Shown here in pieces: positions 1-64,000 of a stretch of 64,000 bases of DNA (within the stretch, counting starts at the first letter, position 1; every line of letters starts with the position of its first letter). The DNA lies in assembly GCA_038064415.1 (NCBI GenBank), contig JBBTTD010000001.1, positions 13,738-77,737 of the forward strand, in the 5' to 3' direction. Made by a program: the position numbers and the translations under genes. Below the pieces are notes generated by a model. It saw only the letters and a list, made by a program, of their open reading frames with translations, ran no database searches and had not been told where the DNA came from. This DNA is from Patescibacteria group bacterium. GTDB taxonomy: Bacteria > Patescibacteriota > Minisyncoccia > Phycocordibacterales > PALSA-1337.

Positions 1-2129
1 TTAGAGGTCTAGAAGATGGCATGGACAGACAGACTCTGTTGGGTGTAACCGGTTCCGGCAAGACATTTACTGTCGCAAATGTTATCGCCAATTATGGTAA
101 ACCAACTTTGGTTATTGCTCACAATAAAACCCTGGCCGCGCAATTAGCACAAGAATACAGAGAATTTTTTCCGGATAATGCCGTGCATTATTTTGTCTCT
201 TATTATGATTATTATCAGCCCGAAGCTTACATACCTTCAAGCGACACATACATTGAAAAAGAAGCGATGATTAATGAAGAGATTGAAAGATTGCGTCACG
301 CTTCAACGCAGGCACTCTTAACTCGCAAAGATGTGATTATTGTCGCGTCAGTTTCTTGTATTTATGGTTTAGGCAGTCCAGAAGAATACGAAAAAGTCAA
401 TTTAAAACTGAAAGTTGGCATGGAGATTTCGCGAGCTGAACTGATTCGCAAATTGGTTGATATTCATTTTGAGCGGACGACAGCTGATTTGAAGTCAGGT
501 CAATTTCGCGCTATCGGAAATACTATTGAAATTATGCCGGTAAACGAAAAGACGATTTATAGATTGGAATATGATGGTGGTTCTATTTCTTTAATTACCG
601 AACTTGATCCAATTTCTCGTTCTGTTCGTCGATCGAGTCAAGGTCCGACCTTCCGTCATCTTACGAAGTCCAATCTTGACTCAATCTATATTTTTCCAGC
701 AAAGCATTTCATTTCCAGCGATGAACAGGGCGAACGTGCTTACAAAACTATTCAAGCGGAACTCGCGGATCGCTTGAAAGTATTGGAAAAAGAGGGAAAA
801 TTGCTTGAAGCTGAACGACTGAAGCGTAGAGTTAAATACGATTTATCTATGATAAAAGAAATCGGCTACACAAATGGTATTGAGAATTATTCACGACATT
901 TTTCCGATAAAATGCCTGGCGAGCCACCAGATTCATTGCTTTCATATTTTCCACATAAAATAATTGGCACTGGTACAAATGCGCGGAATGTTCCTGATTT
1001 TTTGACTATTGTTGACGAATCGCACGTGACCATTCCTCAATTGAATGGTATGTATGCTGGCGATGCTTCACGCAAAAATACTTTGGTTGAGCACGGTTTT
1101 CGTCTACCTTCAGCCAAAGACAATCGCCCATTGAGATTTGATGAATTTTTAGAGCGAATTGGTCCGATGATTTACACTTCTGCCACGCCAGGAAAATATG
1201 AGGCAGAGACTAGTAATCAAGTAGTTGAACAGGTCATTCGTCCAACAGGATTGGTTGATCCGATTGTTGAAATTAGACCGATTAGGGAAAGTAAACGAGG
1301 AGTTGGTGCGTATTCTTATGAAGGACCGCAGTCTCTTGGCACAAAGCGTGAGGCAGTTATAACGGTCCCTCATAAGAATACGCACCAACTCCTCGTTTAC
1401 CATGGCCAAATCTTTGATTTTATCAATGAAGCGGAAAAAACTATTAAAAAAGGCGATCGAGTTTTGGCAACGACTTTAACTAAAAAAATGGCGGAGGATT
1501 TATCCGAATTCTTAAAAGAAAAAAATATTAAGTCCACTTATTTGCATAGTGACGTAAAAACCATTGAACGCATCAATATTTTGACGGACTTTCGCAAAGG
1601 GAGATATGATATTTTAGTTGGTGTCAATTTGTTGCGTGAGGGTCTGGATTTGCCCGAAGTTTCATTGATTGGAATATTGGACGCAGACAAAGAAGGATTT
1701 CTTCGATCTGAAACTTCACTTGTTCAAACTATTGGTCGTGCCGCGCGTAACTCCGCTGGTCGAGTCATTCTTTATGCCGATAATTTGACTGGTTCTATGG
1801 ATCGCGCGATCAAGGAGACCAATCGTCGTAGAGTTATTCAAGTAGCTTATAATGAAAAACATGGGATAACCCCAAAAACCATTAAAAAAGCGATTCATGA
1901 CATTACCGATCAATTACGCACTAAACACGATAAAGCTGTTGACGAATTGGTCAAAATTGATGAAGAATTGGCGCGTGTCAATCCAAAATTATTGATGAAG
2001 CAGAAACAGGATGCTATGGAAGAAGCCGTCAAACAATTGGATTTTGAGACTGCGGCGCTGATACGAGATGAATTGATAAAGCTTGAGAAAATCAAACAAT
2101 TAGATAGAAAGATGAAGGCTAGACCTTAA
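1..2129 (+). CDS. uvrB: Excinuclease ABC subunit B (UvrB), 5' end runs off the window start
   Basis: ORF 21..2129 translates to LLGVTGSGKTFT (Walker A), the helicase motifs and a C-terminal UvrB/UvrC interaction motif (ALIRDELIKLE). The frame stays open upstream of the first Met (codons for GLEDG), so the N-terminus is truncated by the window edge. Confidence 0.9.
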   Translation, partial: RGLEDGMDRQTLLGVTGSGKTFTVANVIANYGKPTLVIAHNKTLAAQLAQEYREFFPDNAVHYFVSYYDYYQPEAYIPSSDTYIEKEAMINEEIERLRHASTQALLTRKDVIIVASVSCIYGLGSPEEYEKVNLKLKVGMEISRAELIRKLVDIHFERTTADLKSGQFRAIGNTIEIMPVNEKTIYRLEYDGGSISLITELDPISRSVRRSSQGPTFRHLTKSNLDSIYIFPAKHFISSDEQGERAYKTIQAELADRLKVLEKEGKLLEAERLKRRVKYDLSMIKEIGYTNGIENYSRHFSDKMPGEPPDSLLSYFPHKIIGTGTNARNVPDFLTIVDESHVTIPQLNGMYAGDASRKNTLVEHGFRLPSAKDNRPLRFDEFLERIGPMIYTSATPGKYEAETSNQVVEQVIRPTGLVDPIVEIRPIRESKRGVGAYSYEGPQSLGTKREAVITVPHKNTHQLLVYHGQIFDFINEAEKTIKKGDRVLATTLTKKMAEDLSEFLKEKNIKSTYLHSDVKTIERINILTDFRKGRYDILVGVNLLREGLDLPEVSLIGILDADKEGFLRSETSLVQTIGRAARNSAGRVILYADNLTGSMDRAIKETNRRRVIQVAYNEKHGITPKTIKKAIHDITDQLRTKHDKAVDELVKIDEELARVNPKLLMKQKQDAMEEAVKQLDFETAALIRDELIKLEKIKQLDRKMKARP

Positions 2130-2164
2130 CGCGGAATTAATCAAGACCTAACCTTCATTTTTCA

Positions 2165-2199
2165 GATGTTTGAATGTTTGAATGTTTGAATGCTATAAT
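2165..2199 (+). promoter_or_regulatory. Three tandem 8-bp repeats (ATGTTTGA) abutting a TATAAT -10 box, 6 nt upstream of the ATG at 2206
   Basis: Sequence gATGTTTGAATGTTTGAATGTTTGAATGcTATAAT occupies the -35 position. It is a candidate operator or activator site and implies a leaderless or very short-leader transcript for the receiver gene. Confidence 0.45.
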
Positions 2200-2205
2200 A
2201 TCACC

Positions 2206-2991
2206 ATGCCCCTACCACTCAAAAAGGAAAAAGTTTTAGTTATTGAGAGTGATGCCATATTTGGCAAGAAAATCGTTGATAACTTAAAAACACAGGGTTA
2301 CAATGTCCAGCTTTTTAATGATGGTATTGAAGGATTAAAAGCTATTTCTGATTTTACGCCCAATCTAGTTTTAGTGAATATTATCTTACCAAGCATTGAT
2401 GGTTACGCGATCCTCGCGAAGAAAAATGCTGATCAATCTTTGGCGAAAATTCCGTTGTTTCTGCTTTCCACACAAGGAATACCGATAGATATGGCCAAGA
2501 TACCTCAAGGTTCGGTTACAGAATTTATTTTAGATCTTCATGCTGATGTCGCGGAAATATTAAATAAGGTTGATAAGCTTTTTGGATATTCTGCTGGCGG
2601 ACAAGTTTCTGATTCTCAAGTCGTAAAGAAGAAAATACTTTGGGTTGAGGATGATAAGTTGATTGGCACGATCCTCAGCAAAAAGTTGATTGCTTCTGGT
2701 TTTGATCTAATTCACGCGAAAAATGGCGAAGAAGCCATGGCACAACTTGCCATTGTTGTCCCAGATGCGATTGTGCTTGATCTGATGATGCCTGGCATGA
2801 GTGGATTTGATATTCTCCAAAAAATTAGAGCCGATCAGCGCTTGAAGCAAATTTCCATAATGGTTCTTTCTAACATAAATAAGCAAAGTGACATTGAAAG
2901 GGCGAAATTACTTGGTGCCAAAAAGTTCTTGGTCAAGGCGGCGGTCTCGCTTGATGATATAGTATCTGAAGTTAAAAAGCTGTGTGAATGA
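2206..2991 (+). CDS. Tandem receiver-domain protein (pseudo-REC + REC, no output domain)
   Basis: There are two CheY-like receiver domains. The first has N in place of the phospho-acceptor Asp (LVLVNIILPSIDG). The second is canonical (ILWVEDD ... DAIVLDLMMPGMSG ... K). The start is moved from 2182 to 2206 because 2182-2205 overlaps the -10 box. Confidence 0.75.
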   Translation: MPLPLKKEKVLVIESDAIFGKKIVDNLKTQGYNVQLFNDGIEGLKAISDFTPNLVLVNIILPSIDGYAILAKKNADQSLAKIPLFLLSTQGIPIDMAKIPQGSVTEFILDLHADVAEILNKVDKLFGYSAGGQVSDSQVVKKKILWVEDDKLIGTILSKKLIASGFDLIHAKNGEEAMAQLAIVVPDAIVLDLMMPGMSGFDILQKIRADQRLKQISIMVLSNINKQSDIERAKLLGAKKFLVKAAVSLDDIVSEVKKLCE

Positions 2992-3075
2992 AAATAGAGG
3001 TCCGACCCCCATTTCGGAAGACAGGATCAGACCTTAGCGCAGAATTACCTAAGGTTTTACATTCATTTTTCACAT

Positions 3076-3101
3076 AACACTTGTATTAAGATTCAAGTGT
3101 T
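3076..3101. promoter_or_regulatory. Inverted repeat AACACTTG-N10-CAAGTGTT upstream of uvrA (candidate operator)
   Basis: Perfect 8-bp arms about 70 nt upstream of the uvrA start. A TTGCGT-N17-TACCAT promoter-like pair lies downstream of it. Confidence 0.35.
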
Positions 3102-3172
3102 GCAATTGATTGTTGAACTCGGGGGAATTAACTTTGCGTTTTTGTCATTTTTGTGTTACCATCGCCCCACTT

Positions 3173-5899
3173 ATGTCTGTGACGCGTAAAAAAACAAAAT
3201 CCTCAAATTTAACTCCCAAAATCCATGAGTCAATTCGAGGTGAGGAAAAAATTATCGTTAAAGGCGCGCGTACGCACAATCTGAAGAACATAACTGTGGA
3301 AATGCCACGCAATACTTTGATCGCTATCACCGGCTTATCAGGTTCCGGTAAATCTTCTTTGGCTTTTGACACCATTTTTGCCGAAGGACAGCGTAGGTAT
3401 GTTGAATCTCTTTCTGCCTACGCTCGCCAGTTTTTGCACAAAATGCAAAAACCCGATGTTGATGAGATCGTCGGTCTTTCACCGGCTATTTCCATAGACC
3501 AAAAATCTCGTTCCAATAATCCGCGTTCAACCGTGGCTACGATTACTGAAATATACGATTATTTGCGTATACTTTTCGCGCGCGTTGGCAAGCCGCATTG
3601 TCTGACCTGCGGTCGGATAATTCACCGCATCTCACAGGAAGAGATTTTGAATACTATTTTGAGTACTGTTACCACCCGCGCCACAAACGCCAAAAAAGTT
3701 TATGGGGTAAGTATTAGTGACGCAAAAATCCGGATCTACGCGCCAGTCGTGGTTGGACGCAAAGGCGAATATTATCAAATGCTTTATGATCTGCTCGGCA
3801 AGGGCTATGATCGTGTTCGGATTGACGGGACTATCAAACGTCTACGAGATCAGATAGTCCTGGAGAAAAATAAAAAACACGATATTGATATTTTAATTGA
3901 TGAAATTTTTATTAGCGAATTCAATGATCCTAAACAGTTGGACAATGCTCGTGAGAGATTATCCGAATCCATTGAACGAGCGGTGCATGAAGCGGAAGGT
4001 TTGATTCGCATTGAATATCCGTGGGATTCTGTCATTTCCCCGGCCGCGGAAATCAAGGGTCAAACCATTAATTTGAAAGAAGACGATAAGACTATGGATT
4101 CCCGCTTTCGCGGGAACGACAACGGCGAAACCTTGATGTCCGTGAAATTCATGTGTCCTTATGACGGTTTTTCGTATCCTGAAATAGAACCGCGTTTGTT
4201 TTCATTTAATTCACCGTATGGTGCTTGCACCGCCTGTAATGGTCTCGGTACTGAAGGATTATTCGCTGAAACAATCTGTAAAGTTTGTAATGGTGTTCGT
4301 CTACGCGATGAAGCTTTGCATGTCAAGATTGACGGCAAAAATATCGTTGACACGACTTCATTATCTATTGAAAAGGCAATTTTATATTTTGAAAAAATAA
4401 AACTGACTGACGCGGAAAAAGAAATTTCCAAAATCGTACTCAAAGAGATTCAAGCACGGCTTTCATTCATGGTAAATGTCGGGATTGAGTATCTGACGCT
4501 TGATCGGCGCGCTAATACTCTTTCCGGCGGGGAAGCTCAACGCATCCGTCTAGCTTCTCAACTTGGCTCCGGCTTGGTCGGCGCGCTTTATGTCCTAGAT
4601 GAGCCGACGATCGGTTTACATCAACGCGACAATGATCGTCTGATAGGGACTTTGATAAAACTTAGAGATATTGGCAATACCATAATAGTGGTTGAACACG
4701 ATGAAGACACTATGTTTGCTTCAGATTACATTATTGATATTGGTCCTGGCGCCGGAGTACACGGTGGCAAAGTCGTAGTCTCTGGATATCTTGACGATCT
4801 GGTTTCCGCCAAGAAAAATCCTTCCGGTTCATTGACTCTCGCTTATCTGCGAGGCGAGAAAAAGATTGATTTACCTCAAAAAAGGCGAGAACCAAAGGGT
4901 AAAATCACAGTGCGAGGCGGTCAAGTCTTCAATATTAAGGATTTGAACATAGATTTACCACTGGGCTGTTTGAATGCGATTACTGGAGTTTCTGGATCGG
5001 GGAAATCTTCCTTTATGTATGAAATTCTTCATAAGAATTTATCGGCGCGATTGGAGATGAGACATCGAAGCGATAAACCGATAAATTGCAAAGAATTTAA
5101 AGGTTCGGAATATGTTGGCCGTGTTATCTTGATTGATCAATCACCAATCGGTCGAACACCAAGATCAAATCCGGCAACCTATACCGGGGCTTGGACGCAT
5201 ATTCGCGACTTGTTTGCTTCAGAGCCGGAGGCGCGAGCGCGCGGTTGGGGCGCGGGGAGGTTTTCTTTTAATCGTCCCGGCGGTCGTTGTGAGGCCTGCG
5301 AAGGTAATGGCGAGATTGCCGTGGAAATGCATTTTTTGCCGACGGTTTATGTAACTTGCGATGTCTGCAATGGCAAACGCTTTACCAAAGAAACCCTAGA
5401 AATTCATTATCGTAAAAAAAATATTCATCAGATTTTGGATTTGACTATTGAAGATGGCTTGGAATTTTTCAAAGATATTCCAGTTGTTGAAGATCGCTTG
5501 CAAAGCATGATGGATGTCGGCTTAGGATACGTGAAGCTCGGTCAATCAGCCACGACTCTTTCAGGCGGTGAGGCACAGCGCGTCAAGATTTCTTCTGAAT
5601 TGTATAGAGCTCATCTTCAAAAAACGATTTATTTATTGGACGAGCCAACAGTTGGTCTGCATTATGAAGATGTTAAAAAATTGATTGATATTTTGCAAAA
5701 ATTAGTTGAAAAGGGGAATACGGTTGTTGTCATTGAACACAATCTTGATTTGGTTAAAAATGCCGATTATGTTATTGACATTGGTCCTGATGGTGGCGAG
5801 CGTGGCGGAAAAATTGTCGCCAAAGGCACGCCAGAAGATGTTGCCCGAAGTGAGAAATCATATACTGGGAAGTATCTGAAAGTGGCATTGAAGAAATGA
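3173..5899 (+). CDS. uvrA: Excinuclease ABC subunit A (UvrA)
   Basis: Two ABC ATPase modules (GLSGSGKSS, GVSGSGKSS; LSGGEAQR signature motifs twice) and zinc-finger Cys clusters. The start is set at the internal Met MSVTRKK, where homology begins. Confidence 0.9.
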   Translation: MSVTRKKTKSSNLTPKIHESIRGEEKIIVKGARTHNLKNITVEMPRNTLIAITGLSGSGKSSLAFDTIFAEGQRRYVESLSAYARQFLHKMQKPDVDEIVGLSPAISIDQKSRSNNPRSTVATITEIYDYLRILFARVGKPHCLTCGRIIHRISQEEILNTILSTVTTRATNAKKVYGVSISDAKIRIYAPVVVGRKGEYYQMLYDLLGKGYDRVRIDGTIKRLRDQIVLEKNKKHDIDILIDEIFISEFNDPKQLDNARERLSESIERAVHEAEGLIRIEYPWDSVISPAAEIKGQTINLKEDDKTMDSRFRGNDNGETLMSVKFMCPYDGFSYPEIEPRLFSFNSPYGACTACNGLGTEGLFAETICKVCNGVRLRDEALHVKIDGKNIVDTTSLSIEKAILYFEKIKLTDAEKEISKIVLKEIQARLSFMVNVGIEYLTLDRRANTLSGGEAQRIRLASQLGSGLVGALYVLDEPTIGLHQRDNDRLIGTLIKLRDIGNTIIVVEHDEDTMFASDYIIDIGPGAGVHGGKVVVSGYLDDLVSAKKNPSGSLTLAYLRGEKKIDLPQKRREPKGKITVRGGQVFNIKDLNIDLPLGCLNAITGVSGSGKSSFMYEILHKNLSARLEMRHRSDKPINCKEFKGSEYVGRVILIDQSPIGRTPRSNPATYTGAWTHIRDLFASEPEARARGWGAGRFSFNRPGGRCEACEGNGEIAVEMHFLPTVYVTCDVCNGKRFTKETLEIHYRKKNIHQILDLTIEDGLEFFKDIPVVEDRLQSMMDVGLGYVKLGQSATTLSGGEAQRVKISSELYRAHLQKTIYLLDEPTVGLHYEDVKKLIDILQKLVEKGNTVVVIEHNLDLVKNADYVIDIGPDGGERGGKIVAKGTPEDVARSEKSYTGKYLKVALKK

Positions 5900-5962
5900 A
5901 GAAGACACTTTTTCGATTAAAATCAAAAGCGAAATTACCCAGTGTAAGACAATATTATTCCC

Positions 5963-7261
5963 ATGAAACGTCAAGCGATTATAAAACTGAAAATTCCAGA
6001 TACTCCTGGTGTCTATACATTTAGGGATTATAAAAAAAGACCGATATATATTGGTCGCGCGACTTCCATTAAAGATCGTGTTAAAAGCTATTTTTCTGAT
6101 GATCTTATGAATACGCGCGGTCCGCGAATAGTTGATATGATCACTAAGGCTAAATCTTTAAATTGGCAAGTTACTGATTCCGTGCTTGAAGCGATTATTT
6201 TAGAAAGCAAATTGATCAAAAGGTATCAACCTATATGCAATGTTGACGAGCGTGACGACAAAAGTTCACAATATGTGGTGATAACTGATGAGCTCTGGCC
6301 AAGGGTTTTTCTGGAGCGTGTCCGAGATTTTGATTCGCTTCGCTCCAGTCTGGAAAATTCATCGCATCAGCGAGAGCGTCTCAAATATTCCGTCAAGAAA
6401 TATTTTGGTCCATACCCGCATGGCGGACTGATCAAAGAAGTCCTAAAAATTCTGCGTAAACTTTTTCCGTTTAAGGATAAGAAGTCTTTTGATTCTCGTC
6501 ACGAAGCGTTTTATCAAGCATTAGGGAGATCTCCCGATCAGGATGACAATAATGCTCTAAAAAAATATCTTATGACAATTAAGTATCTAATTCTTTTCTT
6601 TGAAGGTAAGAAACAAAAAATCAGAAAACAGGTTGAACGAGAGATGAATTTGCGGGCCAGAGAATTACGATTTGAAGAAGCACAGCAGAGTAAAAGGATG
6701 TTGTATGCGCTTGACCACATAAATGACATTGCTCTGATAAAAGAAGAGAGATTACGAGTTTCAAATCATTCCTCCGCTGTGTCTGCAAATTCGGAATTAT
6801 TGCAAAGTAACGGATTTCGTATTGAGGCTTATGACATCGCTCATTTATCCGGTACTAATGTAGTTGGGGCTATGGTTGTTTCAATTGATGGAGAGTTTGT
6901 GCCATCAGAATATCGTAAGTTCAAAATTTCTCGGCAGAAAAATGATGATGTGGCGGGGCTCAAGGAAATTCTTACGCGCCGGTTGAATCATCCAGAGTGG
7001 GCATACCCGGATCTAATAGTTGTTGATGGCAATAAAGTCCAAGTTAGTTGTGCTGAAAATATTTTAAAGGTTCGTAGGATTGACATTCCCGTCGTGGCGG
7101 TTACGAAAGATCAAAGGCATAAAGCAATAGAATTGATTGGACATCCAACACTTATTTCTAAATATAAAAAGCAAATTATTACTTTAAATAGGAAAGCTCA
7201 TAGGTTTGTTATATCGTTTCATAGATCAAGCAGGAACAAATCTTTTAAGAATTTTAAATAA
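5963..7261 (+). CDS. uvrC: Excinuclease ABC subunit C (UvrC), short form lacking the C-terminal HhH
   Basis: N-terminal GIY-YIG (PGVYTF ... IYIGRA ... RVKSYF), a UvrBC-interaction region and an RNase-H-like endonuclease domain (YDIAHLSG ... DLIVVDGNKVQV). Only 432 aa. Confidence 0.8.
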   Translation: MKRQAIIKLKIPDTPGVYTFRDYKKRPIYIGRATSIKDRVKSYFSDDLMNTRGPRIVDMITKAKSLNWQVTDSVLEAIILESKLIKRYQPICNVDERDDKSSQYVVITDELWPRVFLERVRDFDSLRSSLENSSHQRERLKYSVKKYFGPYPHGGLIKEVLKILRKLFPFKDKKSFDSRHEAFYQALGRSPDQDDNNALKKYLMTIKYLILFFEGKKQKIRKQVEREMNLRARELRFEEAQQSKRMLYALDHINDIALIKEERLRVSNHSSAVSANSELLQSNGFRIEAYDIAHLSGTNVVGAMVVSIDGEFVPSEYRKFKISRQKNDDVAGLKEILTRRLNHPEWAYPDLIVVDGNKVQVSCAENILKVRRIDIPVVAVTKDQRHKAIELIGHPTLISKYKKQIITLNRKAHRFVISFHRSSRNKSFKNFK

Positions 7262-7462
7262 TCTTGATTATGAATAAGTGATAGATTTCAAATCTCCTTC
7301 TAGGTTGTACACACTTTACTTCATTTTTTCCCGCCTATTCTGCTATACTATAGTTATCATTTTAATAATCAAATCAAATGCAATTTCAAACAGGTATTTT
7401 AGATAGAACTCGCTTAGTCTCAAACCTCCTGATGTCAATACTGGCTAGTAAGTTGATTTAGT

Positions 7463-8446
7463 ATGACCAGTCAAATCAGAGTTGGAGTACTTCGTGGCGG
7501 TCCTAGTAATGAATATGAAGTTTCGCTCAATTCTGGCGCGACTGTTTTGTCGGTCATCCGAAAACATTTTGACCACAAATATCAACCCCGAGACGTCTTT
7601 ATTGATCGTCAGGGAATATGGCATATTGATGGATTGCAAGTATTACCAAAAGATCTCGGGACTAAAATTGATGTGGCTTTTAATGCTTTGCATGGAGCAT
7701 ATGGAGAAGACGGAAAAGTTCAAGCATTGCTTGAAGCTCACGGTATACCATTTACCGGTTCAGGGTCGCTTGGATCCGCGCTTGGCATGAATAAAATTTT
7801 AGCAAAAAAAATATTCGCTGATCATGGAATTAAAAGTCCCTTTTCAAAAGAGATTTTATCTGATGTTTTTAATAAAAATGATGAAGCTACCGCGCGTGAA
7901 CTATTCAATACTTTTATTTTACCGGCAGTTGTTAAGCCAAGTTCCAGTGGCTCCTCGGTTGGTGTCTCGGTAGTTAAAAGTTTTGGCGAATTGATGCCTG
8001 CTTTGAATCTGGCGGCGAAACATGGTGAAGTAATAATGATTGAGGAATTTATTCCCGGAATTGAAGCTACTTGCGGGGTTGTTGAAGATTTTCGAGGATC
8101 TAAGTTATATGCTTTACCTCCAGTTGAGATTAGGCCACAAGGTGGATTTTTTGATTATGAAGCCAAATATCACAGCAAATCAGAAGAAATAGTCCCAGCT
8201 ACTTTTTCCGAATCAATCAAAAAATCTTTGGAAGAATTGGCGGGGAAGATTCATAGAGCACTGGGTCTTAGACATTATTCACGATCAGATTTCATTATTC
8301 ATCCGAGAAGGGGAGTCTATGTGCTGGAAGTTAACACTTTACCTGGATTAACTATAGAATCTCTGTTGCCAAAATCATTGAGAGCGGTTGGTAGTGATGT
8401 CCATGAATTAGTGGGACACTTGATTGATCTGGCGTTGAAAAAATAA
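7463..8446 (+). CDS. ddl: D-alanine--D-alanine ligase
   Basis: VGVLRGGPSNEYEVSL N-terminus and an ATP-grasp core (IEEFIPGIE, EVNTLPG). Confidence 0.85.
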   Translation: MTSQIRVGVLRGGPSNEYEVSLNSGATVLSVIRKHFDHKYQPRDVFIDRQGIWHIDGLQVLPKDLGTKIDVAFNALHGAYGEDGKVQALLEAHGIPFTGSGSLGSALGMNKILAKKIFADHGIKSPFSKEILSDVFNKNDEATARELFNTFILPAVVKPSSSGSSVGVSVVKSFGELMPALNLAAKHGEVIMIEEFIPGIEATCGVVEDFRGSKLYALPPVEIRPQGGFFDYEAKYHSKSEEIVPATFSESIKKSLEELAGKIHRALGLRHYSRSDFIIHPRRGVYVLEVNTLPGLTIESLLPKSLRAVGSDVHELVGHLIDLALKK

Positions 8447-8498
8447 AACTTTTGTCTCCAGTTTGTTGTGAGTCAATTTTTCGGCAAATTCGGAATTG

Positions 8499-8571
8499 TG
8501 GACCCGAGCGGACTTGAACCGCTTGCCTCCTCATTGCAAATGAGGCGCTCTACCAGATGAGCTACGGGCCC
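8499..8571 (-). tRNA. tRNA-Ala (anticodon TGC)
   Basis: Reverse complement reads GGGCCCGTAGCTCATCTGGTAGAGCGCCTCATTTGCAATGAGG...GGTTCAAGTCCGCTCGGGTCCA. It has a cloverleaf, the G3:U70 Ala identity pair and anticodon loop tTTGCaa. CCA is not encoded. Confidence 0.85.
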
Positions 8572-8774
8572 AGAAATAAAATTAGATTTTGATTTTCTAA
8601 GGAAATACTCCAATTATTTGTGATAATACATAAAACTGCTATAGACCTAAATTGTTATTAACAGTTAATCAACAGCATACACGAAGTGTGTGCATTCATC
8701 AATATGTGAAAATATGTTAAACTATATATTCACCCAAAGGTCGACTATTATTAGTCTTAATTTATTATAATAAT

Positions 8775-8864
8775 ATGGCCGATCAAAAAGTTTGTTCAGA
8801 TTGTAAACATGAACACAAGGAAGCAGATGGCAAATGTTCATGCGGATGTCCAGTTTCCAAGTAG
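8775..8864 (+). CDS. Small Cys-rich ORF (29 aa, MADQKVCSDCKHEHKEADGKCSCGCPVSK)
   Basis: ATG-initiated ORF with 5 Cys in CxxC / CxCxC spacing, followed directly by a strong hairpin terminator. Too short to appear in the ORF track. Confidence 0.35.
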   Translation: MADQKVCSDCKHEHKEADGKCSCGCPVSK

Positions 8865-8883
8865 TCTGATTTGCGTGTCAACA

Positions 8884-8915
8884 AAAAATCACACATTTAT
8901 GTGTGATTTTTTGTA
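8884..8915. terminator. Bidirectional rho-independent terminator
   Basis: AAAAAATCACACAT-ttat-GTGTGATTTTTT lies between the convergent small ORF (+) and the DUF378 gene (-). Confidence 0.7.
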
Positions 8916-8931
8916 TCAAACGAAAATGAGA

Positions 8932-9159
8932 TTACATTGATGATCCTGCCGCTGGAGCAGAAGAACTGTCGCAATGTTTACAATCTTTTCTGTGTCTGAC
9001 GATTAAGTAGATTGCTGACAATCCAACTAAGATATAGACAATTTTCGCTATAACAGATCCGAGATACGCGACCACATCGCCAACTCCGATACCGATAAGG
9101 AGCCAGTTAAGACCGCCGATTACTAAAAGAATAAACGCGACGCTGTGTAATGTTTTCAT
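8932..9159 (-). CDS. DUF378-family small membrane protein
   Basis: 75 aa with two TM helices and a GLNWLLIG motif typical of DUF378. Confidence 0.6.
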   Translation of the reverse strand: MKTLHSVAFILLVIGGLNWLLIGIGVGDVVAYLGSVIAKIVYILVGLSAIYLIVRHRKDCKHCDSSSAPAAGSSM

Positions 9160-9273
9160 TTTATTGCATTAAAATATTAATAATGACTTGTACGATTGTG
9201 CTTGTTACATTATAACAGGTAAAAGCTATATCTACATATATATAGTTATTCACAGTGCAAGGCGTGGATCTAA

Positions 9274-10881
9274 ATGATAGTACTTTCAGTTTTTTGCTAT
9301 AATTGTGCCATGGATTCAAGTATTCATTTGATAGTGCATAATGTTGCGGCGATTATTTCATCTGTAATGTTAATAGGTTTAGCTTTGTTTCTCGTTATCA
9401 ATAATCCACGCTCGCGGAGTACTATAATTTTTTCGTTGATGTTAGTTGCCGTTTTGGTTTTCATAGTTTCTCATGTAATCGGTGTAAACATAGTAGACCC
9501 AAATTTATCACGTGTCGTTTTTATGTTTAATTTGAGCATATTTTTTATTGGAGTTTTTATTTTTCATTCAATTATCGCGACAATTGGAAAAGAGAAAGAA
9601 CGGAAACTGATTCTGATTGCGATTTATGTAGCGAGTATTTTGATAACGGTCTTTTTTGTTTTTAATCCAGATCTATTTTTACTTCCTTCTATATCAAAAA
9701 TGTATTTTCCAAATTACTACGTGCCAGGGGTGTTAAATTGGCTACGCCTGGTATTTCTATATGGTCTTATGGTTCCATATTCTTTACTTGAGCTATTTCT
9801 AGCTTATCGCCAATCACAAAATAATATCGAACGCCAACAACTTAAGTATTTTATCATCGCTATATTTGTCGGTTTTTCTTTTGGTTTTATTCCAAATTTT
9901 CTAGTATACAATATTCCAGTTGATCCTCTCTGGGGAATACTCCTTGTTTCATTATTTGTGATCCCAATTGTATACGGTTCAGTAAGATATAGACTTTTCA
10001 ATATAAAAATCATAGCCACGCAAGCATTTTTCTATAGTCTTGCAATAGGAATTGTCGGAGGATTTATTTCTTTACTTAACTACTCAAACCAGTGGATTTC
10101 TGTGTTTTTCCCAAATTTTCCCATTTGGATAACCGCGCTTATATCAGCATTTTTTGCTGTTACCATTAGTGTTTTCGCATGGCGCAAACTTCGTGAAAGT
10201 GATCTCCTAAAATACGAGTTTGTCACCACAGTCACGCACAAATTCCGCACTCCGCTGACTCATATCAAATGGGCCTCGGAAAATCTATCCAAAAGCGCTC
10301 TATCAACCGATGATCAGACCCAAGTCAAATACATCCAATCAGCTGATGAAAAACTGGTTGAATTGACCAGATTGCTCATGAATATATCCGAGACTGAAAG
10401 CAGTGGCTATGAATACAAAATGGTTCGTAGTGACCTATCCGCTTTAGTCATTGAAGTAGAAAAAGGTATGCGTGAACAATACTTAATCAAAAATATGACA
10501 GTCACCGAAAAGATTGAGCCAGCGTTATATGCAGAATTTGACCAGTCTCGCATCAAATTTATTGTGCAGACATTTATAGAAAACGCCATTCGCTATACTA
10601 GAGAAGGAGGTACTATCCTTATCTCTCTCACTTCAAGAGGACATGATGTGGTATTTTCAGTCAAGGATACAGGTGTCGGCATCGCCAAAGACGAGCTGTC
10701 TCTGATTTTCTCCAAGTTCTATCGCAGTAAAGAAGCACGCCAAGTTGATACTGAAGGCATGGGTATCGGTCTATATGTCTCAAAAGAGATTATCTCAAGA
10801 CACAACGGCAAGATCTGGGCGGAGTCGGATGGATCTGGTAAAGGTAGTACTTTCAGTTTTTTACTTCCCGTGATCAAATAA
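9274..10881 (+). CDS. Sensor histidine kinase with a polytopic (about 7 TM) N-terminal domain
   Basis: Multi-TM N-terminus, then an H-box (FRTPLTHIKWASENL) and HATPase_c (GIGLYVSKEIISRHNGKIWAESDGSGKGSTFSF). No cognate regulator is adjacent. Confidence 0.8.
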   Translation: MIVLSVFCYNCAMDSSIHLIVHNVAAIISSVMLIGLALFLVINNPRSRSTIIFSLMLVAVLVFIVSHVIGVNIVDPNLSRVVFMFNLSIFFIGVFIFHSIIATIGKEKERKLILIAIYVASILITVFFVFNPDLFLLPSISKMYFPNYYVPGVLNWLRLVFLYGLMVPYSLLELFLAYRQSQNNIERQQLKYFIIAIFVGFSFGFIPNFLVYNIPVDPLWGILLVSLFVIPIVYGSVRYRLFNIKIIATQAFFYSLAIGIVGGFISLLNYSNQWISVFFPNFPIWITALISAFFAVTISVFAWRKLRESDLLKYEFVTTVTHKFRTPLTHIKWASENLSKSALSTDDQTQVKYIQSADEKLVELTRLLMNISETESSGYEYKMVRSDLSALVIEVEKGMREQYLIKNMTVTEKIEPALYAEFDQSRIKFIVQTFIENAIRYTREGGTILISLTSRGHDVVFSVKDTGVGIAKDELSLIFSKFYRSKEARQVDTEGMGIGLYVSKEIISRHNGKIWAESDGSGKGSTFSFLLPVIK

Positions 10882-10894
10882 GTTTTTCTAAAAT

Positions 10895-10968
10895 TGGTGG
10901 ACCTACCGAGAATCGGACTCGGGTCTCGGCAATGCGAATGCCGCGTCGTACCACTAGACCATAGGTCC
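10895..10968 (-). tRNA. Atypical tRNA, anticodon CGC (nominally Ala) but without G3:U70
   Basis: Reverse complement reads GGACCTATGGTCTAGTGGTACGACGCGGCATTCGCATTGCCGAGACCCGAGTCCGATTCTCGGTAGGTCCACCA. The cloverleaf folds, with anticodon loop ttCGCat, a 4-nt variable loop, T-loop TCCGATT (C at position 55) and an encoded CCA. The acceptor 3:70 pair is A:U. Confidence 0.55.
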
Positions 10969-10991
10969 TTCATACTACACCTCAAACTGTC

Positions 10992-11067
10992 TGGTGGACC
11001 ATAGCGGACTTGAACCGCTTACCTCACCCATGCCATGGGTGCGCTCTACCAGATGAGCTAATGGCCC
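10992..11067 (-). tRNA. tRNA-Ala (anticodon GGC)
   Basis: Reverse complement reads GGGCCATTAGCTCATCTGGTAGAGCGCACCCATGGCATGGGTGAGG...GGTTCAAGTCCGCTATGGTCCACCA. It has G3:U70, anticodon loop atGGCat and an encoded CCA. Confidence 0.85.
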
Positions 11068-11171
11068 GTGAAATTGAAATTATTCAAACAAAATCAGCAT
11101 ACATCAGAATAGAGAATTTCTCAATTTATTTTATTGCATAAAATCTTCTATTACTGTAGTATTTTCTGGTC

Positions 11172-11285
11172 ATGAAATTCATTGGTTTTATTTTCTGGAT
11201 TCTTTTGGCCATAATCATTTTACCATGCGTTTTTGTAGCAGGACATATTTATCCCTTGTGGACTGAATGGGGAGAAGAATTCTAA
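11172..11285 (+). CDS. Small hydrophobic peptide ORF (37 aa, MKFIGFIFWILLAIIILPCVFVAGHIYPLWTEWGEEF)
   Basis: ATG ORF with a single predicted TM helix in the 230-bp gap before zwf. Speculative. Confidence 0.25.
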   Translation: MKFIGFIFWILLAIIILPCVFVAGHIYPLWTEWGEEF

Positions 11286-11300
11286 TGTATAATACTATCA

Positions 11301-12746
11301 ATGGAGACTAAACTTGCAAATTCCGATCGTATCGCGCTCCATCCAACCATATTTGTGATTTTTGGTATTACCGGTGATTTAGCTTCAAGTAAGCTGATTC
11401 CGGCTCTTTTGGCGCTCTATTCCAAAAGACTATTGCCGCCGAATTTTGCCATAGTTGGCTTTTCTCGCCGAGTATTCAGCAGGGAAGAATTTCGAGAATT
11501 TATTCGCGATAAAATGAATGTCCGCCTCGGACAATTCAGAGAAGAAGACATCAAACATTTTTTAGATCACATGATATATGAACAAGGGATGTTTGATGAT
11601 CTCGGAGCTTATACGCGTCTGGCACTGAAATTAAAGAGCATAGATGATCGCTGGGGTCAATGTTCAAATAAATTGTTTCATCTTTCTGTCCCTCCAAATC
11701 TTTACGAAGGAATTTTAGCTAATATTTCCAATTCAAATTTATCCGCGCCTTGTGATGATGGCACGGGTTGGTCGCGTATTCTGATTGAAAAACCATTCGG
11801 CAGTGATATCAATACCGCGCATCATCTGGATAAGTTACTTGGTAAATTATTCAAGGAAGAACAAATATTCCGAATTGACCATTATTTAGCGAAAGAAGTT
11901 CTTCAAAACATTATTGCTTTTCGGTTTTCTAATTCAATGTTTGAGCCTTTATGGAATAGAAAATATATAGATAAGGTTCATATCAAGCTTTTTGAAAAAG
12001 AGACTATTGGTGAAAGAGGCGCCTTTTATGACTCAATCGGCGCATTTAGAGATGTTGGGCAAAACCATATATTGATGATGTTAGCCATCACCGCCATGGA
12101 GGCGCCGAAATCTTTTAGCGCGAATAACATTCGCAGCGAACGTGCCAGAATCTTGCGTAGACTTCGATCTTTTTCCAAGAGATCAATTAACAAAAGTGTT
12201 TTGCGCGGTCAGTATGTTGGTTACACCCAAGAACACGGTGTTTCACCAAAATCTCAGTCAGAAACTTATTTCAGAATTGAATCATACATAAATTCCGCGC
12301 GCTGGAGAGGGGTGCCATTTTATCTTGAGAGCGGTAAAGCTTTGGCTGAATCAAAAGCAGAAATTGATATATATTTTAAAGATACTAAAAATCCAAAAAT
12401 AGAAATTAAAGATTCAGCGCGAAAGATATATAAAAATTCACAGAACATTTTGACATTTAGGATCCAGCCCGATGAAGGAATAAGGATAAGATTTTTCGTC
12501 AAAAAACCTGGACATGAATTTAAGACAGAATCTAAAACCCTGAAATTTAAGTATGCTGACGCTTCTTCGTTTCATAATATACCGAATGATTATGAGCGTT
12601 TGATTCATGATGCCTTCGTCGGCGATCAAACACTGTTTGCTTCAACCGATGAGATTATGGCTTCTTGGAAATTTATCATGTCCATCTTAGACAATATAAA
12701 AAAAGTTCCATTGAAACTTTATGAGAGGGGAGCATCAGAAGTTTAG
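11301..12746 (+). CDS. zwf: Glucose-6-phosphate 1-dehydrogenase
   Basis: IFGITGDLASSKLIPAL N-terminus, RIDHYLAKE and a C-terminal G6PD domain. Confidence 0.8.
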   Translation: METKLANSDRIALHPTIFVIFGITGDLASSKLIPALLALYSKRLLPPNFAIVGFSRRVFSREEFREFIRDKMNVRLGQFREEDIKHFLDHMIYEQGMFDDLGAYTRLALKLKSIDDRWGQCSNKLFHLSVPPNLYEGILANISNSNLSAPCDDGTGWSRILIEKPFGSDINTAHHLDKLLGKLFKEEQIFRIDHYLAKEVLQNIIAFRFSNSMFEPLWNRKYIDKVHIKLFEKETIGERGAFYDSIGAFRDVGQNHILMMLAITAMEAPKSFSANNIRSERARILRRLRSFSKRSINKSVLRGQYVGYTQEHGVSPKSQSETYFRIESYINSARWRGVPFYLESGKALAESKAEIDIYFKDTKNPKIEIKDSARKIYKNSQNILTFRIQPDEGIRIRFFVKKPGHEFKTESKTLKFKYADASSFHNIPNDYERLIHDAFVGDQTLFASTDEIMASWKFIMSILDNIKKVPLKLYERGASEV

Positions 12747-12756
12747 TTGATTTCAA

Positions 12757-12947
12757 TCAAGAAACAAAATAAGGTTGTAATTTTTCAAGCCGAGGACTGT
12801 TTGAGCGACTAGAAATTACTTGGTAAAAGGCGAATGGCGTTGGAATCACCAAAGCTTTGCTTTGTGTGATTCCTGAGCCGTTTACCTAGTAATTTCAGGA
12901 GCGAGTTCCGCAGGCTTGAAAAATTACAACCTTATTTTGTTTCTTGA
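12757..12947. repeat. 191-bp element with perfect 35-bp terminal inverted repeats and nested internal inverted repeats
   Basis: Left arm TCAAGAAACAAAATAAGGTTGTAATTTTTCAAGCC (12757-12791); right arm is its exact reverse complement (12913-12947). Additional internal inverted repeats (GGAATCAC...GTGATTCC; CTAGAAATTACTTGGTAAA / TTTACCTAGTAATTTCAGG) lie between them. It starts 10 nt after the zwf stop. Confidence 0.7.
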
Positions 12948-13117
12948 TAGTCGTTATCCACCCCTCAAACCCTTGCCTGTAACAAGGGTTTTATGTTATC
13001 CACAGTTTCATTTGCGTGCCTAAAATAGTAAAGTGGTATATAATATCCATCAAGTGGGAAGAAGTGGTAAATAATTTACTTATTAATACCTCTTAAATTT
13101 TCCCAGAATTTACAAAA

Positions 13118-13558
13118 ATGTTAATCGGGGAATACAGACACACTATCGACGACAAAAACCGCCTTTCTCTCCCATCAAAATTCCGAAAGGAAATGGGTAC
13201 AAAGGTGGTAGTTACGCCCGGACTTGATTCCTGTCTTTTCATCTTCACGATGAACGAGTGGGAAAAGATTTCAGGACGTTTGTCGGTGTCGGGTTCCTCA
13301 TTGTTGACTGCGGACAATCGCGGCTTCAATCGATATCTCCTTGGTCGGGCGGTTGAAGTTGAGATTGACGCGGTTGGTCGCATGCTCATTCCAGAACATT
13401 TGCGACTGCGCGCCAAACTCGAGATCAAGGTCACATTTGTTGGCGTTAAGGATCGTGTTGAGTTGTGGAACGAAGCATCATGGGATGCATATGTCCATGA
13501 TGTGGAACTCAAGGCCGATTCGTTGGCCGAGAAATTAGGTAAAGAAAGTACGAATTAA
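13118..13558 (+). CDS. mraZ: Transcriptional regulator MraZ
   Basis: MLIGEYRHTIDDKNRLSLPSKFR; two MraZ repeats. Confidence 0.9.
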   Translation: MLIGEYRHTIDDKNRLSLPSKFRKEMGTKVVVTPGLDSCLFIFTMNEWEKISGRLSVSGSSLLTADNRGFNRYLLGRAVEVEIDAVGRMLIPEHLRLRAKLEIKVTFVGVKDRVELWNEASWDAYVHDVELKADSLAEKLGKESTN

Positions 13559-13559
13559 G

Positions 13560-14498
13560 ATGGAAAGTGTACATCAAGCGGTTCTTTTACAGGAAGTAAT
13601 AGAAGGATTCGCTTTGGTTAAAGAAAAAACTTTAATCGGGGATAGTCAGAAATTTTCCAGATCAATCCTGCCGATATATTTTGACGGCACACTTGGCGGG
13701 GCGGGACATGCGTTGGCGATTGCAAAAATACTTGAAGGAAAACTTACTTTAATTGGTCTTGATCGAGATCCGCAAACAATTGAGCGAGCCAAAAATACTT
13801 TGAACGGAAAAGCTGAACGAATTATTTTGGAAAATGAAGACTATCGCAATCTAGATTTAGTACTTTCAAAATATGAAATTTCCGGTGTTGACATGATTCT
13901 CCTTGACCTTGGAATTTCTTCAGACGAATTGGAAAATTCTGGCAGAGGGTTTTCATTTCAAAAAGACGAACCGCTACTGATGACTATGGGGGATCCGAAA
14001 TCATATCCATTTACCGCTAGAGATATTGTGAACGGTTGGGCGGAAGAAGATATTGCCAATGTAATATTCGGTTATGGAGAAGAAAGATTTGCGCGCAGAA
14101 TCGCCAGAGCCATCATTAATTACCGCGACAAGAAAAAAATTGAATCATCAAACGAGTTAGCGGAAATCGTTAAATCGGCAATTCCATCATTTTATGGAAG
14201 AGGGAAAATTCACCCCGCCACGAAAACATTTCAAGCGATTCGCATTACCGTCAATGATGAACTCAATGCTTTAAAACAAGGGCTGACCAAAGGATATGAA
14301 AAATTGAATTCAGGTGGACGAATGGTGATCATTTCATTTCATAGTTTAGAAGATCGGATTGTTAAGGATTTTTATAAGAAACAAGCATTTTTAGGAGCAA
14401 AAATTATCACCAAAAAGCCAATTGTAGCGGGAGATCAAGAAAGAGCGGAAAATCCTCGTTCAAGAAGCGCGAAATTGAGAATAATAGAAAAAATATGA
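13560..14498 (+). CDS. rsmH: 16S rRNA (cytosine1402-N4)-methyltransferase RsmH
   Basis: HQAVLLQEVIEGF, a SAM-binding DGTLGGAGH motif and a conserved C-terminal domain. Confidence 0.9.
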   Translation: MESVHQAVLLQEVIEGFALVKEKTLIGDSQKFSRSILPIYFDGTLGGAGHALAIAKILEGKLTLIGLDRDPQTIERAKNTLNGKAERIILENEDYRNLDLVLSKYEISGVDMILLDLGISSDELENSGRGFSFQKDEPLLMTMGDPKSYPFTARDIVNGWAEEDIANVIFGYGEERFARRIARAIINYRDKKKIESSNELAEIVKSAIPSFYGRGKIHPATKTFQAIRITVNDELNALKQGLTKGYEKLNSGGRMVIISFHSLEDRIVKDFYKKQAFLGAKIITKKPIVAGDQERAENPRSRSAKLRIIEKI

Positions 14499-14830
14499 GA
14501 AAAACAATAACACGCACATATAACATAGCTCACGAATATCAACGACAGATTACCCTTACTGTTATTGCTTTTTGCGTAGTTTTAGCCCTAGGTTACGCGG
14601 TAAATCTGTATTATGTCATTTCTAAGACCGTGGCTCTACAGAGGATTAATGCGGAGACCACGACTCTAAGCGCTGAAATTCAAGGCCTTGATGCCAAATA
14701 TTTGAGCATTTCTGGGACGATTACTCCGGATATTTTCCGTAAATATGATCTAAATAAGGGACAAGTGAGCGCGTTTATATCTCGTACGACCTTGTTGGGA
14801 CGCGCTGACCTGACTGGACATGAACTCTAA
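14495..14830 (+). CDS. FtsL-like cell division membrane protein
   Basis: 111-aa bitopic protein positioned between rsmH and ftsI. The 4-bp overlap suggests translational coupling. Confidence 0.5.
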   Translation: MRKTITRTYNIAHEYQRQITLTVIAFCVVLALGYAVNLYYVISKTVALQRINAETTTLSAEIQGLDAKYLSISGTITPDIFRKYDLNKGQVSAFISRTTLLGRADLTGHEL

Positions 14831-16532
14831 ACAGAGATTTCGCGCTCGTCTTATTTTAGCCTGCATAATTTTGATCGCGGGAAGTTTAGTTTTAGCGCTC
14901 TATTCCATTCAAATCATAGATGGGAAATCTTATGTCGCCAAAGCGGATAGACAGTATATAAAATCAGCAAATTCAGTTTTTGATCGAGGGTCAATATTTT
15001 TTAGCACCAAAGACGGAACATATCCGGCGGCAGCCACTTTGACTTCTGAATATTTGATATACATGAATCCTAAATTAATCAAGGATCCTGTCGGGACTTA
15101 CCAAGCACTTTCTCAATATATTAAGCTTGATCAAGAACAGTTTATGAGAAAAGCCGCTTTAGTAAATGATCCCTATGAAGAGTTGGCTCGTAAAGTTGGA
15201 GAATCAATTGTTCAATCAATTTCTGCTTTATCTTTGCGAGGTATCGGTATCTTGAAAGAAAGTAAACGCTCATATCCAGGCAATCAGTTGGCGGCGCACG
15301 CTTTGGGTATTATTGGTGAAAACAATGGTTTGGTTGAGGGGCGTTATGGACTTGAAAGAACTTATGAAGATGTTTTGGCGCGAACAGGGGTCGGTGGGAG
15401 CGCCAACATTTTTGCCCAACTATTTTCAAGTATTGGTGGTTCAGTGAGTGGTGGAAAATCTGGGGGACGGGGAGATATAGTAACGACTATTGAACCCACT
15501 GCTCAAGGATATTTGGAAAATGTTTTGGCAAAGACAAGTACTGAATGGAAGCCGGACGAGATTGGCGGAATTATCATGGATCCGCAAACCGGAAATATCG
15601 TGGCAATGGCGGCTTTACCGAGTTTTGATCCAAACGATACTTCAAAAGTTAAAGATCCGGCGGTGTTTTCTAATTCGCTTGTAGAGAATGCCTATGAGAT
15701 GGGTTCAATTATGAAACCGCTCACTATTGCCGCCGGTTTTGATAGTCAAGCAATTACTTCTTCATTCACATATGATGATACTGGCACTATAACTTTGAGT
15801 GGTAAGAAAATTTCCAACTTTGACGGTAAAGCTAGGGGAGTAATACCGGTTCAGGAAATATTGAGTCAGTCACTCAATGTCGGAGTCGCGACAGTCGCCT
15901 TGAAGGTGGGAAAAGATGATTTTTCTAAGTATTTTTTGTCATTTGGTTTAGGAAGTAAGACTGGCATTGATCAGCCAAATGAGACCAGTGGATTGGCCAG
16001 TAATTTGAAGACTGGACGTGACATTGAAATCGCTACAATGGCATACGGACAGGGTATTGCCGTTTCGCCAATGGCCATGACTCGGGCGCTTTCCATTCTT
16101 GCCAATAATGGCAAGCTCGTTACTCCACACATTGTCCAAGAAATTGATTATCTTGACGGTACAAAAAAGAAAATTAATCCAGATTTAGGAACTTCCGTCT
16201 TAGAAAAACAAACGGTTGAGGATGTTACTGGAATGTTAGTCAAAGTAGTTGATACGGCACTTCGTAAAGGCGCGCTTAAAATGGAGCATTATAGTATTGC
16301 CGCTAAGACTGGTACTGCCCAAATTCCCGATCCAGTGACCAAGGGTTATTATCCCGATCGTTACTTGCACTCATTCTTTGGGTATTTTCCAGCTTACAAC
16401 CCAAAGTTTATTATTTTCTTATACCAAAAATATCCCAAGGGCGCGCGGTATGCTTCGGAGACTTTAGTGAATCCGTTTAATGACTTGACGAAGTTTTTGA
16501 TAGATTATTATAATGTTCCGCCGGATCGATGA
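14820..16532 (+). CDS. ftsI: Penicillin-binding protein (FtsI/PBP2-type transpeptidase)
   Basis: N-terminal TM anchor, a dimerisation domain and a transpeptidase with the SIMKP (SxxK) active site. Confidence 0.8.
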   Translation: MNSKQRFRARLILACIILIAGSLVLALYSIQIIDGKSYVAKADRQYIKSANSVFDRGSIFFSTKDGTYPAAATLTSEYLIYMNPKLIKDPVGTYQALSQYIKLDQEQFMRKAALVNDPYEELARKVGESIVQSISALSLRGIGILKESKRSYPGNQLAAHALGIIGENNGLVEGRYGLERTYEDVLARTGVGGSANIFAQLFSSIGGSVSGGKSGGRGDIVTTIEPTAQGYLENVLAKTSTEWKPDEIGGIIMDPQTGNIVAMAALPSFDPNDTSKVKDPAVFSNSLVENAYEMGSIMKPLTIAAGFDSQAITSSFTYDDTGTITLSGKKISNFDGKARGVIPVQEILSQSLNVGVATVALKVGKDDFSKYFLSFGLGSKTGIDQPNETSGLASNLKTGRDIEIATMAYGQGIAVSPMAMTRALSILANNGKLVTPHIVQEIDYLDGTKKKINPDLGTSVLEKQTVEDVTGMLVKVVDTALRKGALKMEHYSIAAKTGTAQIPDPVTKGYYPDRYLHSFFGYFPAYNPKFIIFLYQKYPKGARYASETLVNPFNDLTKFLIDYYNVPPDR

Positions 16533-16557
16533 ATGAGTAACACAAATCCACAAAAGT

Positions 16558-18072
16558 GTGTACATGCTTTTTTGTGGATTCGTGTTATGTATTTGTGTTA
16601 TTCTTGAATCGTTGTCTATAAATGCCATGAACCTACTTAAAAAAATTCTTGTCTTAATCTTAACTCTTGAATCTCGCCTGATCATTGCCAAATACAAGCC
16701 TTTTATCGTCGCGATTACTGGCAGTGTCGGTAAAACTTCCACCAAAGACGCTATTTATGACGTCTTAAAAAAGCAAAGCAAATATGTTCGCAAAAGTGAA
16801 AAGAGCTTGAATAGTGAAATCGGTTTACCGTTGACTATTATCGGCGTGCCAAATGCTTGGCGCGATTTAGGCGGTTGGTCCCGAAATATTATGGAGGGGC
16901 TCCGACTCATTTTTGCTAAAAAAGAATATCCTGATTGTTTGATTTTGGAGATCGGCGCTGATCATCCCGGCGATATTATTAAAGTCGGAAAATGGTTGCA
17001 TCCGGATATTTCAGTGATCACGCAAATTAGCACTACTCCAGTGCATGTTGAATTCTTTTCATCCCCAGAAGAGGTTTTTGAAGAAAAAGCGGCACTAGCT
17101 GAAGCAATTAAACCTAGCGGGACTTTAGTTCTATTTGCGGATAATGAAAAAGTTTTGTCATTAGCGGGGCGAATTAAAAATAAAGACGTGAAAGTGATTT
17201 CTTTTGGTACGGTGCCATCCGCGCAAGTTAGAGGTTCGGAGGATCGGATCATTTACATGACACAACAAGGACTTGAAGGTCATGTTGAGATTCCAAGTCC
17301 AAATATTTCTACGATTGAAATACTGGCTTCAACCGAGACATTGGCAGATAAATTAGTAAATGATTCAGGCGCTGAAGTTTCAAATGTTAGACAGACTTCG
17401 CAAGTAAAAAACCCGATAGGTATTTCTTTTAAGCTTGACATGGACGGCAACAGCGTTCCAATATCAGTAAATGGCGTACTCGGCAAAACATATTTATATC
17501 CTCTTTTAGCGGCGGCCGCTGTCGGTAAAGTCCGAAATATTCCAATATCTTCAATTGTAGATAGTTTAAATAATTATCAAGCTCCAAAAGGCAGAATGAG
17601 CGTCATACTTGGCCTGAATGGTTCTACTTTGATAGATGACAGTTACAATTCTTCGCCGGACGCCGTTTCATCAGCCTTGCAAACTTTGAGAGAACTTGAC
17701 TGTACCGGTTCTAAAATCGTGGTACTTGGTGACATGATGGAACTTGGCCAATATTCTTCTGATGAGCATCGTAAAATTGGCAGGGAAGTCGTGGGTATCG
17801 CGAATACTTTAGTGACAGTTGGTCAGCGCTCGCGTGTGACTGCCGATGAGGCGATCAAAAGTGGTTTGTCGATTGATTCGGTACGCTCATTTGAATTATC
17901 CAGTGAAGCTGGTGAATATTTGAAGTTAATCGTTAGACAAGGTGACATTGTGCTCATAAAAGGATCACAGTCAGTCCGAATGGAAAAGACAGTAAAGATT
18001 CTTTTGCGTGAGTCGGAGAAATCAGGAGAACTATTAGTCAGGCAAGAAAAAGAATGGCTTGATAAAAAGTAA
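16558..18072 (+). CDS. Mur ligase family protein (MurF-like UDP-MurNAc-pentapeptide synthetase); true start may be the Met at 16627
   Basis: ITGSVGKTSTKD P-loop, a Mur ligase central domain and a C-terminal domain. Its position after ftsI is consistent with murE or murF; the assignment is by domain pattern only. Confidence 0.6.
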   Translation: MYMLFCGFVLCICVILESLSINAMNLLKKILVLILTLESRLIIAKYKPFIVAITGSVGKTSTKDAIYDVLKKQSKYVRKSEKSLNSEIGLPLTIIGVPNAWRDLGGWSRNIMEGLRLIFAKKEYPDCLILEIGADHPGDIIKVGKWLHPDISVITQISTTPVHVEFFSSPEEVFEEKAALAEAIKPSGTLVLFADNEKVLSLAGRIKNKDVKVISFGTVPSAQVRGSEDRIIYMTQQGLEGHVEIPSPNISTIEILASTETLADKLVNDSGAEVSNVRQTSQVKNPIGISFKLDMDGNSVPISVNGVLGKTYLYPLLAAAAVGKVRNIPISSIVDSLNNYQAPKGRMSVILGLNGSTLIDDSYNSSPDAVSSALQTLRELDCTGSKIVVLGDMMELGQYSSDEHRKIGREVVGIANTLVTVGQRSRVTADEAIKSGLSIDSVRSFELSSEAGEYLKLIVRQGDIVLIKGSQSVRMEKTVKILLRESEKSGELLVRQEKEWLDKK

Positions 18073-18133
18073 AAATCGTGTTATTTTGTTTTTGTAATTC
18101 TGATTTTAGTTTTCGCATTATCGCGAAACGCGC

Positions 18134-18205
18134 GGCCCTATCGTCTAATGGTTAGGACACGGCCTTCTCAAGGCTGGAATCCGGGTTCGAGTCCCGGTAG
18201 GGTCA
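18134..18205 (+). tRNA. tRNA-Glu (anticodon CTC)
   Basis: GGCCCTATCGTCTAATGGTTAGGACACGGCCTTCTCAAGGCTGGAATCCGGGTTCGAGTCCCGGTAGGGTCA. Anticodon loop ttCTCaa; no encoded CCA. Closely resembles bacterial tRNA-Glu. Confidence 0.8.
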
Positions 18206-18337
18206 CAAAAATTTGAATGATCAATGCGAATTATATAATCAGTTCACATTTGAGTGTACCTTTACTTTTTTATATGTATGTGTTATCATGCATCTGTAAG
18301 CAATCTTGACAACTAAACTGAAAGAAAGAAACAAACT

Positions 18338-18877
18338 ATGTTAGTAAAAACATTCACGGAAACAGGTTTCAAACCGTTTCCTTCTCCTCATATCAGTGAT
18401 GATGCATATGCCCAATGTCTGCAATCTGCGGCTATCGGTGCCGCTGATGTTATTCCGATTGATCGGAAAAATCGGACAATATATTTGGCCTGGCGTAGAC
18501 GCAAACCAGCTCAAGGATGGTGGTTCTTTGGTGGACGCGTGAAGGCTTCTGAAACTAATGCCAGTGCCGCAATACGTTGTTTTGCAAGAGAAACAAAAGT
18601 CTCACTAGGACTCGATCGCATCACTCACATCGCGGTTCTGGACTATCTTTGGAAAGACCGTGCGCAAGAGCCCTGTGATATGGGCTGTCACACAATCGGT
18701 CATACATTTGTAGTCGAGCTTTCTTCTGATGAACTGGTGGTTTTGAGGCATGAGCTTGAACCCGGAGAGTACGATTACGAGAAGGGTATTCGGGCTTTCA
18801 ATCGCGAAGAACTTGTTTTTGAGAATGTATTGCCACCAGTTATTGAATTGTACGACGAAATCTTCAAACAGCAGTAG
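18338..18877 (+). CDS. Nudix-fold protein with a degenerate Nudix box (likely non-catalytic)
   Basis: GWWFFGGRVKASETNASAAIRCFARETKV matches the GX5EX7REUXEEXGU spacing but replaces several of the catalytic Glu residues. GC content is visibly higher than in neighbouring genes. Confidence 0.45.
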   Translation: MLVKTFTETGFKPFPSPHISDDAYAQCLQSAAIGAADVIPIDRKNRTIYLAWRRRKPAQGWWFFGGRVKASETNASAAIRCFARETKVSLGLDRITHIAVLDYLWKDRAQEPCDMGCHTIGHTFVVELSSDELVVLRHELEPGEYDYEKGIRAFNREELVFENVLPPVIELYDEIFKQQ

Positions 18878-18909
18878 CTCAACATTTGCTGTTTCGCATA
18901 CACCTTCAC

Positions 18910-18940
18910 AAGGTTCACCGTTTTGCGGTGAACCTTTTTT
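18910..18940 (+). terminator. Rho-independent terminator
   Basis: AAGGTTCACCG-ttttg-CGGTGAACCTTTTTT. Confidence 0.7.
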
Positions 18941-19085
18941 ATTATATTCAAAGAAGCTTTGAATCTATACAGAATCTGTAAGATTTGGTTTTCCAAAACA
19001 TCACAAAGTATATTATAATTATCTCAACTGAAATAAGATCCTATTTCATTTTTTGTTAGAAATTTGTATAATCAAAAAATTAACT

Positions 19086-19565
19086 ATGTTTCAAAAATTC
19101 ATTCCAACAATAATATTTATCATTGTTGCGCTGATTTTTTCTGTGGTGATAACTATTATTTTTAGCGTTGGTCCAAACATCGTGATTGTGCCTAGTAATT
19201 CAACCAATTCAGTTATCCTAAATACGACCAACCCAAATCCAACGCCGACAACTATCACTACGCCAAAACTCACACCCACTTCTGCGCCTAAACCTAAACC
19301 CAAACCCGCCCCAACACCGGTTTCAGCTACCGACTCCTATACGCTCTCTCAAATAGCTCAACACGGCGATTCTAAAAGTTGTTGGACGACTGTGAATGGC
19401 GGGGTATACGACATAACTGCGTGGATTGATCAACATCCTGGAGGAGCGCAAGCAATATTGGGGATGTGTGGAATTGACGCAAGTTCTGCTTACAATGATC
19501 AACATGATGGTCAGCGTCGTCCAACTGACGAACTCGCGAGTTTTAAAATAGGTACGCTAAGATAA
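19086..19565 (+). CDS. Membrane-anchored Pro/Thr-rich protein with a C-terminal cytochrome b5-like heme-binding domain
   Basis: N-terminal TM helix, a PT-rich linker, then LSQIAQHGDSKSCWTTVNGGVYDITAWIDQHPGG ... DASSAYNDQHDG, the HPGG cytochrome b5 signature. Confidence 0.6.
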   Translation: MFQKFIPTIIFIIVALIFSVVITIIFSVGPNIVIVPSNSTNSVILNTTNPNPTPTTITTPKLTPTSAPKPKPKPAPTPVSATDSYTLSQIAQHGDSKSCWTTVNGGVYDITAWIDQHPGGAQAILGMCGIDASSAYNDQHDGQRRPTDELASFKIGTLR

Positions 19566-19574
19566 CCAATCATT

Positions 19575-19964
19575 ATGCCCACAAAAATCACTTCAAAAGA
19601 AATTGCCCCAATAATTTTGCGCATAGCCATGTCATTAGTTTTTTTGTGGTTTGGTTCACAACAACTAATTCATCCTTCAAATTGGTTGAGCTTTGTGCCT
19701 GATTCAGTCGTGTCATTTTCACATCTTAGTGCCACCATTTTAGTTCATTTCAATGGAGCATTTGAGATAGTTTTCGGTTTGGCGTTGTTATTTGGATTTT
19801 TCACGAGAACATCGGCACTTTTATTAGGTCTTCATTTATTCAATATAACTTTAAGTTTAGGGCTTAGCGCCATCGCTGTCCGTGATTTTGGCCTATCTAT
19901 GGCCACTTTAGCTATCGTATTTTATGGAATGGACAGGTTTTGTCTGGATTATCGCATGAGTTGA
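19575..19964 (+). CDS. DoxX-like small membrane protein
   Basis: 129 aa with 3-4 TM helices and a DoxX-type N-terminus (LRIAMSLVFLWFGSQQL). Confidence 0.45.
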   Translation: MPTKITSKEIAPIILRIAMSLVFLWFGSQQLIHPSNWLSFVPDSVVSFSHLSATILVHFNGAFEIVFGLALLFGFFTRTSALLLGLHLFNITLSLGLSAIAVRDFGLSMATLAIVFYGMDRFCLDYRMS

Positions 19965-20077
19965 AAGGCCAGTGAACTTATTCATCAAGTAGCTATTTTT
20001 CAGAAGTGTGCTACAATTGCCCCACGAGAGAGCAAGTCGAGTTTTTTCGCAATAATAGTTTAAAATCAAAAAAGAAA

Positions 20078-20275
20078 ATGCAGGGTAAAATAAAGACTCT
20101 CACCGAAAAAGGATTTGGTTTCATTGCTCGCGAAGGCGAGGCAAAGGATCTCTTCTTTCACTCAAACGATTTGAGCGGTGTTTCTTTCAATGAACTTCAG
20201 GTTGGCGATATGGTCAGCTTTGAAATAGTCGAAGGACCAAAGGGGCCAAGTGCCAAGAATGTCGCCAAGATATAA
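20078..20275 (+). CDS. cspA: Cold-shock protein (CspA family)
   Basis: MQGKIKTLTEKGFGFIAREGEAKDLFFH contains the RNP1 and RNP2 motifs. The start is set at the internal Met where CSD homology begins. Confidence 0.85.
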   Translation: MQGKIKTLTEKGFGFIAREGEAKDLFFHSNDLSGVSFNELQVGDMVSFEIVEGPKGPSAKNVAKI

Positions 20276-20291
20276 ATCTTCGCTTCAAAAG

Positions 20292-20329
20292 AAAACCGCT
20301 CTAAGAGAAATCTCGGAGCGGTTTTCTTT
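20292..20329 (+). terminator. Rho-independent terminator of cspA
   Basis: AAAACCGCTC-taagagaaatctcg-GAGCGGTTTT followed by CTTTT. Confidence 0.7.
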
Positions 20330-20335
20330 TAAAAT

Positions 20336-20379
20336 CAAGGTCGGACCTTGGGTGATTTGGAGCTAAGGTCCGACCTTGA
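20336..20379. repeat. Palindromic element family 1: two AAGGTCGGACCTT-type units in inverted orientation
   Basis: CAAGGTCGGACCTTGGgtgatttggagCTAAGGTCCGACCTTG. The exact reverse complement of this 43-bp sequence recurs at 50806-50850. Confidence 0.8.
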
Positions 20380-20416
20380 TTTTACGAACTTCCTCCATAT
20401 TTGTTATACTATCTTC

Positions 20417-22582
20417 ATGATTCCAGACAAGTTTCTCAAGCCCTACGATCCTACCAGCACGGAAGACAGGATTTATGCCCTCTGGGAAAAGAGTGGCTTT
20501 TTCAATCCCGATAAATTGCCCGAGCGTAATAAAAAAGGCGAACCATTTTCCATAGTTTTGCCACCACCGAATGTCACTGGAGTTTTACATATGGGCTCGG
20601 CATTGATGCTTGCCATTGAGGATATTATGGTTCGCTACGCGCGAATGAAAGGGAAACAGACGCTTTGGATTCCTGGGACTGATCATGCCGCTATTGCCAC
20701 TCAAGCGGTTGTGGAAAAAGACATTCAAAGAAAAGAAGACAAATCTCGTCATGATCTCGGCAGGGAAGAAATGCTCCGACGTATTGGTACGCATGTTCAA
20801 ACTACCCATGACATTATTGTAAGTCAGATGCGTAAGATGGGCGCTTCAATTGATTGGTCTCGGGAAGCTTTCACTCTTGACGATAAGCGCAATCTGGCCG
20901 TTCGCACGGCTTTCAAAAAAATGTATGATGATGGTTTGATATACCGTGGTTATCGCGTAGTCAATTGGGATCCAAAAGGTCAGACTACTATTTCTGATGA
21001 TGAAATAGTGTACGAAACAAGAAAGACGAAACTTTACACCTTCAGGTACTCAAAAGATATACCTATTTCTATCTCCACGACGCGTCCGGAGACCAAATTG
21101 GGTGATACTGCTATCGCCGTAAATCCTGACGATCCGCGCTACAAAAAATATATCGGCGAGGAGTTTGACGCGGTCTTTGCTGGTGAACCGATTCACCTCA
21201 AAGTCATTGCCGATGCTTCAGTAGAATTAGAATTCGGCACCGGCGCTCTCGGTGTAACTCCCGCTCATTCAATTGCTGATTGGGAAATGGCCCAAAGGCA
21301 CAGTTTACCACTGAAACAAGTTATTAATGAATACGCAAAAATGACTGTTGGATTGGATGGCATAAAAGATAAAAAGACAACCGAAGCGCGCGAAGCCGTG
21401 GTTGACTGGCTCAAAAAAGAAGGTTTATTGGAGAAAGAAGAAGATATTGAACATAATATAAGTTTAGCGGAAAGAACGGGTGGAATCGTGGAACCATTGC
21501 CAAAATTGCAGTGGTTTGTGGCGGTTAATAGAGAATTCAAAAGAGAAGGGGTGACTTTCACATTAAAACAATTAATGACGCGTGTCGTTGAAACGGATCA
21601 AGTCCAATTCATTCCCGATCGTTTCAGAGATGTTTATCATCATTGGATCGGAAGTCTTCGTGATTGGTGTATTTCAAGGCAGATTTGGTATGGGCACAGG
21701 ATTCCAGTTTGGTACAAAAATCAGGAGATCTATGTCGGAGTTGAAGCGCCAAAAGGAAATGATTGGATCCAAGATGAAGACACTCTTGATACATGGTTTT
21801 CATCTGGTCTTTGGACTTTCTCAACTCTTGGTTGGCCAGACGAAAAAGAATTTAACATCAATCGCAAGTATCACCCAACCACTATTTTAGAAACTGGTTC
21901 TGATATTATCTTTTTTTGGGTAGCGCGCATGATTCTGATGAGTACTTATTTATTAGACGAAGTCCCGTTCAAGACGGTATATCTTCATGGTCTAGTTCGT
22001 GATGGTAAAGGTAGGAAAATAAGTAAGTCGCTCGGTAATAACATAGACCCTCTTGAAATGATCATTAAATATGGAGCTGACGCGGTGCGCATGGCACTTA
22101 TTGTAGCCGTCGGTCCTGGTAATGACAGTAAGGTTGATGAGCAGAAGATTAAGGCATATAAATTATTTAGTAACAAAATTTGGAATATTGCCAGATTTAT
22201 TTTGAGTGCAACCGAGAATGTCAAATATTCAGCTGAATTTTCAGAGTGGAGCGATACTGATAAGAAACACATTGAGGTCTTGAATGATTTGATTAAAGAG
22301 ATTACTTCCGAAATGGATGAATACAAGTTTTATTTAGTTGGCGAAAAGCTTTATCACTATGTCTGGCATGAATTTGCCGATAAAATCATTGAGGAAAGTA
22401 AGTCAATAATTGACGGCACTGACGAAAAAGTCAAAAATTCCCGTATTCAATTTTTGTTTTACGCTTTACGCGCGATCCTTAGACTACTTCATCCATTTAT
22501 GCCATTTGTGACAGAGGAGATTTGGCGGGAAGTGGGGAAGAGTAAATCATTATTGATGGTAGAGGAGTGGCCGAGATATTAA
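20417..22582 (+). CDS. valS: Valyl-tRNA synthetase (short form, no C-terminal coiled coil)
   Basis: PPPNVTGVLHMGSA (HIGH-region variant), the WIPGTDHAAIATQ motif and KISKSLGN (KMSKS). The start is moved to the Met at 20417 because the upstream part of the ORF overlaps the palindromic element. Confidence 0.8.
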   Translation: MIPDKFLKPYDPTSTEDRIYALWEKSGFFNPDKLPERNKKGEPFSIVLPPPNVTGVLHMGSALMLAIEDIMVRYARMKGKQTLWIPGTDHAAIATQAVVEKDIQRKEDKSRHDLGREEMLRRIGTHVQTTHDIIVSQMRKMGASIDWSREAFTLDDKRNLAVRTAFKKMYDDGLIYRGYRVVNWDPKGQTTISDDEIVYETRKTKLYTFRYSKDIPISISTTRPETKLGDTAIAVNPDDPRYKKYIGEEFDAVFAGEPIHLKVIADASVELEFGTGALGVTPAHSIADWEMAQRHSLPLKQVINEYAKMTVGLDGIKDKKTTEAREAVVDWLKKEGLLEKEEDIEHNISLAERTGGIVEPLPKLQWFVAVNREFKREGVTFTLKQLMTRVVETDQVQFIPDRFRDVYHHWIGSLRDWCISRQIWYGHRIPVWYKNQEIYVGVEAPKGNDWIQDEDTLDTWFSSGLWTFSTLGWPDEKEFNINRKYHPTTILETGSDIIFFWVARMILMSTYLLDEVPFKTVYLHGLVRDGKGRKISKSLGNNIDPLEMIIKYGADAVRMALIVAVGPGNDSKVDEQKIKAYKLFSNKIWNIARFILSATENVKYSAEFSEWSDTDKKHIEVLNDLIKEITSEMDEYKFYLVGEKLYHYVWHEFADKIIEESKSIIDGTDEKVKNSRIQFLFYALRAILRLLHPFMPFVTEEIWREVGKSKSLLMVEEWPRY

Positions 22583-22583
22583 T

Positions 22584-22602
22584 GTGAAGGTCAGGCCTTC
22601 AC
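22584..22602. repeat. Palindromic element family 2 (GTGAAGGTCAGGCCTTCAC)
   Basis: Begins 2 nt after the valS stop. Near-identical copies occur at 39635-39653 (reverse orientation, 1 mismatch) and 56586-56604. Confidence 0.75.
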
Positions 22603-22663
22603 TTAAGCTATCCACAGTCTAACTATGCTTAACTTATATAATTATGTTGTATAATTAGACCAT

Positions 22664-22978
22664 ATGGAAAGCTATCTAAAAGAGAATCCTCATCACAGAG
22701 CGCCATTTATTATAATTTTAATATGTATTGTCACTGTTTCGTTAGTTTACACAATTGCGGTTATTTGGGGACCGAGTGATCGATTATCAACATCAACAAA
22801 ATTAACATCTGAAAATAGTATTGAAGTTCAAATGGCAGAAAAATTACGCAATTCACAACCTGCTTCAGCGGCAGATCTGAATAGTATGCGCGCAGAGTTA
22901 TCAAATGCAAAACCAGCTACTTCTGCGGATTTGAAGAAAATGGCTGATCAATTGAAACAAGTTGAAACGAATATTTAG
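22664..22978 (+). CDS. Hypothetical membrane-anchored protein
   Basis: 104 aa with an N-terminal TM helix and short SADL/KKMADQL repeats in the C-terminus. Confidence 0.4.
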   Translation: MESYLKENPHHRAPFIIILICIVTVSLVYTIAVIWGPSDRLSTSTKLTSENSIEVQMAEKLRNSQPASAADLNSMRAELSNAKPATSADLKKMADQLKQVETNI

Positions 22979-23018
22979 ATTATTTACAAAATTATTTTAT
23001 TAATATTATATTTATATT

Positions 23019-23810
23019 ATGAAAAAAACATCTCTTATCACTAGAATAGCTGCTATCACAGGCCTAATGCTTGGAGCATTTGCTTTAGCAGTTACCGCGG
23101 GAACATGGACCGCTCCAACATGTTCTCCTCCAGATTGTAATGTGGACGCGCCGATAAATGTTGGAGTTAGTGCGCAGACAAAACTTGGGGCACTTGGACT
23201 TGCACCTGGGAATCTTATTATTTGGGATGGAAGTACCAATGTTCCTGCTGGATCAGTATTGGTTGCAGATGGTACTGGACATGGTGGAGCTATTTGGGGA
23301 AGTGCAGGTGCCGGTGGAAGTGGGAACGGAATACCAAATAACATTGTTGTGATCAATTCAAATCAAAATTGGACAGTACCGGCTGGTGTGACTAAAGTGA
23401 GAATTCGTGCCTGGGGTGGCGGCGGCGGCGGATTTTGTGGCGGTGGAGGTAATACCGGAGCAGCGGGTGGAGACAGTGGATATGCGGAGAAACTTTTATC
23501 TGTACAGGTAGGTGATGTTATAAATTTTACGATTGGCGACGGAGGTAGTGCAGGAATTAGAACATCTAGTGACTGTGGGGCTGGGCATCCTGCTCCAGGT
23601 CCTGGTTATAACACTACTGCTACATATAATAGTGTTGTTATCATTAATGCAGGGGGAGGTCTTCCGGCTCTTAGTGGTAGTGGTGGACCGAGAGGTCGTG
23701 GCACGAGTACTGTCGGCGATGTTTTAACATATGGAACTGGAGGTTTGGGTGGATTAAATGATTTTAATGGTAATCCTGGTTCAAAGGGTGCTATCGTTAT
23801 TGAATATTAA
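23019..23810 (+). CDS. Secreted glycine-rich protein
   Basis: Signal peptide (MKKTSLITRIAAITGLMLGAFALA) followed by long Gly runs (RIRAWGGGGGGFCGGGGNTGAAGG). GC-richer than neighbours. Confidence 0.6.
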   Translation: MKKTSLITRIAAITGLMLGAFALAVTAGTWTAPTCSPPDCNVDAPINVGVSAQTKLGALGLAPGNLIIWDGSTNVPAGSVLVADGTGHGGAIWGSAGAGGSGNGIPNNIVVINSNQNWTVPAGVTKVRIRAWGGGGGGFCGGGGNTGAAGGDSGYAEKLLSVQVGDVINFTIGDGGSAGIRTSSDCGAGHPAPGPGYNTTATYNSVVIINAGGGLPALSGSGGPRGRGTSTVGDVLTYGTGGLGGLNDFNGNPGSKGAIVIEY

Positions 23811-23828
23811 TATTTTCTATCAAAACTG

Positions 23829-25004
23829 ATGAAAATTAAAACTTTATTTATCGTATTGTTTTTTCTCCTAAGTTTCGTTTTTGTAGTTCACGCGGCTGGC
23901 AATCTTTATAGCATAAGCGGTTGGGCGTGGTCATCAAATATTGGCTGGATAAGCGCAAAAGCGTCGCAACCTGAATCTGGCGGTGGAAGTTATGGATTAT
24001 TGTTGGCAACAAAAACAAATGGTACTATTGGCACATTTATTGGGTATACTTGGTCATCAAATATTGGTTGGATCAGTTTCAATACAGGAATAGATGATTG
24101 TCCGACTACTGATTCTTGGGATTCTGCGAACGCTATCAATGGTTGTATCCCATCTGTTGATCTAATTAGCGGTAAAGTTACCGGCTGGGTCCAAGCCATG
24201 TCTGGCGCTGGAAGGACAGATGGCTGGGATGGTTGGATTCAGCTTGCTGGGACCAATCATACTTCTCCAAATCTTGCGGGTACTGGAGGGATTACTTATG
24301 ACAAAGTCGCTGGAAAATTCAAAGGATATGCTTGGGGAGATACAAATGTCGGGTGGATTAATTTTGATTCTGGTGTAGTCGGAGTAACACCCGTCACTTG
24401 TAATGGATGTCCCGGCACGACACCAAACCCAACCGTTGACATCTCCGCCAATCCAACCTCGGTTACATCTGGTGGAAGCTCAAATATCTCATGGACTTCA
24501 ACTAATGCTACCGCTTGTGACGTTACCAGAGCGGGATCTCCTTGGAGGACTGGTACATCGGGTACCAATGTCTCTTCTGGAGCACTTACAGCTAATACTA
24601 CATTTATTGCTACTTGTACCGGAGCAATTGGAACGACCCCTGCCAGTGACACTGTGACTGTCAATTCTGTAGCTAGTCTCTCCCTCTTTATTGGTCGTGC
24701 TTCTGATACACCCGCAAATGTAAATAAACCAACTTTGCCGATTACCCAAGGCGATGGTTTCAAACTAAAGTGGACAAATGGATCTGCTACGCCAAGTGAT
24801 TGTCTTGCAACTGTTAATAATTCGGCGTCTTTCACGGGATTTAATAATGTCGCTATACAAACAGATGACATCATTACAGTACAAGGTTCAGAGACAAGCG
24901 CCTTATCAGGAACATATACTCTTACGATAAGTTGTCTAGATACCAATCCACTTAATGCTTCCGTTACCCTACAAGTCGGTAGTTCCGTGGAAGTTCCATT
25001 TTAA
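23829..25004 (+). CDS. Secreted protein with a triplicated W-S-S-N-I-G-W-I motif and a Thr/Ser-rich Ig-like C-terminal region
   Basis: Signal peptide, then three copies of GY(A/T)WSSNIGWIS(A/F) (the third reads GYAWGDTNVGWINF), then a T/S/N-rich beta-rich domain. Confidence 0.6.
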   Translation: MKIKTLFIVLFFLLSFVFVVHAAGNLYSISGWAWSSNIGWISAKASQPESGGGSYGLLLATKTNGTIGTFIGYTWSSNIGWISFNTGIDDCPTTDSWDSANAINGCIPSVDLISGKVTGWVQAMSGAGRTDGWDGWIQLAGTNHTSPNLAGTGGITYDKVAGKFKGYAWGDTNVGWINFDSGVVGVTPVTCNGCPGTTPNPTVDISANPTSVTSGGSSNISWTSTNATACDVTRAGSPWRTGTSGTNVSSGALTANTTFIATCTGAIGTTPASDTVTVNSVASLSLFIGRASDTPANVNKPTLPITQGDGFKLKWTNGSATPSDCLATVNNSASFTGFNNVAIQTDDIITVQGSETSALSGTYTLTISCLDTNPLNASVTLQVGSSVEVPF

Positions 25005-25480
25005 AGATTTTTCTTGGCGTTTTCTAAAGACTCCTGTTCTTCTCCTGATAATTCATATTCAGAACAGTATTTTTTTACTGGCTTGGAGAAGACATTGACA
25101 TGATCTCGTGAATAAATACTAGAAATAATCACGCCGTCACCTTCTTCATTGAGTAGGGTAGTGGCAAAGCTTTGGTTACCTCCTCCGCCCGTGCCTTTGA
25201 ATGGATTGAAACGAATCGTGTGGATTGATTGAACACTTTTACGAAGTCGCTTCTCTACTTCGGTTAAATAAATCTCAAGATCGTTTCTGAATTTTTCTAA
25301 CTCTTTCAGACTGCCTGACATATGAGTTAATGAGTCGGCGATATTTTTTGCTTCAATATGCACTAAAAATCTGCGCATTTTGAAATACATTGATATTATT
25401 AAGATCAACAAAATTATTGTCGCGATCGCGAGTAGGATTAGACCGATTAAAAGTGGATCAAAATTATTGAAAGATGTCAT
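25001..25480 (-). CDS. DUF4446-like membrane protein
   Basis: TM helix, a coiled coil, then RFNPFKGTGGGGNQSFATTLLNEEGDGVIISSIYSRD. The start is trimmed to the internal Met MTSFNNFDPLL. Confidence 0.5.
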   Translation of the reverse strand: MTSFNNFDPLLIGLILLAIATIILLILIISMYFKMRRFLVHIEAKNIADSLTHMSGSLKELEKFRNDLEIYLTEVEKRLRKSVQSIHTIRFNPFKGTGGGGNQSFATTLLNEEGDGVIISSIYSRDHVNVFSKPVKKYCSEYELSGEEQESLENAKKNL

Positions 25481-25538
25481 TCGATTATTATACTCTATCT
25501 TGCAATATTTACGCCAATGGTATAAATTAAGTGAAGGT

Positions 25539-25742
25539 ATGAATGAGATCCTTGTCGGTGTTGTAAGCATGCTTCTTTTTTTAGGAGCCGTGTACGCACT
25601 CTGGGTTTACTTCAGAGATGAGTCCGTTTCCATTTTCTGGTCAGAACCTACGTCGTTTGTAATTCAAATGACGCAGTCTTTACTCCAGGAAAACAAGCAT
25701 GTGGCTAAGGTCCACATTCGGAAACAATGGTGTAGTCTATAA
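25539..25742 (+). CDS. Small membrane protein (67 aa)
   Basis: MNEILVGVVSMLLFLGAVYALWVYF... preceded by TATAAAT and a GAAGG Shine-Dalgarno, and followed by a clean terminator. Confidence 0.4.
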   Translation: MNEILVGVVSMLLFLGAVYALWVYFRDESVSIFWSEPTSFVIQMTQSLLQENKHVAKVHIRKQWCSL

Positions 25743-25756
25743 AACTAGACAGGGTC

Positions 25757-25790
25757 ACTGCCCGCCTGTGCAGTGACTCCTTTTTCTTGG
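25757..25790 (+). terminator. Rho-independent terminator
   Basis: GTCACTGC-ccgcctgt-GCAGTGAC followed by TCCTTTTTCTT. Confidence 0.65.
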
Positions 25791-25806
25791 TTTATTATGA
25801 CTATTT

Positions 25807-27054
25807 ATGATAGATTCATGCTATATGTTCAGACGAAGAATATACCTAGATTATGCTTCATTGACTCCAATTGATCCTCAAGTCATTCGTGAGGTTAATA
25901 AGTATTCATCCATAACATACACCAATCCATCCTCTTTATATTTTGAGGGTGTTTCTGCTAAAAAAGCTTTAATTCAAGGCCGAAAAATTGTCGCTGATTT
26001 TATCAATGCTCATTCAGATGAGATTGTCTTTACTAGCGGCGGGACAGAAGCCAATAATTTAGCCTTGAATGGAGTAATTCAATCAGCGCGCGCTAATGGT
26101 ATAGAAAAACCTCATATTATTATTTCTTCCATTGAACATTCTTCTATTATTGAGACAGTTAATATATTGGAAAAACAAGGCTGTGAAGTTACGAGGTTGT
26201 CCGTAAATCATTCCGGAATTGTTTCTTTGGATGAATTGAGAAAATCTATTAAAGCGAATACGGTCTTAGTTTCCATAATGACGGTTAATAATGAAGTTGG
26301 AACGATTCAGCCGATTCGAGAGATTGCGAAAATTGTTAGACGAGCAAGATTGAAGTCAGACGAGCCCGCAGGTGGCGACAGTTCTCCCGACTTGAGCGAA
26401 GCGAAACGAAGGGAGAATCCTGTCGCGCCGAGAGGGCGAATGAATAATGTTTATCCGCTTTTTCACACTGATTCCGCGCAAGCGGCAATTTATCAAGATT
26501 TGAATGTAGAAAAACTTGGCGTTGACTTACTTACTCTTGATGGGAGCAAAGCATATGGTCCGCGTGGTATTGGATGTTTATATATAAGGAGAAATACACC
26601 AATTAATCCGATTATCTATGGCGGAGGTCAAGAATTCGGCATGAGGTCTGGCACAGAAAATCTTCCCGCGATTATGGGATTCGCGAAGGCGCTTCAAATC
26701 GCAAAGATTCAGGTTTTAAGATTCAGAATTCAAGAATTGAAAGATATGATGATATCTGGGTTAAAAGCAATTTATCCGAATATTGTTGTTAATGGCGGTG
26801 GGGAAGTCTCGCCACATGTTCTCAATGTTTCTATTCCCGGTATTGATAATGAATTTTTTGTTCTACAATTAGACGCCAAGGGGGTTGCTTGCTCAACTAA
26901 AAGTTCTTGTCTGCGCGATGAAGATGAGTCGTATGTCTTAAAGGCGATGGGTATAGACAGTAAAATTTCCGTTAGATTTTCATTTGGCAAGTGGACAAAA
27001 AAGAGGGAAATTGGGAGGGCATTAAAAGTTATTAAAAACCTTGCAATTCACTAA
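25807..27054 (+). CDS. Cysteine desulfurase (NifS/IscS family) carrying an in-frame roughly 33-aa insertion
   Basis: Class V aminotransferase motifs are present (FTSGGTEANN, FHTDSAQA, LDGSKAYGPRGIGCLY with the PLP Lys). An extra segment RLKSDEPAGGDSSPDLSEAKRRENPVAPRGRMN lies between conserved blocks. Confidence 0.8.
   Translation: MIDSCYMFRRRIYLDYASLTPIDPQVIREVNKYSSITYTNPSSLYFEGVSAKKALIQGRKIVADFINAHSDEIVFTSGGTEANNLALNGVIQSARANGIEKPHIIISSIEHSSIIETVNILEKQGCEVTRLSVNHSGIVSLDELRKSIKANTVLVSIMTVNNEVGTIQPIREIAKIVRRARLKSDEPAGGDSSPDLSEAKRRENPVAPRGRMNNVYPLFHTDSAQAAIYQDLNVEKLGVDLLTLDGSKAYGPRGIGCLYIRRNTPINPIIYGGGQEFGMRSGTENLPAIMGFAKALQIAKIQVLRFRIQELKDMMISGLKAIYPNIVVNGGGEVSPHVLNVSIPGIDNEFFVLQLDAKGVACSTKSSCLRDEDESYVLKAMGIDSKISVRFSFGKWTKKREIGRALKVIKNLAIH
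26355..26445. repeat. GC-rich hairpin-forming element inserted in-frame within the cysteine desulfurase CDS
   Basis: GCGACAGTTCTCCC-(22 nt)-GGGAGAATCCTGTCGC forms a near-perfect 14-bp inverted repeat. The local GC is far above the flanking coding sequence, and the segment encodes the extra peptide that IscS lacks. Confidence 0.6.
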
Positions 27055-27077
27055 TTCCTCTGCTATTATACTTTCTC

Positions 27078-27467
27078 ATGTTGATGATTAGATTACAGCG
27101 TACGGGCCGAAAACACGAACCAACATTTCGTGTTGTTTTGACTGATTCCAAAAATGGTCCCAAAAGCGGCAAATATCTTAAAAATTTGGGCTGGTACGAT
27201 ACACGCATTAAGAACAAGATTGAGCAGATTGACACTGAAGCCATCAAAAATTGGATATCCAAAGGAGCTAAACTTTCTCTAACGCTCCATAACTATCTGG
27301 TAGGGCAAAAAATAATTGAAGGTAAGAAACTAAACGCGTTACCAAGACATACTCCGATCAAGAAAGTTGAGGAAGTAAAGAAGGAAGAAGCAAAATCTGT
27401 TGAAGCCCCTGTCCCAACTCCAGTAAAGGATGCCACTCCAATTGGATCAGCTCCTGCGACAGTTTAA
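27078..27467 (+). CDS. rpsP: 30S ribosomal protein S16 with a C-terminal Lys/Pro-rich extension
   Basis: MLMIRLQRTGRKHEPTFRVVLTDSKNGPKSGKYLKNLGWYD. Confidence 0.9.
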   Translation: MLMIRLQRTGRKHEPTFRVVLTDSKNGPKSGKYLKNLGWYDTRIKNKIEQIDTEAIKNWISKGAKLSLTLHNYLVGQKIIEGKKLNALPRHTPIKKVEEVKKEEAKSVEAPVPTPVKDATPIGSAPATV

Positions 27468-27580
27468 TAATTTAAGTATATGTTAAATTGAATCCTAAGT
27501 GCTTTGCACCTTAATTTGTATTTGTTATACTATTTCCAGTACAGCAGTCATCTGTACGATTAAGAATTAATTTTACGATT

Positions 27581-27931
27581 ATGCAGAAAGATCAAGAATT
27601 TTTGGAGTATGTCATCAAGGCATTAGTAGACGCTCCAGAGCAAGTTAAAGTTACTCGCACCGTAGATGAGATGGGAGTCCTTCTCACTCTTGAAGTCGGC
27701 GCGGTAGATATGGGAAAGATTATTGGTCGTCAAGGAAATACAGCCAAAGCGATTCGGACATTGCTTCGAGTCGTTGGTATGAAGAATAATAGTCGCGTCA
27801 ATTTAAAGATCAATGAACCAGTTGGCGGTCTCAAATCTCCGGAGCGCATGGCTAGTGGAACAGTCACTCCTCCGGTAACGCCAAATTCTAAAACAGTTGA
27901 CGAGGCGATGGCGGATTTGAAATTGGGATAA
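27581..27931 (+). CDS. KH-domain RNA-binding protein (YlqC/UPF0109-like)
   Basis: VIKALVDAPEQVKVTR ... GKIIGRQGNTAKAIRTLL. The conserved position between rpsP and trmD supports the call. Confidence 0.75.
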   Translation: MQKDQEFLEYVIKALVDAPEQVKVTRTVDEMGVLLTLEVGAVDMGKIIGRQGNTAKAIRTLLRVVGMKNNSRVNLKINEPVGGLKSPERMASGTVTPPVTPNSKTVDEAMADLKLG

Positions 27932-27996
27932 ATCAATAAATATAGCCAAAATCAAAAAATCGTGGTAAAGTCAACTTATCACGATTTTTTGATTAT

Positions 27997-28752
27997 ATGA
28001 TCACATTTCATCTTATAACTCTTTTTCCCGAAAGCACCGAGTCATATCTCAATGCCTCTATTTTGAAACGGGCTCAAGAAAGGGGACTGATTAAAATAAA
28101 GTATTACAACCCACGTGATTTCACTGTTTCATCAAAAAGAGGAAAGAAACAGACATATTCCGATAGAAGAGTGGATAACAAGCCATACGGTGGTGGACCA
28201 GGGATGGTTATTGAAGCGATGCCAGTGATAAAGGCAATTGAATTGGCGATGAAAAAAATCCAAAATCCAAAATCTGAAATTCGACTCAAATCAAAAAATA
28301 TAAATAAGAAATCCAGAAAAACCACCACGATAGTTTTTTTTAGTCCATCTGGAAAACAATTTACTAATAAACTCGCAGACGTATATAAAAAATACCCGGA
28401 TATTATTTTTGTTTGTGGTCGTTATGAAGGAATTGACGCTAGAGTCAAGAAAGCATTTCCAATGGTGGATATATCAATTGGTCCATATGTTTTGACTGGC
28501 GGGGAATTACCTGCAATGATTATGGTAGATGCTATTACTCGCAGGATTCCGGGTGTCCTTGGTGATCAACTTTCTGTTGAGGAAAAACGAATCGCAAGTT
28601 CAGATGTTTATACTAGGCCAGGAGTGATTGAATATAAAAATAAAAAATTAAATGTACCGAAAGTACTATTAAGCGGTCATCATGCCAAGATGAACCAGTG
28701 GAAAGCGTCAAAGAATAATAAGAAAAAATTGATCACATTGATTTCGGAGTGA
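27997..28752 (+). CDS. trmD: tRNA (guanine37-N1)-methyltransferase TrmD, with a Lys-rich insertion
   Basis: MITFHLITLFPE, GGGPGMV, and a C-terminal domain with the SGHHAK motif. Confidence 0.85.
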   Translation: MITFHLITLFPESTESYLNASILKRAQERGLIKIKYYNPRDFTVSSKRGKKQTYSDRRVDNKPYGGGPGMVIEAMPVIKAIELAMKKIQNPKSEIRLKSKNINKKSRKTTTIVFFSPSGKQFTNKLADVYKKYPDIIFVCGRYEGIDARVKKAFPMVDISIGPYVLTGGELPAMIMVDAITRRIPGVLGDQLSVEEKRIASSDVYTRPGVIEYKNKKLNVPKVLLSGHHAKMNQWKASKNNKKKLITLISE

Positions 28753-29098
28753 AATTAAAGTTACATATTAATTACGACACGATTATTTATATTTGTGAGC
28801 TTGCAAAAAATTATCATATACGATTAAGATCTTTTCCTAATTGTATTTTTATCCACAGCTTCAAATGCTTGACAATTTTTTCGTATCTGATAGGGTACCA
28901 ACAACTTCGCAGATTGTGTTCTGCCTTAGCGGAGGATTATATAGGCCAGTATAACCCTACCCAGTGTTTATCACATCAATATAAGTATGTGAATTTAATA
29001 GCCGTTTTTTGAAAAAAACGGATTTTTTGCGTGATTACCAAAAGTATGGAAAAGTCAGATCAAATTTTGACTTAGGATTAATAACTTTTAATAAAATC

Positions 29099-32000
29099 AT
29101 GACTACCGCTTTTCGTCCGAAGAAATATTTTTCTAGTTATCAAGCACCTTTGACTGAAATGCCAAACTTGGTTGAAGCGCAATTGCTTTCATTCACACAT
29201 CTTGTTGAAAAGGGCATAGTTGGTCTTTTGGATGAATTTTCCCCGATTGAAGATTATGCTGGAAAAAAGTTTGAACTATCCATCGGCTCACCAGAACTTC
29301 AGCGTCCAAAATTTGATGAGCATTACGCGAAAGATAATAAGCTTAACTATGATGGTCAGATCAAGGTCAAGGTCACGCTCAAAAATAAAGTTTTAAATGT
29401 GGTCAAAGAACAAGAAATGTTTTTAGCTGATATTCCGCTAATGACTGACCACGGAACTTTCATCATCAATGGTGTTGAGCGCGTCATCACCCCTCAACTC
29501 GCTCGTTCCTTCGGAATCTTCTTTACGAGCAACGAAGTCAAAGGTAAAAATTATTTTGGCGCTAAAATCATTCCCGCTCGCGGAGTTTGGATGGAAATAG
29601 AAACTGACACTGACGGCACAATATATTGTCGTATTGATCGCAAGCGAAAATTCCCGGTAACCTCGCTTTTGCGTATTTTAGGCGCGGAGACAAATGAAGC
29701 TATCGTAGGTCTTTTTAAGGGTAATTTAGACGCTCAAAAGGTTATAGAGCTTACTTTGAGTAAGGACCATACCAAAACCAAGGATGAATCTTATATGGAG
29801 ATTCATAAAAGACTTCGTGATGGTGATTTAGCGACAGCTGAAAATGCTCGAAATTTCGTCCAGACACTCCTCAAAGAAGATCGTTATGATATTTCTAGAG
29901 TTGGCCGTTTTCGTTTCAACAAGCGTTTCGGTAAATCAATGGAAGAGAAAGAGCTTGAGCGACGCACACTATCTATTGATGACATTACGACGACTTTGGT
30001 TCATATTGTGACTTTGACGACAACTCCTGATACTCAACCAGACGATATTGATCACCTCGGCTCGCGCCGTGTCCGTTATGTTGGGGAATTACTTGAACAG
30101 CGTTTTCGTCTTGGTCTGACACAGATGAAGAGAAACATTCAGGATAAAATGTCCACTGTTGAGCCTGATGTTACTTTGCCTGTTTCATTTATATATCCTA
30201 GACCGCTTCAAGCACGTATCAAAGAGTTTTTCACCACCAACCAACTCTCTCAATTTATGGAGCAGGTGAATGCTCTTGGCGAAATTGAAAATCTCCGTCA
30301 GCTCACAGCACTTGGACCCGGAGGACTTTCGCGTGAGCGCGCTGGTTTTGAAGTTCGCGATGTTCATCCTTCACACTATGGCAGACTTTGTCCGATTCAC
30401 ACACCAGAAGGCCCAAACATTGGTCTAGTTTTGCGTTTGGCTATGTATTCTCGCATTAACGACTTCGGTATGATTGAAACTCCGTATGCCAAGGTTAAAG
30501 ACGGCAAGATAACCAAGGAAATTGTTTATATGAATGCTTTGGAAGAAGAAAATTTCCGCATTGCCCATGCCGCCACACCATTTGATGCTAGCGGAAATAT
30601 TACAGTTGATGAAGTGGAAGTCCGTATCAACGGTAAACCTGCTATGGCTACAAAAAAAGAAGTAAACTATATTGATGTCGCGACAAATCAAGCATTTTCT
30701 ATCGCCACTTCTCTTATTCCTTTTGTTAACCATGATGATGCTAATCGAGCACTCATGGGATCAAACATGTATAAACAAGCTACCCCTTGCTTAGTCCCAG
30801 AAGCACCATTCGTTGCTACCGGCATTGAAGCAAAAGCAGTCGCTGATACTGGCAGACTTGTTATTGCTCCTGAAGATGGTGAAGTTACTCATGTTGACGC
30901 CAAAAGAATTGTTTTCGTTACTAAAAAAGGCAAGAAGCATGAATATAAGCTAGTTCTTTTTTCCCGAACCAATGGTTTTACTGCTTTCCATCAGCGTCCG
31001 ATTGTTTCGGCAGGCGATAAAGTCAAAAAAGGAGATGTTCTGGCGGATACTTCAACTTCCGACAAAGGTCAAATTGCTCTTGGTCACAACGCTCTAGTGG
31101 CTTTCATGTCATGGTCAGGAAATAATTATGAGGACGCTATCATCCTTTCTGAAAGAGTAGTCAAGAATAGTAAGTGGAGTTCTATTCATATTGAAGAATT
31201 TGTAGTCAATGTCCGTGATACCAAACTTGGCCCAGAAGTTACTACTTGTGATATTCCCAATGTCGGTGAAGCCAAGCTTAAAAATCTTACTGAAGAAGGT
31301 ATCATCAGAATTGGCGCGGAAGTTAGACCTGGTGATATTTTAGTCGGAAAAATTTCTCCCAAAGGAGAGACACAACTTACGCCTGAAGAGCGTTTACTCC
31401 GTTCTATTTTCGGTGAAAAGGCGCGTGATGTGAAAGATACTTCCAAGCGCATGGAAAATGGCAAGCGCGGTCGTGTTATTTCCGTAAAGATTTTCTCACG
31501 CGAAAAAGGCGACAAACTAGAATCAGGAATTATCAAGAAAATTTACGTGGAGATTGCTCAAGTTCGTAATATTTCAGTTGGTGATAAAATGGCTGGTCGC
31601 CACGGCAACAAAGGTGTCATCTCAAAAATTCTTCCAGAAGAGGATATGCCATACATGGAAGATGGAAAACCGATTGATGTTATTTTGACCCCACTCGGCG
31701 TGCCTTCTCGTATGAACCTAGGCCAGATTCTAGAACTGCATCTTGGTTTGGCGGCCAATGAACTCGGATATCAAGCTATTGTTCCTCCCTTTGCCGGAGC
31801 GACTGATGCGGAGATTAAGGAGGAATTGGTTAAAGCTGGTTTTGATGCTTCTGGAAAAATGAAACTCCGAGACGGTAGGACGGGTGAACATTTTAGTCAG
31901 CCAATTGCGGTCGGTTACATGTATATTCTCAAATTACATCACATGGTGGAAGACAAAATTCACATGCGTTCAATTGGACCTTACTCTTTGATTACTCAAC

Positions 32001-32278
32001 AACCATTAGGCGGTAAGGCACAAGGTGGAGGCCAGCGTTTCGGAGAAATGGAAGTCTGGGCTTTGCTCGGTCACGGCGCCGCTCACACACTCCGTGAAAT
32101 ACTTACTGTTAAATCAGATGATATCATTGGTCGTTCGCAAACATTTGACGCTATCGTTAAAGGTGAGCGTCCGAAAGCGCCAAATCTACCAGCCTCATTC
32201 AATGTGCTTCTGAAAACCCTTCGCGGTCTGGCGTTAAATGTTGAGCTTATCAATAAACCTCGCGTTGAGGAGGAATAA
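29099..32278 (+). CDS. rpoB: DNA-directed RNA polymerase subunit beta
   Basis: Full set of RpoB conserved regions (GERVITPQLARS, the rifampicin-cluster region, NMQRQAVPL-like motifs, the C-terminal GGQRFGEMEVWAL). The start is placed at the Met at 29099; ORF 29009 extends further upstream. Confidence 0.9.
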   Translation: MTTAFRPKKYFSSYQAPLTEMPNLVEAQLLSFTHLVEKGIVGLLDEFSPIEDYAGKKFELSIGSPELQRPKFDEHYAKDNKLNYDGQIKVKVTLKNKVLNVVKEQEMFLADIPLMTDHGTFIINGVERVITPQLARSFGIFFTSNEVKGKNYFGAKIIPARGVWMEIETDTDGTIYCRIDRKRKFPVTSLLRILGAETNEAIVGLFKGNLDAQKVIELTLSKDHTKTKDESYMEIHKRLRDGDLATAENARNFVQTLLKEDRYDISRVGRFRFNKRFGKSMEEKELERRTLSIDDITTTLVHIVTLTTTPDTQPDDIDHLGSRRVRYVGELLEQRFRLGLTQMKRNIQDKMSTVEPDVTLPVSFIYPRPLQARIKEFFTTNQLSQFMEQVNALGEIENLRQLTALGPGGLSRERAGFEVRDVHPSHYGRLCPIHTPEGPNIGLVLRLAMYSRINDFGMIETPYAKVKDGKITKEIVYMNALEEENFRIAHAATPFDASGNITVDEVEVRINGKPAMATKKEVNYIDVATNQAFSIATSLIPFVNHDDANRALMGSNMYKQATPCLVPEAPFVATGIEAKAVADTGRLVIAPEDGEVTHVDAKRIVFVTKKGKKHEYKLVLFSRTNGFTAFHQRPIVSAGDKVKKGDVLADTSTSDKGQIALGHNALVAFMSWSGNNYEDAIILSERVVKNSKWSSIHIEEFVVNVRDTKLGPEVTTCDIPNVGEAKLKNLTEEGIIRIGAEVRPGDILVGKISPKGETQLTPEERLLRSIFGEKARDVKDTSKRMENGKRGRVISVKIFSREKGDKLESGIIKKIYVEIAQVRNISVGDKMAGRHGNKGVISKILPEEDMPYMEDGKPIDVILTPLGVPSRMNLGQILELHLGLAANELGYQAIVPPFAGATDAEIKEELVKAGFDASGKMKLRDGRTGEHFSQPIAVGYMYILKLHHMVEDKIHMRSIGPYSLITQQPLGGKAQGGGQRFGEMEVWALLGHGAAHTLREILTVKSDDIIGRSQTFDAIVKGERPKAPNLPASFNVLLKTLRGLALNVELINKPRVEEE

Positions 32279-32283
32279 TTCTT

Positions 32284-32323
32284 AGCGAGGTCCGACCTTG
32301 ATATATTGAGGTCGGACCTCGCT
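32284..32323. repeat. Palindromic element family 1 (AGCGAGGTCCGACCTTGatatatTGAGGTCGGACCTCGCT)
   Basis: A perfect hairpin directly after the rpoB stop. It shares the GCGAGGTC(C/G)GACCTCGC core with 37762-37786. Confidence 0.8.
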
Positions 32324-32343
32324 GAAATCTAATTTAAACTATT

Positions 32344-32886
32344 ATGAATAAAAAAATTATTTTGGGGGTTATAATTATAGCGATATTAGTCGTTGCTGGT
32401 TGGTATCTATTCAAACCACGCCTTGCGTGTTGGCCATATTGTCCTAATATGACTAATCAGAATAGAGAGGAGATAAAACAATCGGCACTTGAAGTACAAA
32501 ATAATCAGATTAATAAGTCAAATAATTCTTTTTCTGTTCAAGATCTTGCTTATATTAATCAAAAATACGGATTTTCTCTTATTTTTCCAATTTCATGGAC
32601 AGATTATCAGGTTAATCAGAGAAATCAGGCAATGACAGAATTTGGGTTTTATGTCCCAGATGCCTTTCCAAAATTTCAAGCTCTATTTTATGTAGGTGTT
32701 ACTAAAGATGAACAAAGTTGTGAAGAATGGTCGAATCCTAAGACTGATGAGCCACACGATTATTGTATTATAAAAGTTGATGGAAATATCTATCATTATG
32801 GGAAAGCACAAGACATTATTCCAATACTTGACCGAAAATATCAAGATATTGATTTGATCATAAAAACATTTAAATTTATTAAATAA
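32344..32886 (+). CDS. Hypothetical membrane-anchored protein inserted between rpoB and rpoC
   Basis: 180 aa with an N-terminal TM helix and no recognisable domain. It lies in the normally tight rpoB-rpoC junction. Confidence 0.5.
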   Translation: MNKKIILGVIIIAILVVAGWYLFKPRLACWPYCPNMTNQNREEIKQSALEVQNNQINKSNNSFSVQDLAYINQKYGFSLIFPISWTDYQVNQRNQAMTEFGFYVPDAFPKFQALFYVGVTKDEQSCEEWSNPKTDEPHDYCIIKVDGNIYHYGKAQDIIPILDRKYQDIDLIIKTFKFIK

Positions 32887-32895
32887 ATTATCACC

Positions 32896-36564
<3,669 letters not shown>

Positions 36565-36567
36565 TGG

Positions 36568-36692
36568 CGAAGGAGGCAGAATGTGTGCAGATACTGATTA
36601 ACAAAAGGTTATCATGATATTAGTTAAACTACCACGTCGTCTAACTTCTTAGTTGTTAATCAGTATCTGCACACATTCTGCCTCCTTTGCTT
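36568..36692. repeat. 125-bp element with perfect 36-38 bp terminal inverted repeats and a 46-nt loop
   Basis: GCGAAGGAGGCAGAATGTGTGCAGATACTGATTAACAA ... TTGTTAATCAGTATCTGCACACATTCTGCCTCCTTTGC, beginning 4 nt after the rpoC stop. Confidence 0.75.
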
Positions 36693-36749
36693 AGTCGATT
36701 TTCAATATGTTTCCACTCCATTCTAACAGTGTGTTAGTATGTAAACACT

Positions 36750-37724
36750 ATGCGCAAGATAATTATTAAAGAAGGCCCCCTTGTCTTTCTTCGGAATGTC
36801 TTGTCTATGGAAATCATCGCCGCCCTATTCTTTTTTGGCTTGTCATTTATAAGTAATTATGGCCAATTGTACCAAAATTGGGGTTTTTCTGATTACATCA
36901 GATTTGACCTTTTTGAAATATTTATCTTTTCTGTCTTTCAGTTAGTATATATCTCACTTTTATTTTTTGATTGGTATTTTACCAACTATGAAATTAACGG
37001 AAAGGAGATAATCAAAAAATCAGGTTTACTATTTCGCCGTCGTAAAGCTGTAAGTTTGGCTGATGTAGCTTCAGTAGAAATAAACCAGTCGCCGATAAGT
37101 CGGATGATGTCTCATGCCACCATCATTCTTGAACACGCCAATGGTCATATGACAAAAATCAGAAATGTCTCTAATTTTGATGAATATATTTACCTAATCA
37201 AGAGTATGGTTCAAGAAGCTTCTGGACGGACCTTGACACAAGATCCGAAAGTTTTATTGGAAAAGGGCGAAGGATTTTTTATTGAATTTAAACAGACGCT
37301 TCGTTATGACGCGCGCAAAGGTGAAATTAGCAGGGAATTAGAGAAAATGGTTCTCAAAACGATTGTTGCCTTTCTGAACGCAGAAGGAGGTACTCTACTG
37401 ATTGGTGTAAATGATGATGCTGAAATTGTTGGTCTAGATAACGATTACAAAACACTGACCAAAAAAGATCGTGATGGGTTTGAGAATCATATGACTATGT
37501 TAGTAAAAACTCTGATTGGTTTGTCATTCACAAAATATGTCACGGTGCGGTTTGATTCAATTGACGGTAAAGATATTTGCATTGTGATAGTTAAAGAAGG
37601 TCACAAACCGGCGTATCTACACAATGGTGATAAAAAAGAAGACTTCTTTGTGCGAGTAGGGAACTCAACGCAACCTTTTTCTATGAGTGAGGCGGAGGAG
37701 TATATCAAGACGCATTGGAAATAA
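36750..37724 (+). CDS. Membrane bPH (YdbT/DUF304-like) domain fused to a Schlafen/AlbA_2 (PF04326-like) putative nucleic-acid-binding domain
   Basis: Two TM helices and a bacterial PH-like segment, then GEGFFIEFKQTL ... TIVAFLNAEGGTLLIGVNDDAEIVGLDND, the diagnostic AlbA_2/SLFN core. Confidence 0.5.
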   Translation: MRKIIIKEGPLVFLRNVLSMEIIAALFFFGLSFISNYGQLYQNWGFSDYIRFDLFEIFIFSVFQLVYISLLFFDWYFTNYEINGKEIIKKSGLLFRRRKAVSLADVASVEINQSPISRMMSHATIILEHANGHMTKIRNVSNFDEYIYLIKSMVQEASGRTLTQDPKVLLEKGEGFFIEFKQTLRYDARKGEISRELEKMVLKTIVAFLNAEGGTLLIGVNDDAEIVGLDNDYKTLTKKDRDGFENHMTMLVKTLIGLSFTKYVTVRFDSIDGKDICIVIVKEGHKPAYLHNGDKKEDFFVRVGNSTQPFSMSEAEEYIKTHWK

Positions 37725-37761
37725 ACTCTGATATTTGGCAAGGCCTACCCTTGTCTAAATT

Positions 37762-37786
37762 CTTAGCGAGGTCGGACCTCGCTAAG
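37762..37786. repeat. Palindromic element family 1 (CTTAGCGAGGTCGGACCTCGCTAAG, a perfect 25-bp palindrome)
   Basis: Sits between the convergent SLFN-like gene and typA; a partial extra copy CCGACCTCGC lies at 37805-37814. Confidence 0.8.
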
Positions 37787-39587
37787 ATATTAAATCCTTC
37801 CTTTCCGACCTCGCCCGATCTAATTCTGTCAAAAACTTTTTGCGTAGGCGAACACTTTTTGGAGTAATTTCCAAATATTCATCATCACGCATCAATTCCA
37901 GACCTCTTTCAATAGACAATTCAAATGGTGGTACCAGCATCAACGCCTCGTCTTTACCCGACGAACGCATATTACTCATAGCTTTACCTTTTGTTGGATT
38001 GACATCCATATCGTCGCCTTTGGCAGTATCACCAATAACCATACCTTCGTAAACTTCAACTGCTGGTCCTACGAAGAGGCGACCGCGATCTTGAAGATTC
38101 CAAAGTGAGAAGCCAAGAGTTTTGCCAGAAGTCATAGATGTCATTGAGCCGGTTTCGCGTTTTTCTATTTCGCCGACATGATTTTTAAATTCCGTAACTC
38201 GACTAGACATGATACCTTCACCTTTTGTGTCAATTGTAAATGCGTTACGATAACCCAAAAGACCGCGAGTTGGAATTTCAAAGACCATGCGTACTTGATT
38301 GCCATGAGCTTTCATGTCATTCATGATTCCTTTTCTTTTGCCTAGAGTTTCTATAATTGTCCCAGAATATTCTTGCGGACAATCAATGATCACTTCCTCA
38401 AAAGGTTCTAACATTTTGTCATTTTCTTCTTTAACAATGACTTTTGGCTGTGAGACTTGTAGTTCATATCCTTCGCGACGCATATTTTCTAGTAAAATAG
38501 CGATATGGAGCTCACCTCTGCCAAATACATTCAGGTATTCGTTTGAAGAAAAGTCAACTTTTAAACCGACATTTGTTTCTAATTCTTTGTGGAGCCGTTC
38601 ACGGATTTGTCGGCCAGTTACAAAAGTCCCTTCGCGTCCGGCGAAAGGTGAATTGTTAACTAAAAATTGCAGAGAAATCGTCGGTTCATCAACAGTAATG
38701 GCCGGAAGTGGCTGTGAGTTTTCATTATCGGTAATTGTCTCGCCAATATAAATGTTAGGAATACCAGCGACGGTAATAATATCACCAGATTCTGCTTGAT
38801 CAATTTCTACACGCTTTTTTCCTTCAAAAGTGAATAATTTAGTAATTTTACCTGTAAATGATTTGCCATTGATGTCTTTAACCCAGACACTTTGGCCATT
38901 TTTTATTATTCCATTATAAATACGGCAAATGGCGAGGCGACCAAGGAAATTGTCATAACTTAGATTAAATACTTGTGCTTGAAGTGAATTGTCAGTTATG
39001 CCGCTAAGACTTTTTTTATTTGCCGGTGGTACATGCTCAAGAATAGTATCCAAAAGTGGTGTCAGATCTTTGGAGTCGTCAATTAAAGATTTTTTCGCGA
39101 TTCCAGTTCGGCCAATAGCATAAATAGTAGGGAAATCAATCTGACTATCATGCGCGCCAAGTTCCATAAAAAGCTCTAGGACTTCGTCATGAACACGAAG
39201 CGGATTGGCTGCTGGTTTATCAATTTTGTTGATTATTACAATAGGTTTCAATCCTAATTCAAGTGATTTCTTCAAGACAAAGCGAGTCTGTGGCATAGGA
39301 CCTTCTTGGGCGTCTACGACTAAAAGAACAGTGTCAATTGAACGAAGAACGCGTTCAACTTCAGATCCGAAATCAGCATGGCCTGGAGTGTCCACAATGT
39401 TGATTTTGGTACCCTTATACATTATTGAGGTATTTTTAGCGTATATCGTAATACCGCGCTCCTGTTCGAGCGCGTTTGAGTCCATTGTACCTTCGTCACC
39501 ATGACCGCATTGGGCCATGATAGCGTCAGTCAGCGTAGTCTTCCCATGATCTACGTGAGCGATAATTGCAATATTACGAATCTCCAT
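37782..39587 (-). CDS. typA: Translational GTPase TypA/BipA
   Basis: MEIRNIAIIAHVDHGKTTLTDAIM, the DTPGHADF and NKID G motifs, and an EF-G-like domain series. The start is trimmed to the MEIRN Met. Confidence 0.85.
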   Translation of the reverse strand: MEIRNIAIIAHVDHGKTTLTDAIMAQCGHGDEGTMDSNALEQERGITIYAKNTSIMYKGTKINIVDTPGHADFGSEVERVLRSIDTVLLVVDAQEGPMPQTRFVLKKSLELGLKPIVIINKIDKPAANPLRVHDEVLELFMELGAHDSQIDFPTIYAIGRTGIAKKSLIDDSKDLTPLLDTILEHVPPANKKSLSGITDNSLQAQVFNLSYDNFLGRLAICRIYNGIIKNGQSVWVKDINGKSFTGKITKLFTFEGKKRVEIDQAESGDIITVAGIPNIYIGETITDNENSQPLPAITVDEPTISLQFLVNNSPFAGREGTFVTGRQIRERLHKELETNVGLKVDFSSNEYLNVFGRGELHIAILLENMRREGYELQVSQPKVIVKEENDKMLEPFEEVIIDCPQEYSGTIIETLGKRKGIMNDMKAHGNQVRMVFEIPTRGLLGYRNAFTIDTKGEGIMSSRVTEFKNHVGEIEKRETGSMTSMTSGKTLGFSLWNLQDRGRLFVGPAVEVYEGMVIGDTAKGDDMDVNPTKGKAMSNMRSSGKDEALMLVPPFELSIERGLELMRDDEYLEITPKSVRLRKKFLTELDRARSERKDLIS

Positions 39588-39634
39588 AGTTGAGCGTACA
39601 GAATACACTGTTTGGAGATTTTTGTCAAAAATAA

Positions 39635-39653
39635 GTGAGGGCCTGACCTTCAC
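39635..39653. repeat. Palindromic element family 2 (GTGAGGGCCTGACCTTCAC)
   Basis: The reverse complement differs from the 22584 copy at one position. Located in the typA 5' region. Confidence 0.7.
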
Positions 39654-39670
39654 TAAAATTTCGCCACAAA

Positions 39671-39703
39671 ACAAAATCTTGATCAAATCTTGATCAAATC
39701 TTT
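39671..39703. promoter_or_regulatory. Tandem 11-bp direct repeats (AAATCTTGATC x2.7) in the divergent typA / pilB intergenic region
   Basis: AAATCTTGATCAAATCTTGATCAAATCTTT; candidate regulator binding site. Confidence 0.4.
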
Positions 39704-39738
39704 ATTGTTTCTTGATTTCGGTCTGCTAGGGTATTTAC

Positions 39739-40875
39739 ATGAAACAAAAAGAACGAAATATTCGCCAAATAGTTGGAACACATGAAAAAAATAATCCAAC
39801 CGCGGTTGAGATAATTGACGACATTTTAGCGTATGCGGTAAAAATGAGGGCGTCGGATGTTCATTGTGATCCAAGGAAAGATGATACCCTAGTTCGTTTG
39901 AGAATTGACGGGCAAGTTGAACATGTCGGTATAATTTCCAAAAAAATTCATGAAGAAATGATATCTCGGTTGAAAATTTTATCTGGCGCGAGGACTGATA
40001 TTCACGCGATTCCTCAAGATGGTAGGTGGAGAGCTGACATTGATGATCAGACATTCCATATTCGGATCTCATTCATGCCGACCTATAATGGTGAAAACGC
40101 GGTTATGCGTCTCTTACCCACAGTTGTCTCTGAAGAAATTACTTTTGCCAAGCTTGGTTTTAATCCTGACCATGTTCGTTCTATCGCCACGACTTTGAAG
40201 AGAACCTCTGGTTTAGTTTTAGTTACTGGACCAACTGGCTCCGGAAAGACAACCACTCTTCATACTTGTTTGACGCTCAAATCACGAGAGTCATTATCTA
40301 TCATTACTCTAGAAGATCCAATTGAGTATGAGATTCCGTCAGTCCGTCAAGTTCATATTCATCACAATCATGGAGTTACATTTGCTTCAGGATTGCGTTC
40401 CGCTCTTCGCCAGGATCCTGATGTAATTATGGTTGGAGAGATTCGTGACACTGAAACCGCGCGAGTTGCGATTCACACGGCGCTAACGGGTCATTTGGTT
40501 TTATCAACGCTTCATACCAATTCAGCGCTTGAAGCCATTCCACGGCTTGTGGATATGGGCATTGATCACTATCTTTTGGCTTCAACCTTGAAGCTGGTCG
40601 TTGCCCAACGATTGGTTAGGGCAATTTGTCAAACTTGCTTTTTGTCCGGCTGTTCGGGATGCAGAAATAGTGGTTATCTTGGTCGATCTGTTATTGCTGA
40701 AGTCTGTGAAATTGATTCGGGAATGAAAAAGCTGATCACTGATAAAGAAAGCGTGTCTGCCTGTTTGGCCTATGCCAAAGTCCAATGTTTTCGGCCGATG
40801 GTTGAAGATGGCTATGAAAAGGTTGAATGGGGAATTACCACGAAAGAGGAGGTGATGAGAGTGTTATTTGAGTGA
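39739..40875 (+). CDS. Type IV pilus / type II secretion assembly ATPase (PilB/GspE family, compact)
   Basis: Walker A VLVTGPTGSGKTTTL, Asp box LRQDPDVIMVGEIRD, His box LSTLHTNSA and a C-terminal tetra-Cys motif (CQTCFLSGCSGC). Confidence 0.8.
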   Translation: MKQKERNIRQIVGTHEKNNPTAVEIIDDILAYAVKMRASDVHCDPRKDDTLVRLRIDGQVEHVGIISKKIHEEMISRLKILSGARTDIHAIPQDGRWRADIDDQTFHIRISFMPTYNGENAVMRLLPTVVSEEITFAKLGFNPDHVRSIATTLKRTSGLVLVTGPTGSGKTTTLHTCLTLKSRESLSIITLEDPIEYEIPSVRQVHIHHNHGVTFASGLRSALRQDPDVIMVGEIRDTETARVAIHTALTGHLVLSTLHTNSALEAIPRLVDMGIDHYLLASTLKLVVAQRLVRAICQTCFLSGCSGCRNSGYLGRSVIAEVCEIDSGMKKLITDKESVSACLAYAKVQCFRPMVEDGYEKVEWGITTKEEVMRVLFE

Positions 40876-40909
40876 GGTAGAAAGTTAAATATAAATCTGA
40901 TTAAAACAT

Positions 40910-41965
40910 ATGAAAATATTTCACAAAAAATGGAAGAGGCGCGATCTGATTTTATTATTGGAGCGTCTAGAATTATATATTTCTTCCGGTTTGACAATAG
41001 ACAAGGCGCTTGAAATTTTAGGACAGGGGATTTCCGAGCGACAAGCCACTTCATTGGCAAAAGTTCGAGCAAATGTCGTGGCGGGATCCCCATTGTCAAA
41101 GTCCTTCGCGACTCATTTAAATTTGTCTAGAACTCTTGTCGGACTGATAGAACATGGCGAATCATCTGGAGAGCTGGCGCGAACTATTCAGACCGCTAAA
41201 ACCTTACTTGAGAGAGAAGAAGAGTTATCAAAAAAATGCTTATCAGCATTGGCGTATCCAGTCATTATTGGAATCTTTTCTCTAATTTTAACTATTGGAT
41301 TAGTTCGTGGAGTTATGCCGCAAATTATTCCAATGTTGAAAAGTTTGCATGTTCAACTTCCATTATTAACTAGAGTGGTGATGTTCGTTTCTGAAAATCT
41401 TTTATCTTATGGACTCTATATTTTTCTAGGAATTATTACAATTTTCATCACAACTAGTTTTACCTATAAGAAATCCTCTTTATTTAAAGGATTTTGCCAT
41501 AATTTTCTGGCTCATATACCAATATTGGGTCAATTGTTTTATTCCTATTATTTATCACTATTTCTTCAATCCTGTGGCTCTCTTGTTGAATCGGGGTTGC
41601 GAATTGGATATTCATATTCCAATACCACGGCGACGGTGTCATTCATCCCTTTATCAAAATTATTGAATACCCAGATAGTAAATATTCACAGGGGAATTCC
41701 TTTAGGGTCATTGATGGCAAATAAATCCAATAAAATCCCACGTTATATCTCACCGCTTCTTTTAGCTGGTGAATCTTCCGGGACTCTTGGAAAATCATTG
41801 ATTCGCGTCGCATCCATACTAGATCGTGACATAGAACACTCATTAAAAAGAATGACTTCACTGATAGAGCCAGTAATGATGGCGGGAATGGGTTGCGTGG
41901 TTGGTGCCATAGCGCTTTCAATCATGATGCCGATTTATGATATTTCTAGAGTGCTTCAACATTAA
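40910..41965 (+). CDS. Type IV pilus / T2SS platform protein (PilC/GspF family)
   Basis: Two T2SS-F-like repeats with three TM segments; the position after the ATPase supports the call. Confidence 0.7.
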   Translation: MKIFHKKWKRRDLILLLERLELYISSGLTIDKALEILGQGISERQATSLAKVRANVVAGSPLSKSFATHLNLSRTLVGLIEHGESSGELARTIQTAKTLLEREEELSKKCLSALAYPVIIGIFSLILTIGLVRGVMPQIIPMLKSLHVQLPLLTRVVMFVSENLLSYGLYIFLGIITIFITTSFTYKKSSLFKGFCHNFLAHIPILGQLFYSYYLSLFLQSCGSLVESGLRIGYSYSNTTATVSFIPLSKLLNTQIVNIHRGIPLGSLMANKSNKIPRYISPLLLAGESSGTLGKSLIRVASILDRDIEHSLKRMTSLIEPVMMAGMGCVVGAIALSIMMPIYDISRVLQH

Positions 41966-42101
41966 TTAAAAAGTAATCAAAGATTAAAGACGAACTTAGT
42001 AAACATGAATTTCGTAGAAGTTATGTTGCTTCACCACATTATTTTCATTGAGGGTTCTGCATAACTTCTACAAAATTCATGTTTACTAAGTTCACGACAT
42101 A

Positions 42102-43652
42102 ATGTTCAAGATTCAAAATCATAAATCAGGTCTAATCTTGGTAGACATCATTCTGGCGCTTACTTTAGCGACTTTGTTTGTCGTAATTATCACACAATCA
42201 TCGCGTAATCTGAGGGATGTTTTTGAGTCAGCGCGTGAACGAAATCGTTTGCTTGATGTCTATGAACAGCATGCAAGTGAATTTGAAGACCTAATGCCTT
42301 ATGAATCTCGCGTGATTACTTTTGACGCTGATGGATGGAATACTTCAACCACGACGATTGGTGCCATCGCGCGTTGGTATGGCAATGATCGAATTCAAAC
42401 CGATGTGACGATTTCCACTGAATCACCGGGAACATTCGCTACTTCAACAACTGGTTATTCACGACATATTACTTTTGATGTCATCAGAAACTTTCCATTT
42501 ACGAACATCAATAATTTTGCCGGGACGCCATTATGTTCAGTTGATTTTACGAACAAAGAGGTTGTTGGTTCGTACTCATTTCAGCGCGATCTCAATTTAA
42601 TTAATACTTCAACATTTTTATCATTAAAATCTCCTCAATCTTTAGTTCCTACGATCACTCCAATTACTTTACCAGTCAATCCATTATTACCTCTGACTGA
42701 TATTGAAGCGCGAAATGGCGTGGTTTATATTTCAAGCGATTCTCCACTTGCTTCAGACCCAGACTTATTTATTATTGATATTAAAGATCCCAAACACGCG
42801 CAAATTATTTCTTCAATAAATACCGGACCGGGAATAGCAAGCATAACTTTGGCTGGTAACCGCGTATTCGCGGCGGCGGCAAGTACAGCGACCCAGTTGC
42901 ATGTTATTCGTCTTGATGGCTTAAATTTGCCAATCTTGGAAAAGAAATATCAATTGCCTTTACCATATGCCACAGCTACTCCACCTTTGGCTAGTTCAAT
43001 TTTTTATAATAAAAACCATGTTTTTCTTGGTACGACAAAATGGGACGACAATGAGTTCTCAATTATTGATGTGAGTAATCCAGCCGATCCGATTCAAATT
43101 GGCGGATTAGAAACTGGTAGTCAGATTAATGATATTTTTGTACGAAATCATATCGCTTATATTACTGATTCAGATCAACAACAATTGAGTGTTGTAAATA
43201 TTCATAATCTATCCAATCCGAGTTTCTTGGCGTCATTTAGTCCGTCTGGTTGGCAACGGCAGGAAGGGAAAGCCCTCTCGTTTTTTGAAGATAGCTTGAA
43301 TATGACTAGAACTTCCGGTGGATTTAACATCAGACAAGATCACGAGCTTTTTTCTTGGGCTACAACATCATTGGCTGAATTAAATTCTGGGATTGTGCCA
43401 AGTGATTCATTTGCGCCAAAATCAGTTGATATTTCCGGCGGAGCTTATGGTGTGGTAACTGATCGATCTTATATCTATGTAGCGACGCGCCAGCTAAATA
43501 AAGAGTTTCAAATATTTGACCAGAATTTATCTACGACGACGGCAAAAACTTTTTCGTTGCCAGCTTTGCCGCAAATAATGACTTGTGACGGAGATTATTT
43601 ATATATTTTAGCTAATAATGCGCCCGTGATTTATCAGATTTTATTTAAATAA
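42102..43652 (+). CDS. Large pseudopilin-like protein (N-terminal hydrophobic pilin-type helix, beta-rich body)
   Basis: N-terminus KSGLILVDIILALTLATLFVVI resembles a class III signal with Asp at +5; the rest is predicted beta-rich. Confidence 0.45.
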   Translation: MFKIQNHKSGLILVDIILALTLATLFVVIITQSSRNLRDVFESARERNRLLDVYEQHASEFEDLMPYESRVITFDADGWNTSTTTIGAIARWYGNDRIQTDVTISTESPGTFATSTTGYSRHITFDVIRNFPFTNINNFAGTPLCSVDFTNKEVVGSYSFQRDLNLINTSTFLSLKSPQSLVPTITPITLPVNPLLPLTDIEARNGVVYISSDSPLASDPDLFIIDIKDPKHAQIISSINTGPGIASITLAGNRVFAAAASTATQLHVIRLDGLNLPILEKKYQLPLPYATATPPLASSIFYNKNHVFLGTTKWDDNEFSIIDVSNPADPIQIGGLETGSQINDIFVRNHIAYITDSDQQQLSVVNIHNLSNPSFLASFSPSGWQRQEGKALSFFEDSLNMTRTSGGFNIRQDHELFSWATTSLAELNSGIVPSDSFAPKSVDISGGAYGVVTDRSYIYVATRQLNKEFQIFDQNLSTTTAKTFSLPALPQIMTCDGDYLYILANNAPVIYQILFK

Positions 43653-43656
43653 AACA

Positions 43657-43872
43657 ATGCATAACACGAATCCACGAATAAAAAACGCGAGAAAATTGGA
43701 CGAATCTTTTAGGTGTTTTAATTTCGTCGTGCGAGGTATGACTTTGATAGAAGTAATAATTTACACGGTTTTACTTTCTTTGTTGATAACCAATATGATC
43801 AATTATCTATATACAATGCATATTAACAACATTAAACTCATTAACGATGTTCAAGATTCTCAAAATCTATAA
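43657..43872 (+). CDS. Type IV prepilin (minor pilin), unusually long leader if the start is at 43657
   Basis: VRG|MTLIEVIIYTVLLSLL is a canonical prepilin peptidase site (G-M-T-L-I-E). An alternative TTG/GTG start nearer the cleavage site is possible. Confidence 0.6.
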   Translation: MHNTNPRIKNARKLDESFRCFNFVVRGMTLIEVIIYTVLLSLLITNMINYLYTMHINNIKLINDVQDSQNL

Positions 43873-44131
43873 ATCATGTCGTCGCCGAAGAATATATGGT
43901 TTTATTGCCACGACCGCCATCATTTTACTTTCAACAGGAAGTTTAGCATTTCTTGTTGCGACTTCATCTGCCGTTTTCATGTATGCCGATAGTATTGAAA
44001 AGAGGGAAATCAGAATTCAAAATAACCTTAATCAGCAAGCTTGCCAAGATACTCTACGAATAATGAATGCCAAGGATTATTTCTTAAATGTTGACATTCA
44101 ACTTAGTGATTTTGGATGTATAGCGAGGTGA
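43847..44131 (+). CDS. Hypothetical small membrane protein (possible minor pilin)
   Basis: Hydrophobic N-terminal helix plus a C-terminal Cys pair (QQACQD ... GC), reminiscent of a pilin D-region disulfide. Confidence 0.35.
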   Translation: MFKILKIYKSCRRRRIYGFIATTAIILLSTGSLAFLVATSSAVFMYADSIEKREIRIQNNLNQQACQDTLRIMNAKDYFLNVDIQLSDFGCIAR

Positions 44132-44139
44132 GACCTTGC

Positions 44140-44935
44140 TTATGAAATAAAAAAATGGCCCGGACATTCGCTTCATTGCTGAAACAAATGCCGGACCAGA
44201 TCGTGAGAGTCTCCATCATCGCTTGTAAGTATCGGAATTAATCCTGTCTTAGATTGAACTCCGTCTTAGACCTTCCGAGTTTAGCCTTGCGGTTTATTTC
44301 GTTAAGTCATCTTGCAATTGATTCTGGAATTCCTCTACCTTTTTTAGGGGCAGAAGGACATTGTGAGTTGGTGTCCTCACCGTGATTTTTCGCTTGCGCT
44401 ACTATTTCATGTCCTGGCGTGAACGAACTGATACGGTGTTCGCTTCGTCGGTCTATTGTTCTTTGTTCCCTCCACTGGCGATCTTACGATCGTTGTATGA
44501 AAGAATGTTCGGAACTCATTCTGGACTACCTAGTCCAGTGCATACCTAGTCATTGCTTCTTGATGATATTGATGCTTTTGAGGCACCAACATTCATTGGC
44601 ATGAGTACTTTTTACATTAGCACCCACTGAACTCTGTATGGGTTTTGCAACCTTTTTGACCTTGCGGTCATACAAGTAATGTTTAGTGTCATCAGTTGTT
44701 TTCGTATCTTACCTTAGTTGAATTTCTTCTTCTTTGGTTTGAAACTATACAATTGTAAACATTCTTTGTATTTTGGGCGCCTTTCTCTCTAGGCTCCCCG
44801 GTTTCACACCTTGACTTGATGTGAGACCGTAAACTTTTAAGGAACAACTCCACTTGGAGCGTGAAGAGGATGATACACCCACCAAGCAATCCTCGTCAAG
44901 CGTTTTTAAAATACAAATTATTTTAGGAATCTTGT
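44140..44935. other. About 800-bp ORF-free, GC-richer intergenic region with multiple local hairpins (candidate structured RNA or decayed gene)
   Basis: No ORF above about 60 aa with any recognisable product on either strand. Local hairpins include CTGGACTA-cc-TAGTCCAG, GGTTTCACA...TGTGAGACC and GACC-ttgc-GGTC. This gap is exceptional in an otherwise compact window. Confidence 0.4.
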
Positions 44936-45012
44936 CAAATTTTGGTATTTTAGGGATAAAAAAATGAGTAGCTAAACTTTGCTTTTTTGATTTTACACTG
45001 TAGACTTTCACT

Positions 45013-46122
45013 ATGTCACTCTCAATCGGCATCGTCGGTCTCCCAAATGTTGGAAAATCAACCTTATTCAACGCGCTCACAAAAAAGAGCGTCCTAGTGG
45101 CAAATTATCCATTTGCGACAATTGATCCATCGGTCGGTGTCGTGGCGGTCCCGGATGATCGACTCTGGAAGTTGAGTGAATTCTCAAAATCAGCTAAAAC
45201 TATTCCTGCCGTCGTGGAATTCGTAGACATTGCGGGTTTAGTCAAAGGCGCGTCTGTCGATGAGGGACTCGGTAATCAATTCCTTTCAAATATCCGTGAG
45301 ACTGACGCTATCGCCGAAGTGGTGAGGATTTTTGAGGATGACAACATTATCCATGTTGATGGTAAAATCAATCCACTCAAGGATATTGAAGTCATAAATT
45401 TAGAACTTATTTTGGCTGATTTGCAGACAGTTTCAAAAAGGAGCTCAAATCTTGGTAAAGAAGTTAAGGCTGGCAAAAAAGAGGCGATTATTGAACAGGG
45501 TTTGATTCAGAAGTTAAAAATCGCGCTTGAAACGGGAAAATTCGCTTCTACCGTCATAGCTGATGAATTTGAGAAACCTTTTTTGAAATCACTTCACCTT
45601 CTGACATCTAAACCATTTATGTATGTTTTGAACAAGAAATCGGGTGGCAAAAATTTAGATGAATTTCAAGGTCCGACCTTGGATGAAAGATATATCTCGC
45701 TGATGGCGTTTTTTAAAGAAGTCAATGCTTCATGGGTAATTGTTGATGCCGGGATTGAACAGGAGCTCAAAGATATTGATGATAAAGATAAAAAAGAACT
45801 TCGCGAAGGTCTTGGCGCGAATGATGACGGGATTAATAATTTGATCAAAAAAGGCCACGAGCTTTTAAATTTGATTACTTACTTCACGACCGGGGAAGAC
45901 GAAAGTCGTGCCTGGACGATTAAAAAAGGTTGGACCGCGCCTGAAGCTGGTACCGCAATTCATGGTGATTTTAAGGATAAATTTATCCGCGCGGAAGTTA
46001 TTGAGTGGGATAAATTACTTGTCGCTGGTTCATTTGGCGTGGCGCGTGAAAAAGGACTTCTCCGCACGGAGGGAAAAGAGTATGTGGTCAAAGATGGGGA
46101 TGTGATGGAGTTTAAGATTTAG
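45013..46122 (+). CDS. ychF: Ribosome-binding ATPase YchF (Obg family)
   Basis: IGIVGLPNVGKSTLFNALT, G-domain motifs and a C-terminal TGS domain. Confidence 0.85.
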   Translation: MSLSIGIVGLPNVGKSTLFNALTKKSVLVANYPFATIDPSVGVVAVPDDRLWKLSEFSKSAKTIPAVVEFVDIAGLVKGASVDEGLGNQFLSNIRETDAIAEVVRIFEDDNIIHVDGKINPLKDIEVINLELILADLQTVSKRSSNLGKEVKAGKKEAIIEQGLIQKLKIALETGKFASTVIADEFEKPFLKSLHLLTSKPFMYVLNKKSGGKNLDEFQGPTLDERYISLMAFFKEVNASWVIVDAGIEQELKDIDDKDKKELREGLGANDDGINNLIKKGHELLNLITYFTTGEDESRAWTIKKGWTAPEAGTAIHGDFKDKFIRAEVIEWDKLLVAGSFGVAREKGLLRTEGKEYVVKDGDVMEFKI

Positions 46123-46248
46123 GCAAAGAGAAAGGCGTTGCTATTGTATTATCAAGTTCGATATAATCTTGACTTTTGCCCCCAATCATGCCATCATTGT
46201 TTTGAAGCAATTTTGCACATTTGCAGTTAACCCTGTTCCTAAGAACAA

Positions 46249-46449
46249 ATGAAAGGCCACATGCTTACAATGTTAGTGACATTGTTGGTGATCGGACTCA
46301 AAGTATTGTTTGTACTTCTCGCGACAGTACTGTTAATATTCGGTTTTTTTGTTTTCCTGCTCCACCCCGTTTGGACGAAGGGCCTAAGGAATTCATTACC
46401 GTTTTTCCTGCTTGGTTTGGTTATTGCCTTTCTGCTTTTCAAGAAGTAG
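46249..46449 (+). CDS. Small two-TM membrane protein (66 aa)
   Basis: MKGHMLTMLVTLLVIGLKVLFVLLATVLLIFGFFVFLLHPVW...; a terminator follows. The overlapping alternative ORF 46221..46598 has no membrane or compositional support. Confidence 0.4.
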   Translation: MKGHMLTMLVTLLVIGLKVLFVLLATVLLIFGFFVFLLHPVWTKGLRNSLPFFLLGLVIAFLLFKK

Positions 46450-46480
46450 TAGGTATGACAAATCATCGTCAAATTTTACA

Positions 46481-46508
46481 AGCCGTTCCCACGAGGGACG
46501 GCTTTTTT
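46481..46508 (+). terminator. Rho-independent terminator
   Basis: AGCCGTTCCC-acgag-GGACGGCTTTTTT. Confidence 0.7.
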
Positions 46509-46530
46509 GATACTTATAACATTTTGAGTT

Positions 46531-49482
46531 ATGATTACACTTATGAAAAATTCTGGCGAAAAAGTCAATCCAAAAGCGTTAAAATTACCTGCTTATGACC
46601 ATTCAAAGATAGAACCTAAGTGGCAAAAACTTTGGGAAAAACAAAAGTTTGACCAGGCCAGAGAAGATCCAAAGAAAAAGAAGTTTTACGGTTTAATTGA
46701 ATTTCCGTATCCATCCGGCGAAGGACTGCATGTTGGACATATTCGCAGTAATACAGCCATGGATATTATTGCTCGAAAGCGTCGAAGAGAAGGCTATGAA
46801 GTTTTGTTTCCTATCGGTTGGGATGCTTTTGGTCTGCCAACCGAAAATTACGCTATTAAGACTGGTATTCAGCCCGCCATAGTTACCAAAAAAAACACTG
46901 ATACATTTCGCCGACAATTGAAAGCGCTGGGTTTTTCTTTTGATTGGTCGCGTGAAATAGATACGACTGATCCCAAATACTATAAATGGACGCAGTGGAT
47001 ATTTTTGCAATTCTTTAAAAAAGGGCTGGCTTATAAAAAGAAAATGGCTATCAATTGGTGTCCAAAGGATATGATTGGTCTAGCAAATGAAGAAGTTGTA
47101 AATGGTTGTTGTGAACGATGTGGCACGCCCGTGGAAAAACGAGAGAAGGAACAATGGATGCTGGCTATTACTAAATATGCCGATCGATTAGACAGAGATT
47201 TAGATGAAGTTGATTTTCTGGAAAAGATTAAAATTCAACAAAGGAATTGGATAGGGAAGAGTGAGGGTGCGGAGATTGGGTTTAAGTTTGTCATTCCCGC
47301 CCTTGATGGAAGTCGAGGACATGCTCCAACGGGAATCCAAGATCACATTGCGAATTTTGTCTTGCTTCATGGATTTACCGCCACGCCAGATGATGATTTT
47401 CACCCTTGGCTCAAGAAAAAACTTGAAAATTTAGGATATAAAGTGCAAGCGCCGAAATTGCCGAATACTGAAAAACCCACAGAAAATGAGCAGGTTGAAT
47501 TTGTCCTAGATAATGTCAAGTTTGATGAAAATACTGTCTTACTTGGTCATAGTCTTGGTTCTGTGGTTGCTTTAAAGGTTTTAGAAAAACTTAATAAAAA
47601 GATCGCAGGACTTGTGACTGTCGGTGGATTTATTGATACAAACTTCAAAGATCATGACAGAAATTTTGCTGAAAGATTTGGATGGGACTTTGATTTTAAT
47701 AAAATAAAATTAAATGTTAGTTTTATTCGTGTTTTACACGATAAAAATGATGTAGCGATTACTGATGGTCAAGCCAAGAGATTAGCCACTGCTTTGGGAG
47801 TAAATGTTATTGAGCGCATGGCTAATGAGGGTCATTTTTGCGCAAAAGAAGAACCAGCTATATTTGAAGTCATCATACCAAGTATAAAAGTCTTCACGAC
47901 TCGCCCAGATACATTATTTGGCGTGACTTATCTGGTTCTCGCGCCTGAACATCAATTGGTAAAAGAACTTTTGCCAAATGTTCAAAATAAGAAAGAAGTT
48001 GAAGATTATATTTCCAAAACTAAAAAGGAAACTGATATTGAACGCGCTGACGCTTCAAAAGAAAAAACAGGCGTTGAGTTGAAAGGAATTAAGGTTATAA
48101 ATCCAGCAAATAACGAAGAACTACCAGTTTGGATTGCTGATTATGTTTTGGTTGACTACGGCACTGGCGCTGTAATGGCTGTGCCGGCGCATGATGAGAG
48201 GGATAAACAATTTGCCCAAAAATATAGTCTGCCAACCAAAGAAATTATTCTCGCAGATAAAAAAGAAATAATTACTGAATTTGGAAAATCAGTTACCACC
48301 TACAAACTTCGTGACTGGGTGTTTTCACGCCAAAGATACTGGGGTGAGCCCATCCCTGTAGTGCATTGCGAACAATGTGGGATTGTTCCCGTGCCAGAAA
48401 AAGATTTGCCGGTTAAATTACCGAAAGTAAAAAATTATCAGCCGACGCAGACTGGAGAATCACCGCTAGCTTCAATTGGAAAGTGGGTGAATACTAAATG
48501 TCCGAAATGTAAAGGCAAAGCTCGTCGCGAAACAGATACAATGCCTCAATGGGCTGGCTCAAGCTGGTATTATCTGCGCTACGCTGATTCAAAAAATAGT
48601 AAAGTTTTTGCCGGTAAAGATAGACTGAAGTATTGGACGCCAGTAGACTGGTACAACGGTGGAATGGAGCATACAACATTGCATCTGCTTTATTCTCGTT
48701 TTTGGCATAAATTCTTATTTGATTTAGGTTTAGTGCCGACAAAAGAACCATATCAAAAAAGAACCTCACATGGACTCATTCTAGCCGAAGGTGGCGCTAA
48801 AATGTCAAAATCAAGAGATAATATTGTCAGTCCCGACGATATTGTGAAGATTGTTGGCGCGGACTCTTTGCGTCTTTACGAAATGTTTATGGGACCCTTT
48901 GACCAACCAATCGTCTGGAATACGGATAATATTGCCGGGGTCAGGAGGTTTATTGAGCGAGTGTGGAAAATGAGAGAAAAAGTCGTTCAAAAAATGGACG
49001 AAAAGATTGATGATTTTGTGTTGATCAACAAGATTATCCACAAAGCTATCAAAAAAGTCAGCGACGATATTGAAGCGATGAGATTTAATACTGCCATCAG
49101 CGCGCTCATGATTACATTCAATGAACTTGAAAAATTCAGAGTTGTTGATATAGAACAATATGGAGTTTTTCTTAAATTACTGGCACCATTTGCGCCACAT
49201 GTGACTGAAGAATTGTGGGCATCTCTGAATCATAAAAATTCTATTCATACGACTGAATGGCCGATGTATGATCCAGTTTTGGCGATTGATTCACAGACAA
49301 CTATCGTTGTCCAAATAAATGGCAAAATGCGTGGCTCATTCACTGTTCCAATTGATATCAGTAAGGAAGAATTAGAAAATCGCGCGCGGACATTACCAGA
49401 ATCCGCGAAGTGGTTGGAAGGGAAGAGTATCATGAAGATAGTTGTTGTTCCCAATAAGTTAGTCAATTTTGTCATAAAGTAG
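46531..49482 (+). CDS. leuS: Leucyl-tRNA synthetase with an inserted alpha/beta serine-hydrolase (YdeN/RBBP9-like) domain
   Basis: Class I motifs (HVGH, KMSKS), a CP1 editing domain (TTRPDTLFGVTYLVLAPEH) and a C-terminal anticodon-binding region. About 195 extra residues (aa 254-449) lie between NWIGKSEGAEIGF and the editing domain. They include LLHGFTATPDDDFHPWL, GHSLG (GxSxG), a conserved Asp and ANEGHF. Confidence 0.85.
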   Translation: MITLMKNSGEKVNPKALKLPAYDHSKIEPKWQKLWEKQKFDQAREDPKKKKFYGLIEFPYPSGEGLHVGHIRSNTAMDIIARKRRREGYEVLFPIGWDAFGLPTENYAIKTGIQPAIVTKKNTDTFRRQLKALGFSFDWSREIDTTDPKYYKWTQWIFLQFFKKGLAYKKKMAINWCPKDMIGLANEEVVNGCCERCGTPVEKREKEQWMLAITKYADRLDRDLDEVDFLEKIKIQQRNWIGKSEGAEIGFKFVIPALDGSRGHAPTGIQDHIANFVLLHGFTATPDDDFHPWLKKKLENLGYKVQAPKLPNTEKPTENEQVEFVLDNVKFDENTVLLGHSLGSVVALKVLEKLNKKIAGLVTVGGFIDTNFKDHDRNFAERFGWDFDFNKIKLNVSFIRVLHDKNDVAITDGQAKRLATALGVNVIERMANEGHFCAKEEPAIFEVIIPSIKVFTTRPDTLFGVTYLVLAPEHQLVKELLPNVQNKKEVEDYISKTKKETDIERADASKEKTGVELKGIKVINPANNEELPVWIADYVLVDYGTGAVMAVPAHDERDKQFAQKYSLPTKEIILADKKEIITEFGKSVTTYKLRDWVFSRQRYWGEPIPVVHCEQCGIVPVPEKDLPVKLPKVKNYQPTQTGESPLASIGKWVNTKCPKCKGKARRETDTMPQWAGSSWYYLRYADSKNSKVFAGKDRLKYWTPVDWYNGGMEHTTLHLLYSRFWHKFLFDLGLVPTKEPYQKRTSHGLILAEGGAKMSKSRDNIVSPDDIVKIVGADSLRLYEMFMGPFDQPIVWNTDNIAGVRRFIERVWKMREKVVQKMDEKIDDFVLINKIIHKAIKKVSDDIEAMRFNTAISALMITFNELEKFRVVDIEQYGVFLKLLAPFAPHVTEELWASLNHKNSIHTTEWPMYDPVLAIDSQTTIVVQINGKMRGSFTVPIDISKEELENRARTLPESAKWLEGKSIMKIVVVPNKLVNFVIK

Positions 49483-49495
49483 GCCGTATAGTAGA

Positions 49496-49602
49496 CAAGA
49501 AAACAGTATGCGCATTTTATCTCAAGACAAGAGAGTCTTGTCTCGCGAGTCACATAACTACCATCTTTGGATTTGAGATAAAATGCGCATACTGTTTTCT
49601 TG
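49496..49602. repeat. 107-bp element with perfect 30-bp terminal inverted repeats and a 47-nt loop
   Basis: CAAGAAAACAGTATGCGCATTTTATCTCAA ... TTGAGATAAAATGCGCATACTGTTTTCTTG, starting 14 nt after the leuS stop. The loop contains an inner hairpin GACAAGA..TCTTGTC. Confidence 0.75.
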
Positions 49603-49755
49603 CTTAAAATACACTTTGTTTATATTTGACAACGATAAGACAATACTGTAGTGTATACCAATCAAGCCTGGGTGTGGGATTACGCACATTCCCACAAGAT
49701 TGACTTTGTTACAAGCTAGTGATACAAATATATAAATTATTTATTAGCAACTATT

Positions 49756-50793
49756 ATGGCAACATCAACAATCTCATTTAAACCCAAGCAGATCGTCAAA
49801 CGTCTTCTCGCTTCATTACCTGATCGCGCTCGTGAAGTTATCATATATCGTTATGGACTTGGTTCTGATACCAAGCGTATGACACTTGACGCAATTGGAA
49901 AGAAATATGGTATTACTCGCGAACGAGTTCGTCAGATAGAAAACTACGCGCTCGGAATTATCCGCAAATCTGACGAGTATCGGTTGGAAAAAGCAATTTT
50001 TGCTGAACTAGAGACCCTGCTTCATGCTTTGGGTGGAGTTGTCGTGGAAGATGATTTCCTTGGTCATGTCTCAAAGGACAAGAGTCTTCAAAATCATGTT
50101 CATTTTCTCTTAGTTATTGGTGAACCTTTCAAAAAAAGAAAAGAAGATGATGAGTTCAATCATCGTTGGCATGTCAATGAGGAACTTTCTACTCAAGTAG
50201 AAGATGCCCTACGCAAACTTTATAACAATCTTAATACGCAAGATCTTTTGCCTGAATCAGAGATTATCAACAAATTTCTTCAGCATTTAGAGAGTGTTTC
50301 TGAACGCTACAAGAATCAAGAGATTATGAAACGCTGGTTGGCATTATCTAAATCAATCGGAAAGAATGCTTTAGGAGATTGGGGTGCGGCAAATTCTTCA
50401 AATATCAAGACCAAGGGTATGCGTGATTATGCTTTTCTAGTTATCAGAAAACATGGTTCGCCGATCCATTTTCGTGATGTAGCCAAGCAGATTATGGCGA
50501 TGTTTAACAAGAAAGCTCATGTTGCCACGACTCACAATGAGTTGATTAAAGATCCTCGCTTCGTGCTAGTCGGTCGTGGTTTATATGCTTTGGCAGAATG
50601 GGGTTATGCGCCAGGAATTGTACGAGATGTTATACGACTTGTTATACAGAAAAATGGTCCAATGACCAAAAATGAGATAATCTCTAAAGTCCTGAAGGAA
50701 CGCTATGTTAAGGAAAACACCATTGCGGTAAATCTCCAAAACCCGAAGTATTTCAAAAAAGACAAGGATGGTAAGTATTCGGTGGTTGCGTAA
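49756..50793 (+). CDS. Sigma-70 region-4 HTH fused to HARE-HTH-like domain(s)
   Basis: N-terminus VIIYRYGLGSDTKRMTLDAIGKKYGITRERVRQIENYALGIIRK matches sigma-70 region 4.1/4.2. The C-terminus (FRDVAKQI ... DPRFVLVGRGLYALAEWGY) matches the HARE-HTH fold of the RNAP delta subunit. Confidence 0.5.
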   Translation: MATSTISFKPKQIVKRLLASLPDRAREVIIYRYGLGSDTKRMTLDAIGKKYGITRERVRQIENYALGIIRKSDEYRLEKAIFAELETLLHALGGVVVEDDFLGHVSKDKSLQNHVHFLLVIGEPFKKRKEDDEFNHRWHVNEELSTQVEDALRKLYNNLNTQDLLPESEIINKFLQHLESVSERYKNQEIMKRWLALSKSIGKNALGDWGAANSSNIKTKGMRDYAFLVIRKHGSPIHFRDVAKQIMAMFNKKAHVATTHNELIKDPRFVLVGRGLYALAEWGYAPGIVRDVIRLVIQKNGPMTKNEIISKVLKERYVKENTIAVNLQNPKYFKKDKDGKYSVVA

Positions 50794-50805
50794 GAAATAA
50801 AAAAA

Positions 50806-50850
50806 CCAAGGTCGGACCTTAGCTCCAAATCACCCAAGGTCCGACCTTGG
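50806..50850. repeat. Palindromic element family 1 (exact reverse complement of the 20336-20379 copy), flanked by an A-run and a T-run
   Basis: AAAAAACCAAGGTCGGACCTTagctccaaatcaccCAAGGTCCGACCTTGGTTTTTTT has the shape of a bidirectional terminator. Confidence 0.8.
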
Positions 50851-50932
50851 TTTTTTTAAATAGTCCTCGGCAATAAAAACATGTGTGCACTATTATTGTT
50901 TTTGGTTAAGCTGTTCATGTTATAATAGTGGC

Positions 50933-52219
50933 ATGCCCGTTGAACAATTAATTCCGTCATTGGTATCGGATTTTAAATCAAATATTCTGCCACAGGCGAT
51001 TCAATTCATCATAACTATTTCGCCGATACTTTTTGTCTTTATTATGGCCAAGATTTTTTGGCCAATCTGGGTCAGTTATGTAAGGTCCAAGAATTTTCTA
51101 TCATTGAAATATACAACGCTTGAGATAAAGTTACCTAAAGACACATTCAAGTCTCCATTAGCGATGGAAGTATTTCTGCAATCTTTGCACAACACCGCGG
51201 ACGGAAGTCTCTATGCCCAATATTGGAAAGGCGAGACCCGGCCATGGTATTCTTTGGAGTTGGTTTCCATTGAAGGACGAGTTAAGTTTTTTATTTGGAC
51301 GGAAGATAGACGCAAAGGTGGAGTGATATCAGGATTGTATTCACAGTTTCCAGGAGTTGAAGTTCATGAAAATGAAGATTATGCGCGATCAGTACATTTT
51401 GATCCAAACACAATGAAAATCTGGGGATGCGAGTTTAAATTTACCAGAGAAGATCCTTACCCAATTAAAACCTATGTTGATTATGGACTTGATAAAGATC
51501 CAAAAGAGGAGTTCAAAGTAGATCCAATGACGCCTTTGATTGAATTTTTAGGAAATGTCGGAACTAATCAACAGATTTGGTTACAAATCTTGTTTCGCGC
51601 CCACAAAAAAGAGCAAAGAAAACCTGGGCATTGGTTTAAAAAGACGGATTTGTGGCAAGATGAAGCAAAGGAATTAGTTAATGAAATTTTAATCCGTGAC
51701 GCCAAGACCAAAGTGTCGGGTGAAATAAATCCAGATACCGGATACAGTAAATCACCGACGATCTCCAAAGGTGAACAAAGTATCGTTGAATCAATTGAGA
51801 GAAGCGTGACTAAACTTGCTTTTGATACTGGCATCAGGGCGCTCTATATTTCTAAAAAAGAAGTATTTGATGGACCTTTCGGAATAGGTGGAATTATTGG
51901 CAATATGAAGCATTTCAATACAGAAAGTCTCAATGGTTTCAAACCTAATGGGGATGTTTGGCATAGTAGACTAGACGATCCTTGGAAGGATTATAATAAT
52001 ATTCGTCGAGACCGCTATGCTCGTGAAGCTTTGGCTACATACAAACGTCGATCATTTTTTTATCCCGCGCTGTATCCATTTAGTAGGAGTAAATCTATGA
52101 TACTAAATACCGAAGAATTGGCTACGGTATATCATTTTCCAGGATCCGTCGCCGCTACCCCATCACTGGATCGTATTCCATCAAAGAAAGCCGAGGCACC
52201 TTCAAATCTGCCAGTCTAA
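50933..52219 (+). CDS. Hypothetical membrane-anchored protein
   Basis: N-terminal TM helix, then a 400-aa soluble region with no Walker motif and no recognisable domain. The start is trimmed to MPVEQLIP. Confidence 0.45.
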   Translation: MPVEQLIPSLVSDFKSNILPQAIQFIITISPILFVFIMAKIFWPIWVSYVRSKNFLSLKYTTLEIKLPKDTFKSPLAMEVFLQSLHNTADGSLYAQYWKGETRPWYSLELVSIEGRVKFFIWTEDRRKGGVISGLYSQFPGVEVHENEDYARSVHFDPNTMKIWGCEFKFTREDPYPIKTYVDYGLDKDPKEEFKVDPMTPLIEFLGNVGTNQQIWLQILFRAHKKEQRKPGHWFKKTDLWQDEAKELVNEILIRDAKTKVSGEINPDTGYSKSPTISKGEQSIVESIERSVTKLAFDTGIRALYISKKEVFDGPFGIGGIIGNMKHFNTESLNGFKPNGDVWHSRLDDPWKDYNNIRRDRYAREALATYKRRSFFYPALYPFSRSKSMILNTEELATVYHFPGSVAATPSLDRIPSKKAEAPSNLPV

Positions 52220-52225
52220 ACAGTT

Positions 52226-53215
52226 ATGTCTACTTACAGATTGAAAATACTGACAAATAGGTTATTTCGTAGATATGAGACTGTCACAAAAGGCCTTATA
52301 GCTTTGGGCTTGTTGGCATTAATTGTCTTAATTATTTATTCAATTTCTCCATTAAATTTTCCTAGAGGTAAGATTGTTAGAATCAACAAAAATATGGGTG
52401 TGACCGCGGTCGCCAATATGCTTAAAGATGATGGCATTATTCGTTCAGCGTTTATTTACAAAGCATATGTTGTTCTTTTGCATGATGGTAAAGGCGTTCA
52501 GGCAGGCAGTTATTTATTTGATCAACCCCAGTCAGCTTTGAGAGTGGCTTATAGAACTGCTTATGGTATCAGCGAATTGCAAAAAATTAGAGTCACAATA
52601 TTTGAAGGCTTAAATTCTAAAGAAATTGGGACTACAATAAAAAAGAACATTCCAGAATTTGATGTTGATGACTTTATTAGTAAGGCCAGAAACTATGAAG
52701 GTCATCTTTTTCCTGAAACATATTTTTTCAATCCAGACGTAGAATCCGATGAGGTTATCGCTGAAATGCGTGGACAGTTTGATAGGGAGATAGTTCCATA
52801 TAAAGATGCCGTAGCTACTTCAACGAAATCGCTTAGAGAAATAATCATCATGGCTTCCATAATAGAGAAAGAGGCCAATAATACAGAAGATCGCCGAATG
52901 GTTTCGGGTGTATTATGGAATAGAATCAGAATTAACATGCCACTTCAAACAGATGTGCCATTTTATTACATTATCAATCGAGCCGCTAATCAATTAACCG
53001 TGAAAGATTTGGCTACAACTTCTCCATACAATACTTATCTTAATAAAGGTTTACCGCCGACTCCAATAAGTAATCCTGGTCTTGACTCTATTGAAGCGGC
53101 ATTATATCCAACTAAGAGCCAGTATTTGTTTTATCTCGCTGACGGCAATGGCATAACTCATTTTGCCAAAACTCATGATGAACATGTGGCAAATAAATTC
53201 AAGTATTTGCAGTAA
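52226..53215 (+). CDS. mltG: Endolytic murein transglycosylase MltG (YceG family)
   Basis: N-terminal TM helix and a YceG domain with a conserved catalytic Glu region (IIIMASIIEKEAN). Confidence 0.75.
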   Translation: MSTYRLKILTNRLFRRYETVTKGLIALGLLALIVLIIYSISPLNFPRGKIVRINKNMGVTAVANMLKDDGIIRSAFIYKAYVVLLHDGKGVQAGSYLFDQPQSALRVAYRTAYGISELQKIRVTIFEGLNSKEIGTTIKKNIPEFDVDDFISKARNYEGHLFPETYFFNPDVESDEVIAEMRGQFDREIVPYKDAVATSTKSLREIIIMASIIEKEANNTEDRRMVSGVLWNRIRINMPLQTDVPFYYIINRAANQLTVKDLATTSPYNTYLNKGLPPTPISNPGLDSIEAALYPTKSQYLFYLADGNGITHFAKTHDEHVANKFKYLQ

Positions 53216-53241
53216 AACGGAAAAAGCTGTAACTTGACTAG

Positions 53242-54375
53242 ATGAATAGAAAAGGACTGAAATCCAAAGTCTTCGTTGGCATGTCTGGCGGAGTGGATTC
53301 GTCGCTTTCCGCGACATTGCTGAAAAAAGCCGGGTTTAATGTAACGGGTGTTTTCATCAAGGTTTGGCAACCTAATTGGATAAAATGTGCTTGGAAAGAG
53401 GATCGGTTGGACGCGATGCGTGTCGCGGCACATTTAGATATTCCATTTGTCACACTTGATCTGGAAAAGGAATATAAAAAAAATGTCGTTGATTATATGA
53501 TCAATGAATACAAGTCTGGTCGCACGCCGAATCCAGATGTAATGTGCAACAAAAGCGTCAAATTTGGAGCTTTTTACGACTGGGCTATGGAAAATGGAGC
53601 AGATTTTATCGCGACTGGACATTATGCGAGAATAAGCGCGCGAGTACAAAAAAGTCCACAAACCGCAAATAAATCGTTCCGTCAACTACTTAAAGCGGTT
53701 GATCCAAGTAAAGATCAATCATATTTCTTGTACACATTGAAACGAGAACAACTTCAGCATATTTTATTTCCAATCGGTCATCTTAAAAAGACTGAAGTCA
53801 GGAAATTAGCGAAAAAGTCCAAACTACCGACGGCGGATAAAAAAGACAGTCAAGGTTTGTGTTTTATCGGCAAAGTTGACGTAAAAGATTTTCTTTCTCA
53901 CTATGTTGAAGCGAAATCAGGTAACATCTTGAATGAAAATGGGGAAATTATCGGCATTCATCCTGGCGCGTTGTTTTTTACGATTGGCGAGAGACATGGA
54001 TTCACGATAACAAGAAAGACTCCCGACGATTTGCCGTATTATATTGTTGATAAAGATGTTGAACGAAATACTCTTACTGTTTCGAGAAAAGATCTGGGCA
54101 ATAGACTTGCTCATACAGAGAAGGTGGCGCGAATAGATAAAGTCAATTGGATTGAGGGTGTTGTTCCAAATCAATTTGGCGCTGTAGATTCAGCTTTTTC
54201 ACTGCAAGCGCAGAGCCGATATCACCAAACTATGCAAAAAATTCGTATCAGTAATTTAACTATTTCTGGCATGACGATTGAATTTGAACAACCTCAAGAA
54301 GTAATTACACCTGGACAATCATTAGTTATTTACGATGGGGAAGTTTGTCTGGGAGGCGGAATTATTGAAGATTAA
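53242..54375 (+). CDS. mnmA: tRNA-specific 2-thiouridylase MnmA
   Basis: VGMSGGVDSS PP-loop, conserved Cys residues, C-terminal domain. Confidence 0.85.
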   Translation: MNRKGLKSKVFVGMSGGVDSSLSATLLKKAGFNVTGVFIKVWQPNWIKCAWKEDRLDAMRVAAHLDIPFVTLDLEKEYKKNVVDYMINEYKSGRTPNPDVMCNKSVKFGAFYDWAMENGADFIATGHYARISARVQKSPQTANKSFRQLLKAVDPSKDQSYFLYTLKREQLQHILFPIGHLKKTEVRKLAKKSKLPTADKKDSQGLCFIGKVDVKDFLSHYVEAKSGNILNENGEIIGIHPGALFFTIGERHGFTITRKTPDDLPYYIVDKDVERNTLTVSRKDLGNRLAHTEKVARIDKVNWIEGVVPNQFGAVDSAFSLQAQSRYHQTMQKIRISNLTISGMTIEFEQPQEVITPGQSLVIYDGEVCLGGGIIED

Positions 54376-54402
54376 ATCACTCATTACAACACAGGCGCGC
54401 AC

Positions 54403-55302
54403 ATGTTGGGTCATCTACTTCTATTTAGTTTTTTAACTTTATTGTATAATATGGTTCCAATGAATCACTTAATTACCATAACCAAGTCCGATGGCACTAA
54501 ACAGCTTTTTGAAGAAGAAAAACTGGTAAGTTCACTCAAGCGTGCTGGCGCATCCAACCAAGCTATTGATGAAATAGTTGAACAAGTAGAAAATAGTATC
54601 AAAGAAGGAATGACGACCAGTGAGATTTATGGCCATGCCTTTTCACTTTTGCGCAAGCACTCTGTTCATATAGCAGTCAAATATTCAGTTCGGCGAGCAT
54701 TGGCGGAGCTCGGACCTGACGGTTTTCCATTTGAGCGATTTGTGGCTCGAATATTCAATACTTGGGGATATGAGACGCTTACAGATCAACATGTTATGGG
54801 TTCATGTATTGAACACGAAGTTGATGTAATAGCTTGGAAAAGTGGGGTTTTAGCAATGGTTGAAGCAAAATTTCACAATGAATTTGGATTGAAATCTGAT
54901 GTCAAAGTGGCTCTCTATGTCAAAGCACGCTTTGATGATATCAGTGGTAATGCTTTTGATTTTGGTGGTATGAAGCAAAAACTATCGGAACGTTGGTTAT
55001 TTACTAATACAAAATTTACTGATCAAGCGATCAAATACAGTACTTGCAATAATCTCAAACTGATTGGCTGGAATTATCCTGCTGATAATAATTTACACAC
55101 AATCATTGAGAAGTATAGACTTCATCCGATTACTTGTGCGACTAGTCTCAACCACCAACAGAAAAAGGATTTGGTCGGTAGAAATATTTTGACTTGTTCT
55201 GATCTTGTCAGACAGCCGGAAATCCTAAAGTTGATTGGGATTCGTCAAGATTCCGATATCCAGAGAATTTTGGCTGAAGTGAGTTTGCTTACAGAAAAAT
55301 AG
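54403..55302 (+). CDS. ATP-cone domain fused to an Mrr-like (PD-(D/E)xK) restriction-endonuclease domain
   Basis: The ATP-cone segment (ITKSDGTKQLFEEEKLVSSLKRAGAS) is followed by FERFVARIF ... EHEVDVIAWK ... VEAKF, the Mrr_cat pattern. Confidence 0.55.
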   Translation: MLGHLLLFSFLTLLYNMVPMNHLITITKSDGTKQLFEEEKLVSSLKRAGASNQAIDEIVEQVENSIKEGMTTSEIYGHAFSLLRKHSVHIAVKYSVRRALAELGPDGFPFERFVARIFNTWGYETLTDQHVMGSCIEHEVDVIAWKSGVLAMVEAKFHNEFGLKSDVKVALYVKARFDDISGNAFDFGGMKQKLSERWLFTNTKFTDQAIKYSTCNNLKLIGWNYPADNNLHTIIEKYRLHPITCATSLNHQQKKDLVGRNILTCSDLVRQPEILKLIGIRQDSDIQRILAEVSLLTEK

Positions 55303-55303
55303 G

Positions 55304-55945
55304 GTGATAAGCAAGAAAGCGTATGTAATTTTTATGAATAAGATTGAAGAGATGAAAAAAATTCGGGATGAGATTCTTGTCTTAAAGGGATCTCCTCTTT
55401 ACGAGTATAGAGTTATGAATAATTTTTTGCCAGTAATAGGCGAGGGAAGTCATGACGCCAAAATGATGTTTGTCGGCGAAGCTCCAGGTAGGAATGAGGC
55501 AAAGACAGGTAGACCTTTTTGTGGAGCCGCCGGTAAAGTCCTTGATCAACTTCTTGAACACATTAATGTTGATCGCAAGTCAGTCTATGTTACAAACATT
55601 GTCAAAGATCGTCCACCCGAAAATAGAGATCCGACGGTCATGGAAATTGAGGTTTATGGTCCGTTTTTGAATAGGCAGATAGAAATTATCAAGCCACGCG
55701 TTATTGTGGCACTTGGACGCTACGCAATGGGATACATTATGAAAAAGTTTGAATTAGACCTGGCACTTGAGCCAATAAGTAAAGCTCATGGAAAATCATA
55801 TTCAACCCAGATAGTCTGGAAAGATTCAAGTAGGAAGCCGATTGATTTGGATATAGTAGTTCAGTATCATCCGTGCGTGGCAGTTTATAATCCAAATAAT
55901 TTACCTAATTTAAAGAAAGATTTTGAGATACTGAAGACATATTAA
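55304..55945 (+). CDS. Uracil-DNA glycosylase, family 4
   Basis: GEAPGRNEAKTGRPFCGAAGKVL motif and a conserved HP...V motif near the C-terminus. Confidence 0.75.
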   Translation: MISKKAYVIFMNKIEEMKKIRDEILVLKGSPLYEYRVMNNFLPVIGEGSHDAKMMFVGEAPGRNEAKTGRPFCGAAGKVLDQLLEHINVDRKSVYVTNIVKDRPPENRDPTVMEIEVYGPFLNRQIEIIKPRVIVALGRYAMGYIMKKFELDLALEPISKAHGKSYSTQIVWKDSSRKPIDLDIVVQYHPCVAVYNPNNLPNLKKDFEILKTY

Positions 55946-55977
55946 AAAACCGGTCCAAACAAGACCGGCTGGTTTCT
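55945..55977. terminator. Bidirectional terminator between convergent genes
   Basis: AAAAAACCGGTC-caaacaa-GACCGGCTGGTTT. Confidence 0.6.
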
Positions 55978-55986
55978 ACGCATTTT

Positions 55987-56517
55987 TCAATTGAGATTTC
56001 TTTTCGTTTTTTCCTTCTGAAGTCTCTTGAGCTCTTTTGAAATAATACTTCTTAACTCCAAAGCCAAAAGTCGTTCGTTCATCTCTTCGTCCATTACGAC
56101 GATGTGAATTCCCTCCGCTTTTTCTCCGTATTTGTCCTGAAATTTATGTCTACCAAACCACGAACTTTTAATCTGAAGAGGAATAGAATGTTGCGCGGTG
56201 TCGTCAATCACGATATCTATCCAAAAATCAATTCCATGCCGTTCATCCTGATTTCGACTTGCTTTTCTGATTTTGAGAATCTCAGGGAATAGACCATTTT
56301 TAATGACTTCTTTAGCCATACCCAAAAAAAGCTTCTCATTGACGAACCCTTTCTTGTCTTCTTCCCGCTGCCTTTGAAGAAACCTATTGATTGGTTTACC
56401 TTTTCCATGTATCTTCTTGATAGTAGAGATTAAAGTGACTAGTTGCCCAGTTCCTGAATGCTGAATTGTCAAATCATCAGAATCGTCTGCGATCGGTGAA
56501 AGTTTACTTAGATTCAT
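55987..56517 (-). CDS. Hypothetical protein (possible PD-(D/E)xK-like fold)
   Basis: 176 aa with GIDFWIDIVID ... LQIKSS, which fits a D...(D/E)xK-like spacing. No other recognisable features. Confidence 0.35.
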   Translation of the reverse strand: MNLSKLSPIADDSDDLTIQHSGTGQLVTLISTIKKIHGKGKPINRFLQRQREEDKKGFVNEKLFLGMAKEVIKNGLFPEILKIRKASRNQDERHGIDFWIDIVIDDTAQHSIPLQIKSSWFGRHKFQDKYGEKAEGIHIVVMDEEMNERLLALELRSIISKELKRLQKEKTKRNLN

Positions 56518-56585
56518 ATGAACCTTTCGTGTTTAGTTTTTTACTCTAAAGCTAGATTACCATAAATGGTTAATATTGACAAGGT

Positions 56586-56604
56586 GTGGAGGTCAGACCT
56601 TCAC
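56586..56604. repeat. Palindromic element family 2 (GTGGAGGTCAGACCTTCAC)
   Basis: Lies in the divergent region upstream of alaS. Confidence 0.7.
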
Positions 56605-56640
56605 TTTTAAGAAATCCGTATTTCTGCTACAATTTTCAAT

Positions 56641-58545
56641 ATGAACTCCTCCAAAATTCGCCGACGATTTCTGAACTTTTTTGAGAAAAGAGGGCATGCC
56701 ATTATTGACTCGGCTTCTTTGGTTACAACTGACGAAAAAAATGTGACTGATTCCACGCTTTTTAACACTGCTGGAATGCAGCCACTTGCGCCGTATTTAC
56801 TCGGTAAAATTCATCCAAAGGGTAATCGTCTCGCAGATGTCCAAAAATGTCTTCGTACAATTGATTTGGATGATGTCGGAGATAAAACTCACGCCACCTT
56901 TTTTGAGATGCTAGGCAACTGGTCACTTGGTGATTATTTCAAAAAAGATGCTATCAATTGGAGTTATGAATTTTTGACTGACAAGAATGAAGGGCTTGGT
57001 CTTGATCCGAGTAGGCTTTATGTAACTGTTTTTGAAGGTAACTCCAACAGTCCAAAAGATGATGAAGCGGTTGAAATTTGGCAAGAGGTGTTTGCGAAAA
57101 ATAGTGTTGATATTGGTAACGATACCTCTAATATTAGAAATTCAGGACGTATTTTCTATATGCCAGCGAATGCGAATTGGTGGGAGGCAGGTGAAAATGG
57201 ACCATGTGGTCCAGATACGGAGATGTATTATGATATCACCGGTAAATTTGGGGGTAAGTGTTTGACCAAAGAGCAATTCATTGAAGCTGAAAGTCAAAAA
57301 GAAATTGTTGAGGTCTGGAATGATGTCTTTATGCAATATGAAAAGAAAAATGGCAAAATTGTCGGTAAATTGGCAAAGCCGTCAGTTGATACTGGCGCCG
57401 GATTGGAAAGATTGGCAATGATTATGCAGGGCGTGGATAATATTTATGAGACGGATTTGTTGAAGCCGGTTATGGATAATATTGAACAGAAAAAAAACAA
57501 AAAACATTTACAAGATTGGGATATTAAATCAGTTAGAATCATAGCGGATCATGTGAGGGCCGCAATATTTCTAATTGCTGATGGTGTAATCCCGTCTAAT
57601 ATAGGTAGAGGATATGTTCTACGTAAGTTGATCCGTAGAGCGATTCGCCAACAGAAACTTATTAAGTTAGAAATCAGCAATTTATCAGAATTTGTTCCTA
57701 TTGTTATTGAAATCTATAGGAAAACTTATCCTACTCTTGTTAGAAAGGAAAGACAAATCAAGGAAATTTTTAGTCAAGAAGGTGGCAAATTTATACAGGT
57801 TCTTCATAGTGGTGATCTTGAAATTGATGATTTAATCAAGAAAGCGATACATGAGAAGAGATCAATTTCTGGAAAGGAATCTTTTATTTTATACTCATCG
57901 TATGGATTTCCGATCGAAGAAACAGTTAAAATAGCAAAGACTAAAGGGATTGATGTTGACATTGTGGGATTTGAAGATGAATTCAAAAAACACCAAGAAC
58001 TTTCTCGCTCTGGCGCTGAACAAAAATTCAAGGGCGGTCTGGCTAACTCGCAAGATGAGATGGTTGTCAGATATCACACCGCTACTCATTTACTACATCA
58101 AGCTCTGCATGATGTTTTAGGTGAAGGCGCTAATCAAAAAGGCTCTAATATCACTAAAGAACGCCTGCGTTTTGATTTTTCCCATTCTGTTAGAATGGCA
58201 GATGAACAAAAAAAACGCGTTGAGGATATTGTCAATCAGAAAATCAATGAAGCATTACCCGTGAATAATGTTATTTTATCTCGCGAAGATGCCGAAAAGA
58301 CTGGCGCGCGACACTTTTTTGGAGAAAAATACGGAGATCAGATTTCAATCTTTTTTGTCGGTCACGCTTCTAGACCACCAACTATTGCTGAATTGAAAAA
58401 TGCCTATTCAAAAGAATTTTGTGGTGGACCTCATGTCAAAAATACTAAGGAACTTACCGGACCAGAAGGGAAGTGGATGTTCAAAATACAAAAAGAAGAA
58501 GCAGTCGCGCAAGGGATAAGAAGGATTAAGGCGGTATTGAATTGA
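56641..58545 (+). CDS. alaS: Alanyl-tRNA synthetase, short form lacking the C-Ala domain
   Basis: Class II catalytic core and an editing domain with the HxxxH motif (HTATHLLHQALH). Ends at 634 aa. Confidence 0.85.
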   Translation: MNSSKIRRRFLNFFEKRGHAIIDSASLVTTDEKNVTDSTLFNTAGMQPLAPYLLGKIHPKGNRLADVQKCLRTIDLDDVGDKTHATFFEMLGNWSLGDYFKKDAINWSYEFLTDKNEGLGLDPSRLYVTVFEGNSNSPKDDEAVEIWQEVFAKNSVDIGNDTSNIRNSGRIFYMPANANWWEAGENGPCGPDTEMYYDITGKFGGKCLTKEQFIEAESQKEIVEVWNDVFMQYEKKNGKIVGKLAKPSVDTGAGLERLAMIMQGVDNIYETDLLKPVMDNIEQKKNKKHLQDWDIKSVRIIADHVRAAIFLIADGVIPSNIGRGYVLRKLIRRAIRQQKLIKLEISNLSEFVPIVIEIYRKTYPTLVRKERQIKEIFSQEGGKFIQVLHSGDLEIDDLIKKAIHEKRSISGKESFILYSSYGFPIEETVKIAKTKGIDVDIVGFEDEFKKHQELSRSGAEQKFKGGLANSQDEMVVRYHTATHLLHQALHDVLGEGANQKGSNITKERLRFDFSHSVRMADEQKKRVEDIVNQKINEALPVNNVILSREDAEKTGARHFFGEKYGDQISIFFVGHASRPPTIAELKNAYSKEFCGGPHVKNTKELTGPEGKWMFKIQKEEAVAQGIRRIKAVLN

Positions 58546-59714
58546 TCATTTATGTTATAATATTCTCAATGTTTTTCTCGCATAAATATGGCACGCTAAA
58601 TTTAGTACTTGATCTCCAAAGTTCAGTCGTTCGTGGTGCTTTAGTTGAGATGAGAGAGGGTAAGTCTCCTTTAGTGTTATTTACTTACGATGTGGCAATT
58701 CCTTATAGATCAAATTCTGGAAGCGAATATTTAATTAAAGCGACACTCAACGCAGTCAATGAAGTAATCAATGAAACATTAAAACACCTCCATATTCGGT
58801 CATCTGTTGAAAAAATTCCAAAAAAGATTTCAGAGATAAATTATGTTTTGTCTTCCCCTTGGATTATTTCTCAAGCTAGGACACTCTCACTTGTTTTCAA
58901 AAAGAATACTTCAGTTGACAAGTCGTTCATTTTGGATTTGATTGTCAAAGAACGATCAAAGATTTTACCAAAAGGAAATGAGAGTGTTGTCATTATTGAG
59001 GAGAAAGTCTTTGACGTTAGATTGAATGGATATTCAGTCACTTCTTGGAGTGAACAAGAAGCTCGTAACCTAGAAGTGTCCTTTGTATTTAGCGCCGCCG
59101 GCAAGAAAATTATTGAAAAACTCGTAAAAGCGTGCGGTCACGCTGTTCATCATAATCAAGTAAAATTTCATTCCTCGCTTTTTCTCCAGCACATTTCAAT
59201 CCAAAAGCTCTTTCCCGATAGATCAAGTTACGCGCTAGTTCATATTCACGGGGAACTTACCGATGTCATAGTCATTGATTCGCAAGCATGCATATTTTTA
59301 GGATCTTATCCTTTTGGAATAAGAACAATTATCAGAAATCTGTCCGACGAATTGAAAATTGACGAAAATACCGCAGAATCAATGTTAACAATAGCAGTTA
59401 GCGATCACTTTGACCCCAACCACGCAAAAAAAGAATCGGAGGGTATAACAAAGGTAAAAAGACTCTGGATTGATAAGTTTCAAAAACTACTTGACGCCAA
59501 CCCCGAAAAGATTGTTATTCCTCGTTATACTATTATTTCCGCCCATTCACATGAGGATTTCTTCAAAACAATTTTTTTGGAAACATACCCGCTATCGTTA
59601 CAATTGTTAAGTCTAGATGATGTCTTCCCACACATTGAATACGATATTCACGCGGAGAGAAAGATGATGGTTGGACTTTATATTATAGCCATTCGCAGTT
59701 TAGATAATGATTAA
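58542..59714 (+). CDS. Actin-like ATPase-fold protein, PilM/FtsA-like
   Basis: N-terminus LVLDLQSSVVRGALVEM resembles the phosphate-1 motif of PilM/FtsA (LGLDIGSSSIKLV). Low sequence similarity otherwise. Confidence 0.35.
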   Translation: MIIYVIIFSMFFSHKYGTLNLVLDLQSSVVRGALVEMREGKSPLVLFTYDVAIPYRSNSGSEYLIKATLNAVNEVINETLKHLHIRSSVEKIPKKISEINYVLSSPWIISQARTLSLVFKKNTSVDKSFILDLIVKERSKILPKGNESVVIIEEKVFDVRLNGYSVTSWSEQEARNLEVSFVFSAAGKKIIEKLVKACGHAVHHNQVKFHSSLFLQHISIQKLFPDRSSYALVHIHGELTDVIVIDSQACIFLGSYPFGIRTIIRNLSDELKIDENTAESMLTIAVSDHFDPNHAKKESEGITKVKRLWIDKFQKLLDANPEKIVIPRYTIISAHSHEDFFKTIFLETYPLSLQLLSLDDVFPHIEYDIHAERKMMVGLYIIAIRSLDND

Positions 59715-59739
59715 TTATATGGTATAGTACTTCTATATT

Positions 59740-61176
59740 ATGCCTCGTCGAGTTCAAGATATAGTACCAAATAGCCATCGCTCAATACGGGATGTACCTG
59801 TAGAGCGAAATCGCGCAGACGCTTCTATTCAGCAATCAAAAGAAAAGACTAGCTCAAAGCCAAAGATACATACGACAGAGGTTCGTCTTTCGGACAAAGA
59901 AAAAATAACTGGTGATTTGGTGCTTGTTAACAAAGATTCCAAAATAAATCAAAAAGATCTAAATATCCCGGTAAAACGCATATCTGTCACTCCACCGCAT
60001 CATTCAAAAAAGAAAGGGTCCAATAAAGGGCTGTTGATTTTAGTGGGTATCGTCGTTATCGTCGCGGGAACAGGTTATGTCGCGTCGGTGTATTTTTCCA
60101 AAGCGACATTCACTTTACAATCGAGAGTTGTTCCAATAACGGTAAACAGCACTTACATAGCGCAGAATGCCGGAATCAAAAGTCCGTTGTCTTATGAGTT
60201 GTCCGTCGTGAAAAATAGTTCTTCAATTACGGTATCAGCGGTAGATGGCGCTCAAATATCCACAACCGCAAAGGGTAAAGTCACTGTGTACAACTCATAC
60301 AGTTCAGGATCTCAAAGACTGGTCGCCGGAACAAGACTTTCTGATGACACTGGTCGAATATATCGTCTAACTAGTTCAATAACTATCCCGGGATATACTA
60401 ATGCTAAGGGTACAATAACGCCTGGAAGCATTGTAACGACGGTTTCCGCTGACAAACCTGGAGAATCATATAATATTTCTCGAAGCGATTCCATCAGTGA
60501 TTTTAAGATTGTCGCTTATAAAGGAACCGCTAGATACGATAGCATGTATGCCAGACTTGCTAGTGATATTAGTGGCGGATTTATTGGTAAAAAGAAAACT
60601 ATTAGCTCGGACATTCTCGCTTCTAGCACGGCAATGTTGCAAGCCAAAATTACCGCGACACTTTTGAGTCAGGTTAAAGAAAATATACCTGAAGGATACA
60701 TTATGTATGCTAACAGTTATGTCACATCATTTGGAACTCCGACAATTGGCGGAACCGATTCAAAAACCGCGGTTATAACATTACAGGGAACACTTTATGG
60801 AATACTTTTTAAAAAGACCGAATTGGTAAATCGTATAGCTGGTCAAACTGCTGTTGACCAGTTTGAAAATTATGCGTATGACACTCCTGGTCTTGATAAT
60901 TTGGAATTCAGCATCTCAAACAAAAAAGATTTCTCTCCAGAAAAGAAAAACACTCTAATTATTAACCTTAAAGGTGATGCCTTGCTTGTCGGCTCAATAC
61001 CGGTTGAGACTTTAAAGGCAGAATTGGCTGGATTATCTTTGTCAGAGACTCGAGCTATTCTGATAAAATACAAACCCGTGATAGATGTTGAGAATAGTTC
61101 AGGTGAAGTTACACCCCCATGGTCGAGGGTACCGAGTGTTTCTGATAGAATAGCAATCAAGATCTTGACGAAATAG
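59740..61176 (+). CDS. Hypothetical bitopic membrane protein with a large extracytoplasmic beta-rich domain
   Basis: Basic N-terminus, one TM helix ([22 protein letters not shown]), then a Ser/Thr-rich 400-aa domain. Confidence 0.4.
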
Positions 61177-61180
61177 CCTC

Positions 61181-61438
61181 TTGTCTGCTAGTATTGTCAG
61201 ACGCGCTAAATACGAAATGGACACTGCGCCAAAATCCAAAAATACCGCAAGCGGCATTGTCGTTGAGGCGTTGCCGAATACGCTATTTAGAGTTGAACTC
61301 CAAGATTCCAAGGAAATTATTTTGGCATATCTTGCTGGTAAAATGCGAATGAATCGCATTAGAGTACTCATTGGAGATAAAGTCGAACTGGAACTGGATC
61401 CATACGGAGGTAGAGCTAGGATCACAAGACGTCTATAA
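61181..61438 (+). CDS. infA: Translation initiation factor IF-1
   Basis: [51 protein letters not shown]; the true start may be the Met at 61217 (MDTAPKS). Confidence 0.85.
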
Positions 61439-61439
61439 A

Positions 61440-61556
61440 ATGAAAGTTAAAGCATCAGTAAAACGAATTTGTCCAAAGTGTACCGTCGTTCGGCGAGGGG
61501 GATATGTTTATGTGGTCTGCAAATCAAATCCAAGACATAAACAACGCCAAGGGTAA
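61440..61556 (+). CDS. rpmJ: 50S ribosomal protein L36
   Basis: [38 protein letters not shown], beginning 2 nt after the infA stop. Confidence 0.9.
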
Positions 61557-61641
61557 GAAACAGGAGATGAAAAACCAAAATATCAAGTCATGTCTTATAC
61601 CTCTTAGCTCACTATTTTAAAATAAATCATTATATAACACC

Positions 61642-62022
61642 ATGCGTATCTTAGGCATAACAGTTCCGGAAAATAAGCGACTAGAGTTCGCTCTTACTGC
61701 TATATATGGCGTCGGTCGTTCACGAGCCAAACTCATCTTAAATAAGACAAGGGTTGACGGAGGATTAAAATCCAAAGATTTGACTGTTGAACAAGAAAAT
61801 GAGATTCGGAAATTGGTTGAAAGTTTTAAGATTGAAGGTGATCTAAAGCGTGAAGTTGCGGGTAATGTTAAACGTTTGAAAGACATCAAAGCATATCGCG
61901 GACTACGACACGCTCGCCACTTACCGACTAGAGGTCAAAGAACAAAGACCAATTCTAGGACAGTCAGGGGAAATGTTCGCAAAACGATGGGATCGGGTAA
62001 GCGTAAGGAAGAGAAGAAATAA
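61642..62022 (+). CDS. rpsM: 30S ribosomal protein S13
   Basis: MRILGITVPENKRLEFALTAIYGVGRSRA. Confidence 0.9.
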   Translation: MRILGITVPENKRLEFALTAIYGVGRSRAKLILNKTRVDGGLKSKDLTVEQENEIRKLVESFKIEGDLKREVAGNVKRLKDIKAYRGLRHARHLPTRGQRTKTNSRTVRGNVRKTMGSGKRKEEKK

Positions 62023-62030
62023 AAAATAAC

Positions 62031-62459
62031 ATGGGTAAAAAAAGAATTGTCACAACTGGCGGAAATGAAATAACTGATGCAAAAAAGGCACCAGTTGTCT
62101 CAGCCAAGAAGCGCTTGGACTCGGGAATTTTGCATGTCCAATCAACATACAACAATACCAAAGTCATGCTAACAGATACTAAAGGCAACGCTATAATGTG
62201 GGGTTCAAGTGGTGGGGCTGGTTTTCGCGGCGCAAAGAAAGGGACGCCATTTGCGGCCGCAAAAGTAGGAGAAACTTTAGCGCTTAAGGCGCAAAATATT
62301 GGCCTGAAAGAGGTCGCAGTTGTAGTAAAAGGTGTTGGTTCTGGTCGTGAATCAGCAATCCGTGGATTCATAAGCAAAGGGATTATCATCACATCTATCA
62401 AGGATATGACCCCGATACCATTCAATGGCCCACAACCAAAAAAGCCAAGACGCGTATAA
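62031..62459 (+). CDS. rpsK: 30S ribosomal protein S11
   Basis: GILHVQSTYNNTKVMLTDTKGNAIMWGSSG. Confidence 0.9.
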   Translation: MGKKRIVTTGGNEITDAKKAPVVSAKKRLDSGILHVQSTYNNTKVMLTDTKGNAIMWGSSGGAGFRGAKKGTPFAAAKVGETLALKAQNIGLKEVAVVVKGVGSGRESAIRGFISKGIIITSIKDMTPIPFNGPQPKKPRRV

Positions 62460-62503
62460 TATCCATACTTTTTATTTAATATTTATATAATTTATTTACC
62501 ATC

Positions 62504-63109
62504 ATGTTGATCGGTCCACGATACAAAAAAGCTCGATACCTAGGTGCCGCAGTCTTCAGAAAGACTCAAACTCCGAAGTATGCGATGCGTTCACAACGCA
62601 AAACAAAGACTACCAAGCGTCGTGGTCAGAAAAGTGAGTATGGACGACAGTTATTGGAAAAACAGAAAGCTCGATATAGCTATGGTGTTTCTGGGGGTCA
62701 ATTTACTAACTATGTAAAGTCAGCTTTACAGACCAAGGGTGATAATGCCAAGAACCTTCTTCGAATATTGGAGGGTCGTCTAGACAATATAGTTTTGCGC
62801 GCTGGTTTCGCATTGAGTCGTTCGGCGGCTCGTCAAATGGTGTCTCATGGACATATTTGCGTAAATGGAAAAATTACTAACATCCCTTCATATCAAGTAA
62901 AAATTGGCGAAATTATTACTATCCGCGAAGGTAGTAAGAATAAAGTTATTTTTAGTAGATTGGATGAAGAGTTCAAAAATATGAAGTGGCCATTATGGTT
63001 GAAAGTGGATGCTGACAAAAGGGAAATCAAGGTTGAAGGTGATCCTAGTACCGATTTGAGTGAACTGCTTTTTGATGTTCGTTCAGTGCTTGAGTTCTAT
63101 ACTCGCTAG
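62504..63109 (+). CDS. rpsD: 30S ribosomal protein S4
   Basis: GPRYKKARYLG N-terminus and an S4 domain (RLDNIVLRAGFALSRSAARQMVSHGHICVNG). Confidence 0.9.
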   Translation: MLIGPRYKKARYLGAAVFRKTQTPKYAMRSQRKTKTTKRRGQKSEYGRQLLEKQKARYSYGVSGGQFTNYVKSALQTKGDNAKNLLRILEGRLDNIVLRAGFALSRSAARQMVSHGHICVNGKITNIPSYQVKIGEIITIREGSKNKVIFSRLDEEFKNMKWPLWLKVDADKREIKVEGDPSTDLSELLFDVRSVLEFYTR

Positions 63110-63160
63110 ACAAGAACTGTTTTTAATGTATAATTAATCTTCTATTATTTTATAAATACT

Positions 63161-64000
63161 ATGACACACGACCTCATCTTACCTTCAAAGCCAAGAATTA
63201 TTAGTGAACAAGGCGCCAACGGAGTTTATGAAATTGATGGTCTTTATCCAGGTTATGGACACACCCTCGGCAATTCTCTTCGTCGAATCATCCTTTCATC
63301 TTTACCGGGAGCAGCCGTTACCAAAGTCAAAATCAGTGGCGTGGAGCATGAATTTTCCACTATTGATGGAGTTAAGGAAGATGTCATAAACATTCTACTT
63401 GCTTTGAAGAAATTACGTGTTCATCTGACTACAGATGAACCAGTGTTATTAAACCTTAAGGTCAAGGGAATCAAACAGGTTACAGCCAAAGACATTGACG
63501 CTCCAGGTCAAGTTGAAATTCTCAATAAAGATCTGCATATTGCATCATTGACTGAAAAATCTTCAGAACTTGATATAGAAATTACAGTTGAAAAAGGTCT
63601 TGGATATGTTTCAAAAGAAGTTATCCAAAAAGAGCGAGTTGACATTGGTTCAATAACTTTAGACGCAGCATTCACGCCGATTCGCAAAGCAAACTATGAA
63701 GTTGAAAATATGCGTGTTGGCGACCGAACAGATTTCAATCGTCTTCGTCTAATGATAGAAACTGATGGCACTATCACTCCTCGTGAAGCACTTGAGCAAT
63801 CAATAACTATTATGATTCATCAGCTCAAAGCTGTTATCGGCTTTGTTGAAAAAGAGGAGAAGTCAAAAGATGCCGAAGAAGTTTCCAATGAAAAATCAGC
63901 CGGAGCAGAAGGATCACTCAAGGATGTTGATGCCGATCTTTTGAAAACTCGGGTTGATTCGCTTGGTTTTTCATCACGAACCGCCAAAGCTTTAATGAAC
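63161..64000 (+). CDS. rpoA: DNA-directed RNA polymerase subunit alpha (3' end beyond the window)
   Basis: From the ATG at 63161: MTHDLILPSKPRIISEQGANGVYEIDGLYPGYGHTLGNSLRRIILSSLPGAAV. The open frame continues to the window end, which is why it is absent from the ORF track. Confidence 0.85.
   Translation, partial: MTHDLILPSKPRIISEQGANGVYEIDGLYPGYGHTLGNSLRRIILSSLPGAAVTKVKISGVEHEFSTIDGVKEDVINILLALKKLRVHLTTDEPVLLNLKVKGIKQVTAKDIDAPGQVEILNKDLHIASLTEKSSELDIEITVEKGLGYVSKEVIQKERVDIGSITLDAAFTPIRKANYEVENMRVGDRTDFNRLRLMIETDGTITPREALEQSITIMIHQLKAVIGFVEKEEKSKDAEEVSNEKSAGAEGSLKDVDADLLKTRVDSLGFSSRTAKALMN

Follow-up and report, generated by a model that had tools for sequence, protein, structure and literature searches.

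What are the long, perfect inverted repeats that follow zwf, rpoC and leuS in this genome, and did they evolve where they lie or arrive there as inserted DNA? We addressed this question in a 64,000-nt stretch of contig JBBTTD010000001.1, hereafter called the window. The contig derives from a 0.1-μm-filter metagenome of Hainich aquifer groundwater and belongs to the Paceibacteria (Patescibacteria/CPR) MAG of an ultra-small bacterium. The homologues of its UvrB, LeuS and RpoC proteins were Patescibacteria throughout, namely Paceibacteria near Taylorbacteria, with a UvrB identity of ~82% to the nearest other species. Among the ~45 ORFs of the window that were scanned, every family match was to a housekeeping gene, and several ORFs had no match at all. 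No transposase (Pfam), recombinase, integrase or reverse transcriptase was found among these ~45 ORFs; no mobilizing gene was found in the window, nor was an autonomous relative of the elements found.

The three repeats described in an earlier note on this DNA are real, and the positions given there were right to within 1–3 nt; that count of three was nevertheless too low, since two more elements had been missed (1291–1400 and 41992–42093). The zwf-type (Z) element (12756–12948, plus strand) has perfect 36-nt arms at 12756–12791 and 12913–12948 with 121 nt between them. The rpoC-type (R) element, also given on the plus strand, has perfect 35-nt arms (36570–36604 and 36653–36687) around a 48-nt loop, which extend to 38 nt with one G.T mismatch (36567–36604 and 36653–36690). 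In the leuS element (49496–49602, plus strand), perfect 30-nt arms (49496–49525 and 49573–49602) enclose a 47-nt loop, and imperfect pairing reaches outward to 49486–49612. The uvrB-type (U) element (1291–1400, plus strand) lies in frame within uvrB and has 38-nt arms with one mismatch and a 34-nt loop. The fifth, at 41992–42093 (no strand assigned), has 34-nt arms with one mismatch and a 34-nt loop; we refer to it as the pilC element, and it occupies most of the 136-nt spacer between a T2SSF/PilC-like gene and a pilin-like ORF. L144, another assembly of this species, carries a sixth element (L144:1674–1800) immediately upstream of where the window begins. The zwf, rpoC and leuS elements begin 9, 2 and 13 nt, respectively, from the upstream stop codon. 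Overall, the elements are 102–193 bp in size, with an arm G+C content of 0.28–0.47 and loops of 34–121 nt. Their arms are far beyond chance, the longest perfect arm in 10 dinucleotide-preserving shuffles of the window being 12–15 nt, with none of 16 nt or more. Arm lengths in the window are bimodal, with ordinary hairpins at ≤23 nt and a distinct group (n = 5) at 30–37 nt. A separate repeat in the window, a family of GGTCSGACC doublets, looks more REPIN-like than the long elements.

Long perfect palindromes are a known class of artefact, and chimeric fold-back reads arising in assembly or amplification could in principle produce them, but here we regard this explanation as having next to no probability: the repeats recur without change across several assemblies and sequencing runs made independently. 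A further retrieval of the contig has the zwf element letter for letter, the uvrB element is identical in the second assembly of the species (L144), and the loop and right arm of the rpoC element are present in unitigs of three further runs. Logan unitigs from other sequencing runs end ~30 nt into the left arm of the zwf element, as k = 31 graphs must. In addition, the uvrB insert is found in proteins called from several contigs, and the flanks of the elements are collinear with those of relatives.

Position and foldability both speak for a role at the RNA level. Around 20 of 25 intergenic elements start no more than 26 nt after a stop codon, folding energies are extreme (z about −14 to −16), and such hairpins alter mRNA fate in other bacteria (PMC10969869). 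The elements could thus be functional RNA structures that evolved in place (unusual terminators, RNase III sites or mRNA-stabilizing hairpins) and were kept perfect by selection on double-stranded RNA. As intrinsic terminators they are atypical, as had been noted before: with stems of 30–38 bp, an arm G+C content of 0.28–0.47 and loops of 34–121 nt they do not have the expected shape (a short G+C-rich stem of ~5–12 bp and a loop of 3–8 nt), and a T-tract 3′ of the stem is absent at all five elements. The genome does have canonical terminators of the hairpin-plus-T form, and a scan of positions 36000–51000 found such structures (e.g., at 46480–46504 and 50834–50850) but none at the elements. 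Downstream of the zwf element, the sequence reads as an ordinary terminator-like hairpin on the plus strand (12967–12991; AAACCCTTG-cctgtaa-CAAGGGTTT, then a T-rich tail), which is likely the real end of the zwf transcript. The elements would therefore probably be transcribed as 3′-UTR hairpins of 30–38 bp.

Related genomes gave a different picture from that of conserved terminators. Downstream of rpoC, one relative (L138) has 21 nt from the rpoC stop to the dnaG start and no long repeat, and in another (L139) the rpoC stop is followed by an ordinary terminator with a 10-bp stem and a T-run, again with no long repeat. Two further relatives (L136 and L137) keep the gene order from leuS to a sigma-like gene, with a 104-nt spacer that contains no repeat. 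The elements thus differ from intrinsic terminators in positional conservation as well as in shape. These repeat-free relatives also speak against the conserved function in processing or termination that had been considered for the elements after rpoC and leuS.

The leuS locus also preserves a trace of its former state. Positions 49610–49651 (plus strand), immediately beyond the element, can be aligned with the final 42 nt of the leuS genes of L136 and L137. This relic corresponds to the last ~14 codons plus TAG (49649–49651, in register), is now non-coding and frameshifted, and continues into a strongly conserved leader. Because the relic with its in-register TAG lies downstream of the element, the insertion must have landed inside the ancestral coding end. 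The LeuS C-terminus accordingly reads "...PNKLVNFVIK*" in the window vs. "...PNKLVNIVLVDNNLAVR*" in the relatives. As the alignment has it, the element supplied a new stop codon, truncated leuS and pushed the old end downstream, so that its placement "immediately after" leuS in the earlier note was misleading: it sits inside the ancestral 3′ end and made the stop that it seems to follow. The same note had seen no target-site duplications. This stands for most copies, and at leuS there is a possible, diverged exception of ~15 bp, with a left copy GTCAATTTTGTCATA at 49462–49476 and a right copy TACACTTTGTTTATA at 49610–49624 (both plus strand), each resembling GTAAACATTGTATTA of the relatives. 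The two copies have ~10 of 15 bases in common by eye, and the alignment of the ~95-nt flanks was not above shuffles; this segment may at most hint at a target duplication.

The uvrB element is translated in frame and adds 39 residues (SKRGVGAYSYEGPQSLGTKREAVITVPHKNTHQLLVYH) between UvrB residues 428 and 429, two positions that directly follow one another in solved structures of the protein. The linker at this site measures 38 aa in the window vs. 5 aa in most relatives. In many relatives the same site holds hairpin-forming inserts of several families, one of which has its core hairpin AATTTTCTGNTGAAAATT in common with intergenic elements, and UvrB length varies from 651 to 802 aa. A third informative site lies at the 3′ end of uvrA, where the spacer is 0–18 nt in most relatives; in L085 it is 119 nt and holds a 100-bp repeat. 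Removal of the whole 100-bp repeat, including its arms, leaves the 18-nt uvrA–uvrC spacer of L078, a relative of 83% identity. No target-site duplication was seen at the L085/L078 junction or at the other junctions checked, apart from the doubtful one at leuS. Read against these related genomes, the elements are insertions and not conserved terminators, and the copies in leuS and uvrB demonstrate that they land in genes as well as in spacers.

These comparisons bear directly on an origin in place as functional RNA. Relatives have no equivalent structure after rpoC or leuS, the leuS copy broke a coding end, one copy lies inside uvrB and another (in L105) lies between divergent gene starts. To this can be added the missing T-tracts and, as described below, equal orientations, a near absence of G-U pairs and the recurrence of the same cores at unrelated loci. 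We therefore consider evolution in place as RNA largely refuted as the origin of the elements, and very improbable overall despite the position after stop codons and the strong folding that speak for it.

Three of the five window elements belong to families with homologous central parts at unrelated loci on other contigs. For the Z element, the interior has homologues inside long repeats on further contigs of Paceibacteria. A metagenome scan with the 5′ motif of the Z core (TGTTTGAGCGACTAGAAATT; 12798–12817, plus strand) gave 46 matches, of which 11 were true copies when the 3′ motif (AGCGAGTTCCGCAG; 12900–12913, plus strand, the final base of which opens the right arm) and flanking arms were required. 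The alignment of Z copies comprises the window copy and 10 others on at least seven contigs, with cores up to 97% identical. These copies lie in contexts that have nothing in common: zwf|mraZ, rpe|tkt, helicase|unknown, divergent starts and convergent stops. One sample yielded three contigs of equal coverage (19×), each with a Z copy whose arms differ from those of the other two; these contigs probably come from one genome. Going by shared site and coverage only, L105, L093, L094 and L109 would belong to the window's own species. The R element has a homologue at L109:2147–2268, with 37-nt perfect arms and a 48-nt loop, and the loop and inner arms of the U element recur at L105:5668–5775, there in an intergenic spacer. 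For the leuS and pilC elements, no homologue was found in ~2 Mb of related sequence, and they are placed with the others by shared architecture only. A phage origin was considered and set aside, the single match to the Z motif in IMG/VR being a chance match in coding sequence.

Several smaller observations of the earlier note can be placed within this family structure. That the arms differ in sequence is true within the window, where neither arm-vs.-arm comparison between unrelated elements nor comparison among the five elements gave similarity above the shuffled null; it does not extend to the central parts, which have homologues in other contigs. By the same arm-vs.-arm measure, the CAAGAAA(A)CA start said to be common to the zwf and leuS elements does not exceed the null. 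The octamer AACTACCA, reported from the loops of both the rpoC and leuS elements, is conserved within the rpoC-type family, and its presence in the leuS loop is about what a rough estimate of chance would give.

Across families, the copies are conserved at the centre, and the outermost 10–25 nt of both arms are copy-specific yet complementary to each other. Between close copies, the inner 11–27 nt of the arms are conserved and the actual termini differ. The Z core of the window (12792–12912, plus strand), which is asymmetric, is identical to that of L105 at 117 of 121 positions and to that of L093 at 113 of 121, and in both comparisons the outer arms are unrelated. In the zwf element, the inner 11–14 nt of the arms are homologous to other copies and the outer ~22 nt are unique. 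The breakpoints of arm homology are nested, with ~14 nt shared between the window and L093 copies and ~21 nt between those of L093 and L105. The two R copies (window and L109) agree at 26 of 27 inner-arm positions, with one compensated G-C to A-T change, and at 36 of 48 loop positions; their outer 10–11 nt are unrelated and G+C-rich in both copies.

The Z interior contains two nested stems, a middle stem (12810–12827 with 12881–12898) and an apical stem (12842–12849 with 12866–12873), both on the plus strand. Pair statistics over the Z alignment covered 63 predicted pairs over the 11 Z copies and 500 shuffles. Of all cells, 89.1% were paired vs. 69.7% in shuffles, and double-change cells numbered 143 against 47.6 expected. 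None of the 500 shuffles attained the observed values, and controls with slid partners were 35–50% paired. The cells comprised 590 Watson-Crick, 16 G.T and 11 A.C combinations, and the orientation of the core to the adjacent gene was sense in four cases and antisense in four. Since G.T combinations were about as rare as A.C, wobble pairs (through which covarying RNA helices usually pass) were few and orientations were evenly split, the pairing points to a palindrome maintained at the level of DNA rather than to an RNA under strand-specific selection.

The same data bear on whether the Z core is a structured non-coding RNA gene, with conserved internal loops and variable helices, for which the long stems would be the closing helix. 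Conserved unpaired motifs between covarying helices of variable length are indeed a trait of many structured RNAs. However, pairs change in both partners from one Watson-Crick combination to another, G.T and A.C cells are similar in number and there is no strand asymmetry, copies are oriented 4:4 to flanking genes, and several copies occur per genome at unrelated sites. In a search with Rfam 15, only tRNAs passed, and the elements gave only sub-threshold matches resembling miRNA-precursor hairpins, even at permissive thresholds. Moreover, cores that are 93–97% identical stand beside wholly unrelated outer stems, which suggests discrete events in DNA and not drift under RNA selection. An RNA gene is thus a very unlikely identity for the Z core, and small structured RNAs, one of the options raised in the earlier note, are disfavored more generally.

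A further kind of change, inversion of the interior, was seen in related uvrB inserts. The uvrB insert of L009 is identical at 96 of 109 positions to the reverse complement of the L087 insert, vs. 70 of 114 in direct orientation, and the two differ by two compensated changes in outer arm segments. An asymmetric tail (TTCCTTA) lies on the same side in both. We considered a second, opposite-orientation insertion at this site and rejected it, because the tail keeps its side; the interior must therefore have been inverted in place.

The origin of the copy-specific outer stems was examined through several candidates. Derivation from the local flank or from a palindrome already present at the target found no support at empty sites (L078 vs. 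L085, leuS and uvrB); either source may apply to the R type, whose outer stems are short and G+C-rich. Nested insertion, by which outer arms would be arms of other families, was not supported, as nothing beyond the three families rose above the shuffled null. "Transduction" of donor flank by self-primed synthesis was rejected, because it would give every descendant the same arms, and no match between an outer arm and any other flank was found.

A more radical form of the local argument dispenses with mobility altogether and holds that small hairpins such as terminators were lengthened on the spot by template switching, a process that can extend arms (PMC8604942). The copy-specific outer stems, the short, G+C-rich and terminator-like stems of both R copies, and the frequency with which elements fill an entire spacer would all suit such growth. 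It founders on the homologous cores at non-homologous loci, which require dispersal, on the comparison of empty and filled sites, where the whole repeat is extra DNA, and on the leuS and uvrB copies, which are clear insertions of >100 bp, the ancestral sequence containing neither of the arms. Local growth is refuted as the sole origin of the elements and, taken as a complete explanation, ranks among the least probable that we weighed, slightly below the two RNA readings; it may, however, have contributed the outer stems.

Taken together, we think it probable that the elements are copies of small, non-coding, hairpin-forming palindromic DNA of MITE- or RPE-like "selfish" character that has spread in a groundwater Paceibacteria lineage. 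Sequence comparison demonstrates the insertion and dispersal of copies, the concerted evolution of their arms and in-place inversion. After insertion, arms would be copied from each other at the DNA level, by intra- or intermolecular template switching or by arm-to-arm gene conversion, and would stay perfect because each repeatedly serves as template for the other. Such copying would also flip the interior, and it may account for lengthened or replaced outer stems. At the three informative empty sites (L085, leuS and uvrB) neither arm derives from the flank, so simple outward growth by copying of flanking sequence finds no support there. DNA-level homogenization would, in our inference, replace the "recent origin or selection" by which the perfect arms had previously been explained. 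The clustering near stop codons, in turn, would reflect a survival filter: other spacer DNA holds promoters and start signals, and surviving copies would gather after stop codons because a compact genome tolerates 100–200 extra bp there.

Of the alternatives listed in the earlier note, the MITE-like insertion is the one borne out, both by comparison with relatives and by the dispersed families. Like MITEs, the elements are small (<~300 bp), non-coding and dispersed, with 11 copies of Z and two each of R and U. The nearest described counterparts are the Rickettsia palindromic elements and those hairpin-forming MITEs that sit at the ends of genes. Rickettsia palindromic elements (RPEs) are palindromic repeats inserted in frame in genes (PMC10969869), and the uvrB palindrome likewise lies in frame at a structurally tolerant site. 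They share with the elements described here a length of ~100–150 bp, a hairpin-forming repeat, a small host genome and locations that are intergenic or in frame in housekeeping genes, as well as fold-compatible positions and division into several families, and for neither is a transposase known (PMC10969869). In contrast to RPEs, which are alphaproteobacterial, the present elements occur in CPR bacteria, have near-perfect 30–38-nt arms and copy-specific outer stems, and include only one intragenic copy among the five in the window; the likeness drawn here is one of architecture and placement.

Correia/NEMIS elements of Neisseria and enterobacterial ERIC sequences are, as here, small non-autonomous inverted-repeat elements at gene ends (PMC10969869). 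Correia elements are cut by RNase III, and transcripts of Correia and ERIC copies form long hairpins that can be cut by this enzyme or alter mRNA stability (PMC10969869). By analogy, the hairpins described here may incidentally stabilize mRNA or expose it to RNase III. Correia and ERIC copies have conserved terminal inverted repeats (with TA duplications in Correia), whereas here the termini differ and no consistent duplication is seen. In this respect the Z type is the opposite of classical MITEs, with its centre rather than its termini conserved.

Other kinds of repeat resemble the elements in part. Like the elements described here, REP/REPIN sequences and IS1397-type insertion sequences directed at palindromes are palindromic repeats outside genes, where intergenic DNA is compact. 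An element landing in a hairpin loop can give a nested palindrome, which would account for the outer stems of the R type, short and rich in G+C. The long elements, however, have no conserved REP head, and their arms are mutually unrelated in all five, unlike the conserved 20–40-bp palindromic unit, often in inverted doublets, that recurs many times in REP/REPIN; no RAYT gene was seen in the window, and the empty sites have no pre-existing palindrome. Intervening sequences (IVS) of 23S rRNA are sporadic stem-loops of ~100–200 nt and unrelated sequence that occupy fixed, tolerant sites and are excised by RNase III. Their pattern matches the hot spot in the UvrB linker, but the elements here lie in mRNA-coding or intergenic DNA, and translation has to pass through the uvrB copy. 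As for process, template switching between the arms of inverted repeats leads to arm homogenization, arm extension and spacer inversion (PMC8604942; see also PMC7202029), and template-switch mutagenesis thus predicts features seen here: homogenized arms, arm extension and an inverted spacer (PMC8604942). It has been described for arms of 5–16 bp and spacers of a few bp, compared with 30–38 bp and 34–121 bp here, and we infer the process at this larger scale. The literature searched gave no account of palindromic or MITE-like elements from Patescibacteria, and the group goes unmentioned in a 2024 review of prokaryotic MITEs (PMC10969869). Two things are unusual in the present case: a conserved core enclosed by outer stems that pair perfectly but differ from copy to copy, and the streamlined CPR genome that hosts it.

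The layout of a conserved core within variable stems hints at mobilization by something other than classical terminal-repeat recognition. A bolder proposal, which we consider conceivable though rather unlikely, is that the elements form a new class of hairpin mobile elements of CPR bacteria, whose recognition module would be the conserved asymmetric core as folded single-stranded DNA and not the termini. The core would then be read in the manner of attC sites, IS200/IS605 ends or CTX phage attP, the copy-specific and perfectly paired outer stems would be made at or after each insertion, and an HUH-, Xer- or integrase-like enzyme would place the hairpins in 3′ ends and in the linkers of proteins. 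The elements are not themselves integron attC sites: their ends do not fit the RYYYAAC ... GTTRRRY core sites, no integrase was found in the window, and the genes that flank them are housekeeping genes in conserved synteny, unlike an attC cassette array.

Whichever way the palindromic copies move, their presence has practical consequences. They break short-read assemblies at their loci, they inflate or truncate gene calls (e.g., UvrB at 651–802 aa and the shortened LeuS), and annotation could mistake them for terminators or small RNAs. Genomes of CPR/Patescibacteria are ~1 Mb in size and regarded as streamlined, yet this one carries about one palindromic insertion of 100–200 bp per 12 kb, and some of these insertions adjoin or lie within essential genes. 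The families constitute a natural experiment on how bacteria whose repair machinery is reduced tolerate, homogenize, lengthen and invert long perfect palindromes. Their interest would be higher still if the core were the folded-DNA recognition site of a new mobilization mechanism; in that case the elements would be a significant source of protein-length variation, as in the UvrB linker and the LeuS C-terminus, in streamlined genomes.

Across Paceibacteria, one position in UvrB is a hot spot for insertion (window positions 1290-1403; loci L007, L009, L010, L013, L014, L016, L035, L056, L061, L086, L087, and L088), with linker lengths of 5 to more than 100 residues. Among the longer inserts for which DNA was examined, those of at least 25 residues mostly fold into long hairpins. 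Some UvrB inserts encode peptides such as PAKAGIQ and RFRGND, of the kind typically seen when palindromic repeats are translated.

A second assembly of the same species holds a sixth such long repeat (L144:1674-1800), ∼8 kb before the window begins, with a histidine kinase gene on one side and a Peptidase_S24 gene on the other. Its 49-nt arms are 86% complementary, with ∼30 nt near-perfect, and no homologue of this repeat was found. A further inverted-repeat family, with arms of 41-48 nt and interiors of 80-265 nt, occurs in other contigs (L116:760-1130 and L017:8930-9290). L116 contains half of a Z-type core, the conserved core of the zwf element family, lying between the copies of a ∼35-nt direct repeat, which suggests rearrangement or recombination between elements.

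The window also carries a second repeat type, unrelated to the long inverted-repeat elements: the palindrome GGTCSGACC, which occurs 10 times vs. 0.12 expected. Repeat sites lie at 20336-20378, 50806-50850, and 32284-32323, and single sites at 642, 2999, 37770, and 45670. Two inverted doublets of 43 bp each, with the structure CAAGGTCGGACCTT-15 nt-AAGGTCCGACCTTG, are each other's reverse complement. Both are located where genes end, together with A/T runs, and have the look of REPIN-like units or of bidirectional terminators. In locus L011, a similar GAGGTCCGACCTC lies 3′ of rpe. Between rpoB and rpoC, a GGTCSGACC doublet precedes a 180-aa ORF (32344-32886) without a Pfam match. The window RpoC (1222 aa) appears complete.

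The leader 5′ of the Sigma70_r4/HARE-HTH gene (49652-49755) looks better conserved than adjacent coding DNA when compared with L136 and L137, relatives with the same gene order, and contains a hairpin, GGGTGTGGGAT...ATTCCCAC. A whole-window scan gave no Rfam match for this region, which might act either as a promoter/operator or as an RNA leader. The divergent promoter region that separates bipA from the T2SSE ATPase gene contains a conserved ∼55-nt sequence (39687-39738) with tandem GATTTGATCAA units (GAAATCAAGAAAYAATAAAGATTTGATCAAGATTTGATCAAGATT); because it was found again 5′ of two genes in another contig, L109 (7065-7130 and 7656-7735), this sequence may function as an operator or promoter module.

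Three minus-strand tRNA-Ala genes (8498-8571, 10895-10968, and 10992-11067), with anticodons TGC, CGC, and GGC, all fall inside 2.6 kb. The window LeuRS (leuS, 46531-49482) has an alpha/beta-hydrolase (Ser_hydrolase) domain embedded at residues ∼277-440, directly ahead of the editing domain. Since other Paceibacteria homologues have a NUDIX or HAD domain in its place, or no domain, this alternation suggests a swappable accessory domain within an aminoacyl-tRNA synthetase.

Follow-up and report, generated by a model that had tools for sequence, protein, structure and literature searches.

REP/REPIN-type palindromic hairpins in a Patescibacteria genome and their probable link to a RAYT-like transposase family

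What are the GC-rich palindromes that recur between the genes of a Patescibacteria group bacterium, a member of the candidate phyla radiation (CPR)? The window, that is, the whole stretch of 64,000 nucleotides analysed here, is part of a 125-kb contig from the 0.1-µm fraction of Hainich groundwater, and its relatives belong to the Paceibacterota/Parcubacteria. The original prediction described a family of hairpin-forming elements and offered three roles for them: bidirectional terminators, protein recognition sites, and mobile miniature palindromes. We conclude that the hairpins are very probably mobile palindromic repeats of the REP/REPIN type with a RAYT-type agent.

The repeated unit is a short palindrome around R-AGGTCSGACCT-Y. 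Units stand alone (REP) or are paired in inverted orientation to form one long hairpin (REPIN). AGGTCSGACCT has nine exact matches in the window and 12 when up to one mismatch is allowed, against an expectation of 0.31, and none of 100 shuffled window sequences reached 12 cores. One more exact copy is located 3' of the dnaJ stop, approximately 6.8 kb past the window end. This is a short palindrome repeated far above chance, as REPs are, and the expected excess over base composition was borne out in the window. The density is about 1 per 6.5 kb in the window and nearby downstream sequence. The hairpins are GC-rich as described, but the "AT-rich background" against which they were said to stand is only moderately so (40% GC).

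The window copies fall into two subfamilies. Subfamily A, CAAGGTCSGACCTTG, includes the copies at 20336 and 50807 and both intragenic singlets (in uvrB and ychF). Subfamily B, (AATTCT)TAGCGAGGTCSGACCTCGCTA, includes the copies at 32284 and 37762, a degenerate copy at 44121, and the exact copy after the dnaJ stop. Three doublets with strongly stable predicted RNA folds (z of about -9 to -10) and one singlet make up the four main copies, all of which were found in the sequence where the original prediction had placed them. The subfamily A REPIN at 20336..20378 consists of the arms CAAGGTCGGACCTT and AAGGTCCGACCTTG around the 15-nt loop GGGTGATTTGGAGCT and folds at -37.3 kcal/mol (z = -9.4), and its stem is lengthened by the flanks TAAAAT/ATTTTA. 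It lies 3' of cspA and about 39 nt upstream of an in-frame ATG (20417) of a class-I tRNA synthetase gene. The second subfamily A REPIN (50807..50849; -35.5 kcal/mol) lies 30 kb away and, over 43 nt with the 15-nt loop included, matches the reverse complement of 20336-20378 without a mismatch. This identity had been noticed before, with the start placed one base too early, at 50806. The element begins 13 nt past the sigma4-HARE stop, and with its flanks AAAAAAAC/GTTTTTTT (A7/T7) it resembles a bidirectional terminator. The subfamily B REPIN at 32284..32323, AGCGAGGTCCGACCT-TGATATATTG-AGGTCGGACCTCGCT (-35.6 kcal/mol), begins 5 nt past the rpoB stop and ends 20 nt ahead of a 180-aa ORF. It was flagged as terminator-like by a terminator scan. 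The single REP of subfamily B at 37762..37786 is the 25-nt palindrome CTTAGCGAGGTCGGACCTCGCTAAG (-19 to -20.6 kcal/mol, z of about -5 to -6), which shares the 5' flank AATTCTTAGCGAGGTC with the copy at 32284. It separates two convergent genes, an SLFN/AlbA_2 gene (stop at 37724) and the minus-strand typA/bipA, and the bipA stop TAG (37782-37784) lies inside the REP stem. The gene contexts given earlier (cspA, rpoB, the SLFN-like gene, and sigma4-HARE) thus hold, except that the terminator hairpin of cspA itself (20284-20333) intervenes between the cspA stop and the 20336 copy.

Two single exact cores with flanks are found inside genes on the plus strand, and both read Q-G-P-T. The core in ychF at 45667..45681, CAAGGTCCGACCTTG (Q-G-P-T-L), had been spotted before. 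The core in uvrB at 639..653, CAAGGTCCGACCTTC (Q-G-P-T-F), had been missed as an exact 14-mer (639-652). Its ORF (21-2129) encodes UvrB, and the Pfam UvrB_inter match ends at residue 205, just ahead of the core. Two degenerate copies had also been missed. The REP-like hairpin at 22584..22602, GTGAAGGTCAGGCCTTCAC (-11.3 kcal/mol, z = -3.1), begins 2 nt past the tRNA-synthetase stop and has two mismatches to the core. The single copy at 56586..56603, GGAGGTCAGACCTTC, has one mismatch and is located in a divergent intergenic region, the only copy of the window in such a spacer. The membership of both is uncertain. The degenerate copy predicted at 44121..44140, TAGCGAGGTGAGACCTTGCT, is present but has two mismatches. 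It overlaps the stop of a 94-aa ORF and folds at -10 kcal/mol (z = -3.1). The other predicted degenerate copy (2998-3040) is a doubtful, decayed doublet at 2998..3044, AGGTCCGACCC ... GGATCAGACCT, which begins 7 nt past the stop of a response-regulator gene. It has one near-exact core, but its proposed hairpin does not stand, as the fold is not significant (z = -0.8). All clear intergenic copies, counting the dnaJ copy with those of the window, lie 5-61 nt 3' of a stop codon, and the window's intergenic copies thus share the mostly extragenic position near gene 3' ends that is typical of REPs.

Could the repeat have arisen in assembly? The first arm and the loop after sigma4-HARE are present in five independent Logan assemblies, all of which end at window position 50836, inside the repeat. 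The 50807 repeat is therefore real and not an artefact of one assembly, which settles a doubt raised with the original prediction. Assemblies break in this way when a repeat exceeds the word size of the assembler. A metagenome scan for the window-specific loop GACCTTGGGTGATTTGGAGCTAAGGTC gave no matches, probably because assemblies break inside the repeat.

The elements are missing from corresponding sites in relatives. Exact cores were absent from 80 syntenic rpoB loci (524 kb) of relatives with 78-95% identity in the RpoB C-terminus. In the eleven closest of these (87-95% identity), the spacer 3' of rpoB is 9-37 nt. It is 65 nt in the window, which corresponds to a relative-like spacer plus the 40-nt REPIN. 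No cores were found in three 21-kb syntenic loci (63 kb) of relatives with 88-90% sigma4-HARE identity either, and in these relatives, the site of the 50807 copy is occupied by unrelated, ordinary terminator-like hairpins. The ychF core lies in an indel-prone loop, where two of three close relatives are four codons shorter and the third has unrelated codons. The absence of cores from syntenic loci indicates that the window copies are lineage-specific insertions. As far as sequence comparison goes, the empty sites and the identical pair in opposite orientation establish lineage-specific gain, in agreement with the proposed mobile palindromes. Present-day activity is a separate matter.

The core is widely distributed. 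When one genome per GTDB species was scanned for doublets with the pattern AGGTCSGACCT-N(4-34)-AGGTCSGACCT, at least 119 loci were found, compared with a chance expectation of about four matches (our own estimate from the pattern content). Most are Patescibacteria of many classes by record label, and some are MAGs labelled as unclassified "bacterium". The labels among the matches listed include Saccharibacteria, Paceibacterota, Minisyncoccia, and Nomura-, Kaiser-, Lloyd-, Taylor-, Nealson-, Zambryski-, Yonath-, Moran-, Yanofsky-, Curtiss-, and Beckwithbacteria. Other labels account for about 16 loci among the matches listed. Six of these are high-GC actinobacteria, a myxobacterium, a halobacterium, and Bacteroides. 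The remaining ten are MAGs labelled "Omnitrophota" or "Gammaproteobacteria", and we suspect that these labels are mis-assigned. A phage feature was rejected, as a scan of 2.9 million viral contigs gave only two doublets. The logo, built from 309 units of the matches listed, reads R-AGGTCSGACCT-Y with nothing conserved further out, and the GT[AG]G tag found at the 5' hairpin foot of canonical REPs is absent from it. Copies within a family share a spacer (L021, L031, L040, L058, and L091).

Many of these copies reside inside genes. Among the matches listed, 57 of 104 inverted doublets are located within long ORFs (used as a proxy for genes), in frame and stop-free, and 37 of the 57 are read in the frame AGG-TCS-GAC-CTY, which encodes R-S-D-L. 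Of nine larger ORFs analysed with Pfam, eight encode housekeeping proteins whose domain matches lie to either side of the insertion, and one encodes a TPR-repeat protein. GatB, UvrB, TopA, LeuRS, an SMC-like protein, and LigA are among the housekeeping hosts of doublets. In five pairs of orthologues, the element occupies an equivalent position (L019/L048, L018/L106, L008/L069, L012/L075, and L022/L124). The intragenic copies look like insertions that add codons rather than accumulated point mutations. Intragenic REPs in repair and tRNA-synthetase genes, as well as REPs that supply stop codons, have been described (PMC3733652), and the intragenic doublets and the bipA stop in the REP stem match this published REP behaviour (PMC3733652; PMC6006769).

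RAYTs are the presumed agents that spread REPs, and a related gene accompanies the core in other Patescibacteria. HUH-like codons adjoin the doublet in one locus (L063), and these were the first sign of a transposase. ORFs of 223 and 237 aa in L063 and L114 match Pfam Y1_Tnp (PF01797) above the cutoff. The same ORFs score below the cutoff of NCBIfam REP_Tyr_transpos (NF047646), with 36 vs 80 bits. By tblastn, a homologous gene of 220-240 aa is present in 11 of the 119 8-kb loci among the matches listed. Seven of the 11 genes have cores within 130 nt of both ends (L063, L042, L087, L045, L114, L062, and L123), and in L121, a core is found upstream of the gene, at the contig end. Cores at both ends are seen for nine of the 616 ORF-proxy genes in the listed loci: the seven transposase genes and two of about 605 others. 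The Y1 transposase is the only protein that consistently adjoins cores in these loci. The gene in L062 is preceded by AGCGAGGTCCGACCT...AGGTCGGACCTCGCT, which is the stem type of window subfamily B. This bracketing of a RAYT-like gene by cores is the REP/REPIN-RAYT (REPtron) arrangement.

At E <= 1e-5, the transposase family comprises more than 5000 proteins, which their sources name "transposase" or "REP element-mobilizing transposase RayT", and many of them lie on contigs of about 1 kb. Both alignments show the N, both H, three Y, I, L, and N of the NHFH and Y..Y...YIHLNP motifs without variation and the other positions with at most slight variation. The AlphaFold (AF2) model (pLDDT 88.7, pTM 0.86) has its best PDB fold match in 4er8_A (E = 6e-7, TMt 0.69), the REP-associated tyrosine transposase of E. 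coli in complex with a REP hairpin, followed by IS608, ISDra2, and IS200 TnpA. Searches of the PDB by sequence, both from a single sequence and from a profile, gave a marginal ISDra2 match only and did not reach 4er8. The protein of about 220 aa shares 14% identity with 4er8 and has a 70-aa C-terminal extension. By Pfam match, motifs, and the fold match of the model, it is a predicted Y1 HUH endonuclease of the RAYT type, with an NCBIfam score that stays below the cutoff.

Four homologues on long contigs were also fetched starting from the protein, independently of the motif. In all four, the neighbourhood contains, in this order, recA, ftsK, a protein of about 1100 aa, the transposase, and rplJ-rplL. 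Conserved recA-ftsK ... rplJL synteny in four independent contigs is the behaviour expected of a domesticated gene, which this apparently is. The flanking palindromes are CCAAGGGGWCCCCTTGG (L219), ACAGGGTAGTCCTGT (L220), ATAGGGGTACCCTAT (L221), and CAAGGCCSGGCCTTG (L222), and three of the four homologues are bracketed by palindromes other than AGGTCSGACCT. Several REP classes thus exist, of which AGGTCSGACCT is one, and similarity between the proteins is not enough to predict specificity. Neither the 64-kb window nor the 9 kb downstream of it contains a RAYT-like gene, and the recA-ftsK...rplJL block is not in the rpoB neighbourhood of the window. The resemblance to REP/RPE-like repeats that had been proposed is thus supported by cores that flank RAYT-like genes elsewhere and by in-frame copies in genes, as in Rickettsia RPEs.

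Do the hairpins simply end transcription? After the window copies, T-runs vary: 50807 is followed by T7 and 20336 by TTTT, 37762 has none, and 32284 was picked up by the terminator scan. Elsewhere, among the matches listed, a run of at least four T follows 17 of 105 doublets (about 16%), and doublets are therefore not generally canonical terminators. The explanation at stake is that the hairpins are intrinsic, partly bidirectional terminators that share a stem sequence by descent or selection, with no mobility and no transposase. It draws on the placement of the clear intergenic copies just past stop codons, on the A7/T7 flanks of 50807, on the scan result for 32284, and on the ordinary terminator-like hairpins at the sigma4-HARE site of relatives, but that same site lacks the motif, as do the other syntenic loci of relatives. 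Terminators would not be expected as exact cores within uvrB and ychF or in frame within long ORFs, several of them Pfam-confirmed housekeeping genes; nor would they be needed behind cspA, which is already terminated ahead of the element. Identical 15-nt loops in two copies of opposite orientation and the transposase genes bracketed by cores also argue against this explanation, which we consider unlikely. Termination is best seen as a secondary use of the repeats and not as their origin. Judged from flanking letters, 50807 is the most plausible candidate for a role as terminator or stabiliser, and 20336 and 32284 may share this role. The terminator function suggested at the outset is thus plausible for some copies and fails as a general property.

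A protein recognition site would take the form of an operator bound by a protein dimer, for instance a regulator of the GntR/FadR kind or a protein associated with the nucleoid or the origin, with doublets as paired sites. The 13-bp palindrome with its 6-bp half-sites is typical of dimer operators, TGGTCCGACCA-like sequences occur in FadR/LldR operators (literature string matches only), and tandem arrays exist. The geometry of the doublets points elsewhere. Among the matches listed, 105 pairs are inverted and 36 direct, the direct ones largely in tandem arrays, and this preference turns on the single central base. Nine doublets among the matches listed are perfect palindromes without a loop. 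The sequences that flank the core vary by genome yet stay complementary, with at least three extra pairs in 69 units compared with about 11 expected. The excess of inverted pairs, the loopless palindromes, and the covarying stem extensions indicate a hairpin at the strand level and not two duplex sites. From centre to centre, paired cores among the matches listed are 15-44 nt apart, with local maxima at 24 and 27 nt, a spread that does not suit paired operators. Regulon-like upstream placement is also missing: copies lie 3' of genes or inside them, and the intergenic contexts elsewhere (among the matches listed) are co-directional in 28 cases, convergent in seven, and divergent in five. Since, in addition, close relatives lack the motif and the only consistent neighbour protein is the Y1 transposase, an operator is highly unlikely. 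Cores adjoin DnaA-box-like TTATCCAC sites 11 times against 1.3 expected, an adjacency that counts in favour of an origin-associated operator. In the window, the GC skew is monotonic and there is no dnaA context. A link to oriC was rejected for these reasons, and the adjacency counts as a side observation.

Scarcely credible is a DNA-uptake-sequence-like tag amassed by uptake bias in type-IV-pilus-bearing, nucleotide-auxotrophic bacteria: the core is indeed common to many CPR lineages, lies between and within genes with a frame bias (R-S-D-L in 37 of 57), often forms inverted pairs after genes as the Neisseria DUS reportedly does, and shares the window with the pilus genes T2SSE/T2SSF, but it is palindromic, unlike known uptake sequences, occurs about once per 6.5 kb where known DUS/USS are said to occur about once per kb, is absent from 524 kb and 63 kb of close relatives, resembles an insertion inside genes and not a build-up of point mutations, and belongs to a family already accounted for by its association with transposase genes.

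Known RNA and array families were also considered. Rfam returned tRNAs only for the whole window at gathering thresholds, and only sub-threshold generic hairpins (miRNA and leader families) for 20270-20420 at permissive E-values; it thus offers no known RNA family that fits. TIGR-Tas arrays, which are known from CPR bacteria, were rejected because the architecture differs: the window copies are isolated and not arrayed, and arrays elsewhere have constant "spacers" with periods of 16-27 nt. Regular repeats with variable spacers and Tas/Cas neighbours, as in CRISPR or TIGR systems, were not seen, and the TIGR array architecture as described differs from that of the AGGTCSGACCT copies (PMC12045711). 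A literature string search for the core gave unrelated primer or operator matches only, and no literature was found that links Patescibacteria with DNA uptake sequences or, in the relevant sense, with RAYT. The literature and Rfam searches are in line with the initial impression of a motif outside the described families.

How would mobile REP/REPIN-type repeats arise and persist? The E. coli RAYT cuts REP DNA and joins it again, and by this analogy the elements probably do not move autonomously. Their mobilisation would most likely fall to a domesticated Y1/HUH single-strand-DNA transposase of the RAYT type, whose gene is assumed to lie in another part of the genome. Such an enzyme would recognise the hairpin where DNA is single-stranded, for instance at the replication fork, and would cut and rejoin it, so that the element is copied or moved. 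Copies may survive where the hairpin is harmless or useful, either directly 3' of stop codons or in frame in tolerant protein loops. Hairpins in the 3' position probably terminate transcription or protect and stabilise RNA 3' ends.

A wider reading can be put forward tentatively, as a possibility that we rate below even chances. One 11-nt apex may have been fixed across Saccharimonadia, Paceibacteria, and Microgenomatia in an ancient, largely vertical REP-RAYT system, in which the basal stem covaries by species, essential genes (gatB, uvrB, topA, ligA, and tRNA synthetases) are colonised in frame, and the adjacency to DnaA-box-like TTATCCACA reflects coupling to replication. If this were true, the repeats would be a genome-structuring system of ultra-small bacteria and not an ordinary species-specific REP family.

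CPR bacteria have reduced genomes and are usually described as poor in mobile DNA. REP/REPIN-RAYT systems have, to our knowledge, been studied almost only in Proteobacteria. The REP-RAYT system itself is well known; the departures here are the missing tag, the 11-nt apex common across classes, and the frequent in-frame colonisation of essential genes. No description of the AGGTCSGACCT core or of REP-RAYT in Patescibacteria was found in the accessible portion of the literature and of the PMC6006769 supplementary text, or in Rfam. With the 11-nt marker and the protein family, CPR metagenomes can be surveyed for the system. The repeats account for the recurring contig breaks of CPR assemblies, and short in-frame inserts in essential CPR proteins may be repeat-derived and not functional novelties. 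A constant hairpin apex on a variable stem also provides a natural system for the study of RAYT specificity. For the window itself, the repeats are ordinary genome furniture.

The elements share features with several known systems. Neisseria DUS and Haemophilus USS are also short over-represented words, with inverted pairs that form terminator-like hairpins after genes and with intragenic copies. However, the CPR core is far sparser than the roughly one copy per kb shared by related species in those systems, is palindromic, is absent in close relatives, and is linked to a transposase. IS200/IS605 elements (IS608 and ISDra2) and their miniature derivatives (PATEs) use a Y1 HUH transposase of the same Pfam family, which includes the second-best fold matches, and subterminal single-stranded hairpins. 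In the CPR system, in contrast, no gene with defined left and right ends moves as a unit; the gene is syntenic, and the hairpins alone are dispersed.

Rickettsia RPEs are likewise palindromic repeats in frame in housekeeping genes of a host-dependent bacterium with a reduced genome. RPE-1 type elements are 100-150 bp in length and Rickettsia-specific, and we know of no transposase assigned to them. Some RPEs are classed as REPs (PMC3733652). The CPR units differ in their length of 15-45 nt, their link to a Y1 transposase, and their Patescibacterium host; the behaviour is similar and the family different. The REPINs of Pseudomonas fluorescens SBW25 are similarly composed of two inverted REPs with a short spacer in one hairpin, the doublet being the presumed replicative unit, and copies within a genome share the spacer. 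SBW25 REPINs are reportedly about 100 nt, whereas the CPR elements are 26-55 nt, have a lower local density, and include many loopless perfect palindromes.

The closest likeness is to the REP/BIME-RAYT (TnpA_REP) system of E. coli and other Proteobacteria, with its short GC-rich palindromes in many copies, mostly 3' of genes, single or inverted. The inverted doublets that fold into a hairpin are matched by three doublets in the window and by the prevalence of inverted pairs elsewhere. The supply of stop codons and the in-frame copies in repair and tRNA-synthetase genes are also REP-like (PMC3733652). A REPtron is one stable, domesticated gene with its REPs on either side (PMC6006769), and the transposase gene bracketed by repeats in other Patescibacteria resembles it. 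The protein has the Y1/HUH fold of the E. coli RAYT, with 4er8 as the best structural match, and its gene is syntenic and apparently domesticated; unlike the E. coli RAYT, it has the C-terminal extension, low identity, and a score below the NCBIfam RAYT cutoff. Classical REPs have the GT[AG]G tag at the hairpin foot that AGGTCSGACCT units lack, and atypical REPs without this tag are found with RAYT classes 2.6 and 3 (PMC6006769). The CPR repeat differs further in that it conserves the apical 11 nt and varies the basal stem by genome. REPs are described as species-specific (PMC6006769), whereas AGGTCSGACCT is common to several classes of the superphylum.

RAYT-like genes, which encode Y1/HUH transposases of the type associated with REPs, are flanked by a variety of palindromes. 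In four independent contigs fetched by RAYT homology (L219-L222), the RAYT-like gene at 10001 lies in conserved synteny. Here, recA is followed by a Glucodextran_B-like gene, ftsK, a gene with a hypothetical product, and a gene whose product is about 1100 aa long. RAYT comes next, in some cases after an intervening TPR gene, and rplJ-rplL lie further on. The palindrome flanking the RAYT-like gene differs from contig to contig. Furthermore, genomes with doublets of the REP core AGGTCSGACCT also hold paralogous RAYT-like genes, as seen in L037 (around 222-881), L012 (6762-7379), and L097 (1067-1738 and 4334-4888, two paralogues less than 5 kb apart). These paralogues are flanked by the palindromes GCGTTAGGTCTTGCCTAACGC, GCGGGTGTCCAACACCCGC, and GTTGCTTAACTWAGTTAAGCAAC, and not by AGGTCSGACCT.

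The core also occurs in tandem arrays with constant spacers, with periods of 16, 25, 27, and 26 nt. Such arrays are found among the core-doublet loci L114 (2129-2251), L043 (6277-6337), L096 (243-339), and L123 (655-717). The L114 array consists of eight units and starts 36 nt past the stop codon of a RAYT gene. Some cores are accompanied by a DnaA-box-like site, TTATCCAC(A). A distance of 40 nt or less between core and site was observed 11 times, against 1.3 expected. No such adjacency occurs within the 64-kb window. The sites lie in L063 (6467 and 7485), L087 (6330 and 7079), L043 (6192-6315), L062 (1639), L068 (379), L088 (301), and L007 (5745). The majority adjoin REPs on the flanks of the transposase gene, chiefly in Saccharibacteria, and TTATCCAC(A) is also present downstream of the RAYT gene in L222. 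The site could be part of the element, as a putative cleavage or guide site, or it could be a true DnaA site.

The spacer between rpoB and rpoC seems to be a repeat-attracting site in the lineage of the window. In the syntenic loci of several relatives (L146, L151, L155, L172, L204, and L211), the spacer after rpoB is taken up by other short motifs, either repeated or palindromic, such as ACGAAT-type words in L146 and L151 and GCTATMAGCTAT in L211. In the window, an ORF of 180 aa (32344-32886) with no match in Pfam is located between rpoB and rpoC, and several close relatives also have an ORF of 125-284 aa at this position.

The LeuRS-like class-I tRNA synthetase of the window (46531-49482) has an additional Ser_hydrolase/Abhydrolase domain match. 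In relatives, the additional matches are NUDIX plus HAD (L214, 5759-9838; L217, 6187-9744), and the length of the enzyme differs between close relatives, spanning 846 to 1359 aa. Two Hainich strains, from wells H41 and H51 (L128 and L129), are about 99.5% identical across 20 kb, except for a replaced grpE-dnaK segment encoding different small proteins (14229-15275 in L128 vs 14229-15803 in L129).

The window also carries four unique long perfect hairpins (1291-1400, 36567-36690, 41992-42093, and 49486-49612), with arms of 34-49 nt and loops of about 30-48 nt. Their sequences are related neither to the REP core nor to one another. Three of them each start 3-27 nt beyond a stop codon, that of rpoC, of a T2SSF gene, or of a LeuRS-like gene, and a different long hairpin (11039-11231) lies 3' of the sigma4-HARE gene in the relative L216. 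The fourth window hairpin, at 1291-1400, is contained in frame in uvrB, and the Logan contigs L131-L133 all begin within it, at window position 1371. It adds about 36 residues to UvrB between EIRPIRE and HGQIFDF, in the same loop that bears a REPIN, the inverted doublet of the core, in the UvrB of L018 and L106.

Follow-up and report, generated by a model that had tools for sequence, protein, structure and literature searches.

REP-like palindromes between genes of a Patescibacteria genome and their probable pairing with a RAYT-like transposase family

To our knowledge, work on REP/RAYT systems has dealt nearly exclusively with Proteobacteria. RAYTs are found most commonly in Pseudomonas and Enterobacteria, high-copy repeats occur in only two RAYT groups (PMC5581495), and most described REPs are marked by an unpaired GTAG or CGTC tag (PMC3733652). 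In titles and abstracts, no paper describing such a system in the candidate phyla radiation was found, and repeats of the REP/RAYT type are apparently undescribed for Patescibacteria.

Here, three palindromes at gene boundaries in a 64-kb window (the whole stretch of 64,000 nucleotides that was analysed) of a Patescibacteria genome were investigated. We consider it likely that they are REP elements of a superfamily with the core AAGGTC-N-GACCTT, which extends across Patescibacteria and is paired there with a RAYT-like HUH/Y1 transposase. Like the REP/BIME elements of E. coli and their RayT (YafM, TnpA-REP), the Patescibacteria repeats are short extragenic palindromes, single or paired, and in Patescibacteria other than the present one a Y1 HUH transposase gene is directly flanked by its own repeats. 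Unlike the E. coli elements, with which they share no repeat sequence similarity, they are untagged and fully symmetric (9+1+9), and the Patescibacteria protein is about 70 aa longer than RayT and, in the one member with scores on record, stays below the NF047646 cut-off. With the REPIN-RAYT systems of Pseudomonas (Bertels & Rainey; PMC3116915, PMC5581495) they have in common inverted REP doublets folding to long hairpins (family 1 in the window, other Patescibacteria elsewhere), many repeat copies for one RAYT gene in the stretches sampled, and singlets resembling decayed remnants. They differ from these in their hosts, which have ~1-Mb Patescibacteria genomes and are not Gammaproteobacteria, in doublet spacers that are constant in length (25-26 nt) and variable in sequence, and in a copy-specific extra stem of 5-14 bp on many copies. 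Some copies lie in frame in ORFs (641 and 45667 of the window, 14798 of its contig extension L111), as is known from Rickettsia palindromic elements and intragenic REPs (PMC3733652); the Patescibacteria copies measure 19-27 nt versus about 100-150 nt for the Rickettsia elements, and are mostly extragenic. An unpaired GTAG or CGTC tag was not found in the family to which the three palindromes belong, as its ends, GTGA...TCAC, are fully paired, and the ends GTAG...CTAC of a variant from a related lineage (L124) are likewise paired. The missing tag and the full symmetry set the Patescibacteria repeats apart from described REPs.

Two palindrome families in the window

Searching the window with GTGAAGGTCAGGCCTTCAC and allowing up to three mismatches gave three matches, compared to none in 100 dinucleotide-preserving shuffles (mean 0.00, maximum 0). 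This bears out the original prediction of three near-identical 19-base palindromes at gene boundaries, and the neighbouring genes it had named, valS, typA and alaS, were confirmed by Pfam. The three copies, referred to as family 2, and the genes next to them are:

22584-22602, plus strand: family-2 singlet GTGAAGGTCAGGCCTTCAC, no mismatch to the search pattern, A12>G relative to the consensus GTGAAGGTCAGACCTTCAC
39635-39653, minus strand: family-2 singlet GTGAAGGTCAGGCCCTCAC, one mismatch to GTGAAGGTCAGGCCTTCAC, A12>G and T15>C relative to the consensus
56586-56604, plus strand: family-2 singlet GTGGAGGTCAGACCTTCAC, two mismatches to GTGAAGGTCAGGCCTTCAC, A4>G relative to the consensus
20417-22582: valS (Pfam)
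37782-39587, minus strand: typA (Pfam)
39739-40875: gene of a T2SSE (PilB-like) ATPase (Pfam)
56641-58545: alaS (Pfam)

The first copy starts one base past the valS stop codon (TAA 22580-22582), and the next ORF (ATG 22664) begins 61 nt beyond the end of the copy. The second is located in the divergent gap between typA (ATG 39587, 47 nt off) and the PilB/T2SSE-like gene (ATG 39739, 85 nt off), the third in the divergent gap between a 176-aa ORF (ATG 56517) and alaS (ATG 56641, 36 nt off). Since the copies at 22584 and 39635 have A12>G in common, some within-lineage copying after this mutation is possible.

When the inner 11 bases, AGGTCNGACCT, were searched for, ten occurrences were detected in the window. 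Nine belong to a second family, family 1, and one is accounted for by the family-2 copy next to alaS. The two families share AGGTCNGACCT and differ in the outer stem, which in family 1 reads CAAGG.../...CCTTG or GCGAGG.../...CCTCGC. Both the existence of family 1 and its relation to family 2 as one of two subfamilies had been proposed from the outset and are supported here. The following family-1 features were annotated:

641-651: core AGGTCCGACCT, within a 702-aa ORF (21-2129)
20330-20384: REPIN-like doublet AAAATCAAGGTCGGACCTTGGGTGATTTGGAGCTAAGGTCCGACCTTGATTTT, between a cold-shock gene and valS, -37.3 kcal/mol, z -9.3
32284-32323: doublet AGCGAGGTCCGACCTTGATATATTGAGGTCGGACCTCGCT, directly 3' of the rpoB stop codon, -35.6 kcal/mol
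37761-37787: singlet TCTTAGCGAGGTCGGACCTCGCTAAGA, a perfect 13+1+13 palindrome at the typA 3' end in a convergent gap, -19.1 kcal/mol
45667-45681: palindrome CAAGGTCCGACCTTG, within a YchF-like ORF (45013-46122)
50803-50857: doublet, the reverse complement of the 55-nt element at 20330-20384

The three inverted family-1 doublets fold into long hairpins (-35.6 to -37.3 kcal/mol, z about -9), while family 2 is present in the window as singlets only. With a repeat unit of 19-27 nt, the window harbors three family-2 copies and nine family-1 copies with the exact core, and the density of both families together is about 1 per 5 kb. The copies are biased towards extragenic positions. With the looser core AGGYCNGRCCT, nine of the 11 listed copies are intergenic in a window of which stop-to-stop ORFs make up 91%, and two copies upstream of valS were scored as coding only since the stop-to-stop ORF overshoots the real start codon. 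The family-1 copies in ORFs are those at 641 and 45667; the remainder is intergenic.

The window has a G+C content of 39.6%, and at gathering thresholds Rfam detected four tRNAs in it. A 2.6-kb stretch of the minus strand holds three tRNA-Ala genes (tgc, cgc and ggc; 8498-8571, 10895-10968, 10992-11067). The gap that follows tRNA-Ala(tgc) contains, at 8881-8914, a perfect 16+2+16 A/T-rich palindrome, ACAAAAAATCACACATTTATGTGTGATTTTTTGT, which is unrelated to the REP families. In the ORF of a class-I aminoacyl-tRNA synthetase of 983 aa (46531-49482), the synthetase segments are separated by matches to Ser_hydrolase and, weakly, to Abhydrolase_1, an unusual inserted domain; the homologue of this ORF in locus L069 carries a REP copy inside the gene.

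The genome was also compared with related strains. typA and the S4 gene are encoded on the ENA contig Hain_H41_01um_R3_125 (125,387 bp; Hainich groundwater, 0.1-µm fraction). After an identical entry, AlaS relatives have at most 69% identity and come from Parcubacteria, Paceibacterota and Minisyncoccia. A wider search for further copies, suggested together with the original prediction, yielded one at a distance of 9 kb from the window, as well as many from other members of the Patescibacteria. The nearby one is a fourth family-2 copy, GTGAAGGTCAAACCTTCAC (L111:14798-14816; G11>A relative to the consensus), which sits in a 133-aa ORF between grpE and dnaK on the H41 contig extension. The repeat is polymorphic between strains: in the homologous ORF of the strain from the H51 well (L112) and of a Logan contig (L113) the copy is missing and the stretch is 12 nt shorter. 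The alaS copy is identical in the contig of the H51 sister strain, and a family-1 copy after dnaJ is common to the H41 and H51 strains. Beyond the 19-mer, the flanks of the four known family-2 copies do not align, and a 3' TT alone is common to the three copies of the window. The copies are therefore not pieces of a larger repeat in this genome, which had been a reservation attached to the original prediction.

Further differences were noted along these contigs. The hypothetical ORF of ~132 aa between grpE and dnaK (L111 14605-15006 versus L112 14575-14970) contains its REP copy in frame in H41 and not in H51. The entire grpE-dnaK gap differs between the two strains, and the extra sequence of H51 includes a tRNA-like stretch near L112 14360-14440. 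Three independent Logan assemblies of this organism (L195-L197) all have a break at one and the same point, at about position 1371 of the window, in the 702-aa ORF.

A RAYT-like gene beside the repeat in other Patescibacteria

The pattern GTGRAGGTCAGRCCYTCAC was scanned against one genome per species (GTDB representatives) in a 596-Gb collection, and at least 109 stretches matched. Among the matches listed, 56 of 109 stretches came from at least 27 Patescibacteria assemblies (by record title), comprising Kaiserbacteria, Paceibacterota, Nomurabacteria, Parcubacteria, Minisyncoccia, two other Hainich MAGs and MAGs labelled 'Saccharibacteria'. The latter labels look unreliable, as neighbouring genes are 60-80% identical to and syntenic with those of a Kaiserbacteria MAG; therefore, no cross-class spread is claimed. 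The other 53 listed stretches are single matches in unrelated, mostly G+C-rich genomes, which is about chance level (596e9 x 2 x 8 / 4^19, that is ~35 matches expected by arithmetic for the whole collection). In 2.9 million viral contigs no consensus palindrome was detected, and there is thus no evidence for a phage as vehicle.

The Patescibacteria matches nearly always have the perfect palindrome GTGAAGGTC[A/T]GACCTTCAC, which is taken as the consensus and mostly has yT in front of it and Ar behind it. It occurs as singlets or as doublets 44-45 nt apart. The 18 repeat-containing stretches (144 kb) of Kaiserbacteria JACPGH01 harbor 37 copies, 30 of them in 15 doublets, and the spacing is 44-45 nt in 11 of the 15. 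One RAYT gene stands against these 37 repeats in the sampled stretches, which are the repeat-containing ones only. As sampled, the JACPGH01 population has the REPIN/RAYT pattern of Pseudomonas and E. coli (PMC3116915, PMC5581495) and not that of a multi-copy insertion sequence. Family-1-like doublets with a period of 27-28 nt and similar spacers were also found in a Paceibacterota MAG and a Nomurabacteria MAG.

Two arrangements of REP copies next to other genes were observed. In JACPGH01, two identical REP doublets with the same 25-nt spacer bracket a 165-aa ORF without Pfam match (L018 6616-7448), a candidate for a cargo gene or for another unit that is mobilised. In Kaiserbacteria-like loci (L036, L097, L070), the motif GTTACACGCGAAAC recurs near REP copies 3' of the same ~500-aa gene. 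REPs pile up in this gap in four species and their flanks do not align. A single conserved insertion with compensatory stem changes was considered for this gap and dropped, as the sequences right next to the repeats cannot be aligned; it is more cautious to assume a hot spot or turnover.

The association with a transposase gene was detected in a further JACPGH01 locus (L014), in which two palindrome doublets bracket a 236-aa ORF, the nearest palindromes lying 24 nt upstream and 10 nt downstream. A tblastn search with this protein gave homologues in six more repeat-bearing loci, five of which have the palindrome immediately on both sides. The homologue in L031, 50% identical, is flanked by the variant GGCACAAGTCTGACTTGTGCC, so that in all seven loci a palindrome (in L031 the variant) lies within tens of bases on both sides of the ~236-aa protein. 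These seven loci were found via the repeat and are biased towards adjacency. Four further homologues (P0013, P0041, P0076 and P0101) were picked from the protein list and not by the repeat, and each of the four genes has palindromes of this build on its flanks, no more than about 180 nt away. The sequences of these palindromes shift with the protein lineage (TTGGGAAGGTCTGACCTTCCCAA; TGTTAAAGTCCGACTTTAACA; GGAAAGTCTGACTTTCC, five copies; TGGGAAAGTTAAACTTTCCCA), and GGGAAGGTCWGACCTTCCC, GGAAAGTCWGACTTTCC and GGGAAAGTTWAACTTTCCC are cognate palindromes co-varying with the protein at the protein-chosen loci. Taken together, the palindrome, or a variant of it that co-varies with the protein, borders the RAYT gene at 11 of 11 loci examined in other Patescibacteria. 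Co-variation of repeat and enzyme, as found at the four protein-chosen loci, is expected if the protein recognises the hairpin.

The ~236-aa protein contains the motifs NHFHLL (HUH) and FYILVKN or YIHLNP (Y). H84 and H86 of NHFHLL and Y144 are invariant; the tyrosine is part of FY(I/V)LxKN, which corresponds to YIHLNP in the Nomurabacteria member. All 17 aligned members match Pfam Y1_Tnp (PF01797; best E 1.7e-9) and 16 of the 17 match NCBIfam NF047646, REP-associated tyrosine transposase (best E 1.8e-12), while P0001, the only member with scores on record, lies below the curated cut-offs (27.4 versus 80 bits for NF047646, 22.2 versus 23 for PF01797). In a two-sequence BLASTP of the Nomurabacteria protein with RayT of E. 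coli K-12, HUH and Y-I-x-x-N-P align (E 1e-5), and a profile alignment with E. coli RayT adds PFSS/PFST to these two motifs. The RAYT-like family comprises at least 490 clusters at E < 1e-5, and its members are called 'transposase' or 'hypothetical' in the sources. Solved structures gave marginal matches only in sequence and profile searches (ISDra2 TnpA, E 0.92), and a structure model of the RAYT-like protein from a 30-sequence alignment (mean pLDDT 55, pTM 0.47) was too poor for use. By tblastn and six-frame profile search, no RAYT homologue was detected in the window, L001 or L111 to L113, including ~9 kb of extra contig.

The match to Pfam Y1_Tnp, 'Transposase IS200 like', raises the question whether the palindromes stem, as its ends or remnants, from a common multi-copy insertion sequence of the IS200/IS605 type and are not part of a domesticated single-copy RAYT system. 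The enzymes of IS200/IS605 elements (IS608, ISDra2) belong to the same superfamily and single-stranded DNA hairpins are their expected recognition element; in addition, both flanks in L060 consist of a direct repeat, about 40 nt in length, with the palindrome in it. Unlike in IS200/IS605, however, the Patescibacteria hairpins are dispersed alone and far outnumber the gene, with one gene copy versus 37 repeat copies in the sampled stretches of the best-sampled genome, and the left and right ends of the unit are the same palindrome. The repeats are short, symmetric and doublet-forming, tnpB is missing as no TnpB partner was found next to the RAYT genes of the four protein-chosen loci, and the best curated match is the REP-associated family. 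An origin from an ordinary insertion sequence is therefore improbable, and a REP/RAYT system is preferred.

Apart from the symmetric core, 22 of 119 copies in other Patescibacteria (about 18%) extend into a perfect lower stem of 5-14 bp that is different at every copy, versus a chance expectation of about 1.6% (arithmetic, allowing for the first two consensus flank positions). In L097 3625-3671, L057 5350-5392 and L205 287-325, for example, the REP core is located at the tip of such a hairpin. Extra stems are also present on copies flanking RAYT genes and are absent from the window copies. As a speculation, they may arise from a process that lengthens palindromes, for instance by fold-back priming or by template switching where the RAYT has nicked the hairpin; we know of no description of such a process for REPs. 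Insertion into pre-existing terminator loops was rejected as their origin, since no loop residues are left and most extended copies are without T-runs.

Position of the palindromes relative to transcription and DNA uptake

The original prediction held that the palindromes are not simply terminators, and the present data agree with it. Two of the three family-2 copies have divergent genes on their two sides, so that transcripts are not expected to end there, and a terminator scan detected neither a terminator-like site nor a T-run at any of the three loci. It is unlikely that the palindromes are transcript hairpins, either intrinsic terminators or 3'-end stabilisers, that are kept for this function. 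The copy one base past the valS stop codon would fit such a role, as it folds in RNA with its flanks at -12.8 kcal/mol (z -3.35), and so would the family-1 copies after rpoB and typA and the preference of described REPs for sites downstream of genes (PMC3733652). However, the stems of the family-2 copies contain mismatches, and on neither strand does the alaS copy exceed shuffles in folding stability (z -1.66 and -0.62).

A special link to the promoters of translation genes, which had also been proposed, was not supported. At the typA loci of related metagenomic lineages (62-88% aa identity, 621 kb), 79 of 80 are without the core next to typA. The exception, L124, has a doublet of a different subfamily, GCATAGGTCTGACCTCTGCAGAGGTCTGACCTCTAC, between the upstream terminator and the -35 of typA; by appearance, this repeat entered the same tolerated gap on a separate occasion. 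This absence counts against a palindrome acting as operator through which one dimeric transcription factor would control typA, alaS and the ORF after valS together, a reading that we regard as very unlikely. It would be in line with the 9+1+9 palindrome and with the position of the copies 36-61 nt upstream of start codons. Moreover, the typA copy ends 6 nt upstream of the promoter-like TTGACA-17-TATTCT (39628-39600), and with two family-2 copies located 6 nt and 0 nt, respectively, before a -35-like position, these promoters may be affected. Yet no two of the three sites have the same distance to the putative -10, and the same sequence flanks transposase genes, forms doublets, is present in 37 copies in 144 kb elsewhere and occurs in ORFs. 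The three copies all point the same way with respect to the gene that follows them; an agreement of this kind has a chance probability of ~0.25 (arithmetic) and is therefore not significant. At Rfam gathering thresholds, no T-box or other leader was detected near valS or alaS.

Pilus genes (T2SSE, T2SSF) adjoin the copy at 39635 and the motif is common to many Patescibacteria, as might be expected from a DNA-uptake signal of a type IV pilus or competence machinery with inverted pairs as in Neisseria. The half-sites AAGGTC/GACCTT occur 48 times versus 27 expected, but about 22 of the 48 lie in palindromes; the excess is accounted for by the palindromes themselves and single half-sites are not enriched, which argues against an uptake signal. 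The combined density of about 1 per 5 kb, the co-variation of the core with the adjacent transposase and the 0 matches in the viral contigs likewise make it extremely unlikely.

Of the earlier interpretation, the two subfamilies and the rejection of simple terminators were thus retained, while the link to translation promoters was given up; the palindromes are best read as REP/RAYT repeats in non-coding gaps.

Proposed spread of the repeats and its meaning for Patescibacteria

Most likely, the window copies are slightly decayed REP copies that were scattered by the RAYT enzyme family, and not gene-specific regulators or terminators. By analogy to E. coli RayT and the TnpA of IS200/IS605, the palindrome would fold to a hairpin on single-stranded DNA, and the RAYT would recognise, cut and rejoin this hairpin and in this way mobilise it. 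Copies would then spread as singlets or inverted doublets (REPINs) into insertion-tolerant sites, which in a genome that is ~90% coding would be the short gaps that follow stop codons or precede promoters. Where the window copies lie would accordingly reflect insertion tolerance and not a regulatory role. The valS mRNA would carry its copy at the 3' end, which might gain some protection from it as a side effect. Since the window copies are singlets and each is one to two substitutions away from the consensus, they are probably old and immobile relics.

More tentatively, and with considerable doubt, the hairpin core AAGGTC-N-GACCTT and the RAYT might form one old, mostly vertically kept partnership across much of Patescibacteria. 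This is suggested by the identical 19-mer that flanks RAYTs only 25-30% identical to one another and by RAYT neighbourhoods that are syntenic between species.

For the window, the preferred reading means that regulation of valS, typA or alaS does not need to be invoked. It would provide annotators with a name for a recurrent intergenic motif and for the family of at least 490 clusters now called 'transposase' or 'hypothetical', and it would explain some assembly breaks around RAYT genes, most RAYT-carrying contigs being only 1-2 kb long. It would also mean that even strongly reduced genomes, such as those of ultra-small groundwater Patescibacteria, carry self-propagating hairpin repeats. If the partnership is indeed old, streamlined ~1-Mb genomes would maintain a REPIN population, which would suggest a function at the level of the host.

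Follow-up and report, generated by a model that had tools for sequence, protein, structure and literature searches.

What is a GC-rich hairpin doing inside the reading frame of a cysteine desulfurase gene? The gene lies in a 64-kb stretch of DNA (hereafter the window), which is part of a 125-kb contig from a Hainich groundwater metagenome (0.1 µm fraction). A preliminary description of this DNA had proposed that the gene was entered, in frame, by a selfish palindromic element resembling those of Rickettsia. Here we describe the insert and its host gene, the homologous copies found in related genomes, and the explanations that may account for them.

The insert and its host gene

The host gene (25825-27054, + strand, with an alternative upstream ATG at 25807) encodes a class-V PLP-dependent cysteine desulfurase of the NifS/IscS type with 409 residues. 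Its product matches the Pfam family PF00266 (2.6e-61) and the solved cysteine desulfurases of the PDB (up to 8e-69). The PLP lysine and the catalytic cysteine of the solved enzymes correspond to K242 and C362 in the alignment; neither residue varies among 35 orthologues, and both are intact in the window protein. The identical protein is found on three contigs, and among its relatives the annotation is Patescibacteria, Paceibacteria or Minisyncoccia.

All PDB alignments of the protein are interrupted at the same point. Residues 174-207 (26344-26445, + strand) have no counterpart in solved homologues and stand opposite one homologue residue (9wep chain positions 176 to 178), which leaves about 33 extra residues, as the preliminary description had counted. 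The sharp GC enrichment that it reported is also borne out: over 80 nt, GC content rises to a peak of 0.65 in the insert, whereas the mean of the window is 0.395 (sd 0.066). Elsewhere in the window, GC content also peaks in tRNA genes, in conserved motifs of UvrA, RpoB and RpoC, and in glycine-rich or other coding sequence; no hairpin insert is among these peaks. Inverted-repeat search and folding recover the 14-bp near-perfect inverted repeat with a 22-nt loop that had been described. The left arm of this inner hairpin, GCGACAGTTCTCCC, occupies 26375-26388 and the right arm, GGGAGAATCCTGTCGC, 26411-26426 (both + strand), the arms being interrupted by one 2-nt bulge. The loop (26389-26410, + strand) includes GCGAAGC, a motif of the repeat family discussed below, and a pentamer run, GCGAA/GCGAA/ACGAA. 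Outer pairs (GGTG/CGCC and GCCC/GGGC) lengthen the hairpin to about 21 bp. The fold of the insert is moderately unusual, with a z-score of -2.5 to -3.0 as RNA and -1.1 as DNA, so the strength of the case rests on homologous copies elsewhere and not on the hairpin alone.

Covariance models place the repeat copy itself at 26360-26443 (84 nt) on the - strand, antisense to the gene, as a member of a family of GC-rich palindromes of about 82-93 nt. Read in the frame of the gene, this copy would encode EPAGGDSSPDLSEAKRRENPVAPRGRM, about 27 hydrophilic residues, and SDEPAGGDSSPDLSEAK is one of the peptides that would be expected from translation through the segment.

The position of the insert is variable in other desulfurases as well. 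The comparison covered 120 homologues (55-67% identity) together with 62 orthologous loci for which DNA was available. In the orthologous loci, the stretch between the I-V-R and Y-P-L-F-H-T-D motifs ranges from 6 to 43 residues, and its sequences are unrelated. A homologous, non-palindromic insertion shared by the orthologues, the case that would have spoken for an ancient lineage-specific loop, is contradicted by this comparison. The AlphaFold model of the window protein (mean pLDDT 83.9, pTM 0.84) shows the insert as coil between a helix (164-177) and a strand (212-216) that bears the H-T-D motif; pLDDT is <50 at residues 189-205. The insert is accordingly modelled as a disordered loop at a length-tolerant site. 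It had been suggested that the insert be mapped on the structure to see whether it sits on a surface loop; the model gives a loop, and its position at the surface is probable, judging from the predicted disorder.

A dispersed family of palindromic repeats

The insert has homologous copies in the loci fetched for comparison, which are denoted here by L and a number. A BLAST search of the inserts against these loci matched the window insert to the insert of the L156 desulfurase (88% identity over 34 nt, in reverse orientation). It also revealed, on the L095 contig, a second copy of the desulfurase insert at a distance of 2 kb (98.6% identity over 71 nt). When the window insert is reverse-complemented, it can be aligned over its whole length with those of L095 and L156, which occupy the same loop. 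The three elements have in common the termini CGCCCTCTCGGCG and CCTGCGGGC, an apical stem TCTCCC/GGGAGA and the loop motif GCTTCGC, and their middle stems differ by paired changes.

A first covariance model was built from four sequences (the window copy, the two L095 copies and the L156 copy). In 730 kb of loci from Paceibacteria it detected three further members (E 1e-8 to 4e-8), whereas 1.12 Mb from unrelated organisms yielded nothing below E = 4; these control loci came from a protein-guided scan of genome contigs and, among the matches listed, mostly represent distant desulfurases. The window copy scores 74 bits with model R1 and 63.8 bits with model R2. To avoid circularity, model R3 was rebuilt without the window sequence; it matches 26360-26443 on the - strand with 39.6 bits and E = 1.1e-8, covariance-model E-values being rough. 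The second-best match of R3 in the window, a long hairpin of generic type, reaches 17 bits.

The alignment of the seven members contains 30 stem pairs with 90.9% of cells paired, and 18 of these pairs have changed on both sides, as counted on the alignment fitted to the model. None of 500 shuffles matches the stem statistics, and slid controls give 40-54% pairing. The family in about 730 kb of related loci thus totals seven distinct copies at six loci, three of them in cysteine desulfurase genes, one each in the genes for IF-2, GyrB and ValRS, and one intergenic.

The copies outside the desulfurase gene lie in varied surroundings. The second L095 copy is in frame in the IF-2 gene, within 12 kb of the first, and encodes the peptide ALSARGALPPISPLRSEITGDSS; this copy and the L095 desulfurase insert specify nearly the same peptide, ALSA[G/R]GALPPISPLRSEITGDSS. 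The L117 copy is in frame and antisense in the GyrB gene, at a point where solved GyrB chains are without about 39 residues. It shares its translated frame with the window copy (AAAGESSP...SPKGRN vs PAGGDSSP...APRGRM). The L129 copy is in frame in the ValRS gene, in a variable region before the DTWFSS motif. The intergenic copy, in L088, adjoins other known-looking repeats; that intergenic region also holds repeat peptides (WIPAFAGMT, SRLRGNDKK) related to the one read from a hairpin in the window uvrA gene, which is described in the next section. Judging from the low-confidence coil of the desulfurase model, the variable length of its loop and the GyrB site without a counterpart in solved chains, the insertion sites are ones that the protein fold can accommodate.

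Six of the seven copies lie inside long open reading frames that run on into conserved domains, with the frame kept and no stop codon introduced. The intragenic copies are divided equally between sense and antisense (three each) and use at least three reading frames; five to six of the six frames of each are free of stops. The elements have a GC content of 62-70%, whereas that of the flanking host DNA varies between 38 and 58%. Directly after the 3' end of the element (in the orientation of the model), the pentamer CTGAC occurs in three of the seven copies, namely those of the window (26355-26359), L129 and L088, and may be a conserved tail or a target motif. On the evidence of their sequences, a dispersed palindromic repeat inserted in frame in housekeeping genes of related genomes is supported. 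The preliminary reading of the insert as an RPE-like selfish palindromic element finds its support in the copies in IF-2, GyrB and ValRS and in the match to R3.

Several searches beyond these loci gave null results. In the source genome, the single copy is the only one in the 64-kb window and 10 kb beyond it, searched with filters off. No consistent flanking direct repeat indicative of target-site duplication is seen among the seven copies, and no pair of filled and empty sites was found at nucleotide resolution. The exact hairpin pattern gave no hit in GTDB genome contigs, either because the source genome is absent from the representatives or because the copy differs. Rfam contains no match to the element at E <=10, so it is not a fragment of a curated RNA family. 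At the protein level, a 40-residue insert query found no candidate in a protein library, itself included, and with all translated frames concatenated only P0001 and P0011 came back. Nothing at E <=0.001 was returned when the 33-residue insert was searched exhaustively with HMMER against 1.84 billion representative proteins. Short peptides cannot reach significance in libraries so large, and these peptide nulls therefore exclude only near-identical in-frame copies. Two candidates were rejected: a pair of viral-contig matches to a three-block motif scored about 12 bits with the model and is attributed to chance in GC-rich contigs, and a weak nhmmer match in uvrC (6329-6383, E = 0.003) was unsupported by the covariance models.

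Repeated use of one loop and other hairpins

The three desulfurases that carry the element (window, L095 and L156) are 58-68% identical pairwise, and each has closer relatives without it. The element lies 7 residues after I-V-R in the window, 1 in L095 and 10 in L156 (3, 0 and 6 residues, respectively, before Y-P). The window element is, in addition, inverted relative to the other two. Since the carriers are not sisters and the offsets and orientations differ, at least three independent insertions into one desulfurase loop must have taken place. The differing offsets are better explained by selection for a permissive place than by a nucleotide-specific target. The search for other copies and orthologues that had been proposed in the preliminary description thus favours its reading: homologous inserts are present in only two other desulfurases, neither of them a sister, in the opposite orientation. 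L117 has a family copy in its GyrB gene, yet its desulfurase loop is short.

The age of the window insertion can be compared with that of the split from a sister genome (seen in GCA_964361975.1 and in other Hainich samples), whose desulfurase is 92% identical as protein and diverges by 5.5% in nucleotides across the gene. No differences fall in the 84-nt element, compared with 68 in the remaining 1146 nt. The presence of the identical 84 nt in the sister genome implies that the insert predates the split and is not an assembly artefact. About 2-3 of 14 90-nt windows elsewhere in the desulfurase gene are also free of differences; the identity of the element is therefore not clearly exceptional, and we make no claim of special constraint. 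At the left boundary, sequence comparison reveals an 11-nt direct repeat on the + strand between the native VRRA codons (GTTAGACGAGC, 26335-26345) and the end of the element (GTCAGACGAGC, 26355-26365), the native member sitting 20 nt upstream of the other. The repeat is perfect in the sister genome (L168, same positions) and is limited to these two genomes, none of the other family copies having an equivalent between flank and element.

Other hairpins have entered the same loop. Several longer inserts of orthologues at this position are GC-enriched hairpins, those of L156, L095, L142 and L118 having z-scores of -5.4 to -6.3. The inserts of L142 (5545-5631, z-score -6.1), L144 (5482-5604, z-score -2.1) and L118 (121-180, z-score -6.3) are unrelated and fold strongly; that of L118 consists of two copies of the palindrome AGGTCAGACCT. 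The desulfurase of L083 (Paceibacteria) has two in-frame copies of another, different small hairpin repeat, GSNHPSTSSGQAK (5536-5598 and 5855-5894), one in the same loop as the window insert and one in a second loop, and a third, partial copy is found elsewhere in the locus. One enzyme loop is thus colonised repeatedly, by this family in at least three independent insertions and by other hairpin families.

The window itself contains a further palindrome family, different from that of the desulfurase insert. Its short palindrome AGGTCNGACCT occurs ten times (641, 20338, 20366, 32288, 32309, 37769, 45669, 50809, 50837 and 56590) where 0.02 occurrences are expected, including in uvrB and ychF. 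At 20330-20384, 32284-32323 and 50798-50858 the palindrome is arranged in inverted pairs that have A/T-rich flanks and look like terminators. The palindrome in ychF, CAAGGTCCGACCTTGG (45667-45682), had been taken as a sign that the same process acts on other genes of this DNA. It is real, and the suggestion fits the presence of AGGTCNGACCT in the same desulfurase loop of L162 and L163, the closest orthologues with fetched DNA, and also of L118 and L121.

Additional observations on the window concern other genes. UvrB (21-2129, + strand) has an insertion relative to all solved UvrB chains at residues 422-461 (1284-1403), which coincides with a 110-nt palindrome (1291-1400) with 38-nt arms, 97% complementary, and a 34-nt loop; this hairpin insert is in frame, in the same genome, and unrelated to the desulfurase element. 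UvrA (3110-5899, + strand) has about 32 residues more than solved UvrA chains at about 4010-4125, with a hairpin, GGATTCCCGCTTTCGCGGGAACGAC, that is read as MDSRFRGNDN. Three intergenic palindromes of about 100-125 nt, each unique (36567-36690, 41992-42093 and 49486-49612), lie just past the stop codons of rpoC, of a gene for a 351-residue membrane protein and of leuS. In the leucyl-tRNA synthetase encoded by leuS (46531-49482), the editing domain is immediately preceded by a serine hydrolase domain of the alpha/beta hydrolase fold (PF06821, 7e-11; residues 277-440).

Origin of the insert and comparison with known elements

We consider it likely that the segment at 26360-26443 is an antisense copy of a non-autonomous, GC-rich palindromic family of Paceibacteria (Patescibacteria/CPR), and this judgement covers both its identity and the following steps. 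The family would spread, or would once have spread, as selfish DNA that needs the hairpin in order to move, and this need would account for the compensatory changes by which the stem is maintained. The copies that survive in compact genomes would be the ones whose insertion into a permissive loop kept the frame and brought no stop codon, which would explain the repeated use of the same loop. For the desulfurase, the insert would most likely be neutral or nearly so.

The insert could instead have arisen in place, by slippage or duplication in a permissive loop, as a lineage-specific expansion in which the hairpin is a by-product and no dispersed element is involved. The hypervariability of the loop in all orthologues, the pentamer run within the hairpin loop, the 11-nt direct repeat at the left boundary and the absence of a second family copy from the window are all compatible with such an origin. 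It is, however, largely refuted by the full-length homologous copies in IF-2, GyrB, ValRS and intergenic DNA of other genomes, in both orientations, and by the detection of the insert with a model blind to the window sequence (E = 1.1e-8), and we regard it as exceedingly improbable. The hairpin could also have been kept for a host function in RNA or DNA, such as a site of mRNA processing or stability, a signal for ribosome pausing or co-translational folding, or a site for protein binding or recombination. Compensatory changes in the stem, the identity of the 84 nt between genomes that diverge by 5.5% across the gene, and the high GC content of the element despite the lower GC content of its flanks would be expected of a functional hairpin. 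Stem conservation is equally expected, however, if mobility needs the hairpin, and the gene has further difference-free windows. The elements occur in either orientation to transcription and in unrelated genes, most orthologues, the closest ones included, are without them, and Rfam has no match. A host function of this kind is therefore improbable in our view.

A role could also lie in the peptide, as an adaptive protein module (for instance, a new surface loop that binds a partner) that was recruited a single time and kept thereafter. The insert is in frame, stop-free and hydrophilic, it is retained in the sister species, and the loop, to judge from its predicted disorder, is probably at the surface. 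Against this, the differing orientations and frames of the copies yield unrelated peptides (EPAGGDSSPDLSEAK..., ALSAGGALPPISPLRSE..., VSLGREQSSEERSERG...), the peptide has no relative among the 1.84 billion representative proteins, and the region is predicted to be disordered; recruitment as a module is very improbable.

Beyond the identification of the insert as a copy of a mobile palindromic family, a broader reading may be entertained, tentatively and with considerable doubt: that several hairpin families of Patescibacteria live mainly in the coding sequence of essential genes, re-enter the same loops in either orientation, and are moved by a structure-specific mechanism of a kind so far not described in this phylum. 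A candidate mechanism would be a hairpin-recognising single-strand DNA transposase that cuts beside a CTGAC-like motif; alternatively, the elements might integrate into pre-existing hairpins. If this reading were true, hairpin families would continually supply CPR proteins with new surface loops. The covariance model can be used for a census of the family and in the search for a mobilising enzyme. A full-text search of a collection of papers found no description of such elements in CPR/Patescibacteria. The family can be compared with the small palindromic elements of other bacteria.

MITEs are defined by target-site duplication. Like them, the Patescibacteria element is small, non-autonomous and composed of inverted repeats that fold into a stem-loop, and its in-frame position recalls the occasional fusion of MITEs with ORFs in frame (PMC3184786). 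Unlike MITEs, the family has no target-site duplication in its seven copies, six of which are intragenic, and the whole element is one hairpin, to which its inverted-repeat termini belong, where MITEs have a core between terminal inverted repeats.

REPs are extragenic, clustered palindromes of about 20-40 nt, and REP/BIME elements are mobilised by Y1 transposases called RAYT (TnpA-REP). The family shares with REP/BIME elements the character of GC-rich imperfect palindromes, stems kept by compensatory changes and the lack of target-site duplications. The CTGAC found after three of the seven copies recalls the cleavage-site or target motifs beside their hairpins. The Patescibacteria elements differ from REPs in being about 85 nt long, solitary and, in six of seven cases, intragenic.

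Selfish palindromes that sit in frame inside genes count among the curiosities of the textbooks and are known chiefly from Rickettsia, where the Rickettsia palindromic elements (RPE) were reportedly described by Ogata et al. 2000. Published accounts present RPEs as dispersed hairpin repeats that lie in frame in housekeeping genes unrelated to one another, where the fold of the protein can accommodate them (PMC10969869, PMC3184786). The family shares with RPEs the dispersed, long-hairpin palindromes, their in-frame position in housekeeping genes, their translation (here predicted from the frame) as extra peptide segments that suit the fold, and the lack of a known transposase. It differs in size, its 82-93 nt falling outside the RPE range of about 105-150 nt, and in belonging to another phylum, in being GC-rich in a genome of about 40% GC, and in using both orientations and more than one frame. 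Its copy number also appears low in the window genome (one in 74 kb). The family can be said, by analogy, to behave like RPEs; the likeness would be one of behaviour, and sequence homology is not expected. The same behaviour of in-frame palindromes is now seen in CPR/Patescibacteria, another lineage with small, gene-dense genomes. This helps to explain part of the length variation and the odd GC-rich, low-complexity inserts of CPR proteins, and calls for caution over repeat-derived segments among annotators and users of structure prediction. To what is known of RPEs, the desulfurase adds the case of a single loop that hairpins have entered again and again.

Follow-up and report, generated by a model that had tools for sequence, protein, structure and literature searches.

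The 64,000-nt window analysed here, from a groundwater bacterium of the candidate phyla radiation (CPR), raises the question of why two single genes should each stand between a long inverted repeat upstream and a short palindrome downstream. The initial annotation took both genes, one with bPH and SLFN/AlbA_2 domains between rpoC and bipA and the other with sigma region 4 and HARE domains downstream of leuS, to be accessory, and proposed that the flanking elements are either boundaries of inserted cassettes or insulators against strongly expressed neighbours. The inverted repeats and palindromes that it described are indeed present, with folding z-scores of -7 to -15 against shuffled sequence, and are collected with related features in Table 1.

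Table 1. Genes, long hairpins and family-1 palindromes discussed in the text (positions within the 64,000-nt window)
Feature	Position	Strand	Description
Family-1 core in uvrB	641-651	.	Within 13-aa lineage-specific insertion; reads QGPTF
In-frame 40-aa uvrB insertion, a 110-nt hairpin (DNA/RNA)	1284-1403	+	Arms 1291-1328 and 1363-1400
Family-1 core, one mismatch	2998-3008	.	7 nt past response-regulator stop codon, ahead of uvrA
~205-nt hairpin 3' of zwf	12756-12960	+	Core GAGGACUGUYUGAGC ... GCGAGUUCCGCAG; conserved structured element
Shorter hairpin	16527-16611	.	ftsI/murE
Second subfamily-A doublet	20330-20384	.	Between cold-shock gene and valS
Family-1 palindrome, subfamily B doublet (20+20 nt)	32284-32323	.	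6 nt past rpoB stop codon, ahead of 180-aa gene
Predicted membrane-anchored 180-aa protein	32344-32886	+	Insertion between rpoB and rpoC
Long near-perfect hairpin	36567-36690	.	38-nt arms, 97% complementary, 48-nt loop; dG -74.9, z -14.7
bPH_2 + SLFN/AlbA_2 gene (Pfam)	36750-37724	+	Conserved resident of rpoC-bipA interval
Family-1 palindrome, subfamily B (TTCTTAGCGAGGTC-G-GACCTCGCTAAGA)	37756-37792	.	Perfect core 37762-37786
Long hairpin 3' of pilC	41992-42093	.	34-nt arms, 97% complementary; z -12.7
Family-1 core in ychF	45669-45679	.	Variable loop; reads QGPTL
Long hairpin	49486-49612	.	49-nt arms, 84%, inner part perfect; dG -59.5, z -9.8
Putative sigma4-HARE leader/promoter, conserved	49620-49755	+	TTGACA ... 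AAGCCTGGGTGT ... GGGA/TCCC hairpin ... GATTGACTTT.TTACAAGC.AGTGATACAA
Sigma70_r4 + HARE-HTH gene	49756-50793	+	Domain search
Family-1 palindrome, subfamily A inverted doublet (CAAGGTCGGACCTT-N15-AAGGTCCGACCTTG)	50798-50858	.	A-run and T-run flanks

Neither bracketed gene proved to be accessory; both were conserved and syntenic in relatives. Orthologues of the bPH-SLFN gene (79% and 70% identity) occupied the rpoC-bipA interval in both relatives in which it could be checked (L088 and L090), the composition of the gene was typical of the window (GC 0.366, GC3 0.354), and PADLOC returned no significant defence-system assignment for its protein. Judged by these orthologues, the gene is a conserved resident and not a cassette. 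The long repeat preceding it begins 2 nt past the rpoC stop codon, occurs once in the 83 kb of this genome seen, and is absent 3' of rpoC in L088, L089 and L090. The palindrome on the other side sits where bPH-SLFN and bipA converge, overlapping the bipA stop codon; L090 has a palindrome of its own (TTCTAGGCCGGGCCTGG), 6 nt past the bPH-SLFN stop codon.

Conservation of the sigma4-HARE gene about equals that of rpoC (79-90% identity among the matches listed, 120 clusters), its GC and GC3 are ordinary for the window, and the order ychF-leuS-HARE-DUF8128-yceG-mnmA was kept in three of the three relatives examined (L091, L092 and L093). On these comparisons it belongs to the highly conserved core genes of the lineage. 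PADLOC matched the HARE protein through sigma region 4 only. Upstream of the gene, sequence blocks common to the four genomes compared point to a leader or promoter, and the long hairpin, which begins 3 nt past the leuS stop codon, ends before this region. A long hairpin upstream of HARE is absent in L091 and L092, the latter having a different one 3' of the gene, while L093 has an unrelated hairpin of ~40 bp at the leuS/HARE junction. Both genes were thus found at the same positions, without the long hairpin, in relatives, an outcome that the initial annotation had itself named as refuting, and the cassette-boundary proposal is refuted for both of them.

Nor are the elements confined to the two genes, since further hairpins and palindromes of the same family (family-1, core GGTCSGACC) adjoin or sit within others (uvrB, zwf, pilC, ychF, dnaJ). 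In simulations that distributed five long-hairpin gaps and five palindrome gaps randomly over the intergenic gaps, two or more bracketed genes were obtained in 7.5-8.5% of 100,000 trials, with 0.5 double-bracketed genes expected by chance. The resulting P for the double bracket, about 0.08, is low but falls short of significance, and the double association is close to chance. Our preferred reading, to which we assign a probability of roughly 0.6, is that two unrelated, genome-wide kinds of palindromic DNA flank two conserved genes by happenstance.

Dedicated insulation, in which hairpin and downstream palindrome were selected to isolate bPH-SLFN and sigma4-HARE from the highly expressed rpoC and leuS, seems to us unlikely. 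Each hairpin does separate the stop codon of a long housekeeping gene from the upstream region that belongs to the following gene, and the downstream palindromes are terminator-like, but relatives retain bPH-SLFN (L088, L090) or the same gene order around HARE (L091, L092) without the long hairpin, a U-tract is missing from the hairpins, elements of these kinds adjoin many other genes and also occur within uvrB, and the double association is near chance. The independent, unrelated hairpin of L093 favours insulation, in that separate origins at leuS/HARE in two genomes could reflect selection for strong structure there. What survives of the insulator proposal is a generic sense, with short palindromes that are terminator-like and long hairpins that abut stop codons; specificity for single accessory genes was not upheld.

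The downstream elements belong to a family, divided into subfamilies A and B, that is strongly over-represented: AGGTCSGACCT gave 22 strand-matches in the window against 0.28 expected, and the family-1 core was the commonest 10-mer outside low-complexity sequence. If each doublet is counted once and a site closely following dnaJ, beyond the window, is included, seven of the nine places with the motif were extragenic and close to stop codons, with sites 3' of rpoB, the response-regulator gene, csp, bPH-SLFN/bipA, HARE and dnaJ; the density was about one per 7 kb (~9 places in 64 kb, two of them coding). Three inverted doublets (20330-20384, 32284-32323 and 50798-50858) form longer hairpins. The first stands directly after a canonical terminator hairpin (20284-20333), and its positions 20331-20383 represent the same 53-nt element as the third, in opposite orientation and with 96% identity. 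An analogous family in L090 (TTCTAGGCCSGGCCTAGAA) is found right after the aminotransferase, bPH-SLFN and bipA genes.

A terminator scan, which overall did not rise above shuffled sequence, identified a GC-rich stem with a U-tract on both strands at 50798-50858, 5 nt past the HARE stop codon, and also picked up 32282-32325; no U-tract follows the stem at 37762-37786. The doublet behind HARE looks like a bidirectional terminator, its inverted counterpart at 20330 is likewise terminator-like, and the family resembles a REP-like repeat doubling as terminator. Family-1 may best be described as a species-specific, REP/REPIN-like short repeat, present singly or as inverted doublets and mostly a few nucleotides from stop codons. 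When transcribed it would form a GC-rich stem, and copies flanked by A- and T-tracts should act as bidirectional intrinsic terminators. Its sequence seems to be held uniform inside one genome and to differ among related genomes, and a species-specific, shifting, terminator-like palindrome of this kind may bear on how tiny genomes keep terminators or REP-like repeats uniform.

Alternatively, family-1 could be a signal akin to DNA uptake sequences, or a genome signature of the HIP1 type, its terminator role being secondary as in Neisseria DUS pairs, an explanation that we consider improbable. It would suit a motif that is the commonest 10-mer, has two full coding copies (uvrB and ychF) and a partial match in rpoC, forms inverted pairs at gene ends and has its own version in a relative; competence is known in CPR bacteria, and type IV pilus genes lie within the window. 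Known uptake sequences, however, occur about once per kb, far more densely than family-1, whose copies are mostly extragenic and whose motif, unlike theirs, is itself palindromic.

The upstream elements differ in kind from family-1. Long hairpins were found 3' of rpoC, leuS, pilC and zwf, with one more inside uvrB, and seven intergenic examples (those at 36567, 49486, 41992 and 12756 in the window, and three in L092/L093) begin 0-27 nt past the upstream stop codon. No sequence is shared among them according to BLAST (word size 9), the only extra match being a 37-nt stretch (16568-16602 versus 43648-43683), and no second copy of any was present in the window plus 19 kb more of the same genome. 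Rfam 15 had no family for any hairpin at gathering or permissive E-values (whole window, 12735-12975 alone and 27 related loci): at the gathering threshold the window contained four tRNAs only, and hairpins produced only sub-threshold matches to generic miRNA-precursor models. A U-tract is absent after every long hairpin, no target-site duplications were seen at them, and the window ORFs scanned included no transposase, RAYT or integrase genes. Hairpin stems as anti-phage spacers were also considered and rejected, exact 22-mers of both arms being absent from IMG/VR, a weak test because mismatches were disallowed.

Within uvrB, solved UvrB structures are contiguous across the insertion point, the site holds 0 to 87 additional residues of unrelated sequence in relatives, and folding energies of the inserted DNA are -67 to -83 kcal/mol in three genomes. 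In a relative, uvrA also contains an in-frame hairpin; these two DNA-repair genes can carry such structures in frame. The long hairpins would be palindromic insertions that occur sporadically, differ in sequence from one another, and arise or land directly 3' of the stop codons of ordinary core genes and occasionally in frame in tolerant protein linkers. Intergenic copies would form the 3' end of the transcript from the upstream gene, where a stem of 34-49 bp would most likely block 3' exonucleases, be targeted by RNase III or stop read-through. For both element types we infer any terminator, stabiliser or processing activity, as well as the mode of spread, from sequence. The pilC hairpin stands between two neighbouring pilus genes on the same strand, ending 8 nt ahead of the start codon of the second, a place where termination would be counter-productive.

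The element 3' of zwf is distinct in kind from the other long hairpins. It belongs to a conserved family with covariation, in which an outer stem of 30-40 bp, perfect yet hypervariable, surrounds a conserved core, and the covariance model of this family scored 90.9 bits at 12756-12960. The core motif had at least 119 exact matches in metagenomes (GC 0.32-0.72) and none in viral contigs, there was no match in Rfam, and a full-text literature search returned nothing relevant on the core motif, CPR palindromes or 6S RNA. The locus belongs to a widespread structured element that appears to be undescribed, for whose strand the counts of G-U versus A-C (41 versus 47) were uninformative. Comparison with known consensus sequences gave no support for 6S, SRP or a ribozyme, and the hairpins at 49486 and 36567, tried as degenerate members of the family, were negative (covariance model R1, filters off).

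The latter two hairpins might still be independent small-RNA genes, as the zwf element appears to be, although we find this doubtful. Besides the conserved, covarying family itself, L093 offers a pair of hairpins with different stems and a common apical loop (CAGAACGGT ... GTGTACAAATACAA), but the covariance model finds no other hairpin in the window, and relatives offer no counterpart to those at 36567 and 49486, which also lack an Rfam match and whose arm sequences were not found in viral contigs.

A broader proposal, which we put forward as a tentative possibility, is that in Paceibacteria of this lineage long, perfectly paired DNA palindromes of ever-changing sequence are generated and maintained by some process, and that the core at 12756-12960 is a new, widespread cellular structured RNA. 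One possible route would be an inverted duplication, produced by fold-back or template switching, after which one arm is corrected against the other. If true, such a process would explain the post-stop hairpins, the in-frame hairpins of the uvrB hot-spot and of uvrA, and the hypervariable outer stem of the zwf element.

The rpoB and rpoC genes are adjacent in every relative with both visible (L089, L090 and seven species representatives), and the 180-aa gene that separates them in the window is, as had been suspected, inserted. Its GC of 0.306 and GC3 of 0.204 lie about 2.8-2.9 SD under the window mean, its protein has no Pfam, NCBIfam or PADLOC match, and its family is small, with 86 representatives at E<=1e-3. 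These findings support an insertion that is specific to the lineage and foreign in composition. Base composition, suggested earlier as a check, marks the 180-aa gene as foreign and leaves bPH-SLFN and sigma4-HARE ordinary.

With a family-1 doublet on the upstream side of this insertion, the elements might be taken for attC-like recombination sites or transposon ends that gene insertion left behind, yet we regard this as very improbable: there is no element on the rpoC side of the 180-aa gene, where the gap is 9 nt, sequence conservation and synteny hold for both bracketed genes, upstream and downstream elements differ in kind, hairpin arms have no R''/R' attC core sites, and the window ORFs scanned include no recombinase. 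Assembly artefacts are hardly credible as the source of the long inverted repeats, for although Logan contigs end within the rpoC hairpin and three apparent perfect 48-49-nt palindromes at other loci, in relatives, were runs of N, the arms have mismatches and the loops are asymmetric, the rpoC hairpin's loop and right arm recur in the independent Logan assembly L003, the uvrB insertion leaves the reading frame open, and the uvrB hairpin is base-for-base the same in an independent assembly from another well (99.967% identity over 12.1 kb, gap-free).

In the annotation of CPR genomes, a hairpin or palindrome beside a gene should not be taken to indicate horizontal insertion, because in this genome such elements adjoin rpoB, rpoC, leuS, dnaJ and other core genes.

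Like integron attC sites, the long repeats are imperfect inverted repeats beside a single gene, variable in sequence and conserved in hairpin shape; unlike them, they lie 5' and not 3' of the gene, form no array, accompany no integrase among the scanned window ORFs and lack RYYYAAC/GTTRRRY core sites, their arm ends reading GCGAAGG.../...CCTTTGC and GTATAGT.../...AAAATAC. The genes of integron cassettes vary among relatives at a given site, whereas HARE (three relatives) and bPH-SLFN (two relatives) are fixed in place. The U-tract of a Rho-independent terminator is found on both strands at 50798-50858, and not at 37762-37786 or any long hairpin, in a scan not above shuffles.

Rickettsia palindromic elements (RPEs) and MITEs resemble the long hairpins as palindromic inserts of ~110-125 nt that occur in frame in an essential gene (uvrB) as well as between genes, are present or absent among relatives and are tolerated in frame. 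RPEs, however, are multi-copy sequence families with several related copies per genome, whereas the long hairpins are each unique and single-copy in the sequence seen (window plus 19 kb), without a terminal inverted repeat consensus or target duplications.

Neisseria DUS, Haemophilus USS and cyanobacterial HIP1 resemble family-1 as over-represented motifs in genes and spacers, with inverted pairs that form terminators and versions that differ among related species; family-1 is much sparser and, unlike DUS and USS, palindromic. REP/REPIN sequences are mobilised by RAYT transposases and also serve as terminators or mRNA stabilisers. Family-1 differs from them in that no RAYT gene turned up in the available 83 kb, two full copies are coding, the density is low, and the unit, with only one S base between its half-sites, comes very close to a perfect DNA palindrome. 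It resembles them as a short, over-represented, mostly extragenic palindrome at gene 3' ends, which occurs as singlets and short-spacer inverted doublets and has a species-specific consensus.

All of the structured elements reported in the initial annotation were present in the window, and the domain calls of the two genes that they bracket, the bPH-SLFN gene (36750-37724) and the sigma4-HARE gene (49756-50793), were correct. The inverted repeat downstream of rpoC had a dG of -74.9 kcal/mol compared with a mean of -24.9 for shuffled sequences (z = -14.7). Each of its arms (36578-36608 and the mirror on the other strand) carried AAGGAGG-N5-ATG followed by a six-codon ORF (MCADTD), which is probably a coincidence.

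The arrangement of a long hairpin upstream and a family-1 palindrome (core GGTCSGACC) downstream was not specific to the bracketed genes, with further elements of both kinds occurring elsewhere in the window and immediately beyond it. Random placement of five gaps with a hairpin and five with a palindrome gave two or more genes with this arrangement in 7.5-8.5% of trials (0.5 such genes expected). The observation is real, but the bracketing arises by coincidence, both kinds of element being abundant. A 37-nt repeat was also seen on opposite strands at 16568-16602 and 43648-43683 (86% identity), one copy lying at the ftsI/murE hairpin.

Structured elements of the window and of loci from related genomes (L085, L086, L090); positions are in the window unless a locus is named
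Feature	Position	Remarks
Inverted repeat 3' of rpoC	36567-36690	38-nt arms, 1 mismatch, 48-nt loop
Inverted repeat 3' of leuS	49486-49612	dG -59.5, z -9.8
Palindromes	37756-37792, 50798-50858, 32284-32323	z -6.9 to -11.1
Further long hairpin	1291-1400	inside uvrB
Further long hairpin	12756-12960	after zwf
Further long hairpin	41992-42093	after pilC
Shorter hairpin	16527-16611	between ftsI and murE
Further family-1 site	641	inside uvrB
Further family-1 site	45669	inside ychF
Further family-1 site	2998	after response-regulator gene
Further family-1 site	20330-20384	between cold-shock gene and valS
Further family-1 site	just beyond window	10 nt after dnaJ
In-frame hairpin-forming uvrB insertions	1284-1403; L085 11447-11567; L086 11316-11434	one hot spot; residues 422-461 in window
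Similar hairpin inside uvrA	L085 17568-17688	
TTCTAGGCCSGGCCTAGAA palindromes	L090 3242, 3873/3896, 15557, 16778	gene ends equivalent to window GGTCSGACC sites

The DNA derives from a Hainich groundwater metagenome (125-kb contig, ENA ERZ1292624), and the nearest kin of its RpoC and UvrB were Paceibacteria/Taylorbacteria-like members of the candidate phyla radiation (CPR). What the region carries belongs to the core genome: uvrB, uvrA, uvrC, ddl, zwf, mraZ, rsmH, ftsI, murE, csp, valS, rpsP, trmD, rpoB, rpoC, bipA, pilB, pilC, ychF, leuS, the sigma4-HARE gene, yceG, mnmA, alaS and ribosomal protein genes. The ORF scan detected neither a transposase nor an integrase. Two gaps lacked a long ORF (44132-45012, 881 nt; 8447-9273, 827 nt), their sole Rfam match being a tRNA-Ala in the latter.

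The bracketed genes, initially regarded as accessory, proved to be conserved, syntenic in relatives and ordinary in composition (GC/GC3 of 0.366/0.354 and 0.398/0.347; the means are 0.398 and 0.341). Homologues of sigma4-HARE were 79-90% identical and near-constant in length in all of the 120 clusters listed, a conservation similar to that of RpoC (81-91%) and above that of UvrB, and the order ychF-leuS-HARE-DUF8128-yceG-mnmA was common to the window and three relatives. Orthologues of bPH-SLFN (79% and 70% identity) lay between rpoC and convergent bipA in both relatives with contigs reaching there; in the relatives' loci L088 and L090 this interval held truB and one further small gene each, and in L088 an ABC transporter gene, all absent from the window. 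A stretch of ~130 nt upstream of sigma4-HARE, conserved in four genomes (window 49620-49755; relatives' loci L091, L092 and L093, just upstream of 6001), holds a TTGACA box, a small GGGA/TCCC hairpin and the conserved block GATTGACTTT.TTACAAGC.AGTGATACAA, and may be a regulatory leader. The neighbouring LeuRS (gene 46531-49482) has an alpha/beta-hydrolase domain insert at residues about 276-442; of the relatives' enzymes (L091 1759-5838; L093 2187-5744; L092 3304-5844), two have NUDIX and HAD inserts and the third has none.

The proposal that the elements mark boundaries of inserted cassettes is thus refuted for the two bracketed genes; the one case in which it stands is the 180-aa gene (32344-32886, + strand) between rpoB and rpoC. 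These two genes adjoin each other in L089, L090 and seven species representatives, either overlapping or separated by 1-115 nt, and this contiguity in relatives, the foreign GC (0.306) and GC3 (0.204) of the gene, nearly 3 SD low, and its sparse family bear out an insertion. A search for a family assignment of this gene found none, and only 86 representative proteins of 1.84 billion matched its product at E<=1e-3.

The long hairpins are not artefacts, as an independent assembly and a Logan contig carry hairpin sequence: the assembly, from another well, matched window 1-12129 gap-free at 99.967% identity, uvrB hairpin included, and the Logan contig holds part of the rpoC hairpin. No sequence was common to any of those in the window, and no Rfam family matched them. 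The intergenic long hairpins are placed regularly: all seven (four from the window, three from L092/L093) start 0-27 nt past the stop codon of a co-directional gene upstream of them. They vary between relatives. No long hairpin was found after rpoC in L088-L090, L089 having just a palindrome of 14+14 nt at this site, or after leuS in L091 or L092. L093 has an unrelated ~40-bp stem at the leuS/HARE junction, and in L092 a 165-nt hairpin follows the HARE gene instead. None of the long hairpins carries a U-tract, and the pilC hairpin, which lies between adjacent same-strand pilus genes, ends 8 nt short of the following start codon. From these features we infer that a long hairpin would structure the 3' end of the upstream mRNA, where it would either block exonucleases or be a site for RNase III; it seems less likely to be a dedicated terminator. 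Of the suggestion that the elements insulate single genes, a generic transcript-end role is a plausible prediction, and specificity for single accessory genes does not stand. Two L093 hairpins (5744-5861 and 12040-12153) differ in their 39-40-bp stems but have almost identical apical loops (CAGAACGGT ... GTGTACAAATACAA).

The 12756-12960 hairpin is of another kind. Its core (GAGGACUGUYUGAGC ... GCGAGUUCCGCAG) recurs in L092 (7040-7202) within an otherwise unrelated hairpin, and a pattern scan of metagenome contigs for the exact core motifs returned at least 119 stretches (contig GC 0.32 to 0.72), while the same pattern had no match in viral contigs. The helices flanking the core covary: 0 of 500 shuffles reached the observed score, and slid controls scored lower. 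Among 17 members whose outer stems are long and near-perfect, mostly from AT-rich genomes, 11 of 12 outer pairs showed compensatory changes; the long, perfect outer stem of these members is nevertheless hypervariable, even between near-identical cores. A family covariance model scored the window copy at 90.9 bits and matched none of the other hairpins of the window, and Rfam models gave no match to the element at any threshold. The core motifs define a structured element, also present in L094-L212, that may represent an undescribed RNA family. Its gene context differs between close relatives, and is not the same in the window, L092 and L129.

At the uvrB hot spot, solved UvrB structures aligned on both sides of residues 422-461 and were themselves ungapped there. 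Of 32 relatives (76-87% identity), 10 lack an insertion here; in the remainder the insertions add about 20 to 87 residues and fall into several groups of unrelated sequence. The inserted DNA folds as a long hairpin in three genomes (-78, -83 and -67 kcal/mol), the stem reaching conserved flanking uvrB codons in two, and in one relative a hairpin with 30-nt arms lies inside the uvrA ORF. Two insertions, known from protein sequence only, read VIPAKAGIQ...FRGNDT, which we take to be what a common palindromic repeat typically yields when translated. The hairpin insertions resemble Rickettsia palindromic elements, but differ in that no multi-copy family was detectable.

The palindromes share the core AGGTCSGACCT, the window's most frequent non-low-complexity 10-mer (22 strand-matches versus 0.28 expected from shuffles). 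Subfamily A, CAAGGTCGGACCTT-N15-AAGGTCCGACCTTG, occurs at 20330-20384 and inverted (96% identical) at 50798-50858, and because its copies are flanked by A-runs and T-runs it looks like a bidirectional terminator. Subfamily B, TTCTTAGCGAGGTCSGACCTCGCTAAGA, forms a doublet after rpoB and singlets between bPH-SLFN and bipA and after dnaJ. The family-1 motif is absent from L090 (RpoC 88% identical), whose top 10-mer is an analogous palindrome, TTCTAGGCCSGGCCTAGAA, which forms a doublet behind an aminotransferase gene and also lies 6 nt past bPH-SLFN, after bipA and once within a gene. Since L090 has its own palindrome 6 nt after bPH-SLFN, the site is conserved in position, with its sequence replaced genome-wide. 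This behaviour is unlike that of cassette ends; REP/REPIN-like repeats likewise combine conserved position with genome-wide sequence replacement, and the same is seen in uptake-sequence variants that differ between related species.
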